Part shown: positions 1 to 49,259 of the stretch, piece by piece | Layout of the letters: each line of letters begins with the position of its first letter | Position numbering within the stretch: position 1 is the first letter of the stretch | From: Candidatus Woesearchaeota archaeon | Lineage (GTDB): Archaea; Nanobdellota; Nanobdellia; Woesearchaeales; JAGGZC01 | Direction: 5' to 3' | Length of the DNA: 49,259 nt | NCBI GenBank assembly: GCA_021161785.1 | Contig: JAGGZX010000085.1 | Coordinates: 1 to 49,259, forward strand | The notes under the pieces: generated by a model | What the model was told of the DNA's origin: nothing | Databases searched by the model: none | Seen by the model: only the letters and a program-made list of their open reading frames with translations | Position numbers and translations under genes: made by a program

Positions 1-129
1 ATTTAAAACTACTGTGCAGTTTTAACAAAACTTTTTAAAATATAAAAATATTTTAAGACAATATTTAAAAAAGGTTAACAACACACCATTGAAAAAGCAT
101 TTAAAAAAGGGGTGAGTTGAAGGGGGATT

Positions 130-1812
130 ATGGGTTTGTTCTCTGTTTTTAAGAAAAAGCATGGCAAGGAAAAACAAGTTCTCCCAGGGTTAGAGAGCAC
201 GATTCATGAAGAAACGCCTTTGCTTAACCAAGACTTGTTCAAGGAGAGTTCTCCAGAGTTAGAAATTCCTGAGCCTGAAGAAAAACCTTCAAAGCCAGTG
301 CAACCATTGCATGATGAGTTAGAAGAACTAAAAACTATTGAACAGCAATGGCGTGAAACATTAAAGCCTATTCAAAATCAAGAAGAAAAACCTATTGCAA
401 AGCAAGAGCAAGAAGTGACGAAACCTGAACAACAAGCATTTAAAAGTCAAGGAAAAGTTGAAGAAGAATTAAATTTAGGAGTTCCAAAAAAGCAGATAGT
501 TAAACCTCAGGAAAGTGAAGAACAGGTTCAACAAGAAATTCAAGAATTAGTAGGTTTAACAAGTAAGAAACATGTCAAGCAAGGAAAGCAAGTAAAGGTT
601 AAAACTGTTAAGAAGTCAAGCATTGCTAGGGAGAAACCTAAAATAATTAGAACAACAAAGGCAAAGCTTGCAAAGCATGAAAAACTGAGCGTTGTTTTAA
701 ACCCTGAAGTTTTGAAAGCCTTAAAACTAGTGAAGCAAGAGCAAGATCAAGCCTTGTCATTGATTAAAGACTTAAAAAACGCTTTGCAAACCTCTAGAAA
801 GCAGTTGAAAAGGAAGGGCAAGGTTAGCAAGAAAGTTTTAAACCTGAAAGAAAAAGTTTTGAAAGCTTTAAACAATGCTGATAAGGATTTGAAAGCAGTA
901 ATCACTGGTTTGTCAAAGTTGAAACTGAATGCAAAGCAATGCAAGGGTTTGAACCAGTTAAAAGCTTTGATTTCAAAAATTGCTAGGGATCAAGAGTTAA
1001 TCGTTAAGCACGTGAAGGATTATTCTAGAACATTGTTAAAGTTAGAGCTTGAAAACCTGTTCAAGGCTTATGAAGCTAGGTGGAAGCAATTGCTAGAGCG
1101 AGAAAAGAAGGATTTGCAACAAAAAACGTTGGAATTGCAAACGTTAGAGCAAGAATTAAGCCAGAAAGAGTTAAGCATTGACAAGAAGTTAAGCCTTGTA
1201 GAGGAAAAACTATCTGTTTTGAAGAGTAAAGAGAAAGCAATAAAGCATAGAGAGCAAGAATTGCAGAGAGAGCTTCAAGAACTAGCTGACAGGGAGAAAG
1301 CGCTTGAAGAGTTAGAAGTGAAAGTTGAAGCAGCTATTGAAAAGCTTGTGAAGCAAGAAGAAACAACGCGGCAGTTGTTAATGCAAGTTGAAAGCTTAGA
1401 AGCAACGAATGCTTTGGAAAAAACTGAGCAGTTGTCAGAAACAATTGCAAGTAAAACAAATTTGCAACCAGAAACTGTTAGTAAAAGCGCTAGCGCAACG
1501 CCAAGCTCTGTCATAACAATTGACACGTCAGAAGAAGAAAAGATTAACAGCTTGATACAAGCAAAAAGCAAGGCAAGCAATGCTAAACCTAAACCTGTAA
1601 AGAAAAACAAGAAGTTAACAATTCCAGACTACAAGCAAAAGCTTAAAGAACTGAAAAAACAAGTGCAGGAAGATCCAGAAACAGTTGTTGAAGAGCTGAA
1701 ACAATTGCAAGAAAGCATTGAGAAGCAAGCAATGACTAGTAAGGAGAAGCAATTGTTAAAGCAAGAACTGCACGAGCTTTACATTGAAGCAAGGTTGAAA
1801 ATGCTTGAATAA
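130..1812 (+). CDS. K/E/Q-rich coiled-coil protein, function unknown
   Basis: 560-aa ORF with no TM segment and no catalytic motif. N-terminus MGLFSVFKKK, then a Pro/Glu-rich linker, a very basic Lys-rich middle (LKALK-type repeats) and long heptad-like stretches (ELQTLEQELSQKELSIDKKLSLVEEKLSVLKSKEK). Purine-rich SD-like GGGGTGA..GGGGGA lies upstream of ATG 130. Confidence 0.6.
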   Translation: MGLFSVFKKKHGKEKQVLPGLESTIHEETPLLNQDLFKESSPELEIPEPEEKPSKPVQPLHDELEELKTIEQQWRETLKPIQNQEEKPIAKQEQEVTKPEQQAFKSQGKVEEELNLGVPKKQIVKPQESEEQVQQEIQELVGLTSKKHVKQGKQVKVKTVKKSSIAREKPKIIRTTKAKLAKHEKLSVVLNPEVLKALKLVKQEQDQALSLIKDLKNALQTSRKQLKRKGKVSKKVLNLKEKVLKALNNADKDLKAVITGLSKLKLNAKQCKGLNQLKALISKIARDQELIVKHVKDYSRTLLKLELENLFKAYEARWKQLLEREKKDLQQKTLELQTLEQELSQKELSIDKKLSLVEEKLSVLKSKEKAIKHREQELQRELQELADREKALEELEVKVEAAIEKLVKQEETTRQLLMQVESLEATNALEKTEQLSETIASKTNLQPETVSKSASATPSSVITIDTSEEEKINSLIQAKSKASNAKPKPVKKNKKLTIPDYKQKLKELKKQVQEDPETVVEELKQLQESIEKQAMTSKEKQLLKQELHELYIEARLKMLE

Positions 1813-1816
1813 AGAA

Positions 1817-2875
1817 TTATTTTCCATCAACAATGACAAGGTTTTCTTTTTCATTAACAACCACTTTGCGATCAGAAAATTTTTCTAAAACAAAAGCGTT
1901 TGAAAGCAAGTGCTTAGTAATGCTAGAGGTTTTAAACCTTGCTTTAGAGAAAGCAAGGAATGGCAATAGTTGATCTGCAAAGAATTTGTCAACAACGCCT
2001 TTTGATTCTTGCAAGAATTGCTTAGCAGCTTCTAAGCCAACAAGTTCTGAACGCTTACCTTTTGCTCCTAAGCTAGAGCCTGAAATTGTTGGGAAAGCAA
2101 AGTTTTTTCTAAAGCCTAAAATGCAAATTCCAGAACCAGTGCTTAATCCTTGACTGTAAGAAGTGAAGAATTTAACACTTGCTTCAGGGAACGCTTTGCC
2201 TAAAAACTGCTTTGCAGCGCTTGCTTGGCGTTCAGCAACCCTAGCTTTTTTTAAATCCATAGAAGCATGGCTAAACCCCACAATTCTCGTTACAGGTTCA
2301 AGCTTTGTAAAGTTTAAATTTAAATTGAAAGCTTGTCGCAAGCTTTTAAACTTTAAAACCACAAAGCCATGACCTTTCGGGTAGTAACCCCTGGTTTTTA
2401 TCAAAACTTCTGCTTTGCAAACATTGAATTGTTTTAAAAAACCTAAAATTACATGTTCATAAAAATTTATTGGAGGCGCCATAGGCACATCAGTTCCTCC
2501 TTTCAAAGTTATGGAGAACTCGCCTTGAGAAAACGCTAGAGCAGGCGTTAACGCTTGCAAAACCAGAACAACACTTCCAGCTGTTGGAATGTTCACATGC
2601 AAAGAAGCTTTTTTACCATGGTAAAGGTTAAAGCTTGAACTTGCGGGTTTAAAAACAAGTTCCTCACTACCAATAAAACCTCCTTCAACTTCTGCTCTAA
2701 CAAGCTTTGCAACAGCTAGCAATGCTTGCAAGTGCTGTTGTTGCAACCCAGGATTCTCCCTCTTGCAACGAATCTTAACCATCTTGAAAGGCTTACCAGT
2801 CAAAGCGCTTAAAGCCAAAGCAGTTCTTAACAAGCCGCCACCACCCTCTCCGTGAGAACCGTCAAGGAAGATCAT
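1817..2875 (-). CDS. rtcA: RNA 3'-terminal phosphate cyclase
   Basis: N-terminus MIFLDGSHGEGGGGLLRTALALSALTGKPFKMVKIR...PGLQQQHL matches the RtcA family signature, and the 352-aa length is typical. A TATA-like box lies about 27 nt upstream of the ATG. Confidence 0.85.
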   Translation of the reverse strand: MIFLDGSHGEGGGGLLRTALALSALTGKPFKMVKIRCKRENPGLQQQHLQALLAVAKLVRAEVEGGFIGSEELVFKPASSSFNLYHGKKASLHVNIPTAGSVVLVLQALTPALAFSQGEFSITLKGGTDVPMAPPINFYEHVILGFLKQFNVCKAEVLIKTRGYYPKGHGFVVLKFKSLRQAFNLNLNFTKLEPVTRIVGFSHASMDLKKARVAERQASAAKQFLGKAFPEASVKFFTSYSQGLSTGSGICILGFRKNFAFPTISGSSLGAKGKRSELVGLEAAKQFLQESKGVVDKFFADQLLPFLAFSKARFKTSSITKHLLSNAFVLEKFSDRKVVVNEKENLVIVDGK

Positions 2876-2896
2876 AAAAGAAAAGGTTGACTAGAA

Positions 2897-2907
2897 TGTT
2901 TAAAAAG
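2897..2907 (-). promoter_or_regulatory. TATA-box candidate for rtcA (leaderless geometry)
   Basis: The minus strand reads CCTTTTTAAAC, centred about 27 nt upstream of ATG 2875, and no SD lies in between. Confidence 0.45.
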
Positions 2908-2971
2908 GTTTACGAATTAGAAAACCAAGAAATTAAAAAGCGATTAAATCAAAAAGGGATGTTGAAACGCT

Positions 2972-3670
2972 TTATTCTTTTAAATGTTTTTCCATATACT
3001 TAGTATACTGATTTATCGTTTCATCTATTTTCTTACCTAACTCTATAAATTCGTCAGCTAAAAATTTGTTTTTAGCCTTGATAGCGTCCCTTGCAGCGAT
3101 ACGCGCTCCTAAGTGCATGTAATGAAATAGTTTTAGACGTAGATTGTACAAGTCCTCTCTAGAAGTGCCAGTACGATTCTTTAATGGATCAGGCACGTAA
3201 TCAGACCTATCCATAGTCACGAATGAGCTCTCATGAGCATAATGATTAAAGTACATAAAAGCATGTCCTAAAAGTGCAAGTGCTTCACTAAGTTTTCCTT
3301 TATGTAAAAGGTGATAGAAGCCAAATAAGGTTTTTATAGCAGAATCTTCGCCAAAACTGGCGGTACCTTTCATTATATGCTCAGGGTTGTAAAAAGTGGG
3401 GTCTACAAAAACTGTGTAGCTGCCATGTTTACTATAATAAGTAATCTCTTTAAGATCACCTATATCTTCATGGTTATCCTTAGAAATAATTCTAAAACCA
3501 TCACTAGCTTCTTTTGCTACTTTTCTAAAGTATTCTGTTAATTCTGGTCCTAGGCCAGCAGATTTATTGTCTAGTTCTCTTAATTCTTTTTCAAGTTCTT
3601 CAAGGGTTGGCAATTTTTTGTCTTCAGCCTCGGTTTCATCTGCAAGTTTTGTGTCTTTCTTATCTGACAT
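2972..3670 (-). CDS. hypothetical His-rich protein
   Basis: 232-aa ORF with SD GGAGGTGGG 4-5 nt upstream of ATG 3670. Acidic coiled N-terminus, then a helical core with His clusters (HLLHKG, GHAFMYFNHYAHE, FHYMHLG). I do not recognise a family. Confidence 0.6.
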   Translation of the reverse strand: MSDKKDTKLADETEAEDKKLPTLEELEKELRELDNKSAGLGPELTEYFRKVAKEASDGFRIISKDNHEDIGDLKEITYYSKHGSYTVFVDPTFYNPEHIMKGTASFGEDSAIKTLFGFYHLLHKGKLSEALALLGHAFMYFNHYAHESSFVTMDRSDYVPDPLKNRTGTSREDLYNLRLKLFHYMHLGARIAARDAIKAKNKFLADEFIELGKKIDETINQYTKYMEKHLKE

Positions 3671-3810
3671 GTTCCCACCTCCTAGTTTTTTACTAATCCT
3701 TTAAAAAAAGCTTTTAAAAAGTTTTCGCTTGTTTTGAAAGCTGTCCAAAATATTTATAAACAAGATTTGTTTCCACTTGAAATCAAGGTTCCTTGCTTGT
3801 TGCAAAGAAC

Positions 3811-3819
3811 ATTTAAAAA
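3811..3819 (+). promoter_or_regulatory. TATA-box candidate for the thermosome gene
   Basis: ATTTAAAAA lies about 80 nt upstream of ATG 3894. This implies a roughly 50-nt leader that carries the SD GGAGGTGAT at 3882..3890. Confidence 0.4.
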
Positions 3820-3893
3820 GCTATGTCTCAAGCAAGTGCCTAAAGATCTAGCATTGAAATCTAGGCGAAAACACTAAAAATGGAGGTGATAGT

Positions 3894-5531
3894 ATGAACG
3901 GGCAGCAACCTGTGCAGCCAATCTTTATTCTAGCAGAAGATGCGAAACGCACACAAGGTAAAGACGCGCAAAGATTGAACATTACAGCAGCCAAGGCAGT
4001 TGCTGAAGCTGTGAGGACAACCCTAGGGCCTAAAGGCATGGATAAAATGCTGGTTGACAGCATTGGAGACATTACAGTAACGAATGACGGAGTAACAATC
4101 CTTGAGGAAATGGACATCCAACACCCTGCTGCAAAGATGATAGTGGAAGTTGCTAAAACGCAAGAAAACGAGATTGGTGACGGGACAACAACAGCTGTTG
4201 TTCTAGCTGGAGAGTTGTTGAAAAAAGCTGAGGAATTACTAGACATGGAAGTGCATCCAACAGTGATTGCTAGAGGTTACAGAAAAGCTGCAGAGGAAGC
4301 TAAAAAGGTTTTGGAAAGCATTGCGAAAGACATCACCATTAAAGACGAGGAATTGTTAAAAAACGTTGCAATGACAGCAATGACTGGTAAAGGCGCTGAA
4401 GCTGCTAAAGAAGTGCTTGCAAAGCTTGTTGTGAAAGCAATACTACAGGTTGGCGAGTTGAAAGACGGCAAGTTTATATTTAATAAAGATGACATAAAGA
4501 TTGAGAAAAAAGTGGGTAACAGCATTGAAGACACAGAGCTAATAGAAGGCATTGTCTTGGACAAAGAAAGAGTGCACCCAGCAATGCCTAGAAGCATTGA
4601 AAACGCAAAGATAGCGCTCATTGACTCAGCTTTAGAAATCAAAAGCACTGAGATAGACGCTAAGATTAACATCACAGACCCTGAAAAGCTTCAAGGATTC
4701 CTAGCAATGGAAGAGAAAATGCTTCGCGACATGGTTGAAAAAATTGCAAAAACAGGTGCAAACGTTGTTTTCTGCCAGAAAGGCATTGACGACATGGCTC
4801 AACACTTCTTGAGCAAGAAAGGCATCTTCGCTGTTAGAAGAGTTGCTAAAAGCGACATGGAAAAACTTGCAAGAGCAACAGGTGGCAACATAATAACAAA
4901 CCTTGACGACCTAACATCTAAAGATTTAGGCAGTGCAAAACTCGTTGAAGAAGTGAAAGTTGGCGATGAAGGCATGATCTTTGTTAGGGGTTGCAAGAAC
5001 GCTAAGAGCGTTACAATACTTGTTCGCGGAGGTTCTGAACACGTTGTTGATGAAGTGAAGAGAGCTTTAGAAGATGCAATTGGTGACTGCGTTTCAGCTA
5101 TAAAGTCTGGCAAGATCGTTGGCGGAGCAGGAGCTACAGAGATTGAGATAGCTTTAAAGCTTAACAAGTATGCTGAAAGCTTGAGCGGTCGCGAACAATT
5201 AGCTGTTAAAGCGTTTGCAGAAGCAATGGAGATCATTCCAAGAACGCTAGCAGAGAACGCAGGCCTAGACCCTATAGACGTGATAACAGACTTGAAAGCA
5301 GCTCACGACAGTGGCAAGGTATGGGCAGGTATTAATGTGTTTAACGGGCAAATCATTGACGCTTTGAAAGAAGGCGTTTTAGAACCTTTAAAGATCAAAA
5401 CGCAAGCAATAAGCTCTGCCACAGAAGTTGCAGCAATGATCTTGAGAATTGATGATGTAATTATGAGTGGTGGTAAGAAAGAAGACACTGGAAGCAAGTT
5501 CGGAGGCGGCAATTACGGCGGAGAGTACTAG
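3894..5531 (+). CDS. ths: thermosome subunit (group II chaperonin, Cpn60/TCP-1 family)
   Basis: Carries the hallmark motifs [18 protein letters not shown] and GDGTTT. 545 aa, with a strong SD. Confidence 0.95.
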
Positions 5532-5548
5532 AAAGCTAAAATTTTAAA

Positions 5549-5556
5549 TTTTTTTT
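5549..5556 (+). terminator. oligo-T terminator candidate after the thermosome gene
   Basis: A T8 run sits 18 nt after the TAG stop. Archaeal intrinsic terminators are oligo-T tracts. Confidence 0.4.
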
Positions 5557-5559
5557 ATT

Positions 5560-6984
5560 TTATCCCTCTTCATCTCTAAGCTTTTCAACCTGCCAAGAAT
5601 CACCTTTTTTGAAAACCTTGTAAGTGCCTTTAGCATTTTCTAAAATAGTTTTGCCGTTAACCTTGACAGTTACAGGCATTCTAAAACCAGATTCAACTAT
5701 GTAAAAACCTTCATGAATCCGTATAACAGGGCCATAAACTTCAACATCATCTTCTAAACCAATAACTGCGTGGATATAGTCACCATTTTTTGAATCAATA
5801 ACTGCGTAGATATAACCGCTATCATATCCCTCAATCTCCCAGTAACTTCCTCGGTTGTAAACCACATATCGTCCATCACTGCCCTCTAAAACAAACTTGT
5901 TGTTAATAATCACTCTGGCAGGAATCTTACGATCTTCAGAAGCCTTAACTAAGTACCAATATTCCTCCTTCTCAACATAGTAACCAGTTGCAAGGATTTT
6001 TTCATTAAGATCAAGCAGCAAGTATTCGCCAGGCTTTTCAGTTTTTGCCAGCTCTATAGTTTTAGAACTAACACCATCCCAAAGCCTTATAACACCAGGA
6101 AAATCTTTAGAAGCCTGGATCACGTAAGCACCTTTATTCCGCATAGCCGACAAGCCTGTTGCAATAATTTTTTTATTAAAGTCAAACAATAACCGTTCGT
6201 TAGGATGTTTGAGTTTTATAATTTCTACAGGTTTAGAACCAAGGCCTTTCCAAAGTTTAACACTGCCAAGAATCTTACCATTACTATTCATAGAAGGCTC
6301 AACAGTGTAAACACTGCCTCCCTTCCAAACATATTCGCCGGTTACAATAATCCTTGTATCAATATCAAACAATAATTCTTCACCAGGAGTAGTGACTTTT
6401 GCAAGCTCTTCACCCTCAAAGCCATGACCCTCCCAAAGCATTACAACCCCTGGAAAATTTTTAGAAGCCTCAACCTTGTAAGCACCTTCCTTCTTTTCAG
6501 GATTCCGGCCTTTTGCAATAATTTTTTTATCAAGGTCATATAACACATACCTACCAGTTTTAAACCCATACCTAACAACTGTAGGCTTTTCCTCGTCACC
6601 AACTTTTTTCTTTTCTAAAACTTCTTCCTCGCTAACAACTTCTCTTTCAATAGCTTCCCTTGTTGCGTCTTCAACTTCTTCAAACACATATCCATGCCCT
6701 AATGAAAAATCACCCTCCAAAACATAACCATTACCCGTTTTTCTCAAAACGCCATCATAAACTTTTACACCTTTAGAACCGTTAAGAAACTCAATAAAAC
6801 CCTTAAAACTATAAACACCATCTCCTAAAGCTTTAAAATAATCATCCTCATAAACAAATTTTAAAACAAGGCCTTCTTTAGGCAAAAACAAAGTTTTAGA
6901 ACGCGAATTTTGTTTTAACGCTTTCTCAACATTTTCACGCAAATCACTGCTCTTGCTTTCGCTTTTTTCAATTTTTCCAGCCAT
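5560..6984 (-). CDS. cytoplasmic tandem-repeat (beta-rich) protein, function unknown
   Basis: 474-aa ORF with no signal peptide or TM segment. It has four clear units of about 57 aa (aa ~144-370) plus degenerate flanking units. Its ATG (6984..6982) overlaps the TAA stop of the upstream DUF763 gene by 1 nt (TAATG). Confidence 0.7.
   Translation of the reverse strand: MAGKIEKSESKSSDLRENVEKALKQNSRSKTLFLPKEGLVLKFVYEDDYFKALGDGVYSFKGFIEFLNGSKGVKVYDGVLRKTGNGYVLEGDFSLGHGYVFEEVEDATREAIEREVVSEEEVLEKKKVGDEEKPTVVRYGFKTGRYVLYDLDKKIIAKGRNPEKKEGAYKVEASKNFPGVVMLWEGHGFEGEELAKVTTPGEELLFDIDTRIIVTGEYVWKGGSVYTVEPSMNSNGKILGSVKLWKGLGSKPVEIIKLKHPNERLLFDFNKKIIATGLSAMRNKGAYVIQASKDFPGVIRLWDGVSSKTIELAKTEKPGEYLLLDLNEKILATGYYVEKEEYWYLVKASEDRKIPARVIINNKFVLEGSDGRYVVYNRGSYWEIEGYDSGYIYAVIDSKNGDYIHAVIGLEDDVEVYGPVIRIHEGFYIVESGFRMPVTVKVNGKTILENAKGTYKVFKKGDSWQVEKLRDEEG
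5875..6555 (-). repeat. 4 x ~57-aa in-frame tandem coding repeats
   Basis: Units: GRYVLYDLDKKIIAKGRNPEKKEGAYKVEASKNFPGVVMLWEG / GEELLFDIDTRIIVTGEYVWKGGSVYTVEP..VKLWKG / NERLLFDFNKKIIATGLSAMRNKGAYVIQASKDFPGVIRLWDG / GEYLLLDLNEKILATGYYVEKEEYWYLVKAS. The 16-nt string gcaataatttttttat recurs at 6161 and 6515. Confidence 0.85.
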
Positions 6985-8141
6985 TAAACAGTTTTTGTTT
7001 TTGCAAGTATAAAAAGTTTTTGCAATGCGAAAAGTTTTTCTTTATCGCCGAGCTTAGCGTTTTTAACAGCTGTCGTGAACATTTCAATTGTTGAATCATA
7101 AACAGTTTTATCAACTGGGAAAGGCCAGCCATCTTTACCGCCGTGAGCAAAGCTGTACTTTGCAGGATCTTTCCAAGAAGCTTTAACGCCAAACACTAAC
7201 TCAGAAGTTAATGCTAAAGCTCTAAACGTTTTCAAGCCAACGCCTTTAATGTTGAGTAGTTCTTCAAAACTGTTCGGCTGTAGTTCATAGCAAGTTTTTA
7301 AAGATTTCAACAATTGCTTTGATTCTGGCTTTAGATCTGTAAATGTTAAAGAGTGTTTTCTAGGCATCACGAGCGTTTTTAAATGTTTAAAACTTGCAGT
7401 GCCTGGTTTTTGAGTGAAATCTAGCAAGCATGATTGCTTGCAATGCGTTCTTAAAACTTTTAAAGGGTTCTCCCTGCACAAGTCAAGTATTGCTTTCCTA
7501 ACGTCACTGCTTTGCTTAGATGTTAAGTCTAGAGTGTTTTCAATAAAAGCTTCTGAGATGATGCCTGCTTTTTCGTGAGGTTCTAAAACAATGTTTGCTG
7601 TGTGGATCCAATGGTAACGCCTAGCAATTTTTAACTCAGGGTTCAAGCCTTGCTGGATCACAACCCATCTTGCAGAACTATCAATGATGAACGCATGATG
7701 GTATAGTGAAAAACTGTCTTGTATCAAAGCATTGTCAACTTTTGCAACAATCCTGCTCTTGTTAACAAATCTCTCAGCCTTTGGAATGTTGAATTCTTCG
7801 CAAATCTTGATTAATTCTTCAGGCGTTTTCAAAGCAGTTGGAGATTTTCCACCTGCAACTCTTATTGGTATGTCAGAACCTTGAAGTGCTTGTTTTAAAG
7901 CACCAATGGTTGTGGTTGTTAAGCCGCTTGAATGCCAGTCAAAACCTAGCAAGCAACCAAATGCTTGGAACCAGTAAGGATCTGCCAGCCTGTACACCAA
8001 TGTTTTCTCATCATAATTCAAAACTATTGCTTCAGCTATTGCTCTAGCTAGTTTTTTCATGCGGTTGAACAACCATTTAGGAGCTTTGCCTTGGTGCAAT
8101 GGCAGTATTGCTAGTCCTGAACGCTTGACATGTGCAGGCAT
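6984..8141 (-). CDS. DUF763 (COG1415) family protein
   Basis: The N-terminal block LPLHQGKAPKWLFNRMKKLARAIAEAIV...DPYWFQAFGCLLGFDWHSSGLTTT matches my recollection of the conserved DUF763 core. A C-terminal HhH-like segment reads LLNIKGVGLKTFRALALTSELVFG. 385 aa. Confidence 0.65.
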   Translation of the reverse strand: MPAHVKRSGLAILPLHQGKAPKWLFNRMKKLARAIAEAIVLNYDEKTLVYRLADPYWFQAFGCLLGFDWHSSGLTTTTIGALKQALQGSDIPIRVAGGKSPTALKTPEELIKICEEFNIPKAERFVNKSRIVAKVDNALIQDSFSLYHHAFIIDSSARWVVIQQGLNPELKIARRYHWIHTANIVLEPHEKAGIISEAFIENTLDLTSKQSSDVRKAILDLCRENPLKVLRTHCKQSCLLDFTQKPGTASFKHLKTLVMPRKHSLTFTDLKPESKQLLKSLKTCYELQPNSFEELLNIKGVGLKTFRALALTSELVFGVKASWKDPAKYSFAHGGKDGWPFPVDKTVYDSTIEMFTTAVKNAKLGDKEKLFALQKLFILAKTKTV

Positions 8142-8163
8142 TTAAGAAAAGAATTTAAAAAAC

Positions 8164-8176
8164 GTTTTTAAAAAGC
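8164..8176 (-). promoter_or_regulatory. TATA-box candidate for the DUF763/repeat-protein operon (leaderless geometry)
   Basis: The minus strand reads GCTTTTTAAAAAC, centred about 29 nt upstream of ATG 8141, with no SD. Confidence 0.45.
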
Positions 8177-8213
8177 TTACGGGTAACTGTCTAGTTTGTC
8201 TAGTGTTTAAAGC

Positions 8214-9827
8214 TTACCGCTTCTCTGCCTCGTGTTGGAATACTTCTCTCTCAATGCCTTGCATTTCCTGCTTTAACGTTTGCAACATGCTTTCATGCGC
8301 ATGGCCGCGTTTAGGCTTTTTGGGCTTGCGCGTTATGAAAACAACAACGATCAACGCTACAATAAGGCCTATCAATATCCAAAGCCATGCAATGCTTTCT
8401 TTAGACTCTTTAACAACTGGTTGTTCAGTCTTGTTTTCAGTAATGTTAAGTTGTTGCTGCGTAATGTTTGTTATTGAAGGCTTAACAACAGATTGTTCAA
8501 AAACTGCGTAAACCTCTGTTTTTTGCTCTTGGATTACAGAACTGTTAGCGCTTGACTCTGCTTTAAAAACAAGTTTTAACACGTCAGACTTGTTCACGTT
8601 TGAAAACACTGTCAAGAATGAAGGGTCTTGCTCCACTATTGTTATATCATCAACCAAAACATTGTTTTTGAAAGCTTTCACTGTTACGTTGTCAGCATTG
8701 CTAGCGAATGTTTTTGGCAGTTTAGAATACAACAGCAATGTTTTTGCAGGTAGTTCATAATCATAAGTTAATGTCTCGTTAATTGTTACAAAGCCATTGC
8801 TTTGCGAGTAATGCCTAGTGATGTCAATGTATGATTTCAAGTCATTAGCACTGTCAATCAATGCTTGCATGTCAAAGCTTTCAATTTGCTGCGTGATTGC
8901 TTGCACTAACGCCTGGTTGAATTCCAAGCTAGGACTTGCTGGAATGGTTGTGAATGTTTGCTGTGTTTCTTCAGTAATTGTTGGCGTTGTGCCTGTTCCA
9001 GTGCTTGAACCGCCAGTAGAGCCTCCATTGTTTTGATTGTCTTGATCGCTAGATTGATCAGAGCTTGAGTAACAATTCGTGTTGCAGTGTATTGTTCCAG
9101 AAGCAGAGCTTGACCCGTCATTGATTGATGAAACATGAATCGTGAATGTTGACCCGTCAACAACTTGGTTTGCTGTGCCTGTAAGCGTGAATGTTTGCGT
9201 TACAACACCATTACTGCTGATACTTCCAGAAGCTAGGCCTGGCTCTGTAACTGTTTGTGTTTCTGGACTAGCACTAACGCCTGAAGGCGTTGTTATTGAA
9301 GCAGTGACACCTTTAGCAGTTGCTTCTCCAGTGTTTTTCACAGTGAAGCTTACAACAACGCTTGAACCACCATTCAATGTAACACTGCTAGTGGTCACTG
9401 TTAAGACTGGAGGGTTCTGAGCTTCTAACGTTAAAGAATCACCGTTACAAGTAGCTGCACTGCAAGAAGGTGAAATGCTAACAGTGTAAGTTCCTGGCTG
9501 GTTGAAAATCACAGTCCATGTTGGTTTTGAACTACTAGTCACTGTTCCAACGCTTGCTTGGGATTGTAACGTGTAACTATCAGGCGTGATTTGAAAGTTC
9601 CAATTGTTAACTGTAACGCTGTCGCCGCCTGTAATGCTTAGCGTTGCCTCAATAGTTGTTGTTCTTCCAACAACTACTTGCGCAAGGTTTGAATAACCGT
9701 CCTGGCTTGCTGAAAGCGTTGCGTCCATGGACACTGCTAAAGCGTTTCCAACACTGTTAATGCTAATCACTAATGAAAAAACAATTAACAAGCAAGTTAA
9801 AAACCTGTTTTGCTTACCTGTTTTCAT
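8214..9827 (-). CDS. membrane-anchored cell-surface protein (signal peptide, CARDB-like segment, S/T linker, C-terminal TM)
   Basis: Start revised to ATG 9827 (MKTGKQNRFLTCLLIVFSLVISINSVGNALA is a signal peptide), preceded by SD GGGGGTGGA at 5 nt. The segment LTVTTSSVTLNGGSSVVVSFTVKNTGEATAKGVTASI resembles CARDB. A low-complexity linker reads SSSDQSSDQDNQNNGGSTGGSSTGTGTTPT. The C-terminal TM IAWLWILIGLIVALIVVVFIT is followed by RKPKKPKR and a short cytoplasmic tail. Confidence 0.75.
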   Translation of the reverse strand: MKTGKQNRFLTCLLIVFSLVISINSVGNALAVSMDATLSASQDGYSNLAQVVVGRTTTIEATLSITGGDSVTVNNWNFQITPDSYTLQSQASVGTVTSSSKPTWTVIFNQPGTYTVSISPSCSAATCNGDSLTLEAQNPPVLTVTTSSVTLNGGSSVVVSFTVKNTGEATAKGVTASITTPSGVSASPETQTVTEPGLASGSISSNGVVTQTFTLTGTANQVVDGSTFTIHVSSINDGSSSASGTIHCNTNCYSSSDQSSDQDNQNNGGSTGGSSTGTGTTPTITEETQQTFTTIPASPSLEFNQALVQAITQQIESFDMQALIDSANDLKSYIDITRHYSQSNGFVTINETLTYDYELPAKTLLLYSKLPKTFASNADNVTVKAFKNNVLVDDITIVEQDPSFLTVFSNVNKSDVLKLVFKAESSANSSVIQEQKTEVYAVFEQSVVKPSITNITQQQLNITENKTEQPVVKESKESIAWLWILIGLIVALIVVVFITRKPKKPKRGHAHESMLQTLKQEMQGIEREVFQHEAEKR

Positions 9828-12800
9828 GGATATCCACCCCCGCAACCAATGCAGAACCAATGCCTAACAGTTTGATACCTATCATTGCTTGTGTCATTCA
9901 CAAGCATTACTAGTTCATAATCACTAGGCTGCCAATTACTAACTGGTGTGAGTTTGACAATACAGTAACCGTTAAGGTCTGTACTGCTGCCTAGTGGGTA
10001 TGAAACATTCACTATTGATAAATTACTCACCATTCCAAAAGGCGTTGCTAATCGCAACTCAAGAACATTCACAGTTGCGTTAACAATGGGTTGCTGGTTG
10101 AAGTCTTTAACTTGTAACACAATGCTTAATGGTTGCGAAGCGTTTATGCTTGCAGGTCTAAAGCTTATCAAGTATTGCGACGCGTTGTTAAAAGCGAATA
10201 ATTGCAAGTTACTATCTCTAGAACTGTTTGAAGGCATCTGAACACCGCCAACCTCATTATGCAAGGGTAGTTGTCCTTGACCAGTGTTTAAGCCTTGCAA
10301 AGGTCCATAATACTCTGCTGAAGACTCCCAAGTGAATAATTGGTAATCATCGTCAACAACGATTCTTGTCAACGCATTGTTTTCATCAGTGAAATCGTCA
10401 AACAACACAAACCACCATTGCTGCGTTAACAAGTCATTGTTCAAATCTCCAATTGCTGATTCATTAATAACAGCAACCATTAAAGGCGTGTCATCCCTAG
10501 CGATTTCTGGCATTGCAAAGCTTGTTGAAGAGTTAACAAGTATTACAGGATCCCAAGGCGTTAAAAGGTTTTGCAGTTTGAAATCATTAACAACTGTTTC
10601 TCCAACCATTACTGGAGTGCTGCTTGAAAAGTCTCCATTGTCTGACACAAACAAAACGTTAGCCATGAGCCATGAAGGCGTTGCGTTCGTTATTAAAGAG
10701 TTATTCTTTGCTAATAGCAAAGTCTTAACACTGCCTGAAATGTTAACCCTTGTGGCAAACCATTGTTTTTCATTAAAAGACTCTACCCTTACAGGCATGT
10801 CAGCAGCAGGTCCAGGGTTTAATCCTAAAAAGAAAAAGTCTTGCGTAGCTAGTTTGAATGTTAAGTTGAAAGTTACAGCGTCACCCCACCAGCCAGTGTA
10901 GTTAACTATTAACCAATCTCCAACATGGAATGCTTGATTGTTGTCTGAAAAGTTGCAATCCCCAATGCTCACGTATAATTCAGAGTTTGAAGCGTTAGAC
11001 TGGTTGTAAATGTACAAAAAGTAAGTGTCTGGGTGTTTGTCACTTGTTATAACACTGTTGTTGAATTGCTGGTCTCCCCAAGGACTTTCATATCCAGGGC
11101 AATTGTTGCCTTGGCTTGGAATCGCGCCTGTAGTCATTGTTACATAAAAGCTTTGCTGCATTTTAGAACCATTCACGTCCATGAAAGGTTTAATACTGGT
11201 TGGCTCTATAACGATTTGTTGCGCTTGACTAAATCCTTGCAGCACGAAAGCTTGTCCAGAGTAAGTGTTAGCTATGAATGCTTTAACACTGAAGAAAGGC
11301 CATTTCCATTCTTCCAACACATTGTCACCAGACCTTATGCCTAGCATGTAATCGCCAGGGCTTGAAAACGAAGCAGTGTATTCAGCAATGCCATCTGTGC
11401 TTGTAGTTACAGTGTTGTTTTCAGGGTTTAAAGATTGTTCTTCAACAACGCCGTTGAAATTTCTAACAACTTTGAAAACTGTTATGTTAACGCCTTGCAA
11501 AGCGCTTCCTGAAGGCGTCATAGCTATTAAAGGCACTGTAACATTGTCACCGATTTTGAAAGTTCCGAAATTGCTCCAGTCACCTGCAAATAACTCGTAA
11601 AACCTTGCCTCATTTCCAGAAGCGTCAATGCTTAAAAAGTGCCAAGCGCCGTAAGTCCTGTTTTCAACACTGTCAGAAACCTTCATTAATGAGTCATCAG
11701 TAAAGTCTGCATAGCTTGAAGCATTAGATATTATGACAGCATCGTAAAGCCCTTGACTTTCAGTAGCAGCCATTAACACTAGGTAAGCGTCTTGCTCGTC
11801 ACTGTCTTGGTTTATGTCATAACCCAAGGCTTGTCCATTGCTAGGGTCTGCAGGCCCTAGGCGTGATTCTTTAACAACTTGTAAAAGTTTAAACTTTCCA
11901 TTAACGCTTAAACTCGTGTTGACTTTGAAACCAGCGTCAAGAACGTTAACACCTTCAACTTGCACAAAGCTCTCATCTTGGCCTATGTAAATGTTTTTAA
12001 CACGCCACAAGCCTTGCTCTGCATCTTCAAACACGTCATTAATTGTTTTCGCAACACTGCCTGCAAGGTTTGAAGCTGTAGTGTTAGCCCATACATGTGT
12101 TTGGTTAGCAGCTATGAATATCTTAGAAGGCTTTTGCAGTGACAGGTTATCACTCATTAAGAGTTCAGAGTAAATGTCTTGGCATTGCTGTTCAAAACAA
12201 ACCTGGTCTCCTGGATAAGTCTTAGCCCAGCCAACAAGTCCTTGATCTAGATAAGCTTCATAAACAGTGGTTGGTAAGTGTATGACTTCAATGTCTGAAT
12301 TGTTGTTATGATTTTGATAGCAAATCGTTGCTTGTCCAGCTGCTGAAAACCTGAATATGTGCGGACAGTTCTCGCATTGCAGTGTTATGTTGTCTAACTC
12401 TAGAGTAACATGTTGCATTGGAGCTCCTTCTGGCAGTGTTGCAGTGTCATTAAACGTTGACCCAATCGTTAATGGTTGTTCATTAAAAGCATGGTCTTTG
12501 TTGAAGTCAATCCATGCATGGCTAGTGTTTGTGAATATCACGTAAGAAGTGCTTTCATTATAAGTTACTCCTTCAAACTCTGTGATTCTGTCAATAAACG
12601 CTATGGACTGGTTGTCTTTTAAAAAGCTTAAAAACGTTACAGAACCGTTCGTTGTGTTTGTAGTGAATGTCACGTTCAACCAGCCTTTAGCATGCGTTGG
12701 GAAAGGTCCGTGACCAGTGATTAAAGAGCCAAGGTATATCAAGCTGTTAGTGAAGTTGCTAACACTGTACACTGCTTTTAAAACTCCTTGATCGTCATAT

Positions 12801-15800
12801 ATTTCAATGCTTGTAAAGTTTTCTGAATGGTTCAAGAGTTTTATCCAACCGTCATGCTGGCCTGGGTTGAAAGGTCCTAAGTGTAAAACGTTTTCAGAAT
12901 CATTCCAAAGCCAATGATGTCCAGAACTGCTTTTATAACCTGCAGGTATTAAAGGATTGTCAAAGTCTTTGCTTGAAGTGTTCCATTGTATTGTAAAGGT
13001 TTCAAGCCAAGCACTGCTTGGCAGTGTGTAAGCACCGATTCCAGTAATGTTTGTGGTGTATAGTTGTGGAATCTCAACTCCAGAGGTTAAAGGCATGCTC
13101 CAGTGCTCGTTTCTAGATCCACACCTGTCATTTCTCTCTAAGTATAAAACGCTATCCTTGTCAATTGTTCTTCTAACACTTACTGTGTCAATCCAAGGCA
13201 CTGCTATGACTTGATCTCTAACCATGAACCAGTAATCACTAGTGACTGATTGATTGTCCTCGTCAGTGATTGTTAATTGCAACACATACTCTCCACGTTC
13301 AATGTTGTTGTTAGCGAGTGTTAAGTTCACACTGCAATTGTTTGCTTGGCAACTGCTAACGAATTCTGAATTGTTAAACAAGTGCGTTATTTCTTCATGA
13401 CGCTTTATTGAAAACACGTGTTCTAAAGTAACGCTTGAAAGGTTGTGAGCTTGCATTGTTCCAAACTCTAAGCCTGTAACTGTCAATTGCATTGTTTCTG
13501 AAGAGCTGAACAATGGGTAGTCCCTGTCAACAGCTTCAACGCTTGCAATGTAAGGCGTTATTGAAAAGAACGCTTCTCCAACGTCTGATTGAGAGCTAGT
13601 AACAACCCTGACTAGCAACCTGTAAGTGCCTGAATTGTTTGTGAGTGTTGAAATATTGATTAACCAAGCCTTGTTTGGAGGTAGCTGCACTGGTTGGTCA
13701 CTGTCACTAAATGTTATGTTCGCTGATTGTAATTCTTGATAGCTCGGGTTTGTAAAGCTAACACTTGCAGGTGGGAAGCTCCTCATGTATTGCAATTCTG
13801 TGACAGTGACGTTGTTAATGGTTTGCAAGTTTTCAAAACCAGCCCTAGGGTCGCGAGCCATGACAATGAATTGTTTAGGATTCGTCATTGGTAATTGTCG
13901 TGACTCTGCAAAGTTTGAGCCTGACTGGATCACTGGGAATATGTCTAGTAACAAATTCCTAACTTCAAAACCAGCCCAGCCGTAACTGATAACTCCGTCA
14001 CTGTCATTAACTAAGAGTTTAACACCGTAAAAGCCAGTGTCCCAGTTATTGTTAGGTATTAATGAAATGTTTGCAACGCCGTTACTTGTGACAGCTCCAG
14101 TTGCGTTGTAATCACTGCTTGACAACTTCTTGTTAAGCATGAAGTTCCAAACTTCTAAAGGTTTTACAAAAGCGCCACTAGGTCCAGAGCCTCCTGCAAA
14201 TGCTTGCTTTGGATCAATGACGTGAACTTCTAAAACCACTGTGTCGTTAGAAGAGAAAAACCTTCCGAATTGAGAGCTAGCTGCTGGGCCGCCATACACA
14301 AGGTATTTCGTGAGTTCAAAAACGCCTTGAGCGTTTCCAAGTTGGTATGACAAGTTTCCAGAATCATTAATCAATGCTTGGAAGTCAATGCTTACTTTGA
14401 AAATGCCTTGCAAGTTAGGCGTTATGAAAGACACAACGCCAGTAGTTGAATTATATGTAAAGTTTGAGACTTGGTCAGTTACTGTAAGTCCTGATTCAAG
14501 TTCTTGAACGCTTACAAGCGTTACGTTCGTAATGTTTTCAGGCTGTATGTCTAAATCGTTAACAATGTCATGCGCTTGCAGTCTTAAAAATATTTGATCG
14601 CCAGGGCTGAGTTGGAAGAATTCCTGCCCAGACTCGTCTTGAGGTGTTAAGTCTCCAACAGCTTTCACAACAGGTATCGTTGTTGTGAAGGTGTTTGTCA
14701 ATCCATTATAGTCATAACTAGCTGTTAGCAAGTAGTTACCAGTCATTAAAGGAACGTTAAACCTTGCCATGCAGAAACCCATTGATTCAGGCGGCGGTCC
14801 TTGGTCTTGCCCGTTCGTCTGGTTCATCATTTCCTGGTATTCACTGCTGTTAACAAACTCTGCAACTGAAGAAATTGTTATGTTCAAGCTTGTCAAGTCA
14901 TATTTTACTCCAGACTTTTCAATGCTTAAAACATTGTAATTGCTACAATTCAGTGTTGCTGGGAAACCGTTTGTCAAGTCAATGCCTACAAGCACTACGA
15001 AAGCTCTCTGGCCTGGTGCAAACCCTTTAAGCTCTACTTCTCTACCAATGTATTTCGGGTTTATAGCTTCTAAAAACAAGTTTAAAGCATTAACAGTGAA
15101 GCCAGTTGTTGCTTGTTGCATTGTTTGATTGTAAGAAGCGTTAACAATGACTTTGTAAGATCCTTGTTGTGACGTGTTTGAAAACGTTGCTTTAAAAACA
15201 GTGCCGTCTCTAGTCATGTTAATCGTTGTTGAACTTCCAGACGGGGCAATGATTATAGCTCTAGGATTAACGTCAGGGTTTGTAATCACTTGTCCAGAGC
15301 TTGTTTTAAGCAAAGCTTTAACAACAACGCTACTGCCTGGTGCAAAGTTGTAAGAAGTTTCTCCAGCAGGCGTTGTTATGTCAACAATGATTTTAAAAGT
15401 TTCAACGTTTAAGTGTATAGCTGTAGCATTATTTACAGAAACAGTCCAAGTTCCAATGCTAGAAAGCGTGAAGTTTGTAAGATAGTAATACTCATTGCTA
15501 GAGCTTGTGTTGCCCTGGATTTGCGTTGAATTACTGTCAGGGCTTGTAATTGTTATTGACAAGTTATCCTCTTGCAACGCTCCAGAGCTGTTCGTAACAA
15601 TAAACGCTAGCTTTACAACCTCGTTAACGTTAAAACTTGATTTCTTCACAGGGCTTACAGCTATAAACCTAGAACCATCTGGTTGCAATCTTACTATAAA
15701 GTAATTGATAGGGAATTCTTTATTACTAATCCATGGTTGGAATTCACCAACCCTTATCTCTGTATAGTTCAACCCTTGATTTAAATCTTCAGAATTGTTA

Positions 15801-16504
15801 ATCCTTGCAAAGTTTGCATCATCATCAATGATTACTGTGTCGTAAACACCTGCAATATTTGGATCTGTGATTAAGAAATGCCATGCTTGATTGTTAATAG
15901 TTTTGTTAGCGTAATGATAAATACCGCTTTTTGAAACAAAGCCTGAAACATGAATGCCTTGACTAGCTAGGAATGAAGCGTTACCGTTAAGCATTGCTTC
16001 AACGCTTAACACTGGTTGTTGTAAAGAATTATTAACAATGAATATGTCGTAAGTGTTTACTTGCTCCACTACTTGAAAGCTTGTGTTAACTGTTTCTGAA
16101 GGATTGTTAGCATGAACGATTACAGAGTAAACGCCTAACGCATCGTTTGAAAGAATTTCATAGTTAAACGTTGCAATGCCGTTAGCGTTTAAAGAGCTTG
16201 AAGCATTGTATTTTAAAGACCCGTTAGGATAGTTTATTGTTAGGTTTATAGTCCTGTTCAGCAATACAGTGCCGTTCACGTCAAAACTTTTAACAAGTAT
16301 TGACTGGTTACTGCCTAATTGTTGCAAGTAGTCAGTGCTCACTGATAGCAAGGCATTGTTAGGGCTTGAAAGCATTGCTGTAAACACAACGCTTAAAACA
16401 AGCATTAAAACCAAACCTATCAAGGTTTTACAATCCAGTTTTTTAGAAAAATGTTTCATGCTTATTGAGGTGTTTAAAGAATTACATAAAGATTCATAAT
16501 CCAT
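9824..16504 (-). CDS. giant secreted surface protein (2226 aa), Asn/Ser/Thr-rich, multi beta-sandwich-like
   Basis: Uninterrupted 6.7-kb ORF. SD GAGGAGGGGGTGA lies 6 nt upstream of ATG 16504. There is one N-terminal hydrophobic segment (LIGLVLMLVLSVVFTAML) and no C-terminal anchor. By eye there are dozens of N-x-S/T sequons. The motif DG/NG-[IV]A-x-[FY]...G-x-Y-x-[VIL] recurs. The TGA stop overlaps the next gene's ATG (ATGA). Confidence 0.85.
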   Translation of the reverse strand: MDYESLCNSLNTSISMKHFSKKLDCKTLIGLVLMLVLSVVFTAMLSSPNNALLSVSTDYLQQLGSNQSILVKSFDVNGTVLLNRTINLTINYPNGSLKYNASSSLNANGIATFNYEILSNDALGVYSVIVHANNPSETVNTSFQVVEQVNTYDIFIVNNSLQQPVLSVEAMLNGNASFLASQGIHVSGFVSKSGIYHYANKTINNQAWHFLITDPNIAGVYDTVIIDDDANFARINNSEDLNQGLNYTEIRVGEFQPWISNKEFPINYFIVRLQPDGSRFIAVSPVKKSSFNVNEVVKLAFIVTNSSGALQEDNLSITITSPDSNSTQIQGNTSSSNEYYYLTNFTLSSIGTWTVSVNNATAIHLNVETFKIIVDITTPAGETSYNFAPGSSVVVKALLKTSSGQVITNPDVNPRAIIIAPSGSSTTINMTRDGTVFKATFSNTSQQGSYKVIVNASYNQTMQQATTGFTVNALNLFLEAINPKYIGREVELKGFAPGQRAFVVLVGIDLTNGFPATLNCSNYNVLSIEKSGVKYDLTSLNITISSVAEFVNSSEYQEMMNQTNGQDQGPPPESMGFCMARFNVPLMTGNYLLTASYDYNGLTNTFTTTIPVVKAVGDLTPQDESGQEFFQLSPGDQIFLRLQAHDIVNDLDIQPENITNVTLVSVQELESGLTVTDQVSNFTYNSTTGVVSFITPNLQGIFKVSIDFQALINDSGNLSYQLGNAQGVFELTKYLVYGGPAASSQFGRFFSSNDTVVLEVHVIDPKQAFAGGSGPSGAFVKPLEVWNFMLNKKLSSSDYNATGAVTSNGVANISLIPNNNWDTGFYGVKLLVNDSDGVISYGWAGFEVRNLLLDIFPVIQSGSNFAESRQLPMTNPKQFIVMARDPRAGFENLQTINNVTVTELQYMRSFPPASVSFTNPSYQELQSANITFSDSDQPVQLPPNKAWLINISTLTNNSGTYRLLVRVVTSSQSDVGEAFFSITPYIASVEAVDRDYPLFSSSETMQLTVTGLEFGTMQAHNLSSVTLEHVFSIKRHEEITHLFNNSEFVSSCQANNCSVNLTLANNNIERGEYVLQLTITDEDNQSVTSDYWFMVRDQVIAVPWIDTVSVRRTIDKDSVLYLERNDRCGSRNEHWSMPLTSGVEIPQLYTTNITGIGAYTLPSSAWLETFTIQWNTSSKDFDNPLIPAGYKSSSGHHWLWNDSENVLHLGPFNPGQHDGWIKLLNHSENFTSIEIYDDQGVLKAVYSVSNFTNSLIYLGSLITGHGPFPTHAKGWLNVTFTTNTTNGSVTFLSFLKDNQSIAFIDRITEFEGVTYNESTSYVIFTNTSHAWIDFNKDHAFNEQPLTIGSTFNDTATLPEGAPMQHVTLELDNITLQCENCPHIFRFSAAGQATICYQNHNNNSDIEVIHLPTTVYEAYLDQGLVGWAKTYPGDQVCFEQQCQDIYSELLMSDNLSLQKPSKIFIAANQTHVWANTTASNLAGSVAKTINDVFEDAEQGLWRVKNIYIGQDESFVQVEGVNVLDAGFKVNTSLSVNGKFKLLQVVKESRLGPADPSNGQALGYDINQDSDEQDAYLVLMAATESQGLYDAVIISNASSYADFTDDSLMKVSDSVENRTYGAWHFLSIDASGNEARFYELFAGDWSNFGTFKIGDNVTVPLIAMTPSGSALQGVNITVFKVVRNFNGVVEEQSLNPENNTVTTSTDGIAEYTASFSSPGDYMLGIRSGDNVLEEWKWPFFSVKAFIANTYSGQAFVLQGFSQAQQIVIEPTSIKPFMDVNGSKMQQSFYVTMTTGAIPSQGNNCPGYESPWGDQQFNNSVITSDKHPDTYFLYIYNQSNASNSELYVSIGDCNFSDNNQAFHVGDWLIVNYTGWWGDAVTFNLTFKLATQDFFFLGLNPGPAADMPVRVESFNEKQWFATRVNISGSVKTLLLAKNNSLITNATPSWLMANVLFVSDNGDFSSSTPVMVGETVVNDFKLQNLLTPWDPVILVNSSTSFAMPEIARDDTPLMVAVINESAIGDLNNDLLTQQWWFVLFDDFTDENNALTRIVVDDDYQLFTWESSAEYYGPLQGLNTGQGQLPLHNEVGGVQMPSNSSRDSNLQLFAFNNASQYLISFRPASINASQPLSIVLQVKDFNQQPIVNATVNVLELRLATPFGMVSNLSIVNVSYPLGSSTDLNGYCIVKLTPVSNWQPSDYELVMLVNDTSNDRYQTVRHWFCIGCGGGYP

Positions 16505-16690
16505 ACGTATTCACCCCCTCCTCTTTTTAAAATTTAAAAATAAAAACGTTATAAAATTTGTTAAAATCTCGTGTTTATAAAAAATTCGGATGGTTTACAT
16601 TTAAAAATTTTTTGCAAAAACTTGATAAATGAATCTAATTTAAAAAGTTTAAAAATATTTGCAAAGCAGTGTTGAGGTTAGAGGAAGAGC

Positions 16691-17590
16691 ATGGCTAGGT
16701 TTAAAAATAAAGTTTTGAAAAATATTAAGTTAAGACTTGTTGCTTTTGACAGTTTTTCAACGCGCAGCATGGCAACGTTTGTTGAAACAAAAAAAGCAAA
16801 AATCTTTATTGATCCAGGAATAGCTATAGCCCCGAACAGGTATGGATTGCCACCTACAAAGCAAGAGCTTTTAAAGCTTGAGCAAGGCAGGAAGCAGATC
16901 ATGAACTTGTCAAGAAGAGCAGACATTGTAACGATAAGTCATTATCATTTTGACCACCACCCTTTTTATGATGATTTACAGTTTAACAAAGCTGTTTATG
17001 AAGGAAAAATTGTTTACGCAAAGAACCCTGAAAAAAACATTAATTATTCTCAAAAGAAGCGTGCAGCAGTGTTTGAAAGCATTGCTTCAAAGCTTGCTAA
17101 AAAGCTTGAATGGTGTGACGGTGAGAGTTTTGAACATGTAAGGTTTTCTCAACCTGTCTGGCATGGCGTTGAGAAGTCAAGATTAGGCTTTGTAGTCATG
17201 ACTATTATAAATGAAAAAAATGATACGTTAATACACACGTCTGACGTTCAAGGACCAGTAGCTAAAAAGACTAGGGATTTAATCATAAAGGAAGATCCTA
17301 GCATTATCATCTTGGGCGGTCCTCCAACATACTTCTTGGGTTGGCGTTTTAGTTATAAAGATTTAAACAAAGCTTTAAACAATGTTATAAGCATCATGCA
17401 GCGAACAAGGGTTAAAACTATAATCATTGATCACCACCTTGTCAGGGATAAGCATTACAAGGAAAGGTTTTCTAAAGCTTTCGCTTTTGCAGAGCATTTA
17501 GGTGTTAACTTAATAACTGCTGCAGAGTTTAACGGCGAGGAGCCTTTACTGTTAGAAGCGCGTAGAGATGAATTGTCAAGGAAGAACTAG
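16691..17590 (+). CDS. metallo-beta-lactamase-fold hydrolase, archaeal UPF0282-like
   Basis: SHYHFDHH (H-x-H-x-D-H) metal motif. The N-terminal FDSFSTRSMATFVETKKAKIFIDPGIAIAPNRYGLPP resembles the archaeal UPF0282 family. 299 aa. Confidence 0.6.
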   Translation: MARFKNKVLKNIKLRLVAFDSFSTRSMATFVETKKAKIFIDPGIAIAPNRYGLPPTKQELLKLEQGRKQIMNLSRRADIVTISHYHFDHHPFYDDLQFNKAVYEGKIVYAKNPEKNINYSQKKRAAVFESIASKLAKKLEWCDGESFEHVRFSQPVWHGVEKSRLGFVVMTIINEKNDTLIHTSDVQGPVAKKTRDLIIKEDPSIIILGGPPTYFLGWRFSYKDLNKALNNVISIMQRTRVKTIIIDHHLVRDKHYKERFSKAFAFAEHLGVNLITAAEFNGEEPLLLEARRDELSRKN

Positions 17591-17592
17591 TT

Positions 17593-18588
17593 TTAAATCT
17601 TTGTAACGAAAACTTTTCTTTTATCCTTAGACAGCAGTTTGAAAGCTTGTTGCTTTGAAAGCAAACCGTTCTTGGATCCAAACTTTTTAATCACATGCTC
17701 AGCGTTGAGCAAGCCTAGTTTTAAACTCTTCTCAACGCCTAGGTTGTATATTAAACCTGCTAGCATTCCAGAAGCAAAAGCATCGCCAGCGCCAGTTGCT
17801 TCAACAACAGTTTGCTTTTTAGGTTGTATTTCAAAAAACTGTCTCGTGCTTGTTTTAAAAGCTGCTAAGCTTCTAGGACCGTCAGTGATTGTTGTTAGTT
17901 CTGGACCAAGCGTTGACAGTGCTAGTAATTGTTTTTTAATGTCAATCTCTCCAGTTAGTAGTTCTGCTTCCTCGCGATTCATTGAGGTAAAGCTAGTCAT
18001 TGATAGCAGTTTCAAAACTTGTTTTTTATACATCTTGATCATGTACTCTGAAGGGTTGAAAGCAATGCTTAACTCTGATTGCATCTTGCTTGTTAGTTTT
18101 AAAACTGTTTTTAAAGAAGAGCCTAGGATTGTTGAGATGTACAGCCAGTTGGTTTTGAAAGGTTTCACATGCACTGGTTTTAAATCATTGTTGCAACCTT
18201 TAAAGATCAGGATTGTTCTGTCATGACCTTCAGCGTCTAGAACAATGGACATGCCTGTTTTCTTGTTTTCATGAATAACTCCTAAGAAGGTAATGTTGTA
18301 ATTTTTTAATTCTTGAAACACTCTTAAACCAACGTAATCCTTGGCAATGCTTCCTATAAAACCAGTTTTTAACCCTAGCTTTGAAAAGCTTACAGCGCTG
18401 TTAGAGCCTCCACCGCCAGTGTGTTCTTGTATTTCAGTGACAATGATTTTAGAACCTAAAGGGTATGCCATTAATTCATGCCTTTTCTTGGGAGAGCCTT
18501 CAACAATTATTTCTGGATGTGTTTGCACGAAGATGTCTAGAGTTGCAGATCCGCAAGTTACGACGTCAAAACTTGTTGTTTTGTCCAT
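17593..18588 (-). CDS. PfkB-family carbohydrate/nucleoside kinase
   Basis: N-terminal DVVTCGSATLDIF, the GG motif GGGGSNSAVSFSKLG and the C-terminal ATGAGDAFASG signature. SD GGAGGTAG lies upstream. Confidence 0.8.
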   Translation of the reverse strand: MDKTTSFDVVTCGSATLDIFVQTHPEIIVEGSPKKRHELMAYPLGSKIIVTEIQEHTGGGGSNSAVSFSKLGLKTGFIGSIAKDYVGLRVFQELKNYNITFLGVIHENKKTGMSIVLDAEGHDRTILIFKGCNNDLKPVHVKPFKTNWLYISTILGSSLKTVLKLTSKMQSELSIAFNPSEYMIKMYKKQVLKLLSMTSFTSMNREEAELLTGEIDIKKQLLALSTLGPELTTITDGPRSLAAFKTSTRQFFEIQPKKQTVVEATGAGDAFASGMLAGLIYNLGVEKSLKLGLLNAEHVIKKFGSKNGLLSKQQAFKLLSKDKRKVFVTKI

Positions 18589-18699
18589 GCACTACCTCCT
18601 TTTTTGGTTTGTAACTTTAATGTTTTATAATTTTTTAGAATGCTGGGCTTTTAAAAGTTTTTTATTTTAAAAGCTTGAGAATGCGTGATGAATGATAAT

Positions 18700-19695
18700 T
18701 CATGATTTGCGCAGTAATTGTCTCAAGTCCATATCAATGATTTCTTTATAAAACTCTGAGTTTAAAACCTTTGCTTTTGCTTGCATAACGTCTTGATGTT
18801 TGATAACTGCTAAGCTGTGAGCTCTGACAAGTCCGAACGGGTAGCCTTTAAAAACAATGTCGCTGGATTGGAGTTTTAAGAATTGTAAAACCTTGGCTAA
18901 GTGTTTGAAAGCTTTAAAGCTTACGTCTATGCGTAAAGCTTTAGCATTGTGAAAGCTTGCGAACAAGGTTTTAAAAAAAGTTTCTTTAGCAAATAAGGGA
19001 TAGTAATACCAGTTCTTCAAGCCTTTCTGCATTGCTAGGAAGGATAACAGTTCTGAAGCGTCAAACCCTTTCTTTGTGAACAATCTTGATTGCTTAGCAA
19101 CTGCTACAATGTTTTGACTTGCAAATTTTGAAACAAATCTTTCTTCTAATTCAGTTTTGAAGTCTAGAGACCCGTCAAGGATTACAATGCTTTGCTTTGT
19201 TGACTGCTCTTCAGCTTGGTTTTCTAGTTCTTGACTGCAAGCTTGGAGTTCTAAAATCCTTCTGCCAAGGTTGCAAGCAATGCTCGGCGTTGCGTAAGAA
19301 CCTGACTGTATAAGCACTGGGTGGTCTGCAGGGATTGTTATTGATTTTAAAAGTTCTGGAAATGTTTCTATCACGAATTCTTGTCCAGCGCTTGCTTTTA
19401 AAAAACAAGTCTTAACTGTTATAGATTTTAATGTTAAGCCTTGATACCTAGCAATTGCTAGTTTGCAAACATGCAGTGCAGTGCTAGCGTTTTCAAAGAT
19501 TAAAGCGTTACCACCGTCTATAAAGCTTGCGTTTATTAATGATAACTCCTCACTAGTTAAAGCTTCATTGCTGGGTGTTTCAATCTCGTGAAAGTGTTTT
19601 AAATTGAAAGGTATTGCTTGCTTATGCCTTGATAAAAGCATGTCTTGCTCCCAGTTTTTAAAGTCTTGCTTTTGAAAAAACATTGGAATCACCAT
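18700..19695 (-). CDS. NurA-like (RNase H-fold) nuclease, putative
   Basis: Ordered motifs resemble NurA: FIDGGN (Asp), GRRILELQ (R..LE), VILDGSL (DGS), AVAKQS and GYPFGLVRAHSLA (GYP..L..AH). The ORF-track start 19761 is a TTG that overlaps the histone gene, so ATG 19695 is preferred. Confidence 0.45.
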   Translation of the reverse strand: MVIPMFFQKQDFKNWEQDMLLSRHKQAIPFNLKHFHEIETPSNEALTSEELSLINASFIDGGNALIFENASTALHVCKLAIARYQGLTLKSITVKTCFLKASAGQEFVIETFPELLKSITIPADHPVLIQSGSYATPSIACNLGRRILELQACSQELENQAEEQSTKQSIVILDGSLDFKTELEERFVSKFASQNIVAVAKQSRLFTKKGFDASELLSFLAMQKGLKNWYYYPLFAKETFFKTLFASFHNAKALRIDVSFKAFKHLAKVLQFLKLQSSDIVFKGYPFGLVRAHSLAVIKHQDVMQAKAKVLNSEFYKEIIDMDLRQLLRKS

Positions 19696-19733
19696 TCTTG
19701 CTTTGCAATTAAGTTTTATTGTTTCAACACCAG

Positions 19734-19940
19734 TTATTGTTTCAAAACAACCCTGTTCCAAGCTTCTTCAATGTCTTGCTGCTTAACAGTTTTCCTTCCG
19801 AAGATTCGTGCATTATTGCAAGCTTCAACACTTATCTTTGCTAGTAATTCTTGGCAAAGCTCTTGAAGCTTTACAACTGCTGACTTGCTAACCCTAGAGC
19901 AACCTGCTTGTTTCAGAATTTTGTTCACGTTCAAGCTCAT
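19734..19940 (-). CDS. archaeal histone (histone-fold, HMf-like)
   Basis: 68 aa. ILKQAGCSRVSKSAVVKLQELCQELLAKISVEACNNARIFGRKTVKQQDIEEA fits the archaeal histone pattern, including the GRKT..DI signature. Confidence 0.85.
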   Translation of the reverse strand: MSLNVNKILKQAGCSRVSKSAVVKLQELCQELLAKISVEACNNARIFGRKTVKQQDIEEAWNRVVLKQ

Positions 19941-19960
19941 AGCTTGAGTGGCTCAATAAA

Positions 19961-19972
19961 GGTTTTTAAATG
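19961..19972 (-). promoter_or_regulatory. TATA-box candidate for the histone gene (leaderless geometry)
   Basis: The minus strand reads CATTTAAAAACC, centred about 27 nt upstream of ATG 19940. Confidence 0.5.
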
Positions 19973-20026
19973 TTTACCAATATTGCAAAGCTTTACCAAA
20001 AAAATTTCATGAAACATTAGCAAAGG

Positions 20027-20035
20027 TTTATAAAA
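20027..20035 (+). promoter_or_regulatory. TATA-box candidate for the 350-aa ORF (leaderless geometry)
   Basis: TTTATAAAA is centred about 28 nt upstream of ATG 20059. Confidence 0.5.
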
Positions 20036-20058
20036 CAGTAAAGCTTTACTATCTAAAA

Positions 20059-21111
20059 ATGGTTGTGAACTTGACAGCAAGGGTTAAAACTTTCAAACCT
20101 GTAAGCATTGACAATCAAGAATTGCTTGAAACAATTGAAGAAGCCAGTGTTGAAAGCATTGTGCAGCAATACAAGCGTTTACAAGACAAGAAAAAGTTAT
20201 TAACAAACTTTACGAAAGCTATTGAGTTGTATGCTTTGAACAAGAACGTTCTTCCAGTAAGCACTATAATTCCAGAGCAATATTTTGAGAGGGATGCTTG
20301 TAATGATTTAGAAACCAGAGTGTTCACGATTTTAGAAGCAAAGCCAAAAGCAGAGGTTAGCTATAAAGAAGTGTTCAACAATGTTAAAACATTGCTTGAA
20401 AACATTGTGTTTAAAGGATTGAAACCTGCTAGCAAGGGTGAAAGCTTTAAACATCATGGAGAAGTGTTTTTAAGCGTTGACTGGTTGTACAACACTGTAA
20501 ATGATTACTTGCAAGAAGGCAAGCAAAAAGCTTTAGAAACTGTTAGAGAAGGAAGCATTGTAAAAGTGGATCCAAACCCTAGCATTATTCTGCGGAGCTG
20601 TGTGAAAGAGTTGTTAGTGCCTTGCATTCCAGAAAAGTTAGAATCTCCAATGATTGAATTAAACAACAATTACACTGCACCATTGTATGTTTTATCAAGA
20701 GCTGGCTTGTATTATTTAAAAACTGATGAAGAATTAGTAAAGAGAAAACTTTTAGAACTAGCAACCAGTGCTACTGGTTTTGAATTAAAAGATTTGCAAA
20801 TCATGAAGGACATGGACTTGGTGAAAGTTTTAGTTCTTGAAAAAGAGTCTAAGCCTTACAAAGCATTGATTGACTATTTAACGCATGAAAAAACAGGGCT
20901 TTTAACAAGGATTATTACAAGCCAAGGCGAAGAATTGGAAAGATTAAAGTCTGAGCTAGACATTATTGAAGGCAGGACTGTTTTAAAAATTAGGAATGGC
21001 AAAGCATTCATTAGCAGTGGTTACGTGTTAAACGTTTTGAACGAGAAAGAAAGAGACTTAACACACCCTTACGAAATTGTAAGGCTAAAAGTTGAAGCGT
21101 TAAAACATTAA
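20059..21111 (+). CDS. hypothetical protein
   Basis: 350-aa ORF with well-placed promoter geometry. It looks soluble, with no motif I can assign. Confidence 0.6.
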   Translation: MVVNLTARVKTFKPVSIDNQELLETIEEASVESIVQQYKRLQDKKKLLTNFTKAIELYALNKNVLPVSTIIPEQYFERDACNDLETRVFTILEAKPKAEVSYKEVFNNVKTLLENIVFKGLKPASKGESFKHHGEVFLSVDWLYNTVNDYLQEGKQKALETVREGSIVKVDPNPSIILRSCVKELLVPCIPEKLESPMIELNNNYTAPLYVLSRAGLYYLKTDEELVKRKLLELATSATGFELKDLQIMKDMDLVKVLVLEKESKPYKALIDYLTHEKTGLLTRIITSQGEELERLKSELDIIEGRTVLKIRNGKAFISSGYVLNVLNEKERDLTHPYEIVRLKVEALKH

Positions 21112-21219
21112 CCAAGATTAAGTTTTAGACTAGTGTTAACAAATGCTAACAAAAAAATTTATAAAGAAAAACTTTTAGCAACAAGGATAGTGTTTGAAAA
21201 ATTAAAAAATTAGTGGGGG

Positions 21220-21459
21220 TTGGGACTTTTGGCAGAGTTTGCAAGACCTTTAGATTCTTTGAACAACGCTAGGAACAAGCGCGTTATTGTGGAATTAAAA
21301 AACGGGAAGCGATACGTTGGAGAATTAAAAGCGTTTGACATCCACATAAACGTTGTGTTAGAAAACGCTGAAGAGTATGAAAACGATGCTCCGAAGAGAA
21401 AGCTAGGCACAGTGTTTATCAGGGGTGACACTATAACAATCATATCTCCGCAAGCATAA
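21220..21459 (+). CDS. Sm-like archaeal protein (SmAP/LSm)
   Basis: PLDSLNNARNKRVIVELKNGKRYVGELKAFDIHINVVLENAEE...VFIRGDTITIISP covers the Sm1 and Sm2 motifs. There is no in-frame ATG. The start is TTG at 21220 or 21229, after the in-frame stop at 21211. Confidence 0.85.
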   Translation: MGLLAEFARPLDSLNNARNKRVIVELKNGKRYVGELKAFDIHINVVLENAEEYENDAPKRKLGTVFIRGDTITIISPQA

Positions 21460-21460
21460 A

Positions 21461-21479
21461 TTGTTAAAAACAAAAAAAT
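21461..21479 (+). repeat. 19-nt exact direct repeat, copy 1 (ttgttaaaaacaaaaaaat)
   Basis: Read directly. It is identical to 21611..21629 and begins 1 nt after the Sm stop codon. Confidence 0.9.
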
Positions 21480-21610
21480 TCTGTAAGCTTTTAGATAAAG
21501 CATTGTATAAAAGCTTTGCAAAGCTTTACAGTTAGAAAAAATTTTTAAAACAAAACAAAGTTTCTAATCCAAGGCTATAATGCTTGATTGTTAAACATTG
21601 AGGGACATGT

Positions 21611-21629
21611 TTGTTAAAAACAAAAAAAT
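21611..21629 (+). repeat. 19-nt exact direct repeat, copy 2; contains the tRNA-Leu TATA-box candidate
   Basis: Read directly. The TTGTTAAAAAC part is centred about 27 nt upstream of the tRNA 5' end at 21643. Confidence 0.9.
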
Positions 21630-21642
21630 AAAACTTTGCTGT

Positions 21643-21726
21643 GCGGGGGTGCCCGAGCGGCCAAAGGGGCAGGACTTAAGATCCTGTGGCTTAGTGCCTT
21701 CGCGGGTTCGAACCCCGTCCCCCGCA
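21643..21726 (+). tRNA. tRNA-Leu (anticodon UAA), class II long variable arm, no encoded CCA
   Basis: Acceptor stem GCGGGGG/CCCCCGC, anticodon stem CAGGA/TCCTG with loop CTTAAGA (anticodon TAA, G37), T arm GCGGG-TTCGAAC-CCCGT, discriminator A. No intron. Confidence 0.9.
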
Positions 21727-21766
21727 TTTTTTAGTTAAAACGTTAAAATTTAAATGTGTGATTGAC

Positions 21767-24733
21767 ATGTATGATTTTAAAATCGTAGAGCAGGAAATCA
21801 GTCAGTTCTGGAATACTAACCAGATTTACAAAAAGGTTAAAGATAAAAACAGTTCTGGACCTTGGTTTTACTTCTTAGACGGGCCGCCATACACTAATGG
21901 TAGCGTGCACTTAGGCACTGCTTGGAATAAAAGCTTGAAAGATGCTTTGCTAAGGTTTAAACGCATGAACGGTTTTAACGTTTTTGACAGGGCTGGTTGG
22001 GACATGCACGGCTTACCTATTGAGCATGCAGTTGAGAAGAAGTTTGGCTTGAAATCAAAAACTGATCTTGAGCAATTCGGCGTTGACAGGTTTATTAAAG
22101 AGTGTAAAGCTTTCGCTTTGGAAAACCTTGAAAAGATGCGTAAAGATTTTGAAAAGCTAGGCGTTTGGATGGATTTTGACAATGCTTACAAGTCTATGGA
22201 CAGGGATTTCATTAGTAATGAATGGTGGTTGATCAAGCAAGTTCATGATCAAGGACGCCTTTATGAAGCTTTTAAAACCATGCATTGGTGCGCTAGGTGT
22301 GCGACAGCTCTTGCTAAGCACGAGTTAGAGTACAAGACTGTTGAAGACACTAGCATTTTCGTGAAGTTTAAAGTGAAAAGCTCTGAAAACAAGTATTTAA
22401 TTATTTGGACTACTACGCCTTGGACTTTGGCTTTTAACTTAGCAGTCATGGCTAACCCTGAATTAGAATACATTGAAGCTTTGGTTGATAATGAAGTCTG
22501 GATTCTTGCGAAAGCGTTAGCTTCTAGTTTAATCCAAGGCGTTGTTGGTAAAAACTTTAAGGTGTTAAAAACGTTTAAAGGTTCTGACCTTGAAGGCTTG
22601 GCTTATGAACATCCTTTCAACCTAAAAGTTTTTGAAGAGTTAAAATTGAAGCATGAAAGAGTGCACACTGTTGTGTTAAGCTCTGAATACGTGACAGCAA
22701 CTGCTGGCAGTGGTTTAGTGCATTGCGCTCCTGGTTGCGGTCCTGAAGATTACGAGGTTGGTTTAAAGTATGGATTGCCAGCTTTTAACAACATTGACGA
22801 GAGAGGTGTTTTCCCTGAGAGCATGCAACAATTTGCAGGTTTAAGAGCAAAACTTGATGATAAAGCGTTCATTGAAGAGTTAAAAAAGGTTGGTGCTTTA
22901 ATCGCTGAAACCCCTGTGCAGCATGAGTATGCTCATTGTTGGCGTTGCAAGCAACCAGTAATTTTTAGAACTACAAAGCAATGGTTTTTCAAAGTTGAAG
23001 ACTTGAAAGAAGAGATCTTAAAACTTAACAAGCAGATAAGGTGGATTCCGTCTTGGGCTGGCGAGCGCAGCTTTGCTTCTTGGATTGAAAACTTGAGGGA
23101 TAACAGCATTACTAGGCAGCGTTACTGGGGTGCTCCAGTGCCTATATGGCGTTGCGATTCTTGCGGCAAGATAGAAGTTTTTGGAAGTGTTGAAGAATTA
23201 GAACAAAGAGCTGGTGTTAAAATAAGAGAAGTTCACAAGCCAGACATTGACAGCGTAACGTTTAAATGTTCTTCTTGTAACGGCACAATGCACCGGGTTA
23301 AAGACGTATTAGATGTTTGGATTGATTCTGGCACTACAAGTTGGAACGCGTTAAACTTTCCTAAGGATAAAACATTGTTTGAAAAGCTTTACCCTGCAGA
23401 ATTCATTGCAGAGGGTAAGGATCAAATCAGGGGTTGGTTTAACCTGCTAACGATTGCTTCCGTGTTAGCGTTTAGAAAGCCAGCTTTCAAAACTTGCTAC
23501 ATGCATGGTTTTATCAACGATGCTTACGGCAGGAAAATGAGTAAAAGCTTGGGTAACTACATAACTCCTGAAGAAGTGCTTTCAAGGTTTGGCGTTGATG
23601 CTTGGCGTTTTTACGCAATAACAGCTACTCGCGCTGGGGATGATCTAAATTATAACTTTGAAGACGTTAGGGTTAAATTGAAAACATTGCAAGTGCTTTG
23701 GAATTTGCACAGATACTTGCTAGACTTGGTTAAGAATTACGATGTTGACGTTGAACTTGTTGAGAAAGATGTTAAAGAGTTAAAACTTGACGTTGAAGAA
23801 GCTTTCATGCTTAGCAAGTTGCACTCAACTATTGAAGCGTCAACAAAGTTTTGGAATGATTACGCTATAGAATTAGCGCCCAGAGTTGTTGAAGATTTAA
23901 TATTAACGCTTTCTAGGAGTTACTTGCAAGCTGTTCGCGAAAAAATCGCTTCTGGTTCAAAACAGGAAAGAAATGCAGTGTTTTACGTGTTGTATCATTC
24001 CTTGATTAACATTTTAAAACTCATGGCTCCTGTAACCCCTTTCATTACAGAAAAGATTTGGCAAGGTTTGAAACAAGAATTTTCAACAAGTAAAGATTTA
24101 AACCTTGAAAGCGTTCACTTAGCAGATTGGCCAGTGCCTAACAAAGCATTGATTGACAAGCAATTAGAAGCTGGGTTTAACATTGCAGAAGAAGTTATCA
24201 CTGCTTGCTTAGCATTGAGGGAAAAGTTAAAACTCAGCGTGCGTTGGCCTTTGAAAAAATTGTTTGTAACACTAAAAAACGAGGGAGATGTTAAGATTTT
24301 AAAACCGTTCGCAAAGCTTGTGAAGTCAAGGGTTAATGTGAAACATGTTGAAATAAAGTTTGATGCAGAGCTAAGTGTAAAGCAAGCAGAAAACGCAGAG
24401 TTATTCCAGCATGGAATTGTAATTCTGGACACTGAGCAATCACCTGAATTGATAGCTGAAGGACTTGCCAGGGAGATCTCTAGAAGGGTTCAAGCTTTAA
24501 GAGCTAGAGCAAAGCTTGAAAAGAAGCAACGCATTGAATTAGAAGTTAATGTTAATTGTGAAGAATCCTTGTTTAAAAACCTTGAAGCGTTTAAAGAATT
24601 CATTGCTTCAAGAACAGGTTGTGAAAGCGTTGCTTTTAAAAACAAGCAAAGCATTAGCGACGCATTGCAATACAAGCAAGAATTTAAGATCAAAAACTTT
24701 GACGTGCAAGTAGGTTTTAATGTTAAGGATTGA
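21767..24733 (+). CDS. ileS: isoleucine--tRNA ligase
   Basis: Class I motifs PPYTNGSVHLGT (HIGH-type) and KMSKS, plus the IleRS-typical WCARC and HCWRCKQPVIFRTTKQWF zinc and editing-region blocks. Start moved from GTG 21758 to ATG 21767 (MYDFKIVEQEISQFW). Confidence 0.95.
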   Translation: MYDFKIVEQEISQFWNTNQIYKKVKDKNSSGPWFYFLDGPPYTNGSVHLGTAWNKSLKDALLRFKRMNGFNVFDRAGWDMHGLPIEHAVEKKFGLKSKTDLEQFGVDRFIKECKAFALENLEKMRKDFEKLGVWMDFDNAYKSMDRDFISNEWWLIKQVHDQGRLYEAFKTMHWCARCATALAKHELEYKTVEDTSIFVKFKVKSSENKYLIIWTTTPWTLAFNLAVMANPELEYIEALVDNEVWILAKALASSLIQGVVGKNFKVLKTFKGSDLEGLAYEHPFNLKVFEELKLKHERVHTVVLSSEYVTATAGSGLVHCAPGCGPEDYEVGLKYGLPAFNNIDERGVFPESMQQFAGLRAKLDDKAFIEELKKVGALIAETPVQHEYAHCWRCKQPVIFRTTKQWFFKVEDLKEEILKLNKQIRWIPSWAGERSFASWIENLRDNSITRQRYWGAPVPIWRCDSCGKIEVFGSVEELEQRAGVKIREVHKPDIDSVTFKCSSCNGTMHRVKDVLDVWIDSGTTSWNALNFPKDKTLFEKLYPAEFIAEGKDQIRGWFNLLTIASVLAFRKPAFKTCYMHGFINDAYGRKMSKSLGNYITPEEVLSRFGVDAWRFYAITATRAGDDLNYNFEDVRVKLKTLQVLWNLHRYLLDLVKNYDVDVELVEKDVKELKLDVEEAFMLSKLHSTIEASTKFWNDYAIELAPRVVEDLILTLSRSYLQAVREKIASGSKQERNAVFYVLYHSLINILKLMAPVTPFITEKIWQGLKQEFSTSKDLNLESVHLADWPVPNKALIDKQLEAGFNIAEEVITACLALREKLKLSVRWPLKKLFVTLKNEGDVKILKPFAKLVKSRVNVKHVEIKFDAELSVKQAENAELFQHGIVILDTEQSPELIAEGLAREISRRVQALRARAKLEKKQRIELEVNVNCEESLFKNLEAFKEFIASRTGCESVAFKNKQSISDALQYKQEFKIKNFDVQVGFNVKD

Positions 24734-24751
24734 AAACCTTAAATTCGCAAT

Positions 24752-24761
24752 ATTTAAAAAG
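24752..24761 (+). promoter_or_regulatory. TATA-box candidate for rps8e (leaderless geometry)
   Basis: ATTTAAAAAG is centred about 27 nt upstream of ATG 24784. Confidence 0.5.
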
Positions 24762-24783
24762 TCTTTGTTCAACCCTTTAAAAA

Positions 24784-25170
24784 ATGATATCTCAAGAGCG
24801 TAGCAAGAGGAAAGCTACTGGAGGCAGGTATAGGCCTTTTAGGAAGAAGAAATTACGTTACAAAGGTAGTTTGCCAACGCTTACAAAGATTGGGAGTAAA
24901 AAATTAAGACAAGACCGTGTCAGGGGTGGCAATTACAAGTTAAGATTGTTAAGCATTGACAAGGCTAACGTGTTAGATCCTAAAACAGGTAAATCTGTTC
25001 TAGCAGATATTATTTCAGTTGTTGAGAATAAAGCTAACAGGCAATTCACAAGGCAGAACATTATTACTAAGGGTTGTGTTATTCAAACAAGTCTAGGCCT
25101 TGCAAAGGTTACTAGCCGGCCGGGACAAGAAGGCATTGTAAACGCTGTGCTCATGGAAGAAAAGAAATGA
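24784..25170 (+). CDS. rps8e: 30S ribosomal protein eS8 (S8e)
   Basis: The N-terminus SQERSKRKATGGRYRPFRKKK is typical of S8e. 128 aa. Confidence 0.9.
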   Translation: MISQERSKRKATGGRYRPFRKKKLRYKGSLPTLTKIGSKKLRQDRVRGGNYKLRLLSIDKANVLDPKTGKSVLADIISVVENKANRQFTRQNIITKGCVIQTSLGLAKVTSRPGQEGIVNAVLMEEKK

Positions 25171-25204
25171 GAAGATAGAATAAAAACATAAAAATTTGCT
25201 TTTT

Positions 25205-25747
25205 CTAAAACTTTACTTTCACTAGCTTTCTCTCTTCTTCTGGAATGTTAAAGAATTCTTCTGGTTTAAAGCCGAAGATTGAAGCTATAATGTTTTTCGG
25301 GAAGATTTTTATTGAGTTGTTATAGTCTAAAACACTGTCATTGTAGAATTGTCTTGCGTAAGCAATCTTGCTTTCTATGCCTGACAGTTCTTCTTGTAAT
25401 TGTAAAAAGTTCTCATTTGCTTTTAGGTTTGGATAGTTCTCTGCAACAGCAAAGAGTGTTTTCAAAGCTCCTGCAATAACATTGTCAGCTTTTGCTTTGT
25501 CTTTAACAGTTTTTGCTTGTTGTAAAGCTGCTCTTGCTTTTGTAATGTTTTCAAGCACTTCTCTCTCGTGTTTCATGTAACCTTTAACTGTTTCAACAAG
25601 GTTTGGTATTAAGTCAGCTCTACGCTTTAATTGAACATCAATTTGGCTCCAAGCATTTTTAACTCTGTTGCGCTTCACGACTAGCGAATTATAAGCTATG
25701 ATTATGTAAACCAATATTAATGCTAGAATAATCCAGAGCCAGAGCAT
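25205..25747 (-). CDS. lemA: LemA family membrane protein
   Basis: An N-terminal TM segment, then [43 protein letters not shown], the LemA signature. Confidence 0.85.
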
Positions 25748-25772
25748 TTGTTCACCTCGCTTTTAAAGTTTT

Positions 25773-25967
25773 TTAAGCATTAACATTCACGAACTCTGTG
25801 TAGCCACACTTTCCGCAGTGGTAGCGATCTTTATGCTTTGCCATGAAAACGCCTGGACCGCATTTAGGGCAAGGCTTTGTCTTTCTCTGAATGGATCCTT
25901 CTTTAACCTCATATAGCTTGTGAATCCTGTAAGGCTTTTCTTGCTTTTTTTGCTTTTTCTTAGCCAT
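25773..25967 (-). CDS. rps27ae: 30S ribosomal protein eS31 (S27ae)
   Basis: Zinc ribbon [24 protein letters not shown], located downstream of S24e. Start set to ATG 25967 because the GTG at 25976 lies in the SD-like GAGTGAT. Confidence 0.85.
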
Positions 25968-25987
25968 GCGTATCACTCTTTAGTTTT

Positions 25988-26362
25988 TCACTCTTTTGCT
26001 GCTTCTTTACCTTTCTGTTCTTGTTCAGGTTTTTCAGGTTCTTGCTTTTTAGGTTGTTGCTCGTCTTGTTGTTTAGGCTTTTCCAGGACAATGCCATTCT
26101 TTTTTATCTTAGTAGCGTTTTCTAACTGTTTTAAAGCTTTAAGTGATTGATAGTGAAATGCTAAGCCTTTAGCCCTGGCATACCCGAACATGCTTCTCAA
26201 GTGCCTGACAATTAAAGTGTCAGGGTTTAATGATAACTGCTTAGCCAAGGCTAGTCTAACGTCTTTCAAGCTAGGTGTTGCTTGAATGTTTGCAACCTCA
26301 AACTCTATGCGCTGTCTTGACAAAAGCTTTTCTTCTTGTTGCAATGTAATGTTAATCTCCAT
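25988..26362 (-). CDS. rps24e: 30S ribosomal protein eS24 (S24e) with K/E/Q-rich C-terminal tail
   Basis: LLSRQRIEFEVANIQATPSLKDVRLALAKQL...IVRHLRSMFGYARAKGLAFHY is the S24e core. ATG 26362 is preceded by the SD GGTGAT. Confidence 0.85.
   Translation of the reverse strand: MEINITLQQEEKLLSRQRIEFEVANIQATPSLKDVRLALAKQLSLNPDTLIVRHLRSMFGYARAKGLAFHYQSLKALKQLENATKIKKNGIVLEKPKQQDEQQPKKQEPEKPEQEQKGKEAAKE
26031..26051. repeat. 21-nt segment identical to 38074..38094 (encodes KKQEPEK in the S24e tail)
   Basis: ttttcaggttcttgcttttta was read directly at both loci. It is in frame in both genes. Confidence 0.9.
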
Positions 26363-26402
26363 CACTATCACCAACCATGTTTTATTTAACAAAAGTTTTT
26401 TA

Positions 26403-26588
26403 TCAACGCACTTTTAACGCGAAAGCAGCGTTTGTTGTTATGCCAAGCATTTTAGCAATCACTGATTTTGAAGCATTCAACACTATGAGCTTTCCATACC
26501 AAGCGCTTGCAACTGAAGTGCTGCCGCAAACAGGGCATTTATCGCCAGTGTAAAACGCTTTGCAATTCTTGCAAACCTTTTCCTCCAT
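26403..26588 (-). CDS. spt4: transcription elongation factor Spt4 (RNA polymerase subunit E'')
   Basis: CKNCKAFYTGDKCPVCGS zinc ribbon followed by WYGKLIVLN. ATG 26588 has the SD GAGGTG 8 nt upstream. Confidence 0.8.
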   Translation of the reverse strand: MEEKVCKNCKAFYTGDKCPVCGSTSVASAWYGKLIVLNASKSVIAKMLGITTNAAFALKVR

Positions 26589-26643
26589 GAAAAAACACCT
26601 CAACAGTTAAACACTAACAACGCACAACAAACACATAACAATT

Positions 26644-27030
26644 TTAGACTGATACAAGGTCTATTAAATCCCTACTCGTGATAATGCCTACAGGCTTGCC
26701 TTCTTTATCAACAACTAAGATCCTCCTGCATTTATGCCTTTTCATCAACCTGCAAACATCTAACAATGGAGTGTCTTCATCTACTGTGTACACCTTTGGC
26801 GTCATGATGTCTTGGATTTGCAGTTTTTCAGGGTTTAAACCTGGAGCTACAAGTTTTATTAATAAATCCCTCTCAGTCACAATGCCTACTGGCTTGTCTT
26901 TGTCAACCACTATCAAGCAGCCAACATTGTTGTGAGCCATTAACTCAGCAGCTTCTTTAACACTTGTTTCTTTTTTACAACTAAGCACTGGTTTTGACAT
27001 CCAATCCTTGGCAGTGATCAAATGTTTCAC
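26644..27030 (-). CDS. CBS-domain pair protein
   Basis: Two CBS repeats (MSKPVLSCKKETSVKEAAELMAHNNVGCLIVVD...GIVTERDL and IMTPKVYTVDEDTPLLDVCRLMKRHKCRRILVVD...GIITSRDL). 128 aa. Confidence 0.8.
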   Translation of the reverse strand: MKHLITAKDWMSKPVLSCKKETSVKEAAELMAHNNVGCLIVVDKDKPVGIVTERDLLIKLVAPGLNPEKLQIQDIMTPKVYTVDEDTPLLDVCRLMKRHKCRRILVVDKEGKPVGIITSRDLIDLVSV

Positions 27031-27101
27031 CTCGCAATGATTAAAATTTTGAGCATTAAAGCTTTACATTTTAGCTAATTAGCTAGCTACTGTTTATTTA
27101 G

Positions 27102-27683
27102 CTATTTAGCCTTACCTTTTGATTGCTTTGCTTGAGCTTGCTTTGGATTTGCCAAGTCTTCAGCAATCCATTCTTCTTTACCTAAAAATGGCTGCCTCAT
27201 TGTTAAGCCTATCTTAGGATTAGCAGGGTCTTTAAAGCTTACAGCCACAATCCTAGCTTTTACTAGGTCTCCAACTTTCAAACTGCGCTTAGTAGTCCTT
27301 CCTTGTAAAACCTTGTCCTTGCTATAACTCACAAAGTCAGGCATTGTTTGCGATATGTGCGTCATGCCGTCTATAGGTCCTAAGCCTATAAAAGCTCCAA
27401 AGTCTGTAATGTCAGTAACAAATCCTGGGACAACTTCTTGCAATTCTGGCTTGAAAACAAGCATTGAAAACACTGCTTCATGATAAGCAGCGCCGTCGCC
27501 AGGTATTAACACACCTTCACCAACTGATTCAATGTTTAAAGGACTTATCACTATGCCAAGGTTTTTATCAATGAATCCTGAGTACTTCTTCCTAAGCTCT
27601 TCTAAAATACCTTCCTCTAAGGGTTTTCCAAAGTCTTGCGGAGGAACCCTTACATGGTCTTTCACTTTAACCCTGTAAAACAC
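27102..27683 (-). CDS. rpoE: DNA-directed RNA polymerase subunit E' (Rpo7)
   Basis: FYRVKVKDHVRVPPQDFG at the N-terminus, with a C-terminal S1 domain. The start is reassigned to GTG 27683, 5-6 nt after the SD GGAGGTGGG. The ORF-track TTG at 27707 lies upstream of that SD. Confidence 0.85.
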   Translation of the reverse strand: MFYRVKVKDHVRVPPQDFGKPLEEGILEELRKKYSGFIDKNLGIVISPLNIESVGEGVLIPGDGAAYHEAVFSMLVFKPELQEVVPGFVTDITDFGAFIGLGPIDGMTHISQTMPDFVSYSKDKVLQGRTTKRSLKVGDLVKARIVAVSFKDPANPKIGLTMRQPFLGKEEWIAEDLANPKQAQAKQSKGKAK

Positions 27684-27703
27684 AAACCCACCTCCAAAGC
27701 AGT

Positions 27704-28072
27704 TCAAGGTTTTAAAACAACCTTGTTTTTATGTAATTGTAAGGTTTTAACACCGTTTTTTAAAGCTTTCTTAACAAGTTCTTCGTCAAGTGTTGCTAAA
27801 ACGTCAGGCTTTACAGCTATTAATGAATCATCAACAGTTAAGGCTTTGGGTGAAGCAAGTATTTTTAAGTTTTTTTGTTTTATCAAAGTTAAAGCTATGC
27901 GTGCAGCTCTTGATTTTTTAGTATTACCCATAGCTATTTTTGAAAGTTCTTTAACAACTGACTGGGTTGTGCAAAGCTCTGCGTTTGGAAATGCTTGTTT
28001 TAAAATTAGAAAAACATCTACGCGTTGCAATCCTGGAAGTAGTAAAAAACTAGTGTCTAAAACAATGATCAT
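27704..28072 (-). CDS. PIN-domain protein, Fcf1/COG1412-like
   Basis: MIIVLDTSFLL is the PIN N-terminal acidic motif. 122 aa. It sits immediately upstream of rpoE', as in the conserved archaeal arrangement. Confidence 0.7.
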   Translation of the reverse strand: MIIVLDTSFLLLPGLQRVDVFLILKQAFPNAELCTTQSVVKELSKIAMGNTKKSRAARIALTLIKQKNLKILASPKALTVDDSLIAVKPDVLATLDEELVKKALKNGVKTLQLHKNKVVLKP

Positions 28073-28240
28073 GCACCAAGGCTTTAAAAACCATTTAAAA
28101 GCGTTGCGAAAAATTTAAAAATGATTAATGCAAAGGTTTAAAAAGAAGTTTAAAAGTGTTTAAAAAGCTAAAAAAATAAAAAAGCTAACAAAGCAAAAAA
28201 AGCATTGCTTGACGCATTGCTCTATTGGGGGTGATTTAAA

Positions 28241-28843
28241 ATGTGTTTTAACGCGAAAAACATTTCTAAAACGTTAAAAAAGAAAAGCATTGTTTATGGT
28301 TTAATACTGCTCGTGATTAGCTCTGTAATCACAGGGTTTTCAGGTGTTTTGATTGATAAAAAAGTTGGAAGCCCAACAGCTAGCATGATTGCGAAAATGC
28401 CTGTTTGGCAAATGTTTATATCCATTGTATTATATGTCTTCGTGTTCAGCATTATTTACGGCTTGGCATTACATCTAGCTTTTAAAATCTTGAAAAAGAG
28501 TTCTTACACAACCATAATCAACACTGTGGGCTATGCGTTCTTAATGTTTTCTATATGGTTGTTCATAGCTGTGATACTAACACTAATCTACAAGGATCTT
28601 GGAGGAGTTTCTTTAATACTCTTATGGCTAGGGTTTGTACATTGCGCTATGTTAAAAATGAGCTTGTTGAAAGAATTGCTAAACATTGATTTTCCAACAG
28701 TGTTTATAACAGTATTGGTAGTGTTAACACCTTTAATTATTCTATGGGCTTTGCTAAGCATGTATTTGTCAATAGGAACGTTTACAACAGTAACGCTTCA
28801 AGTTAGAAACATTCTTCAAAACAGTTTACCAAGCATTGTCTAA
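28241..28843 (+). CDS. multi-pass membrane protein, function unknown
   Basis: 200 aa with about five hydrophobic segments. SD GGGGGTGAT lies upstream of ATG 28241. No family assigned. Confidence 0.55.
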   Translation: MCFNAKNISKTLKKKSIVYGLILLVISSVITGFSGVLIDKKVGSPTASMIAKMPVWQMFISIVLYVFVFSIIYGLALHLAFKILKKSSYTTIINTVGYAFLMFSIWLFIAVILTLIYKDLGGVSLILLWLGFVHCAMLKMSLLKELLNIDFPTVFITVLVVLTPLIILWALLSMYLSIGTFTTVTLQVRNILQNSLPSIV

Positions 28844-28860
28844 AATTTTTTGGTTATTTT

Positions 28861-30795
28861 TTATTTTTTGCTTGCTTTAAAAAATTCTTTCACATCTTTT
28901 TCAATGTCAAAGCTTATCTTAACCTCCTTAGGGTTTGGGAACAACCTCCTGTAATTATCCCAGGCGTAACGCTCATCTAAGAAAACAATAACACCCTTGT
29001 CATGCTCGCTCCTAATGCAACGGCCAGCGCCTTGCAATGCTTTAATAATAGCTGGGTAGAGATAGCCATACTCTAAGCCTTTACCAAATTTTTTGTTGTA
29101 ATACTCAATCATTGCTTTAACATCAAGGCTTGGAGGTTGTAATGGCAATCCAACAATGATCACTGCATTGATAACGCCTGGCAAGTCTATGCCTTCACTG
29201 TAAGAACCTGCAATAACCCCTAGAAGTAAAGATTTCTTTTTACAACTAGCAAATTTTTGGAGTAAAGATTCTTTTTCAAGCTTGTTTTGCTTTGGAGATT
29301 CTTTAAAAATTTTCACTCTAGCTTTTAACTGTTGCTTTACAATGCGTTCAATAGTGTTGAGTAATTCATAACTCGGTAGCAATGCTAAGGTTTTGTTAGT
29401 GTTAAGCACAACTTTAACGATCTGGCTTGCAATCTTTTCAAATTCTTGAATGTTTCTACGTTTAAACATTGTTGTAGCTGAAACATCAATGAGTAACAAC
29501 CTGTTCTGCTTTGGGAAAGGATTTTCTAAAACTAAGGTTTCAGGGCTTTGCAAGCCGAGCAGTTCTTGATACATGAATAATGGTTGTAAAGTGCCGCTCA
29601 TCAAGATTGCTGCCTTGGCTTGTTCAAACACTGGTTTTGTAGCAATGCTTGGGTCTAAGCATTGAATTTTTAAGTTAAAACTTTTAAAACCTTGCAAGCC
29701 TTGCTTTGTAGGCTTTGCAGAATTGTCAATTGATTGCGATATTATGCGAACAAAGCCTTCGTCAAAATCAGGGGTTTCCAACCATTGCGTTAAAAAGTTG
29801 TGAATGCTTAACAAGAAACTGCGCGCCCTGTCAGGGTTTTGCTTTATAAACAAATCAGCTGCTAGTTCTAAACGCGCTAAGAATTCTTGAATTTCAATAT
29901 CGTAAGATTCAAGTTTTTCTATCAGTTCTTGCTTTTTAACAAAGCCTTGCCTTGTTAAAGAAGTGTTTTCTTGCAACTCAAATTTTTCTTTAGCCAAGTC
30001 TTCCAGCAATGCATGTAGAGAGATTAATTCTTCCTCTAATTGTTTAAAATTTAGTTTTTTAGCCTCTCTTAAAGCAAGCCTAACAGTTTTTGATGATAAC
30101 TGGGTTGAGTAAGCGTTTCTAACCCTTACTGGCAAATTATGCGCTTCGTCAATAACTATAACTGCTTTTTCTAGTTCAAAACCTAGTTTTTTAAAAAACG
30201 CTTCCCTAACAGGGTTGTTGAACAAGTAGTTGTAATCCAAGACTAAAACATTGCTATGCTTCGCATATTTCAAGCCTAGTTCAAAGCCGCAAATGCTTAA
30301 CTCCTTGCTTAGATCTAGCAATGCTTTTGAAGACATCACGTTTTGCAAAGGTTTGAAATCTTTAAGTTTTAAAGCGTTTTCATAAAAAGGGCATAAGTGG
30401 TCTTTAACCAGTGCTTTGCAATAATAGTAAAACTCTGAATTGTTCAAATCTTTCAATTTTTGCAAGCATAAATGCTTTTTACCCATCAAGGATAAAACTC
30501 TTAAAGGTTTAAACCCTTGCTGTTCTAGCTTGTTGTTTAAAAGCTGCACAGTTCTTAAAACAATCTCGTGTTGAGAATGCTTTGGCGTTATAAAGAAAAG
30601 TTTGAAACCTTTGTTGCGTGTTAAAAAATATGCTATGGGTGTTAAAACAGCTGCTGTTTTACCAATGCCTGTAGGCGCGTGCACTAACAATTGCGCTTTA
30701 TCACTTTGTAAAACGTTAAACGTTTTCTCCAAAAGTTTTAATTGTAACTGTCTAGGCTTTTCATGAGGAAAAATCTTTAATAATTCATTATCCAT
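28861..30795 (-). CDS. xpd: XPD/Rad3-family ATP-dependent DNA helicase
   Basis: Walker A HAPTGIGKT, DEAH box VIDEAHNL, four Cys in the FeS-domain region (HLCLQK, YYCKAL, HLCPFY, LSICGF) and motif VI QGAGRCIR. Confidence 0.85.
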   Translation of the reverse strand: MDNELLKIFPHEKPRQLQLKLLEKTFNVLQSDKAQLLVHAPTGIGKTAAVLTPIAYFLTRNKGFKLFFITPKHSQHEIVLRTVQLLNNKLEQQGFKPLRVLSLMGKKHLCLQKLKDLNNSEFYYYCKALVKDHLCPFYENALKLKDFKPLQNVMSSKALLDLSKELSICGFELGLKYAKHSNVLVLDYNYLFNNPVREAFFKKLGFELEKAVIVIDEAHNLPVRVRNAYSTQLSSKTVRLALREAKKLNFKQLEEELISLHALLEDLAKEKFELQENTSLTRQGFVKKQELIEKLESYDIEIQEFLARLELAADLFIKQNPDRARSFLLSIHNFLTQWLETPDFDEGFVRIISQSIDNSAKPTKQGLQGFKSFNLKIQCLDPSIATKPVFEQAKAAILMSGTLQPLFMYQELLGLQSPETLVLENPFPKQNRLLLIDVSATTMFKRRNIQEFEKIASQIVKVVLNTNKTLALLPSYELLNTIERIVKQQLKARVKIFKESPKQNKLEKESLLQKFASCKKKSLLLGVIAGSYSEGIDLPGVINAVIIVGLPLQPPSLDVKAMIEYYNKKFGKGLEYGYLYPAIIKALQGAGRCIRSEHDKGVIVFLDERYAWDNYRRLFPNPKEVKISFDIEKDVKEFFKASKK

Positions 30796-30815
30796 AAAAA
30801 ATTTAACAATGCATT

Positions 30816-30826
30816 GTTTAAAAATG
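30816..30826 (-). promoter_or_regulatory. TATA-box candidate for xpd (leaderless geometry)
   Basis: The minus strand reads CATTTTTAAAC, centred about 26 nt upstream of ATG 30795. Confidence 0.45.
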
Positions 30827-30879
30827 TTTATGTAAAGGCTTGAAATTTTTTCAAAAAAGTTTAAATCAAAAAATTTTAA

Positions 30880-31515
30880 ATGACAAACACACCACTAGGA
30901 AAAATGGTTGGTTTGAAAAAAGAAGGCAAGGCGAAACAAAGCAAAGCAAAACATGGCAAAGCGTTAAGCGTTTTGAAAACATTAACAACAAGCTCTTGGA
31001 CTAGCTTGATATTAAACATTTTACTAGCGTTTATATTCATAAAATTCATTTTTTACCCATTGCTTAATTATTGCTTGCACACAGAAATGCCAGTAGTAGC
31101 TGTCATTAGCAACAGCATGGAACATGATTCAAACCTTGATGATTGGTGGCAAACCCAACACTTGTTTTATGAAAAAAAAGGTATCAGCTTAGAAGATTTC
31201 AAAACCTTTCCTTTCAAAAACGGGTTTAAAAAAGGAGATTTAATGATTATTAAAGGCGTTAATATTAAAACCATTAAAGTTGGAGATGTTATTGTTTTCA
31301 AAGCAAAAAAACAGTACCCTATAATTCACAGAGTGATAGCTGTTCACTATTCTAACAATCAAACAATTTTAGAAACAAAAGGTGACCATAACACTGGCCA
31401 GATTAAAAACTTTCAAGTAGATGAAACAAGTGTTATGCCACAACAAGTTATTGGCAAGGCAGTTCTTAGAATACCATTATTGGGTTGGATTAAGATCTGG
31501 TTTTCAAAGCTTTAA
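30880..31515 (+). CDS. signal peptidase I, archaeal/ER type (S26B)
   Basis: TM anchor, catalytic Ser box VISNSMEH, IHRVI His box and the KGDHN motif. Confidence 0.8.
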   Translation: MTNTPLGKMVGLKKEGKAKQSKAKHGKALSVLKTLTTSSWTSLILNILLAFIFIKFIFYPLLNYCLHTEMPVVAVISNSMEHDSNLDDWWQTQHLFYEKKGISLEDFKTFPFKNGFKKGDLMIIKGVNIKTIKVGDVIVFKAKKQYPIIHRVIAVHYSNNQTILETKGDHNTGQIKNFQVDETSVMPQQVIGKAVLRIPLLGWIKIWFSKL

Positions 31516-31555
31516 AGCGGTTTAAAAAGCGATTTTAAAGGATTTTAAAGCGTTC

Positions 31556-32362
31556 TTAGAGCAATAACAATATTATGAATAACAGCCAAGTCGCAAAGTA
31601 AGGCAGTACAAACCTATTTCTTTTAACAACCCAGGATTTAAAAACTGGTTTTTCAAACTTGAACTTTCCAGGAGGTTTTCTAGAAACAAAAGTTTTGTAA
31701 AACTCTATGGTTATGCGTTCAGCGCCAACGCAAGCAAATATTAAGAAAGAATAATCATTCGTGAAAAATGACAACACTAAACCCCAAAAACCTCCAATGA
31801 TTGGACTTCTCAAGAATTTTAACAAGTCAAAACCTTCAAAAGGAGCGTCTTTCAAAGCACCACCCAAAGCGGAAGCAATAAACCCTGCTAAAACACCGTA
31901 AAAAATGCTTGTCAATGCATGGTTGAAAACGTAAACCTTGATTAGCTTTGGAAGGTAAAACAGTAACGCTGCCAAGGCAATATATCCTAATCCAAGACTA
32001 TATCTCAAAAAATTATTATGAACTATTCTTCCAAAAAGATGAAGTTTGGAAGGTATGCGATAATTTGTTTGATCTTCCTCTCTGAAAAATATTTTAAAAG
32101 TTTCTGTGAACAACCTTTCCAGGGTTACAACAAACAAGAAGAACAAGCCAAGGTTTAAATGTTGCACGTTGTTAAGTTTTAAAAACAAGAATGCGAAAAT
32201 GCCTAGCGTTAAACCTGCAATGATACTTCTGAAAAATTTTTTAGGTTCATAACCTTCAAACACTGTGTCTTTAAAAGCGCCCCAAGAAGCAGAGTGCAAC
32301 CCGCTTGTTAAGCCTACAAAGTAAGCAATTATAAATTCAAACCTGGACAGTGTTGGAAACAT
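31556..32362 (-). CDS. internally duplicated multi-pass membrane protein, function unknown
   Basis: 268 aa in two homologous halves. Each half carries G-x-x-KD-x-x-FEG-[YF]-x-x-x-KF-x-RS-x-I-x-G and a later ER-x-x-x-E-x-x-K-x-F motif. The ATG overlaps the 3' end of rps3ae by 26 nt. Confidence 0.6.
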   Translation of the reverse strand: MFPTLSRFEFIIAYFVGLTSGLHSASWGAFKDTVFEGYEPKKFFRSIIAGLTLGIFAFLFLKLNNVQHLNLGLFFLFVVTLERLFTETFKIFFREEDQTNYRIPSKLHLFGRIVHNNFLRYSLGLGYIALAALLFYLPKLIKVYVFNHALTSIFYGVLAGFIASALGGALKDAPFEGFDLLKFLRSPIIGGFWGLVLSFFTNDYSFLIFACVGAERITIEFYKTFVSRKPPGKFKFEKPVFKSWVVKRNRFVLPYFATWLLFIILLLL

Positions 32363-33152
32363 TTTGATTTTTAACTTGGTCTTGAGCGCTTGTTTCAGTG
32401 CTTGTTTCGCTATGGCTTTGATCTTTGCCTTGAACTTTGCTTTGGCTTTTATCTTGACCTTGTTCTTTGCTTTGCAGTTTTTGAGGCTGTCTCTGCAATT
32501 GATTTCTCATCCTTAACTGTTTTTTATGCTTTAGAAACCGTTCTTGCTGCACAGGCTTTACTAAACGCTTTACAGAAACTTTTTCCCTAGGAATTGTTTC
32601 TAAAACTCTTAACTCTAAATTCGCTATTGGGTGTATCTTGTTCATCTGTTTTTTAAAATCAAGAAGCAACCTTGTCTTGATAACGTCAACAACGAATTCT
32701 TCAAACAACTTGCCAGAAGCAATGCTTGCAATGTGCTGTCTCAAAAATTTTCTTAAAGAAGTGTTTATAGCTTTAGAAGTTTTAGAAGCAGTGATGATTA
32801 AAGGCTTCACAACAGCGTATTGATCTTTAAAAGCAACTATGAAGCTGTCATCAATTTTAGACCTTCTGCGGCGGACTAAGCGTTTGATAAAGGCTTGTTG
32901 TAATTCATAACGCTTTAAATGCGCGACAAGCTTTTCACCGCTAACATTCGTTATTTGAAAAACAAGGTTTGTGTGTTGATGGTTGTAATTGTTTGTTAGC
33001 AGTGACAGGTTTGTAAATAAATGCCTGTTCAACACTGCTTCAGGGCTTGAACCATAAACCTCGCCTAAAAACACGTTGTCAAAATGTTTTGAAGCATAAA
33101 CTCTTAACCAATGCTTTTTAATTTTTTTAACACGCTTTTTCGGCTTTGCCAT
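32337..33152 (-). CDS. rps3ae: 30S ribosomal protein eS1 (S3Ae) with Q/K/S-rich C-terminal tail
   Basis: MAKPKKRVKKIKKHWLRVYASKHF is the S3Ae N-terminus. ATG 33152 is preferred over GTG 33164 because a TATA-like box sits about 27 nt upstream. Confidence 0.85.
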   Translation of the reverse strand: MAKPKKRVKKIKKHWLRVYASKHFDNVFLGEVYGSSPEAVLNRHLFTNLSLLTNNYNHQHTNLVFQITNVSGEKLVAHLKRYELQQAFIKRLVRRRRSKIDDSFIVAFKDQYAVVKPLIITASKTSKAINTSLRKFLRQHIASIASGKLFEEFVVDVIKTRLLLDFKKQMNKIHPIANLELRVLETIPREKVSVKRLVKPVQQERFLKHKKQLRMRNQLQRQPQKLQSKEQGQDKSQSKVQGKDQSHSETSTETSAQDQVKNQNVSNTVQV

Positions 33153-33173
33153 GAGCAATGGCACAAAGAAGGT

Positions 33174-33184
33174 ATTTATAAATT
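33174..33184 (-). promoter_or_regulatory. TATA-box candidate for rps3ae (leaderless geometry)
   Basis: The minus strand reads AATTTATAAAT, centred about 27 nt upstream of ATG 33152. Confidence 0.5.
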
Positions 33185-33193
33185 TTTTTACGT

Positions 33194-34096
33194 TTAAATC
33201 TTTATTGTTTCCAAATCATTAGCTAAGAACGTGTTTTTAAAAACCTGTCTTGCTTCTTGAAGTAGTTGTGTTAAATCTTCATAGCGCTGGCTGAAATGTG
33301 TTAAGTAAAGCTTTTTAACACCTGCTTGCTTCGCAATCATTGCAGCTTGTTTCGCAGTCATGTGCTTGTACTCAACAGCTTTGTCAATGTGTTGCTCTGC
33401 ATACGTTGATTCACAAACCAACACGTCACTATCCTTAGCTAGTTCAACAGCTTTCTCAGTGAAAACAGTGTCTAAGATAAAAGTAACTTTTTTAGGCTTA
33501 GTCCAATATGTTACATCTTCAGGTTTTATTTTTACACCTTTATGAGTAATGCTTAAACCTTTCTGCAGCATTCCAAGCAATGGTGAGGGTTTCAAACCAA
33601 ACTTTTCAGCTCTCGCTAGATCAATCTTTCTGTAAGGTTTTTTAACAATGCTAAAACCAATCACTGGCACTGAGTGTTCCAAGTTCACAGCATAAAAGCT
33701 TAACTGCTTGTTAGAAAAAAACCTGACAGGCTTTTCAGAATTTACTTCCTTAACAAATATTTTCAAATGTTCTAAGCCAAAGCTGAACGCTTTTAACAAG
33801 TGTGAAAAGTGATAATTCGTTGTCTTAGGACCGAATAATCTTAAATATTTCGTTTTGCGAACAGCGTTCAGTGTTTGTAACAATCCTGGAATGCCAGAAG
33901 TGTGATCTGCATGCCAATGCGTTATTAACAAGTAATCAACCCTGTTACGGTTAATGTTTGCGAATTGCATTTGCCGCTGCGTTCCTTCACCGCAATCAAT
34001 GAGAATGCCAACTCCTTGATCATGTAAGAAAAAACTTGTAACATTACGTTGCTTTGTAGGTGTCATGCAGCTTGTGCCTAAAAATGTGAGCTCCAT
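33194..34096 (-). CDS. rnz: ribonuclease Z (tRNA 3' endonuclease)
   Basis: MELTFLGTS...PT..RN, ILIDCGEGTQRQM and ITHWHADHTSGIPGLL (H-x-H-x-D-H). ATG 34096 is chosen because a TATA-like box lies about 28 nt upstream. Confidence 0.9.
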   Translation of the reverse strand: MELTFLGTSCMTPTKQRNVTSFFLHDQGVGILIDCGEGTQRQMQFANINRNRVDYLLITHWHADHTSGIPGLLQTLNAVRKTKYLRLFGPKTTNYHFSHLLKAFSFGLEHLKIFVKEVNSEKPVRFFSNKQLSFYAVNLEHSVPVIGFSIVKKPYRKIDLARAEKFGLKPSPLLGMLQKGLSITHKGVKIKPEDVTYWTKPKKVTFILDTVFTEKAVELAKDSDVLVCESTYAEQHIDKAVEYKHMTAKQAAMIAKQAGVKKLYLTHFSQRYEDLTQLLQEARQVFKNTFLANDLETIKI

Positions 34097-34117
34097 AGAA
34101 AGTATTAACAAGGCAGG

Positions 34118-34130
34118 ATTTTAAAATTTA
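34118..34130 (-). promoter_or_regulatory. TATA-box candidate for rnz (leaderless geometry)
   Basis: The minus strand reads TAAATTTTAAAATC, centred about 28 nt upstream of ATG 34096. Confidence 0.5.
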
Positions 34131-34188
34131 GTGCTTGCAATGAGTTATTTCACTATTTTTAATTTTTATATTATCATTATATTATCAT

Positions 34189-35532
34189 TTATTTCTGTAT
34201 GAACTTCTTAAGCATTGGGTTCATGTCTAGAGCATGTTGTTGAGCTATTTCTTGGTAAAGCCTGTAAACAATCATCACTGCTAATAGTATGCCAGTGCCG
34301 CTAGCTAGTGTTCCTGTCAAGTCAGCGATAGCTGCTAGTAATCCAACAGTTGCTCCGCCAAGAACTGTTAGGTAAGGAATATACCTGTTGAGAAGTGTTT
34401 CTATGACGCGAACATCTCTCCTAAAGCCTGCTATTTGCAAACCGCTAGCAGATATTTGTCTTGCTTGGCTTTTAGCATCCAAGCCAGCTGTTTGAACCCA
34501 GAAAATACTGAAGAGTATTGCGCCGCCAACCATTATCGCTATGTAAACAATTGCATGCAACGCATCCAACCATGACAAGCTGTGATGTATTAACTTGTCA
34601 ACAATGTTCGGGTTTATAAGCCATGAAACATCTCTACCAGTTATCATCCTGCCGAACATTCTAATATTAGCTATTAAAGCTGCAACCAGGATTACTGGAA
34701 TGTTGCTAGTGTACAAAAAGCTTAAAGGCCATCTAACGCCGTAACCGCGAACCATGCCAAAGCTTAAAGGTATTTCAACACGCATGGATTGTAAGTAAAC
34801 AACAACTAGGAATATGAGTACTGTAAACAAGATTTTTGAAAGCTCTGAAAACGCTGCTCCTGGATCGCCTTGGCCAAGGCTTTGAAACATGACCCAGAAA
34901 GCTCCTGAAGCGCCTTGCCCTAGCTGGCCGTAAGATAACGGGTTGAACGCTTTCACAAAAACGCGCTTGGCAACGCCTGCTGCAATGAACAAGCTGATAC
35001 CGCTGCCAAAGCCCCACTTGCTAACAACAGCGTCCATGAGTAGTATTAAAAAACCTCCAATGCATAATTGCAGTATTAACAATAATTGCATTTGAAGATA
35101 CAAGGGAGTGCCTTTCAAGCTAGGATCTGGTGATAAGCCTCCTAGAAAAACATAGATAAAAGCTTCTAAGATAATGAAGAATATTGACAACAATTTTTGA
35201 GTTGCTTCAAATTTTCTCTTGCCTTCATGCGTTGTTAAGTCAAATTTTAAAATTCCAGCACCAGTTAATAATTGTAGTATGATACTAGCAGTTACTATTG
35301 GACCTATACCCAAGCTTATAATGCTGCCAAAGCTTGCGCCTAAGATCAAGCTTATAAACTCAAATTGTTGCAAGCTGTTAGCTCCTAAACCATACAAAGG
35401 TATTAATCCTAAAACATAGAAAGAGATTAAAATTATTAGCGTCCATTTAAGTTTAATATTGAATGATAACCTTCTTTCCTTAGGATTAGCAACGTCTGGA
35501 ATGAGTTGCGCTAGTTTTTCAATGCTAACCAT
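34189..35532 (-). CDS. secY: preprotein translocase subunit SecY
   Basis: 447 aa with about ten TM segments. It sits directly after uL15 at the end of the r-protein cluster. Typical SecY blocks are present (LGIGPIVTASIILQLL, YTSNIPVIL). Confidence 0.95.
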   Translation of the reverse strand: MVSIEKLAQLIPDVANPKERRLSFNIKLKWTLIILISFYVLGLIPLYGLGANSLQQFEFISLILGASFGSIISLGIGPIVTASIILQLLTGAGILKFDLTTHEGKRKFEATQKLLSIFFIILEAFIYVFLGGLSPDPSLKGTPLYLQMQLLLILQLCIGGFLILLMDAVVSKWGFGSGISLFIAAGVAKRVFVKAFNPLSYGQLGQGASGAFWVMFQSLGQGDPGAAFSELSKILFTVLIFLVVVYLQSMRVEIPLSFGMVRGYGVRWPLSFLYTSNIPVILVAALIANIRMFGRMITGRDVSWLINPNIVDKLIHHSLSWLDALHAIVYIAIMVGGAILFSIFWVQTAGLDAKSQARQISASGLQIAGFRRDVRVIETLLNRYIPYLTVLGGATVGLLAAIADLTGTLASGTGILLAVMIVYRLYQEIAQQHALDMNPMLKKFIQK

Positions 35533-35566
35533 TTTTTGAAGATCAAAAAATTTTTTTGCTAGTTAA

Positions 35567-36049
35567 TTATTCTTTTGAAAGCTTGCTTGCTAGTTGTTTT
35601 TCCAAAACAATAACCTCACAGCCAATGCTTGAAAGCTTTTCAACAGCTTTACTTGTTGCTGATTCAACAATGATTTTTAAAGACTTTAAATCATTACTCG
35701 GCAAACCCCTGCCCAACAATTTTTTAAAACCTAAATGTTTAAGGTTTAACTCTTTAAGGTTTTCATTCATTGATTTAAGTTGTTTTGCAAGTAATGATAA
35801 TTCTGAAACATTGATTGCTTTCAATTTTTTTCGCTTAACAACAAATCTTGGGGGTTTAAAGCCATGCTTGCCAGGTTTTTGAACCTGCCAAGACTTCCAA
35901 ACACTTGGCTTTTTCTGATCAGCTCTCTTTCCAGTGCCTGCTAAGCCTTTACCACCTTTATTGCCAGCTCCTCTGCGTTTCTTCTTAGAACCATGACCAT
36001 GCGTTTTTGAACCTCTAAGCTTTACAACTTTTTTCTTTTTAAACTTCAT
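35567..36049 (-). CDS. rpl15: 50S ribosomal protein uL15
   Basis: Gly/Lys-rich N-terminus LRGSKTHGHGSKKKRRGAGNKGGKGLAGTGKR. Located between uL30 and secY. Confidence 0.9.
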   Translation of the reverse strand: MKFKKKKVVKLRGSKTHGHGSKKKRRGAGNKGGKGLAGTGKRADQKKPSVWKSWQVQKPGKHGFKPPRFVVKRKKLKAINVSELSLLAKQLKSMNENLKELNLKHLGFKKLLGRGLPSNDLKSLKIIVESATSKAVEKLSSIGCEVIVLEKQLASKLSKE

Positions 36050-36092
36050 ACCATCACCTTTACAAGCATTTTGATTGTCACAGTTTTAAGGT

Positions 36093-36500
36093 TTAGCGTT
36101 TTTCTGGAATCATGCGTTTGATTAGATCATTGATTGCAGAGCCGCGATAACCCAAGGCACCGCCTTGCTTGAAAGATTTTTTAACACCTTTGCGTTCAAA
36201 ACCCTTCCTTGGGGGTTGCAAGTGGTAAACAGTTAAATTGTTAAACTTTGTTGTTCTAACGTTTTGTAAAGCTGTAATTGTTTCTTGAGTTACCTCTCCA
36301 TAGGTCACATAATCTTTCACTTTGCTTAGCATTCCTTTAAAGCTTGCAGTGTTTTTAACAATAACGCAAGCATGTTTCCTTGTTAAACCTAGCAAGGCTA
36401 GTGTTTTACGCACATCTGGATGCGTGTTGATAATGCTTCTAACAAGTATTACAGCAATGTTTCCAGTGTTTTGTGAATCTTGCGAGTCAGGTTTAGCCAT
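36093..36500 (-). CDS. rpl30: 50S ribosomal protein uL30
   Basis: IAVILVRSIINTHPDVRKTLALLGLTRKHACVIV, plus its position in the cluster. Confidence 0.9.
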   Translation of the reverse strand: MAKPDSQDSQNTGNIAVILVRSIINTHPDVRKTLALLGLTRKHACVIVKNTASFKGMLSKVKDYVTYGEVTQETITALQNVRTTKFNNLTVYHLQPPRKGFERKGVKKSFKQGGALGYRGSAINDLIKRMIPEKR

Positions 36501-36530
36501 TAATCACACCTTCACAGTTTTTTATTAAAA

Positions 36531-37418
36531 TCACTTTTGAATGCTTAACACTTCAACATGTTCAGGCTTTATTCGCATTGCGTAAAGCTTTCTCAAAGCT
36601 TTCTCTGTGGCTTTAACAAGGTTTATCTTGTTCCTTGCTTGACCGTAAACATTAACCCAAGCGTCTTGAATGCCTGCTAGGGATAGTATTTTCTTCACTT
36701 CAGACTCTGCTACTAAGCCGTTACCCTTAGGAGCTGGCAGTATTTCAACCCTAACACTGCCAACTTTGCCTTCAACTTTAAACGGCACTGAGTGTGGTGT
36801 TTTACAACTGCACTCCCAGCTACCACAACCTTTGACAACTTTGAAAATGTTAAGCTTTGCGTTGCGTAAAGCTTTCTCTCTAGCTGGCAAGGTGTCTTTA
36901 CTCTTTCCATAACCAATGCCTACATGGCTGTCACCGTCACCAACAACAACCATTGCTTCAAACCTTGGCTTGTTACCTTCAGCTGTTTTCTTTTGAGTGC
37001 TGCGGAAAGCTCTTCTCTTACCACCTCCAAACTTGCCTTTCGCTTGACCAATAAGCAATAACTCTGCTTTTAAATCTAGCAATGCGTCAACAATTTCAGG
37101 CTCTAAAATAATCTTGCCTTGCTTTAAAATCTCGTCTATATTCCTAACAGCTCCTTGCTTTACAGCTCTACCAAGAGCTGTCACTGGCTTCCAGTGTTCA
37201 AGCTTTGCTAAACGCTCAGCAAGTTCATTGTCAATAACTTCTTCCTGTAAAGGCGTTATCACTAACTCTTCTTGCTTAACGCTTTGCTGCTCGCCTTGAT
37301 CAACGTGCTCAAGATTTTGTTCAATGTTTTGCTGAGTGTCTTGCTTTTTTTCTTGTTGTAACTCTTCTTGTTCTTGCTCCGGTTGGACTTGTTCCTGTTT
37401 TTCTTTCTTAGCTGTCAT
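36531..37418 (-). CDS. rps5: 30S ribosomal protein uS5 with ~70-aa E/Q-rich N-terminal extension
   Basis: Core RFEAMVVVGDGDSHVGIGYGKSKD...ILPAPKGNGLVA, plus its position in the cluster. Confidence 0.9.
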   Translation of the reverse strand: MTAKKEKQEQVQPEQEQEELQQEKKQDTQQNIEQNLEHVDQGEQQSVKQEELVITPLQEEVIDNELAERLAKLEHWKPVTALGRAVKQGAVRNIDEILKQGKIILEPEIVDALLDLKAELLLIGQAKGKFGGGKRRAFRSTQKKTAEGNKPRFEAMVVVGDGDSHVGIGYGKSKDTLPAREKALRNAKLNIFKVVKGCGSWECSCKTPHSVPFKVEGKVGSVRVEILPAPKGNGLVAESEVKKILSLAGIQDAWVNVYGQARNKINLVKATEKALRKLYAMRIKPEHVEVLSIQK

Positions 37419-37422
37419 GGTA

Positions 37423-38001
37423 TCACTTTGCCTCGTTCAAAATTTTTTGTTTAACATTTTCAAACAATGCTTGGATTTGATCCGGCTTTAAATTGTTTTC
37501 TTTATACTTGGAAAATTGACTGCTTGAAACATTAACAGTTCCTTGCAACACCTTGTCGTAAAATTCTGAAATATGCAAGCCTTTAACCCTGTCTTCATCT
37601 ACTTGCATAGAGCAAGGAATTTCTAAACCTGCATGTTTGGCGCCTAAAACCAAGGCGTAAAACCTGTTACCTTTAGTGCTGACAAACCTTCCAATGTCAA
37701 GTATTGCTTTTTTAACACCCTTGCTTAAAGCTTTTTTACCAATGATTAAACCTGTAAGGTAAGCTGCTGGCAGGTTTTTCTTGCTTAAAGACCAGCCATA
37801 CTTGTCAAGCGCTTTAGAAGTCACTGTTAGTAAAACCTTGTCACCTTTAGCGTCAAACAAAACAATTTGTGCAGTTAAGTATTTATTGGAACGTCTAACA
37901 ACAAGCCTTGGAAGTCTAGACTTTAAAAGCGTTAAACGCTTTTTATAATTCGTTAATCCTAAACGCTTCCGTTTAAAATCTAAATGTTTTAAACGCTTCA
38001 T
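37423..38001 (-). CDS. rpl18: 50S ribosomal protein uL18
   Basis: KRKRLGLTNYKKRLTLLKSRLPRLVVRRSNKYLTAQIV. There is an ATGA overlap with the eL19 stop. Confidence 0.9.
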   Translation of the reverse strand: MKRLKHLDFKRKRLGLTNYKKRLTLLKSRLPRLVVRRSNKYLTAQIVLFDAKGDKVLLTVTSKALDKYGWSLSKKNLPAAYLTGLIIGKKALSKGVKKAILDIGRFVSTKGNRFYALVLGAKHAGLEIPCSMQVDEDRVKGLHISEFYDKVLQGTVNVSSSQFSKYKENNLKPDQIQALFENVKQKILNEAK

Positions 38002-38684
38002 TGCTTCACCTTGCTAGCTCGTTGTTTAGGTTTTGCCTTGCTTTTTGTAACACTTGCTTTCTTTTTTTCTTGCTTTTCAGGTTCTTGCTTTTTATCTTGC
38101 TTTTTAATTTCTTGCTTCTCGCCAGGCTTTTCTTTATCAAGCTTTGCTACTTGCTTTTCTTGCTTTTGCTTTGCAAGAAGCTTCCACTTCCTAGCCTTAA
38201 CATTGCGCTTCTTCCTAACAAGTTTTTGTTCAAACTGAGAAACATCAAAACCTTGATCTTTTAAAAACATTAGAATATGCCTCCTACTCCTGAAAAAACC
38301 TCCCTTGCTTTTCAAGTATAGCTTCCTGTACAAGGTTTTAGGAATCACTCCAGAATTTTTCAATTCTGCTAACAATTTCCTCTGAGCTCTTATTTGAGAC
38401 ATCCATTTCTCCTTAGTGTTTAACCTAGCGTTTTTCGTTCCTTTGCGAGACCCATGGCCTCTTCTGCGGCCTAAAATTTTTTGTAACTTGTTGTACTTAG
38501 CCCTAGCTCTGCTAACGCCTTTAACAGGAATTTTTTGTATAGAACCATCTTTTATCAATGCTCTAATATCATCTTTCGTTATCGCTTCTTTGATTTGTTG
38601 CAAAGCGTCTTGTTTAAACCTAACCCTCTTAGGTGAGCATTTCAATAATTGAGCAGCAATCCTGCGTTGAACTTTTAAATCCAT
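37998..38684 (-). CDS. rpl19e: 50S ribosomal protein eL19 with K/E/Q-rich C-terminal tail
   Basis: MDLKVQRRIAAQLLKCSPKRVRF is the L19e N-terminus. The SD GAGGTG lies 6 nt upstream of ATG 38684. Confidence 0.9.
   Translation of the reverse strand: MDLKVQRRIAAQLLKCSPKRVRFKQDALQQIKEAITKDDIRALIKDGSIQKIPVKGVSRARAKYNKLQKILGRRRGHGSRKGTKNARLNTKEKWMSQIRAQRKLLAELKNSGVIPKTLYRKLYLKSKGGFFRSRRHILMFLKDQGFDVSQFEQKLVRKKRNVKARKWKLLAKQKQEKQVAKLDKEKPGEKQEIKKQDKKQEPEKQEKKKASVTKSKAKPKQRASKVKQ
38074..38094. repeat. 21-nt segment identical to 26031..26051 (encodes KKQEPEK in the eL19 tail)
   Basis: ttttcaggttcttgcttttta was read directly at both loci. Confidence 0.9.
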
Positions 38685-38718
38685 GGCTGCACCTCTAACA
38701 ATCAAACCTTACTTGCTT

Positions 38719-39357
38719 TTAAACGCGTTTTGTTAATATTTTCTCTTTATCTTTAACCTGTTTTTCTTTTTCTTTATCACTTTCCTTAAGTTCAGGTTCT
38801 TTCTCTTTAAGTTTCTCTTTAGGTTTAACTTCTCTCTCTTTAGGTTTTTCAGATTTTTCTTTAGATTCTTTAACTTGCAATCCTTGCTTTTCTTGCTTGA
38901 CTTGCTTTTCTTGCTTGATTTTTTGTTCTTTCTCAAGCTTAACAGTTTTCGCTTTTAACTTCTCCTCCTTAACTTTTAAAGCTTCAGCTTTTCGCTTTTT
39001 CATGTTTTCAAACTTTTGTTTTAAACGTTCCAAATCATGATTTAAGACTTGGATATTGTTCTCCTTAGCTAATTGTAAAAGCTTGATCTTCTTCTTTAAA
39101 CCAACATTGCTAGCTATAACAACTTTCACAGGTTTTGCTCGTTGCTTTGCTTCTTGTTTTAAAGCTCTTAATTGTTGCTCATTCTCTACCCGGATAACAA
39201 TTTCTTGCAATGCTTGTTTTTTAAAACCAATGCTCGGCTTTAAACCCTTACTTTGAAACCTTCTAAGCTTTGAATGAATGCCTTTCGGCCTTCTCCAAAC
39301 TGGTTTTAAACGCTTCTTCTTGTGCAAGTCTTGTCTTTGAAATTTCAGCTTTCGCAT
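38719..39357 (-). CDS. rpl32e: 50S ribosomal protein eL32 with ~100-aa K/E-rich C-terminal tail
   Basis: KFQRQDLHKKKRLKPVWRRPKGIHSKLR. The SD AAGGTGG lies 6 nt upstream of ATG 39357. Confidence 0.85.
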   Translation of the reverse strand: MRKLKFQRQDLHKKKRLKPVWRRPKGIHSKLRRFQSKGLKPSIGFKKQALQEIVIRVENEQQLRALKQEAKQRAKPVKVVIASNVGLKKKIKLLQLAKENNIQVLNHDLERLKQKFENMKKRKAEALKVKEEKLKAKTVKLEKEQKIKQEKQVKQEKQGLQVKESKEKSEKPKEREVKPKEKLKEKEPELKESDKEKEKQVKDKEKILTKRV

Positions 39358-39406
39358 GTAAAACCACCTTTCATTATTCAACTAATCAAACAATATCTAA
39401 CAATTT

Positions 39407-39964
39407 TTAAGCAATAGTTTTTCCATCTTTATAATAAATGTAAATCCCGTCTTGGAATATGCGCCTGTCAAAACCTGTGCGGCGTGTTAGTTTTTCAATA
39501 TCTGCAGCTGTCTGACCTACAAGTTCTTTGTCAAAACCTTCAACAATAATGTCGTTATCCTTAACACTGAGTTTCACCTTGTCTGAAAAAACATACCTCC
39601 TAGGATGTTTTTCTCCTAAAAAGTTTTTAATTTCCAAAACATTGCCTTTAACTGAAACATTCATTGGGAAGTGGCTTGAACAAATTTTTAATTTATAAAC
39701 ATGTCCTTGAGTAACGCCTTTAAACAAGTTTTTAAAATGCGCAACTGTTGTGTTAACTAGTTTTTTCTCTTTCTTACAAGCATTAATTGCTTGAACAACA
39801 ACTTTGTTGTCTTGAACTTTCAAGCTAATGTTTGGAAGTTTGAAATGCCTGGTAACAATGCCTAAAGGTCCTTGAACGCTAACAATGTATCGTTTTAGTT
39901 TGAAATCTATATCAACCTTGCAATTTTCAGGTATTTCCAGTTCTCGTTTCAAATCCTTGCGCAT
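39407..39964 (-). CDS. rpl6: 50S ribosomal protein uL6
   Basis: Cluster position between uS8 and eL32. Two-repeat uL6 architecture (VSVQGPLGIVTRHF ... HFPMNVSVKGNVLEIKNFLGEKHPR). Confidence 0.9.
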   Translation of the reverse strand: MRKDLKRELEIPENCKVDIDFKLKRYIVSVQGPLGIVTRHFKLPNISLKVQDNKVVVQAINACKKEKKLVNTTVAHFKNLFKGVTQGHVYKLKICSSHFPMNVSVKGNVLEIKNFLGEKHPRRYVFSDKVKLSVKDNDIIVEGFDKELVGQTAADIEKLTRRTGFDRRIFQDGIYIYYKDGKTIA

Positions 39965-39977
39965 GTCAAAACACCTT

Positions 39978-40367
39978 TTAATAACAATAAGCTATCAAAA
40001 CACCTCCAATGCCTTGCTTTTTAGCTTCTTCATGCGTTAACAATCCTTTATTCGTTGAAACAATAAGCACTCCAAAACCGCGAGCTGGCAAGTAACGCTT
40101 TTCAAACTTTTCAAACTCTGAAACCTTAACATTAAACCTTGGCTTTACAGCGCCAACAGCGTTAATAGCTCCTGACAAGTGAACTTCTAACAAGTTACCC
40201 TTACTGTCTTGAATTTCTTTAAAACCTGCAATGTAAGACAATTCTTGAAGCTTTAACAAAACCTTCTTGATAAGGTTTGAACTCTGCACTATCACAACTT
40301 TTTTGTAACCCTTCTCGTAATTGTTAATCTTTGACAGTGCAGCTGCAAGCGTATCGTTCATGCTCAT
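39978..40367 (-). CDS. rps8: 30S ribosomal protein uS8
   Basis: NDTLAAALSKINNYEKG ... GGVLIAYCY. The SD AAGGTGG lies 5-6 nt upstream of ATG 40367. Confidence 0.9.
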   Translation of the reverse strand: MSMNDTLAAALSKINNYEKGYKKVVIVQSSNLIKKVLLKLQELSYIAGFKEIQDSKGNLLEVHLSGAINAVGAVKPRFNVKVSEFEKFEKRYLPARGFGVLIVSTNKGLLTHEEAKKQGIGGVLIAYCY

Positions 40368-40378
40368 GACAACCACCT

Positions 40379-40609
40379 TTAAGAGTACTTTTTAAAACCT
40401 AGCTCTAGAGCAACTTCTCTAAAGCACTGCCTGCAAAGGTGCAAGCCATACTTTGTTATGTGCGCATTATAGCGTAAACACCTAACACAACGCTTCGTGC
40501 TTGAACCAAACTTTCTAGGTTTTGGAACGTTGTGCTTCTTCCAAGCTTCTAAACGACCTTTCTTGTGACCTATCTGTTTCAAAACCTTTGTGTAATGCGA
40601 AGCAGTCAT
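40379..40609 (-). CDS. rps14: 30S ribosomal protein uS14 (zinc-ribbon type Z)
   Basis: CVRC...CRQCFRE, ending LGFKKYS. There is an ATGA overlap with the uL5 stop. At 76 aa it is somewhat longer than usual at the N-terminus. Confidence 0.85.
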
Positions 40610-41196
40610 TCTACCACAACCCCCAATGTTTTAAAAAAATCAATTGCTTCTTGCTTTGAAATCAAATGTTTTTTACCAATATGCGTTCTTCTTAAACGCC
40701 TATGCTTAACCCTGAAACCTTTACGCTTAAGCGTTACACTAACTTGCAATCCTATAATCCCGATTTCTGGATCATACTTAACGCCGGGAATTGCAATGTA
40801 TTCTTCAATGCCAAAGTTTACATTGCCGTAATCGTCAAAACAGTTTTGTGAAAGCTTGTTATCCTTTGCTTTAAGCATGAGTTTCAAAATTTCTAAAGCT
40901 TTTTCCCCTCGCAACGTTTTTTTACAACCAACTGGCAATCCAGGTCTTAAACCCCAAGCAGGAATCCTCTTCTTAGCAAGCGTTTTTACAGGTTCAAAAC
41001 CTGTGAGTAGTTTTAAAAGCTTCATAGCTTTTGTTAAGTTTGACTGTTCTTTACCAGTGCCAATGTTTAAAACAAGTTTCTCTATCAAGACCTGTCTCAT
41101 AGGGTTTTCCAACTTGGTTTTAAGCTTTGCTTGACTTGCTGATTGACTTAATCCTTGCATTTGTTGCTCTCCTTGCTGTTGTTTTCCTTGCTGCAT
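40606..41196 (-). CDS. rpl5: 50S ribosomal protein uL5 with Q-rich N-terminal extension
   Basis: [18 protein letters not shown] core. The SD AAGGTG lies 7 nt upstream of ATG 41196, which supports the Q-rich N-terminus being translated. Confidence 0.9.
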
Positions 41197-41198
41197 GA

Positions 41199-41996
41199 CT
41201 AAGCACCTTTCAAAACATTTTTAACACTAACTGTTAGTTCAGGCTTTTCAAAACCAACAACTATCAAATTCGCGAGTTGAACTTTTAACAACTGGTCATC
41301 CCTCTTAATGATAGCTGTTTTCTTATGCTTCGCAAGCCTTGACTTGATAACGCCTTGTTCAAGGTTTGATGTTTCTTCTTGCTCTTCAAAGCCTTGGAAA
41401 ACGCCTACAATGCCTAAATGGCGACCTCCTAAAGCCAGAACAGCTGCTTTCTGCTTTAAAGGAAAAACCTTGACAGGCTTCCTTTCCAAAACATGAATAA
41501 GTACAGAGTCATAAGTGTTTAACTTTTCTAAACCTTCATGCTTTAAAACTTGTTCAAAAGAATTCATTAAAAAGTTCCAACCATTAGACAAGTTTACTTG
41601 TAAAACACCATGTTTTAACATTGTCTTATTGTTAACCCTTGCTATCGTGTACTGAGATTCTTTCTTTGAAATGTTTTCAAAACAAAGTTTTTTCTTTGGA
41701 GAGATCACTAGCCTGTAATGCTCGTCAATGTCTTGAAAGCTAAGCGTTGACAACAATTTTACAGGCGTTTTTTTATGCTTAGCCCTAACACCGTCAACCA
41801 ATACTGTGTTGTTGTGCAGTATGTACTTAACCTCTCTCGTGTTAGAAGCTTTGCCAAGCAATTTTAGAGCAACGTCTATTGGCAAAGTGTGCTCTAGCAA
41901 AGCACCGCTAGGGAAAGGCCTAGTTATAAAAACACCCCAACGCTTTGAAACAGGCCAAGTTTTCGGAGCTGCTAAGGTTTTTAAATGCTGCTTCAT
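41199..41996 (-). CDS. rps4e: 30S ribosomal protein eS4
   Basis: MKQHLKTLAAPKTWPVSKR. ATG 41996 follows the SD AAGGTGG by 6 nt, and the ORF-track GTG at 42005 lies inside that SD. Confidence 0.9.
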   Translation of the reverse strand: MKQHLKTLAAPKTWPVSKRWGVFITRPFPSGALLEHTLPIDVALKLLGKASNTREVKYILHNNTVLVDGVRAKHKKTPVKLLSTLSFQDIDEHYRLVISPKKKLCFENISKKESQYTIARVNNKTMLKHGVLQVNLSNGWNFLMNSFEQVLKHEGLEKLNTYDSVLIHVLERKPVKVFPLKQKAAVLALGGRHLGIVGVFQGFEEQEETSNLEQGVIKSRLAKHKKTAIIKRDDQLLKVQLANLIVVGFEKPELTVSVKNVLKGA

Positions 41997-42007
41997 GAAA
42001 ACCACCT

Positions 42008-42469
42008 TTAACTGTTTTGACTAGCGCTTTGCTTAACAACAAGTTTCTTGTCTTGCACTTTGTCTTGCACTACTTGACTAACATGTTTTGAAAAGCTTTC
42101 AAGCTTTAACCTTCTCTTAGCGTCTTGAAGGTTTAACTCAACAACCATCAAGTTGGAAGCATGTAACGGTTGTTGCGCTATTGAACCATCCACTTTTTTA
42201 AACTCAACGCCTGAAACATAAACCTTGTAATTCTTAGTGTCAACCCTTGTTACAGCGCCTTGCTTTCCTTTAAACTTGCCTCGCAAAACTTTAACCTTGT
42301 CGCCTTTAACAATCCTGACTGATCGTGTCTTGTATTTCTCTCTCAACTCTTTTGAAAGATGAGCATGTAATTGTTTACCCCTGAGGTGTAAAGGCAGGTT
42401 TTTTAAATACTTTCTTTGCTTTCTAGGCTGCTTGCTCGCCTTCCAGTGTTTTGAAAACGTTTTTTTCAT
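42008..42469 (-). CDS. rpl24: 50S ribosomal protein uL24
   Basis: KOW motif IVKGDKVKVLRGKFKGKQG. ATG 42469 follows the SD AAGGTG. Confidence 0.9.
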   Translation of the reverse strand: MKKTFSKHWKASKQPRKQRKYLKNLPLHLRGKQLHAHLSKELREKYKTRSVRIVKGDKVKVLRGKFKGKQGAVTRVDTKNYKVYVSGVEFKKVDGSIAQQPLHASNLMVVELNLQDAKRRLKLESFSKHVSQVVQDKVQDKKLVVKQSASQNS

Positions 42470-42511
42470 GGTCACACCTTTTTGTTTCTGCTTTTTTATT
42501 ACAAACGTTTT

Positions 42512-42913
42512 TTATACAAACATGCTAGCTACTTTTGCAATTCCAGGCCAGCGCTCAGCAACTTCTTTAGCAACTGGTCCTTTAATGATTGTTCCTTTAG
42601 GAGTTCCAACATTGTCTTTAATGATAACAGCAGCGTTGTCTTCAAACTTGACGCGCAAGCCTGAGGGACGTCTAAACTCTTTGCGCTGCCTCACAATCAC
42701 TGCTTGCACGAGCTGTTTTTTCATGCCAGGCTTTCCTTTGCGAACACTAGCAATTACTAAGTCACCAATACCTGCAGTAGCTCTGCGGCCCTTAACAGTT
42801 TTCTTTGTCTTTACAGACACGATTTTTATAAGGCTAGCTCCTGAATTGTCACAAGTTGGTATAACACTACCTACTTGTAAAGCTCCAGTGATTCTAGCTT
42901 TTATAGCTTTCAT
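42512..42913 (-). CDS. rpl14: 50S ribosomal protein uL14
   Basis: LQVGSVIPTCDNSGA...VIVRQRKEFRRPSG. The SD AAGGTGG lies upstream. Confidence 0.95.
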   Translation of the reverse strand: MKAIKARITGALQVGSVIPTCDNSGASLIKIVSVKTKKTVKGRRATAGIGDLVIASVRKGKPGMKKQLVQAVIVRQRKEFRRPSGLRVKFEDNAAVIIKDNVGTPKGTIIKGPVAKEVAERWPGIAKVASMFV

Positions 42914-42961
42914 GATGCCACCTTTAACGCTTTACACAGCTTGCTTTACACAGTTTTTTGT

Positions 42962-43285
42962 TTAACTTTTTATTGTTTGATTACTGTTACCTTTTTGCTT
43001 GTTCAAAACTTTTATAACCACAAAATGCTTTGTTTTTGATATTGGCTTGCATTCTTGGATTAAAACAATGTCTCCTTCTTTAGCTTTCACACAGTCTGGA
43101 TTGTGAGCTTTCACCTTGCTAAACCTTGTTTCAAAACGCTCATATTTCTGCAAGTAGTACTTCCTCTCCCATTTCACAGTAACTGTTTTGTGCATCTTAG
43201 CTGATGTCACAACACCTTTGAAAACCCTACCATGCACTGTTAGCTTGCCATGGAACGGACAGTTAACGTCTTTACAATCCACCAT
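42962..43285 (-). CDS. rps17: 30S ribosomal protein uS17
   Basis: CPFHGKLTVHGRVFKGVVTSAKMHKTVTV. ATG 43285 lies 7 nt after the SD GGTGG, and the ORF-track start 43291 is a TTG. Confidence 0.9.
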   Translation of the reverse strand: MVDCKDVNCPFHGKLTVHGRVFKGVVTSAKMHKTVTVKWERKYYLQKYERFETRFSKVKAHNPDCVKAKEGDIVLIQECKPISKTKHFVVIKVLNKQKGNSNQTIKS

Positions 43286-43287
43286 TT

Positions 43288-43731
43288 TCAACCACCTGTT
43301 TTTAAAACATTAAAACCGTTTAAAACTAAAGCCTTGTTGAAAGCTTTAATCTTGTAATTGTTAAGCTTTGCCTTGACGCGTTCTTCAGGCCTTTTTAAAA
43401 CCCAATCCCCGTTGATAAAGCATTCTCCAATCTTGAAAACCCTGTGCTTTTTCAAAACAGTTTTCACAGCTAAGCCTTGCAATGTCTTAACCAAGACTTG
43501 AAAACTGTTCTTTGTTTCATTAACAATAATGCCTTTCAATTTTTTTTCATACATGTTTGGAGTTTTAATGATTTGCAATTCTTGACCAATAAATTCTGCT
43601 CTGTAACAATAATCAGGTGCTTGCAACTTTTTTTCAAGATCTTCAAAGCTTAAACTTTCAAAAAGCCATGATTGTAACTCTGCACTATCACAACCCGGAA
43701 TTGTCGGGATTTCCAAACTGTTCTTACCCAT
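43288..43731 (-). CDS. rnp1: ribonuclease P protein component 1 (Rpp29/Pop4)
   Basis: LKGIIVNETKNSFQVLV is the Rpp29 Sm-like core. It holds the canonical position between SUI1 and uS17. Confidence 0.8.
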   Translation of the reverse strand: MGKNSLEIPTIPGCDSAELQSWLFESLSFEDLEKKLQAPDYCYRAEFIGQELQIIKTPNMYEKKLKGIIVNETKNSFQVLVKTLQGLAVKTVLKKHRVFKIGECFINGDWVLKRPEERVKAKLNNYKIKAFNKALVLNGFNVLKTGG

Positions 43732-43852
43732 GATTTAAACCTCTTGTTTGTTACCTTGTTTCTTGCTACATCTTGTTCAAGTGCTTGTATTTATAGCTAT
43801 GCTTAACCCTAAAGCCTGCTTTGGAACTGTGATTAATGCTTTTTCCCAATGC

Positions 43853-44158
43853 TTACTCAACTGTTATGTTGTCAGGGTTAAACCCTAGCTCCACTAAAAC
43901 TTTTTTCACCTTGTTCGTGTGGTCTCCTTGCAATTCAATACTGTCTTCAGTGTAAGTGCCGCCGCAAGCAAACCTTGTTTTTAACTGCTTCGTCAATGCT
44001 TTTAAGTCAACATCCTTGTTGAATCCTTGAATTATTGTAATCACTTTTCCAAACTTTCGCTTGTCCTTCCTTACAACAATCACTTGCTGGTCTTTGCTCA
44101 AAGCTTCGCTAATGCCTAACTCTTTCGGAAGGCCTGTTAAAGGGTCTATCTCAACCAT
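43853..44158 (-). CDS. sui1: translation initiation factor aIF1 (SUI1)
   Basis: VVRKDKRKFGKVITIIQGF...LKTRFACGGTYTEDSIELQGDH...VLVELGF. Confidence 0.9.
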   Translation of the reverse strand: MVEIDPLTGLPKELGISEALSKDQQVIVVRKDKRKFGKVITIIQGFNKDVDLKALTKQLKTRFACGGTYTEDSIELQGDHTNKVKKVLVELGFNPDNITVE

Positions 44159-44181
44159 TTTGTTGTGAGCATGAAAAATAT

Positions 44182-44403
44182 TTATTGCTTCAAGCTTTGC
44201 TGATTCAAACCTTGCTTTAAACGTAACAGGTAGTTAACCCTTGCAAGCATGCGCTTAGCATTCCTTATTAAAGCAACATTCTTTGGAGGAGCTCCGCTAA
44301 CAGCTTGCGCTTTCAATTTTAACAACTCTAGCTTTAACTCTTTCTGCCTAGCTTTAAGCTCTTCCAAGCTTAGCTTTTGCAATTCTTTAAAAGCCTTGCT
44401 CAT
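44182..44403 (-). CDS. rpl29: 50S ribosomal protein uL29
   Basis: MSKAFKELQKLSLEELKARQKELKLELLKLKAQ. ATG 44403 lies 5 nt after GGTGG. The alternative ATG 44415 overlaps the uS3 stop by 1 nt. Confidence 0.85.
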   Translation of the reverse strand: MSKAFKELQKLSLEELKARQKELKLELLKLKAQAVSGAPPKNVALIRNAKRMLARVNYLLRLKQGLNQQSLKQ

Positions 44404-44414
44404 GACAACCACCA

Positions 44415-45203
44415 TTAATTGGTATTTTCAGGTTTCACAGCTCTAGTTTTAGCTTCGCTAGGTTTAATGTCAGCATTGGCTTCAGCTTTAGCATTGCTTT
44501 CAAGCTTAGCATTAGTTTCATTCTTTTCATTCTCAGCATTGCTCATTGCTTTTTCAAGCTCTTGATCCTGGCCAACTTGTTCAATCCCTGGCTGAGCAAC
44601 TTGTTGTGCTTGTTTAATGTTGATATTGTCTGGAAGCTTAACATCCGGGGGCAGTATTGAAACTTTTATGCCTACAACGCCTGATTTCAGCTTTGCAACC
44701 TTGATAGCTTTCCTAACGCCAGTGATTGCTAAGTCTCCGCACTTCTTCATGTAACCAGCGTAAAAGCGCCAAGTCTTAGCTCTCTGACTTGGAACTTTTC
44801 CTGAAATAAAAATCTCAGCACCTATAGCTCCGTTACGCATAATGTCTTGTATAGCTCTATGGCCTACACCTTTAAAGCCGCCAGTTCCGTAAAGCTCAAA
44901 CGTTGTTGCAATCATGTCAGCAACGATTTCTGGCTCTAGGTAAGGGTTAGTAACTTCTTCAATCTCTATTTGCGGGTTTTCAAGGTTAAACCTTTGCTTC
45001 ACTTCTTCTGTTAGTTTTGAAATGTTAGAACCGCCACGGCCAACAACCAAGCCAGGTCTTGAAGTCCTAACAATGATTCTCTCTCCTAAAGGCGTTTTTT
45101 GAAGCTTGACATCGCTAATGCCTGCGTGTCTCATAGTACTCATTATAAATTCTTTAATCTCAAAAGCTTTCAAGTTTTCTTTTAAAAACTTGTTCTCAAT
45201 CAT
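44415..45203 (-). CDS. rps3: 30S ribosomal protein uS3 with N/E/K/A-rich C-terminal tail
   Basis: KH-domain block GLVVGRGGSNISKLTEEV. There is an ATGA overlap with the uL22 stop. Confidence 0.9.
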   Translation of the reverse strand: MIENKFLKENLKAFEIKEFIMSTMRHAGISDVKLQKTPLGERIIVRTSRPGLVVGRGGSNISKLTEEVKQRFNLENPQIEIEEVTNPYLEPEIVADMIATTFELYGTGGFKGVGHRAIQDIMRNGAIGAEIFISGKVPSQRAKTWRFYAGYMKKCGDLAITGVRKAIKVAKLKSGVVGIKVSILPPDVKLPDNINIKQAQQVAQPGIEQVGQDQELEKAMSNAENEKNETNAKLESNAKAEANADIKPSEAKTRAVKPENTN

Positions 45204-45931
45204 GATTTATCACCTTGACTTGCAATTTTTTCCTCACTTCTTTGTTCTTTACTTTGTTCTTTACTTGCGTTTGCTTGAACTTTGTTTTCTTTCACAGGTT
45301 TTTCTTGCTTGCCTTGTGCTTGTTGTTTTTCTTGTTGTTTGCTTTTCTCTTGTTTTTCTAGTTCTTGCTTTTGCGCTTGCTCTTTAACTGCTTGCTCTTT
45401 AACTTCCTCTTGCTTTTCTCCCTGCTTTCCTTGAACTTCTTGCTTTGCTTGAACTTGTTTTTCTCTTTGCTTTTTCTTCACTTCCCTTTTCACTTCTTGC
45501 TTGAATTCTAAACCTTTAACAACAACTTCTAAGTGTGTGCGCTTTGCTTGACGCCTAGTGAAGCGTCCATACTTGTAAGGCCTTGACGCCTTGTTAGCAG
45601 CTAGGTGTATGATCTGTAAAGATTCTAAGCCTTTAGCTAGAGCGTTAGCCTTAACTTCTAACAGTAATTTTAACAAGTATTTTGAAACCTTTACAGGGTA
45701 CTTGCCAGAGCCAATGCCTGGCTTGTGACCAGTGCCTTCAGTAAACCTTGTGAACGGGACTGCACGCTTCTTAGCAATCACTTCTTCAACAATAGTTATT
45801 GCCTTGTCAAGGTCTTTGAACTTTTTAACAAACTTGCAAACCTCTATAGCTTGCTTTGTTGATATAGGCAGAGCTATTGCTTTCGCCCTTGCCATTGTCT
45901 TACTGTCAAAGCTTTGAAACGCGTAACGCAT
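45200..45931 (-). CDS. rpl22: 50S ribosomal protein uL22 with ~100-aa K/E/Q-rich C-terminal tail
   Basis: ARAKAIALPISTKQAIEVCKFV...HLEVVV core, plus its position in the cluster. Confidence 0.9.
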   Translation of the reverse strand: MRYAFQSFDSKTMARAKAIALPISTKQAIEVCKFVKKFKDLDKAITIVEEVIAKKRAVPFTRFTEGTGHKPGIGSGKYPVKVSKYLLKLLLEVKANALAKGLESLQIIHLAANKASRPYKYGRFTRRQAKRTHLEVVVKGLEFKQEVKREVKKKQREKQVQAKQEVQGKQGEKQEEVKEQAVKEQAQKQELEKQEKSKQQEKQQAQGKQEKPVKENKVQANASKEQSKEQRSEEKIASQGDKS

Positions 45932-45961
45932 CGTAACACCTTGAATCTTTATGAACTATTT

Positions 45962-46339
45962 TTACTTAACACTTATGTGCTTCGTGCTTCTAGTAGCTCC
46001 AACGCCTGGAGCGCTGTGTTGAACCCTCTTCCTAGTCATAGCAAACTCTCCTAAGCGGTGGCCAATCATTTCAGGCATTATAGTTATAGGAACAAACTCT
46101 TTCCCATTGTAAACCCTAACTGTTTTTCCAACCATTGAAGGTAACACAACCATTGCGCGAGCATGTGTTTTAACATTGTCTTTCTTCTCAAGTTTTTCCA
46201 ACAATTTCTTCTCAACATGCGTTAAGCCCCTCTTCAACTTGCGCCTAGCTCTAGAGTCTAAAAGCTCTGCAACCTGGTTTAAATCCATCTCCTTTAACTG
46301 TTGCAACGTGTAACCCCAAAACAAAAACTCTTTCGCCAT
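45962..46339 (-). CDS. rps19: 30S ribosomal protein uS19
   Basis: [38 protein letters not shown] 46339 lies 6 nt after the SD GAGGTG. Confidence 0.9.
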
Positions 46340-46353
46340 GAATAGCACCTCAA

Positions 46354-47064
46354 TCAGCGCTTACCAGTGCGTCTAGGATGTAATTTACCAACCTTTCTTC
46401 CTGGAGGAGCGTTCTTAGGAGCAATGGTGGGCCTGCCTTTATGGCTACTCCTAGTGCCGCCGTGAGGGTGGTCAACAGCGTTCATTGCAACGCCGCGAAC
46501 TCTTGGGTAAAGCTTGTTCTTTGACTTTTTAATATGGTAAGCCTTTCCAGCTTTGACGAGCGGTTTTTCTAAACGCCCACCGCCAGCAACAACACCGATC
46601 ATTGCTCTACATTTTGGTTGGAAAACTTTTTTCTTCTTGCTAGGGAGTTCTACAACAACGCCTTCACGTGTTTTAGCAACAATCCTTGCAAACCCTCCTG
46701 AAGCTCTCACGAACTTGCCGCCGTCACCAGGCATTTTCTCAATGTTGAATATTAAACTACCTTCAGGAATGTTTTCTAAAGGCAGAGCATTACCTATTGC
46801 TAAGCTTGCTGAAGCACCGATTTCAAGCACTGCACCAACTTTTAAACCTTCAGGAGCTATGAGTAATCCTTTCTTGTTGTTATCATACAAAACCTCTGCT
46901 AACGGTGCTGAGTGAATCGCGTCACGGTAAATGTCAACAACTCTCGCTCTTATTAATTCATCACTCATTGCAGGGAGCTTTGCAAACCCTGCAAACCTAA
47001 AGCTAGGCACCCTGTAAGTAGGGCTTCCTTTGCCACGCCTTTGCTGGATAAGGTTTTTACCCAT
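46354..47064 (-). CDS. rpl2: 50S ribosomal protein uL2
   Basis: [14 protein letters not shown]...[17 protein letters not shown]. Confidence 0.95.
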
Positions 47065-47097
47065 GATCACGCCCCTTAAAATTTGTATGAATCAAAC

Positions 47098-47346
47098 CTA
47101 TACAAATCCAAGCTTTGAAGCAATGTCAAACGCGTTATGCTCTGGAGCTAATTGAATAATAGCTTTCTTCTTACCCTTAGGAGTTATTAAAGTGTTAACC
47201 TTCACAACTTTAACGTTAAAGTATTCTTCAACAGCTCTTGCAATTGATCGCTTGTCAGCTTTTAAATCAACGAAAAACACTAGCTTGTTCTCTTTCTCAG
47301 CTAAGCGTAAACCTTTCTCTTTAACCCAAGGGTGTAGCAAAACCAT
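47098..47346 (-). CDS. rpl23: 50S ribosomal protein uL23
   Basis: Located between uL4 and uL2. KLVFFVDLKADKRSIARAVEEYFNVKVVKVNT. Confidence 0.9.
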   Translation of the reverse strand: MVLLHPWVKEKGLRLAEKENKLVFFVDLKADKRSIARAVEEYFNVKVVKVNTLITPKGKKKAIIQLAPEHNAFDIASKLGFV

Positions 47347-47371
47347 TTTTTAACACCTTTCAATCTTTCTT

Positions 47372-48316
47372 TTAATCTTTCAAATCTGCTTTCAAATCTG
47401 GATTGTTAACGCTAACTGTTTTTACTTGTTTCTGCTTTGAAACAATTTCCACCAGTCGTTGCAATTTTTTAAGTTTTAAAACACTGGTTAGCGAGTTCAA
47501 CCACTTAGTTATTAAACCGTTAGGCATTGTTAAAGCTTTAAACGCTGACTCTGTTAGGAGTATAATCCTTCCTGGATGACAACCAGGAGCTAGTAATTCA
47601 GTGTTAAGGTTTTGTAACAAGCAAACATCAACGCCTTGAATGTTTTGCAAAGCTTTCATTACAGGGCAAGGCTTGCTAAGCACTACTAATAACGATTTTT
47701 TAACCTTGTAACGCCTGCCGCGAAGCTTTCCCTTACCAGCTCTTATTTTTTTAACACTAGCTCTTTCAAGTTCTTGCTCAAAACCAAGCGCTTTTAAAAC
47801 TTTTAACGCTTGACTTGTTTTTTCAATGCTTTCAAAATCATCAACCACAAGCACAGGGTAATGTTCTGGAAGCTTGTGACCTCTAAGCTTTACAATTTCA
47901 GGATTGAAACTTGCTGAAAACGCTGAGAGTAAAGCTTTAACTCTTTCCTTCTTGTTTAGCTTCCAAGCAAATTTTTTCTCAGGCTTTGGAGGGTGAGCTT
48001 TTCTGCCGCCGACAGTGCCAGGAGCGAAAGCGCCAACCCAGTAAAACTGTGAACCCCTCCGGGATAATATCTTCCTAGGCACTCTTGAAATGCCGTAACC
48101 ATAACCTGTCTTGTAATCCCTACGCCTTCTTGAAAGCTTTGCAGAAGCTTGACCAGCATCTTCAAAAGCACCGTAAGGCTGCCTCTTATGGCTTTGAATA
48201 GCAAGCACTGCTTTCTTTATTAAATCCTGTCTCACAGGCTGGAGCAATGCTTCAGGCAATGGAAGTTCTTTCAATGCTTGTCCTTCCAAATTTTTAAGCA
48301 CAACTTTCAAAGCCAT
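47372..48316 (-). CDS. rpl4: 50S ribosomal protein uL4 with C-terminal extension
   Basis: KRQPYGAFEDAGQASAKLSRRRRDYKTGYGYGISRVPRK. ATG 48316 lies 7 nt after the SD AAGGTG. Confidence 0.9.
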   Translation of the reverse strand: MALKVVLKNLEGQALKELPLPEALLQPVRQDLIKKAVLAIQSHKRQPYGAFEDAGQASAKLSRRRRDYKTGYGYGISRVPRKILSRRGSQFYWVGAFAPGTVGGRKAHPPKPEKKFAWKLNKKERVKALLSAFSASFNPEIVKLRGHKLPEHYPVLVVDDFESIEKTSQALKVLKALGFEQELERASVKKIRAGKGKLRGRRYKVKKSLLVVLSKPCPVMKALQNIQGVDVCLLQNLNTELLAPGCHPGRIILLTESAFKALTMPNGLITKWLNSLTSVLKLKKLQRLVEIVSKQKQVKTVSVNNPDLKADLKD

Positions 48317-48329
48317 AAGCAACACCTTT

Positions 48330-49259
48330 CTATTTAACAATTCTTGAAATCGTTAAAGGTTCTTGCTTTTTAGGAGTTAAAGTTAAAACTACCTGCCTCT
48401 TAGCAGGTCCTGGAACACTTCCAGCTATTAAAACATAATTGTTACGGATAACGCCGTACTTGTGAAAGCCAGACGCAGGTGTTACAGCATTAGCGTCATC
48501 TCCAACCATTAACACTAACTTGTTACGCTCAGTTCGTAAATGAAAACCATGCTGCCCAGCTTTCGCAACCCGCCACATGATCTTGCCTTGAGCATTCCAA
48601 GGACCAAGGCTTCCAGGAGCTCTCCTGCCTTTCTCGCTTTTATGCTGTTTCAAGCTAATGCCGAAGCGCTTGACAGGTCCTTGAAAACCTTTACCCTTAC
48701 TAACAGCGTGCACGTCAACAAACATTCCAGGTTGAATAACATCTTTCACGCTTATGAAAGGTTTTTCTAAAACATTGCTTAGGTTTTCAGGTAAAACTTT
48801 AAACTCTAAAAGTTCAGGCGTCTTCTTCCAAAACTTTGAAAGGTCACTGTACATGACAACGCCTATTAAAGGAATGTTCTCACCTTTTTCTTGAACGTGT
48901 TGAACATGCTGCTTTACATCATCAACTGATTGCAATTTTTTAACCTTGGAAACCTTTCTTGAAAGCAACTTGTCAAGTGAAATCACGAACTCCTTAGTAA
49001 TTGTTAACCCGTTAATCGTTGCCTTGTAAAACCTAACACTGTAAACCTTCATGTTAGGAGCTTCTAAAACAGTTACTGGAATACTGATTTCTAAGCCTTT
49101 AGTCATAGAGTTTTTCCTGTTATCAACTGCTAAAACATGAAGCATTCCAGCCTTGTAAGTTAAAAACCCTGCTAAAGCATTGACAGTTGCGTAACGCCAA
49201 CTCCTAAGGCGCGGTGTTAACTTCTTAGCGCGCTTTCTAGGCCAAAACTGCATGCTGCC
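48330..49259 (-). CDS. rpl3: 50S ribosomal protein uL3 (5' end probably cut by the window edge)
   Basis: FWPRKRAKK...GKGFQGPVKRFG. The six nt upstream of the first Met read in frame as G-S, giving GSMQFWPRKRA, which resembles the usual archaeal RRGSLAFSPRKRA. The real start is therefore probably beyond 49259. Confidence 0.9.
   Translation of the reverse strand, partial: GSMQFWPRKRAKKLTPRLRSWRYATVNALAGFLTYKAGMLHVLAVDNRKNSMTKGLEISIPVTVLEAPNMKVYSVRFYKATINGLTITKEFVISLDKLLSRKVSKVKKLQSVDDVKQHVQHVQEKGENIPLIGVVMYSDLSKFWKKTPELLEFKVLPENLSNVLEKPFISVKDVIQPGMFVDVHAVSKGKGFQGPVKRFGISLKQHKSEKGRRAPGSLGPWNAQGKIMWRVAKAGQHGFHLRTERNKLVLMVGDDANAVTPASGFHKYGVIRNNYVLIAGSVPGPAKRQVVLTLTPKKQEPLTISRIVK

Follow-up and report, generated by a model that had tools for sequence, protein, structure and literature searches.

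A giant sequon-rich secreted protein and its membrane-anchored partner: a conserved gene pair of DPANN archaea and candidate two-component envelope coat

In Sulfolobales, slaA and slaB are adjacent, bicistronic genes; SlaA, which is glycosylated and has no anchor, forms the sheath, and SlaB forms a stalk fixed in the membrane through a C-terminal transmembrane (TM) helix (PMC5744192). No S-layer protein of a DPANN archaeon has been determined by experiment, the best candidate being MJ1_0160 of Nanobdella, which is anchorless, glycosylated and Ig-rich, and whose lack of a C-terminal TM helix implies a separate anchor (10.1101/2023.10.27.564410). For Nanoarchaeota, S-layer proteins of an MSTP-like (DUF1608) type have in addition been predicted in a preprint (10.1101/2024.05.28.596244). 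A further set of large DPANN surface proteins, the SPEARE-type proteins of nanohaloarchaea, is implicated in cell–cell interaction (PMC10266531).

The locus described here lies on a contig from a Candidatus Woesearchaeota MAG, within a window (the whole stretch of DNA analysed) of 49,259 nucleotides. All features given below are on the minus strand (-). The upstream gene (9824..16504; NCBI locus tag J7L02_03605, annotated 'hypothetical protein') encodes a secreted, anchorless, sequon-rich protein of 2226 aa that is all-beta where modelled (aa 1190–2226), hereafter the giant. The second gene (8214..9827) encodes a type-I membrane protein, the partner, whose open reading frame spans 8214..9860 and which has 537 aa when counted from the ATG at 9827. 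The two genes make up 16.8% of the window, matching the one sixth given in an earlier sequence-only reading, an account that proved right in nearly every detail. That reading had also described the coupling of the pair, and the coordinates agree: at the junction (9824..9841), which reads ...GGGGGTGGATATCC ATG A, the partner ATG (9827..9825) overlaps the giant TGA (9826..9824), and a G-rich Shine-Dalgarno sequence, GGGGGTGGA, is located at 9833..9841, within the last codons of the giant. The first ATG of the giant (16504) is backed as its start by a strong Shine-Dalgarno sequence, GAGGAGGGGGTGA, 6 nt to its 5' side (16511..16523). Beyond this is an AT-rich intergenic stretch with several TATA-like tracts (16524..16690), the putative promoter of a two-gene operon. 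The conserved module stops at the spacer 3' of the partner stop codon (8142..8213), which contains oligo-T tracts that may act as an archaeal terminator, as well as TATA-like tracts preceding a DUF763 gene.

The giant has a mass of ∼245 kDa and a pI of 4.5. Its signal peptide region (aa 1–∼50; 16355..16504) has a basic n-region followed by a hydrophobic core (aa 22–49), and no other segment has a mean Kyte–Doolittle hydropathy of at least 1.6; the hydropathy scan thus bears out the claim of a single N-terminal hydrophobic segment and no anchor of its own. The abundance of N-x-S/T sequons, previously judged by eye, is equally clear when counted, with 89 present compared with 34.7 ± 5.1 in shuffled sequences (z ∼10). 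The close cysteine pairs that had been pointed out were located at residues 1052/1057, 1377/1380, 1436/1441 and 2218/2221. They are present here, but not all are a family trait: CENC and CFEQQC fall in a variable insertion (aa ∼1190–1480; 12065..12937; low model confidence), which is missing in the relative P0003 and is diverged in sequence and not conserved in P0002.

Self-BLAST indicates that the beta-sandwich signature said to recur along the giant is real, if weak, aligning residues 87–140 with 787–840 (E 1e-3), 68–146 with 2127–2213 (E 9e-3) and 791–835 with 2161–2205 (E 3e-4). The first copy of the repeat is an MG2 macroglobulin-type beta-sandwich domain (aa 74–145; 16070..16285; Pfam E 2e-11). 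This is the only Pfam match of the giant above the curated cutoff, and it amends the earlier remark that no named family was recognised for the protein. The MG2 domain is part of an N-module (aa ∼50–860; 13925..16357) which also comprises an Asp-rich 'YD..IDDD' domain and Ig-like sandwiches and ends at YGWAGFEV. The same module occurs as a stand-alone protein of 812 aa in a Nanohaloarchaea MAG, where a partner homolog adjoins it, and as the first ORF in loci where the giant is split. The C-module (aa 1481–2226; 9827..12064), an all-beta body modelled confidently with a pLDDT of ∼80–90, contains the Asp-rich domain for a second time, along with an invariant EEWKWP; its terminal domain is Ig-like, and WF[RC][VI]G is conserved at the C-terminus. 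The C-terminal half as a whole (1037 aa, residues 1190–2226) is made up, in the model, of MG/Ig-like sandwiches; the prediction is all-beta with a pTM of 0.65 and a pLDDT of 75, values that suggest a compact body and not beads on a string. In the Pfam scan of the giant family the sandwiches were of Ig/MG, Big_1, invasin-D3 and filamin types, and domains that would mediate binding, such as a lectin or CBM, were recognised neither in the giant nor in its relatives.

The partner begins with a signal peptide (aa 7–34) and ends with a TM helix (aa 475–503), an RKPKKPKR stop-transfer and a helical cytoplasmic tail (together 8217..8405); all of these had been noted from the sequence, the tail of about 30 aa being 34 aa in length. 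Its distal ectodomain (aa 35–250; 9078..9725) consists of two Ig-like sandwiches, probably of the CARDB/DUF11/NPCBM_assoc type, the first of which was modelled by AF2 as a confident beta-sandwich. The CARDB-like segment proposed earlier is sub-threshold in the window protein, which gave NPCBM_assoc at E 0.047 and PKD at E 0.008, but in the family (n = 11) DUF11 was matched in 5 members (best E 1.9e-7), NPCBM_assoc in 3 and CARDB in 2. The distal ectodomain is the portion conserved throughout the family, with 43 of the 47 invariant columns (A8) falling in residues 22–226, and we propose it as a candidate giant-binding module. It is followed by a low-complexity S/T/G/N/Q linker (aa 253–300; 8928..9071), modelled as disordered, and by two short helices (aa 305–326), pLDDT values in this part of the AF2 model being below 50. 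Next to the membrane is a 'type A' beta domain (aa 336–448; 8484..8822), homologous to the same domain of the Nanohaloarchaea partner (BLASTP 1e-11). This slot is filled by another domain in 5 of 11 partner relatives, in 4 of them by PGF-pre-PGF (TIGR04213; best E 1e-31), which is characteristic of surface glycoproteins in archaea; the window partner has no TIGR04213 match and carries type A there instead. As a putative stalk the partner is modular, with a conserved distal Ig region and a membrane-proximal domain swapped between type A and PGF-pre-PGF.

An exhaustive profile search recovered 153 relatives of the giant (50%-identity clusters among 1.84 billion representatives), mostly of 1900–2500 aa and all annotated as 'hypothetical'. 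The named carriers are Woesearchaeota/Nanoarchaeota and Aenigmarchaeota MAGs, with the short form in one Nanohaloarchaea MAG, and so small a number of clusters suggests that the family is found in a subset of DPANN lineages and not in all. Twenty aligned giants (1918–2350 aa) are collinear end to end, and MG2 was found by Pfam in all 20 relatives scanned; short forms comprise the stand-alone 812-aa protein and fragments or split ORFs of ∼800–840 aa. One relative bears an N-terminal gingipain-type Peptidase_C25. An N-terminal hydrophobic signal segment is present in 18 of the 20 full-length giants, the other two beginning inside or just past it, and in most relatives it is a short canonical signal peptide at the matching position. 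A C-terminal or other membrane anchor was seen in none of the 20. Among the partner homologs, each of the ten that are complete starts with a signal peptide and closes with a C-terminal TM helix followed by a basic tail. The two families also differ in sequon load. Giants contain 58–104 sequons against 14–44 expected (∼2.5–4.5-fold), and 36 sequon positions are kept in at least 12 of 20 at ∼25% identity. Partners contain 0–8; in 10 of 11 the count is close to that expected or lower, and the exception, the L014 partner, has 8 compared with 3.5 expected.

The pairing of the two genes is equally constant. A partner homolog lies directly 3' on the same strand in 13/13 loci reached via the giant, and a giant directly 5' in 22/22 loci reached via the partner, so that order and strand are kept in 35/35 loci, from DPANN lineages spanning several phylum-level names. 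Where gene calls provide it, the spacing is −35 to +34 nt, and start/stop overlaps are frequent. The adjacency in relatives that the sequence-only reading had suggested checking is thus borne out. No third conserved gene was found at the loci examined: all other neighbours vary, and the flanks are unrelated housekeeping genes, not variable islands. Giant and partner also co-diverge (r = 0.92, 19 pairs). This, together with the synteny and the presence of an anchor on the partners only, favours the earlier idea that the anchorless giant works with its co-translated, anchored partner.

The similarities to SlaA/SlaB are of organisation (PMC5744192). There too a large and then a small gene are adjacent and co-transcribed, the order here being universal and the genes joined by the ATGA overlap. 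SlaA is, like the giant, a large, anchorless, beta-sandwich-rich outer protein, and is heavily N-glycosylated, the glycans of the giant being predicted from its sequons. SlaB, the stalk and anchor, resembles the partner in being smaller, in having beta-sandwich domains at its N-terminus and in crossing the membrane once, by a C-terminal TM helix. The systems differ in that SlaA has ∼1400 aa and the giant 2226, that SlaB has a trimeric coiled coil where the partner has a disordered S/T/G linker (in a region of low model confidence) and a beta domain, and that the partner here is not enriched in sequons. A search of all PDB sequences with the family profiles (E ≤ 10) matched neither SlaA nor SlaB, and no SlaA, SlaB or solved S-layer protein was among the 50 PDB matches that Foldseek listed per model; neither giant nor partner was thus placed in a characterised S-layer family. 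MJ1_0160, Nanoarchaeum NEQ300 and Micrarchaeum Micr_00292 share with the giant a signal peptide, multiple Ig-like folds and many N-glycosylation sites (10.1101/2023.10.27.564410). They have ∼1000 aa, their proposed anchors are not adjacent genes, and they are set beside the giant family by description only, but the existence of a short stand-alone form makes kinship possible. Neither the two proteins of the window nor their relatives have a Pfam match to MSTP/DUF1608 beta-sandwich tile domains. With PGF-pre-PGF/PGF-CTERM glycoproteins, 4 of 11 partner-family members share TIGR04213, which in these members lies just outside the membrane; however, the partner C-termini inspected contain no PGF motif and look like ordinary TM anchors with basic tails, not archaeosortase signals. 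The SPEARE-type proteins are, like the giant, very large, Ig-rich and secreted by DPANN archaea, but they have 5000–9400 aa, a TM segment of their own and, in the cytoplasm, an ATPase domain resembling VirB4/TraG, and they adjoin secretion ATPases (PMC10266531). The giant has no ATPase domain by Pfam, and its sole hydrophobic segment is the signal peptide.

Our best explanation, to which we give a probability of roughly 0.45, is that these two genes form a conserved operon for the cell envelope of DPANN archaea, in which a glycoprotein canopy is carried on a membrane-anchored stalk in the manner of SlaA/SlaB. The conserved length and collinearity, the housekeeping surroundings and the compact predicted fold suit a structural coat at least as well as an attachment role. 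Against it stand the lack of a SlaA, SlaB or S-layer match in the searches above, the fact that no long coiled-coil stalk is seen (in a region of low model confidence) and a neutral codon usage, there being no sign of high expression in the pair; ribosomal protein genes of the same genome are equally without codon bias. The apparent restriction to a subset of DPANN lineages also counts against a coat, as does the prediction of MSTP-like proteins for Nanoarchaeota, since carriers may already possess another S-layer. To our knowledge, the 245 kDa giant exceeds every known S-layer subunit.

It is less probable, though still the most serious of the alternatives, that the anchored partner displays the giant, at low copy or at contact sites, as an adhesin or contact organelle which binds the surface of a host archaeon or bacterium. 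Most DPANN archaea live as ectosymbionts, and the proteins usually suspected of attaching them are large, Ig-rich and located at the surface (PMC10266531; 10.1101/2023.10.27.564410). Such a role would be in keeping with the sandwiches of Ig/MG, Big_1, invasin-D3 and filamin type in the giant and with the apparent confinement to a subset of lineages, and the Peptidase_C25 of one relative could act on a host surface. Nevertheless, the tight length and domain order and the 36 kept glycosylation positions are unlike fast-diversifying, repeat-expanding adhesins, and the housekeeping setting, the compact predicted body and the lack of a binding domain recognisable by Pfam likewise argue against it. 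A more doubtful proposition is that the two proteins are co-transcribed yet physically independent, the giant being released or bound to the envelope otherwise, for example through its glycans or C-terminal WF.VG, a conserved motif that could itself be a recognition element. Gene adjacency by itself is no proof of binding, but adjacency in every locus whilst other neighbours change, the frequent start/stop overlaps, the co-divergence and the complementary features, with the anchor on the partner only and the glycan shield on the giant only, all weigh against independence.

Least probable of all, in our estimate, is that the giant is a thioester-less relative of alpha-2-macroglobulin which traps or blocks foreign proteases at the surface, tethered by the partner. 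Such arrangements exist: in Pseudomonas the A2M-like MagD is held and stabilised by membrane-anchored MagB, and ECAM/YfhM is a lipoprotein on the membrane. MG-type sandwiches, an envelope location and the size of long bacterial A2Ms are shared with the A2M/C3 superfamily (ECAM/YfhM, MagD, A2ML1), MG2 is universal among the members scanned, the family profile matches A2ML1 (E 2e-5) and ECAM (E 6e-3) via one MG-type domain, and the best Foldseek PDB matches listed are C3, C5, A2ML1 and ECAM. However, TM-scores are ∼0.08, there is no global structural superposition, and generic multi-Ig phage proteins match at equal E-values. The only CxEQ motif of the giant, CFEQQC (aa 1436–1441), aligns to CYQPPC in the 56%-identical P0002 and is absent, with the insertion that contains it, from P0003. 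The C-half model is all-beta and lacks an alpha/alpha-toroid thioester domain, and no A2M, bait-region or TED match was found by Pfam in the giant, 20 relatives or distant relatives. With neither a conserved thioester nor a helical thioester domain, membership of the alpha-2-macroglobulin family is largely refuted.

Returning to the canopy and stalk, the product of the first gene would be exported by Sec without an anchor of its own, its MG/Ig-type beta-sandwiches and Asp-rich domains lying beneath a blanket of N-glycans. The second gene, translationally coupled through the ATGA overlap, would follow with a protein that has two Ig-like domains at its far end, then a flexible linker of S/T/G, a membrane-proximal domain that can be exchanged, and one TM helix at the C-terminus leading into a short cytoplasmic tail. 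The distal Ig domains of the partner would grip the giant non-covalently, away from the membrane, so that the partner acts as its stalk and anchor and the giant becomes an exposed, glycan-shielded outer coat, either an S-layer-type canopy, in which case it may be abundant and form a lattice, or a major envelope glycoprotein. These archaea would then have arrived at the working logic of SlaA/SlaB in Sulfolobales with unrelated proteins, a huge sugar-coated secreted protein and a small anchored partner, neither of them previously named.

On this contig, which belongs to a Candidatus Woesearchaeota MAG, the two open reading frames are as the sequence-only reading described them, the giant at 9824..16504(-) encoding 2226 aa and its partner at 8214..9827(-) encoding 537 aa, and they meet in an ATGA overlap with a G-rich Shine–Dalgarno sequence lying within the last codons of the giant. 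A strong GAGGAGGGGGTGA, 6 nt upstream of the start of the giant and preceded by an AT-rich spacer, supports the start chosen for this gene, and oligo-T tracts follow the stop codon of the partner. Hydropathy scans agree with the earlier account of both products: the giant has a single N-terminal hydrophobic segment and no further one, and the partner has a signal peptide and, near its C-terminus, one TM helix, after which come RKPKKPKR and a 34-aa tail. The richness in N-x-S/T sequons noted in the giant is genuine, with 89 present versus 34.7 ± 5.1 in shuffled sequences, and the ‘beta-sandwich signature’ that had been seen to recur along it reflects internal repeats, weak yet significant, of MG2 type (a macroglobulin-type beta-sandwich domain). 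The giant carries the NCBI locus tag J7L02_03605 and is annotated ‘hypothetical protein’.

The neighbours of the pair are housekeeping genes, as had been stated: thermosome, RtcA, DUF763, a PfkB kinase, a class-I tRNA synthetase, an XPD-type helicase, SecY and a ribosomal protein operon. The DUF763 gene (6984-8141, minus strand) lies downstream of the pair in the window and in its closest relative, L001, only, and is absent from this position in more distant loci; its stop overlaps the start region of a 474-aa ORF without a Pfam match (5560-6984, minus strand). Four further ORFs, of 560 aa (130-1812, plus strand), 232 aa (2972-3670, minus strand), 299 aa (16691-17590, plus strand) and 350 aa (20059-21111, plus strand), match nothing in Pfam at E≤1e-3 and lack a hydrophobic segment, and are uncharacterised cytoplasmic proteins. 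A single tRNA-Leu gene (anticodon TAA; 21642-21727, plus strand), the only RNA family detected in the window, sits just 5′ of the gene for the class-I tRNA synthetase (21758-24733). Codon usage values for the giant, the partner, thermosome, ribosomal protein and other genes all fall at 0.65–0.78; since the genome shows no bias, they are uninformative on high expression.

A word-indexed search, even with a profile, recovered just three giants and two partners, wrongly suggesting that the giant is an orphan. This was overturned by an exhaustive HMMER search with a profile of the N-terminal part (aa 1-1165), which found 153 cluster representatives at E≤1e-3, 64 of them at E≤1e-30, most being 1900–2500 aa long. 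The named members, all ‘hypothetical’, come from Nanoarchaeota/Woesearchaeota, Aenigmarchaeota and unclassified archaeal MAGs. A Nanohaloarchaea MAG (locus L004) has an 812-aa form equivalent to the N-terminal module alone (N-module, aa ~50-860 of the giant), and ∼1.1 kb downstream of its pair lies the gene for another surface protein, of 658 aa (L004:7471-9447(+)), which combines tandem repeats that are nearly identical (…TITGTGEPNATINYTITD…) and Cys-rich modules with a signal peptide and a TM helix at the C-terminus. The N-terminal 363 aa of a giant (profile E 1e-103) were also found on a 3225-nt contig binned as Candidatus Heimdallarchaeota (L005, JAEOTG010000284.1), which in all likelihood is a DPANN contig placed in the wrong bin and not an Asgard homolog.

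Amongst 20 full-length giants, an N-terminal hydrophobic signal segment is present in 18, the other two beginning inside or just past it; all 20 lack a membrane anchor. Each contains 58–104 sequons versus 14–44 expected; 36 sequon positions, spread over the entire length, are conserved in at least 12 of the 20, and a WF[RC][VI]G motif is kept a few residues before the C-terminus. MG2, found in all 20, is the sole Pfam domain above cutoff, with scattered members also matching Big_1, invasin D3, FlgD-Ig, filamin and CarboxypepD_reg. Profile–profile comparison points to an old internal duplication: an Asp-rich domain (YD..IDDD, ~aa 195-345) is repeated at ~aa 1568-1720 (probability 93%), and the Ig-like domain at the end of the N-module (~aa 750-858, ending YGWAGFEV) is repeated at ~aa 2140-2226 (ending WFCIGC; probability 90%). 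Judging from the DxNxDG-like loops of the family consensus, the Asp-rich regions could bind calcium. From a 20-sequence alignment, AlphaFold2 modelled aa 1190-2226 as entirely beta (pLDDT 75, pTM 0.65), with confidence of 80–90 from ~aa 1460 on and low values in a variable insertion at aa 1190-1460. In one relative (P0044, L014:4001-11920) a gingipain-type Peptidase_C25 domain with its propeptide is fused ahead of the N-module, and at L009 a separate protein that combines Peptidase_C25 with F5/8-type-C domains is encoded 3 kb downstream of the pair (L009:14972-17026); these occurrences may link the scaffold to surface proteolysis.

Adjacency of the two genes was invariant. A partner homolog lies directly downstream of the giant, on the same strand and at a spacing of −35 to +34 nt, in 13/13 loci reached via the giant (the window, L001, L002/L003, L004 and L006–L014), and a giant lies immediately upstream in 22/22 loci from a metagenome scan run with a six-sequence partner subset, some loci of the two sets possibly representing one and the same population. 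Distances between partners correlate with those between giants (r = 0.92 over 19 pairs), and thus the two have been inherited together. No third conserved gene was found across the loci, the sole recurrent extra ORFs being antisense shadows within both genes, and DUF192 is near the pair in just four. At L013 (835-3001) the giant gene begins 55 nt past the ribosomal protein genes L18-S5-L30-L15, after which secY usually comes next in archaeal operons.

Two loci that looked like exceptions were rejected as such. At L002 a minus-strand gene is called downstream of the giant (16482-17165(-)), antisense to a partner region at 16261-17184(+) in which a six-frame HMM search found the N-terminal part of a plus-strand partner (E 3e-60); the partner of L002/L003 is apparently interrupted after ∼290 residues. 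L010 had appeared to hold a short giant without a partner; its giant in fact occupies four consecutive ORFs, tiling profile positions 11-852, 865-1218, 1136-1613 and 1629-2064, and the partner follows. Giants split into two to four consecutive same-strand ORFs occur at L010:5001-11876, L029:933-8007, L036:912-7971, L034 and L035, with breaks near profile positions ∼780–860, ∼1220 and ∼1620, which are module boundaries, and may reflect either frameshifts in the assembly or genes that are truly split. More than 20 loci have long antisense ‘shadow’ ORFs within the partner or giant genes, and for at least one public record gene calling settled on the antisense ORF instead of the partner. Given such calls and the reported split giants, a pair of HMMs would improve annotation.

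The partner model has an overall pLDDT of 53. It comprises a first beta-sandwich modelled with confidence (aa 30-140) and a second one of moderate confidence (aa 150-250), then the S/T/G/N/Q linker, which is disordered (aa 253-300), a beta domain at low confidence (aa 340-445), the TM helix and lastly a cytoplasmic helix. Across 11 partners the conserved part consists of the two distal sandwiches, with matches to DUF11, CARDB and NPCBM_assoc, and in the six-sequence subset 43 of 47 invariant columns fall within residues 22-226. The membrane-proximal domain, by contrast, exists in two unrelated versions. The version of the window (type A, 8484-8822) is found in six of the 11 partners, including that of the Nanohaloarchaea (BLASTP 1e-11 between these two), and the other five have a different domain in this slot, which in four matches PGF-pre-PGF (TIGR04213; E down to 1e-31). 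Since the distal Ig domains are homologous throughout, the stalk has undergone a domain swap. Partners carry 0–8 sequons, at, near or below expectation in 10 of the 11; that of L014 has 8 versus 3.5 expected.

The features of the two proteins are complementary, in that both have an export signal, only the partner has an anchor and only the giant has a glycan shield. Taken with the invariant adjacency, the frequent start/stop overlap and the co-divergence, this makes it very likely (roughly 85%) that giant and partner form a two-subunit surface complex, presumably by binding one another. Comparative genomics supports the earlier proposal of a two-component surface apparatus. The N-module-only giant of L004 has a partner, and the first split point of the fragmented genes falls at the end of this module, which suggests, as a lead rather than a finding, that the N-module carries the partner-binding site. 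A mirror-tree analysis, with a best partial correlation of 0.37 at giant profile positions 601-750, hints at an interface there, too weakly for a claim.

The closest working analogue is SlaA/SlaB, the two-protein S-layer of the Sulfolobales, in which adjacent, bicistronic genes encode a glycosylated sheath protein that has no anchor and a stalk fixed in the membrane by a C-terminal TM helix (PMC5744192); for lack of homology the pair is not a member of this family. The conjunction of CFEQQC with MG2 invited an alpha-2-macroglobulin/thioester reading, which was rejected: the motif lies in the variable insertion and is not conserved (CYQPPC in the relative P0002), the C-half model lacks a helical thioester domain and A2M signatures are absent. 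Foldseek placed C3, C5, A2ML1 and ECAM top for the giant model (E ~3e-7). With TM-scores of only ~0.08, and with generic multi-Ig phage proteins matching equally well, the resemblance is one of domain type and not of architecture. For both models the matches were to generic tandem-Ig proteins (integrin legs, C3, transglutaminase, phage Ig proteins; TM-scores ~0.1–0.2) and gave no functional assignment. Unlike the giant described here, the SPEARE-type giants of nanohaloarchaea carry a TM segment of their own and a VirB4-like ATPase (PMC10266531). The anchorless candidate S-layer protein MJ1_0160 of Nanobdella, compared by description, is similar in concept (10.1101/2023.10.27.564410).

What such a complex does is less certain. 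That it makes up a structural outer coat, much as SlaA/SlaB does, seems to us a serious possibility at a little under even odds. The strictly conserved size and domain order, the conserved glycosylation positions, the compact predicted body, the housekeeping surroundings and the modular stalk fit a coat better than a diversifying adhesin. [quoted passage not shown] An apparatus for host attachment, for which the same conservation speaks less well, is on balance unlikely, but the two roles are compatible, an ectosymbiont's coat being at the same time the surface by which it makes contact. More tentative than the coat itself is the broader proposal that the pair is the principal envelope, a two-component S-layer, of a set of DPANN lineages across Woesearchaeota/Nanoarchaeota, Aenigmarchaeota and, shortened, Nanohaloarchaeota, built of macroglobulin-type domains and evolved independently of SlaA/SlaB. 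As the surface meeting the host, it would then be the primary determinant of host contact.

The comparisons define a hitherto unnamed two-gene envelope module, presumably of the canopy-plus-stalk kind, which spans several DPANN lineages. Its signature, a ∼2000-aa secreted MG2 giant followed by a ∼450–640-aa Ig-domain protein with a C-terminal TM anchor, can be used for searching, annotation and testing. No S-layer or envelope protein has so far been determined experimentally in DPANN archaea (10.1101/2023.10.27.564410), and two-protein S-layers are known to date from Crenarchaeota only (PMC5744192); if the principal-envelope proposal is true, this would be the first beyond that group. The pair matters to both archaeal cell-envelope and DPANN biology. 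Should it be a coat, it would offer a concrete target for fitting cryo-ET maps, for antibodies or fluorescent labelling of uncultured Woesearchaeota, and for insight into the face that these symbionts show to hosts and viruses; should it be a contact apparatus instead, it would still be the best-conserved surface candidate in these genomes.
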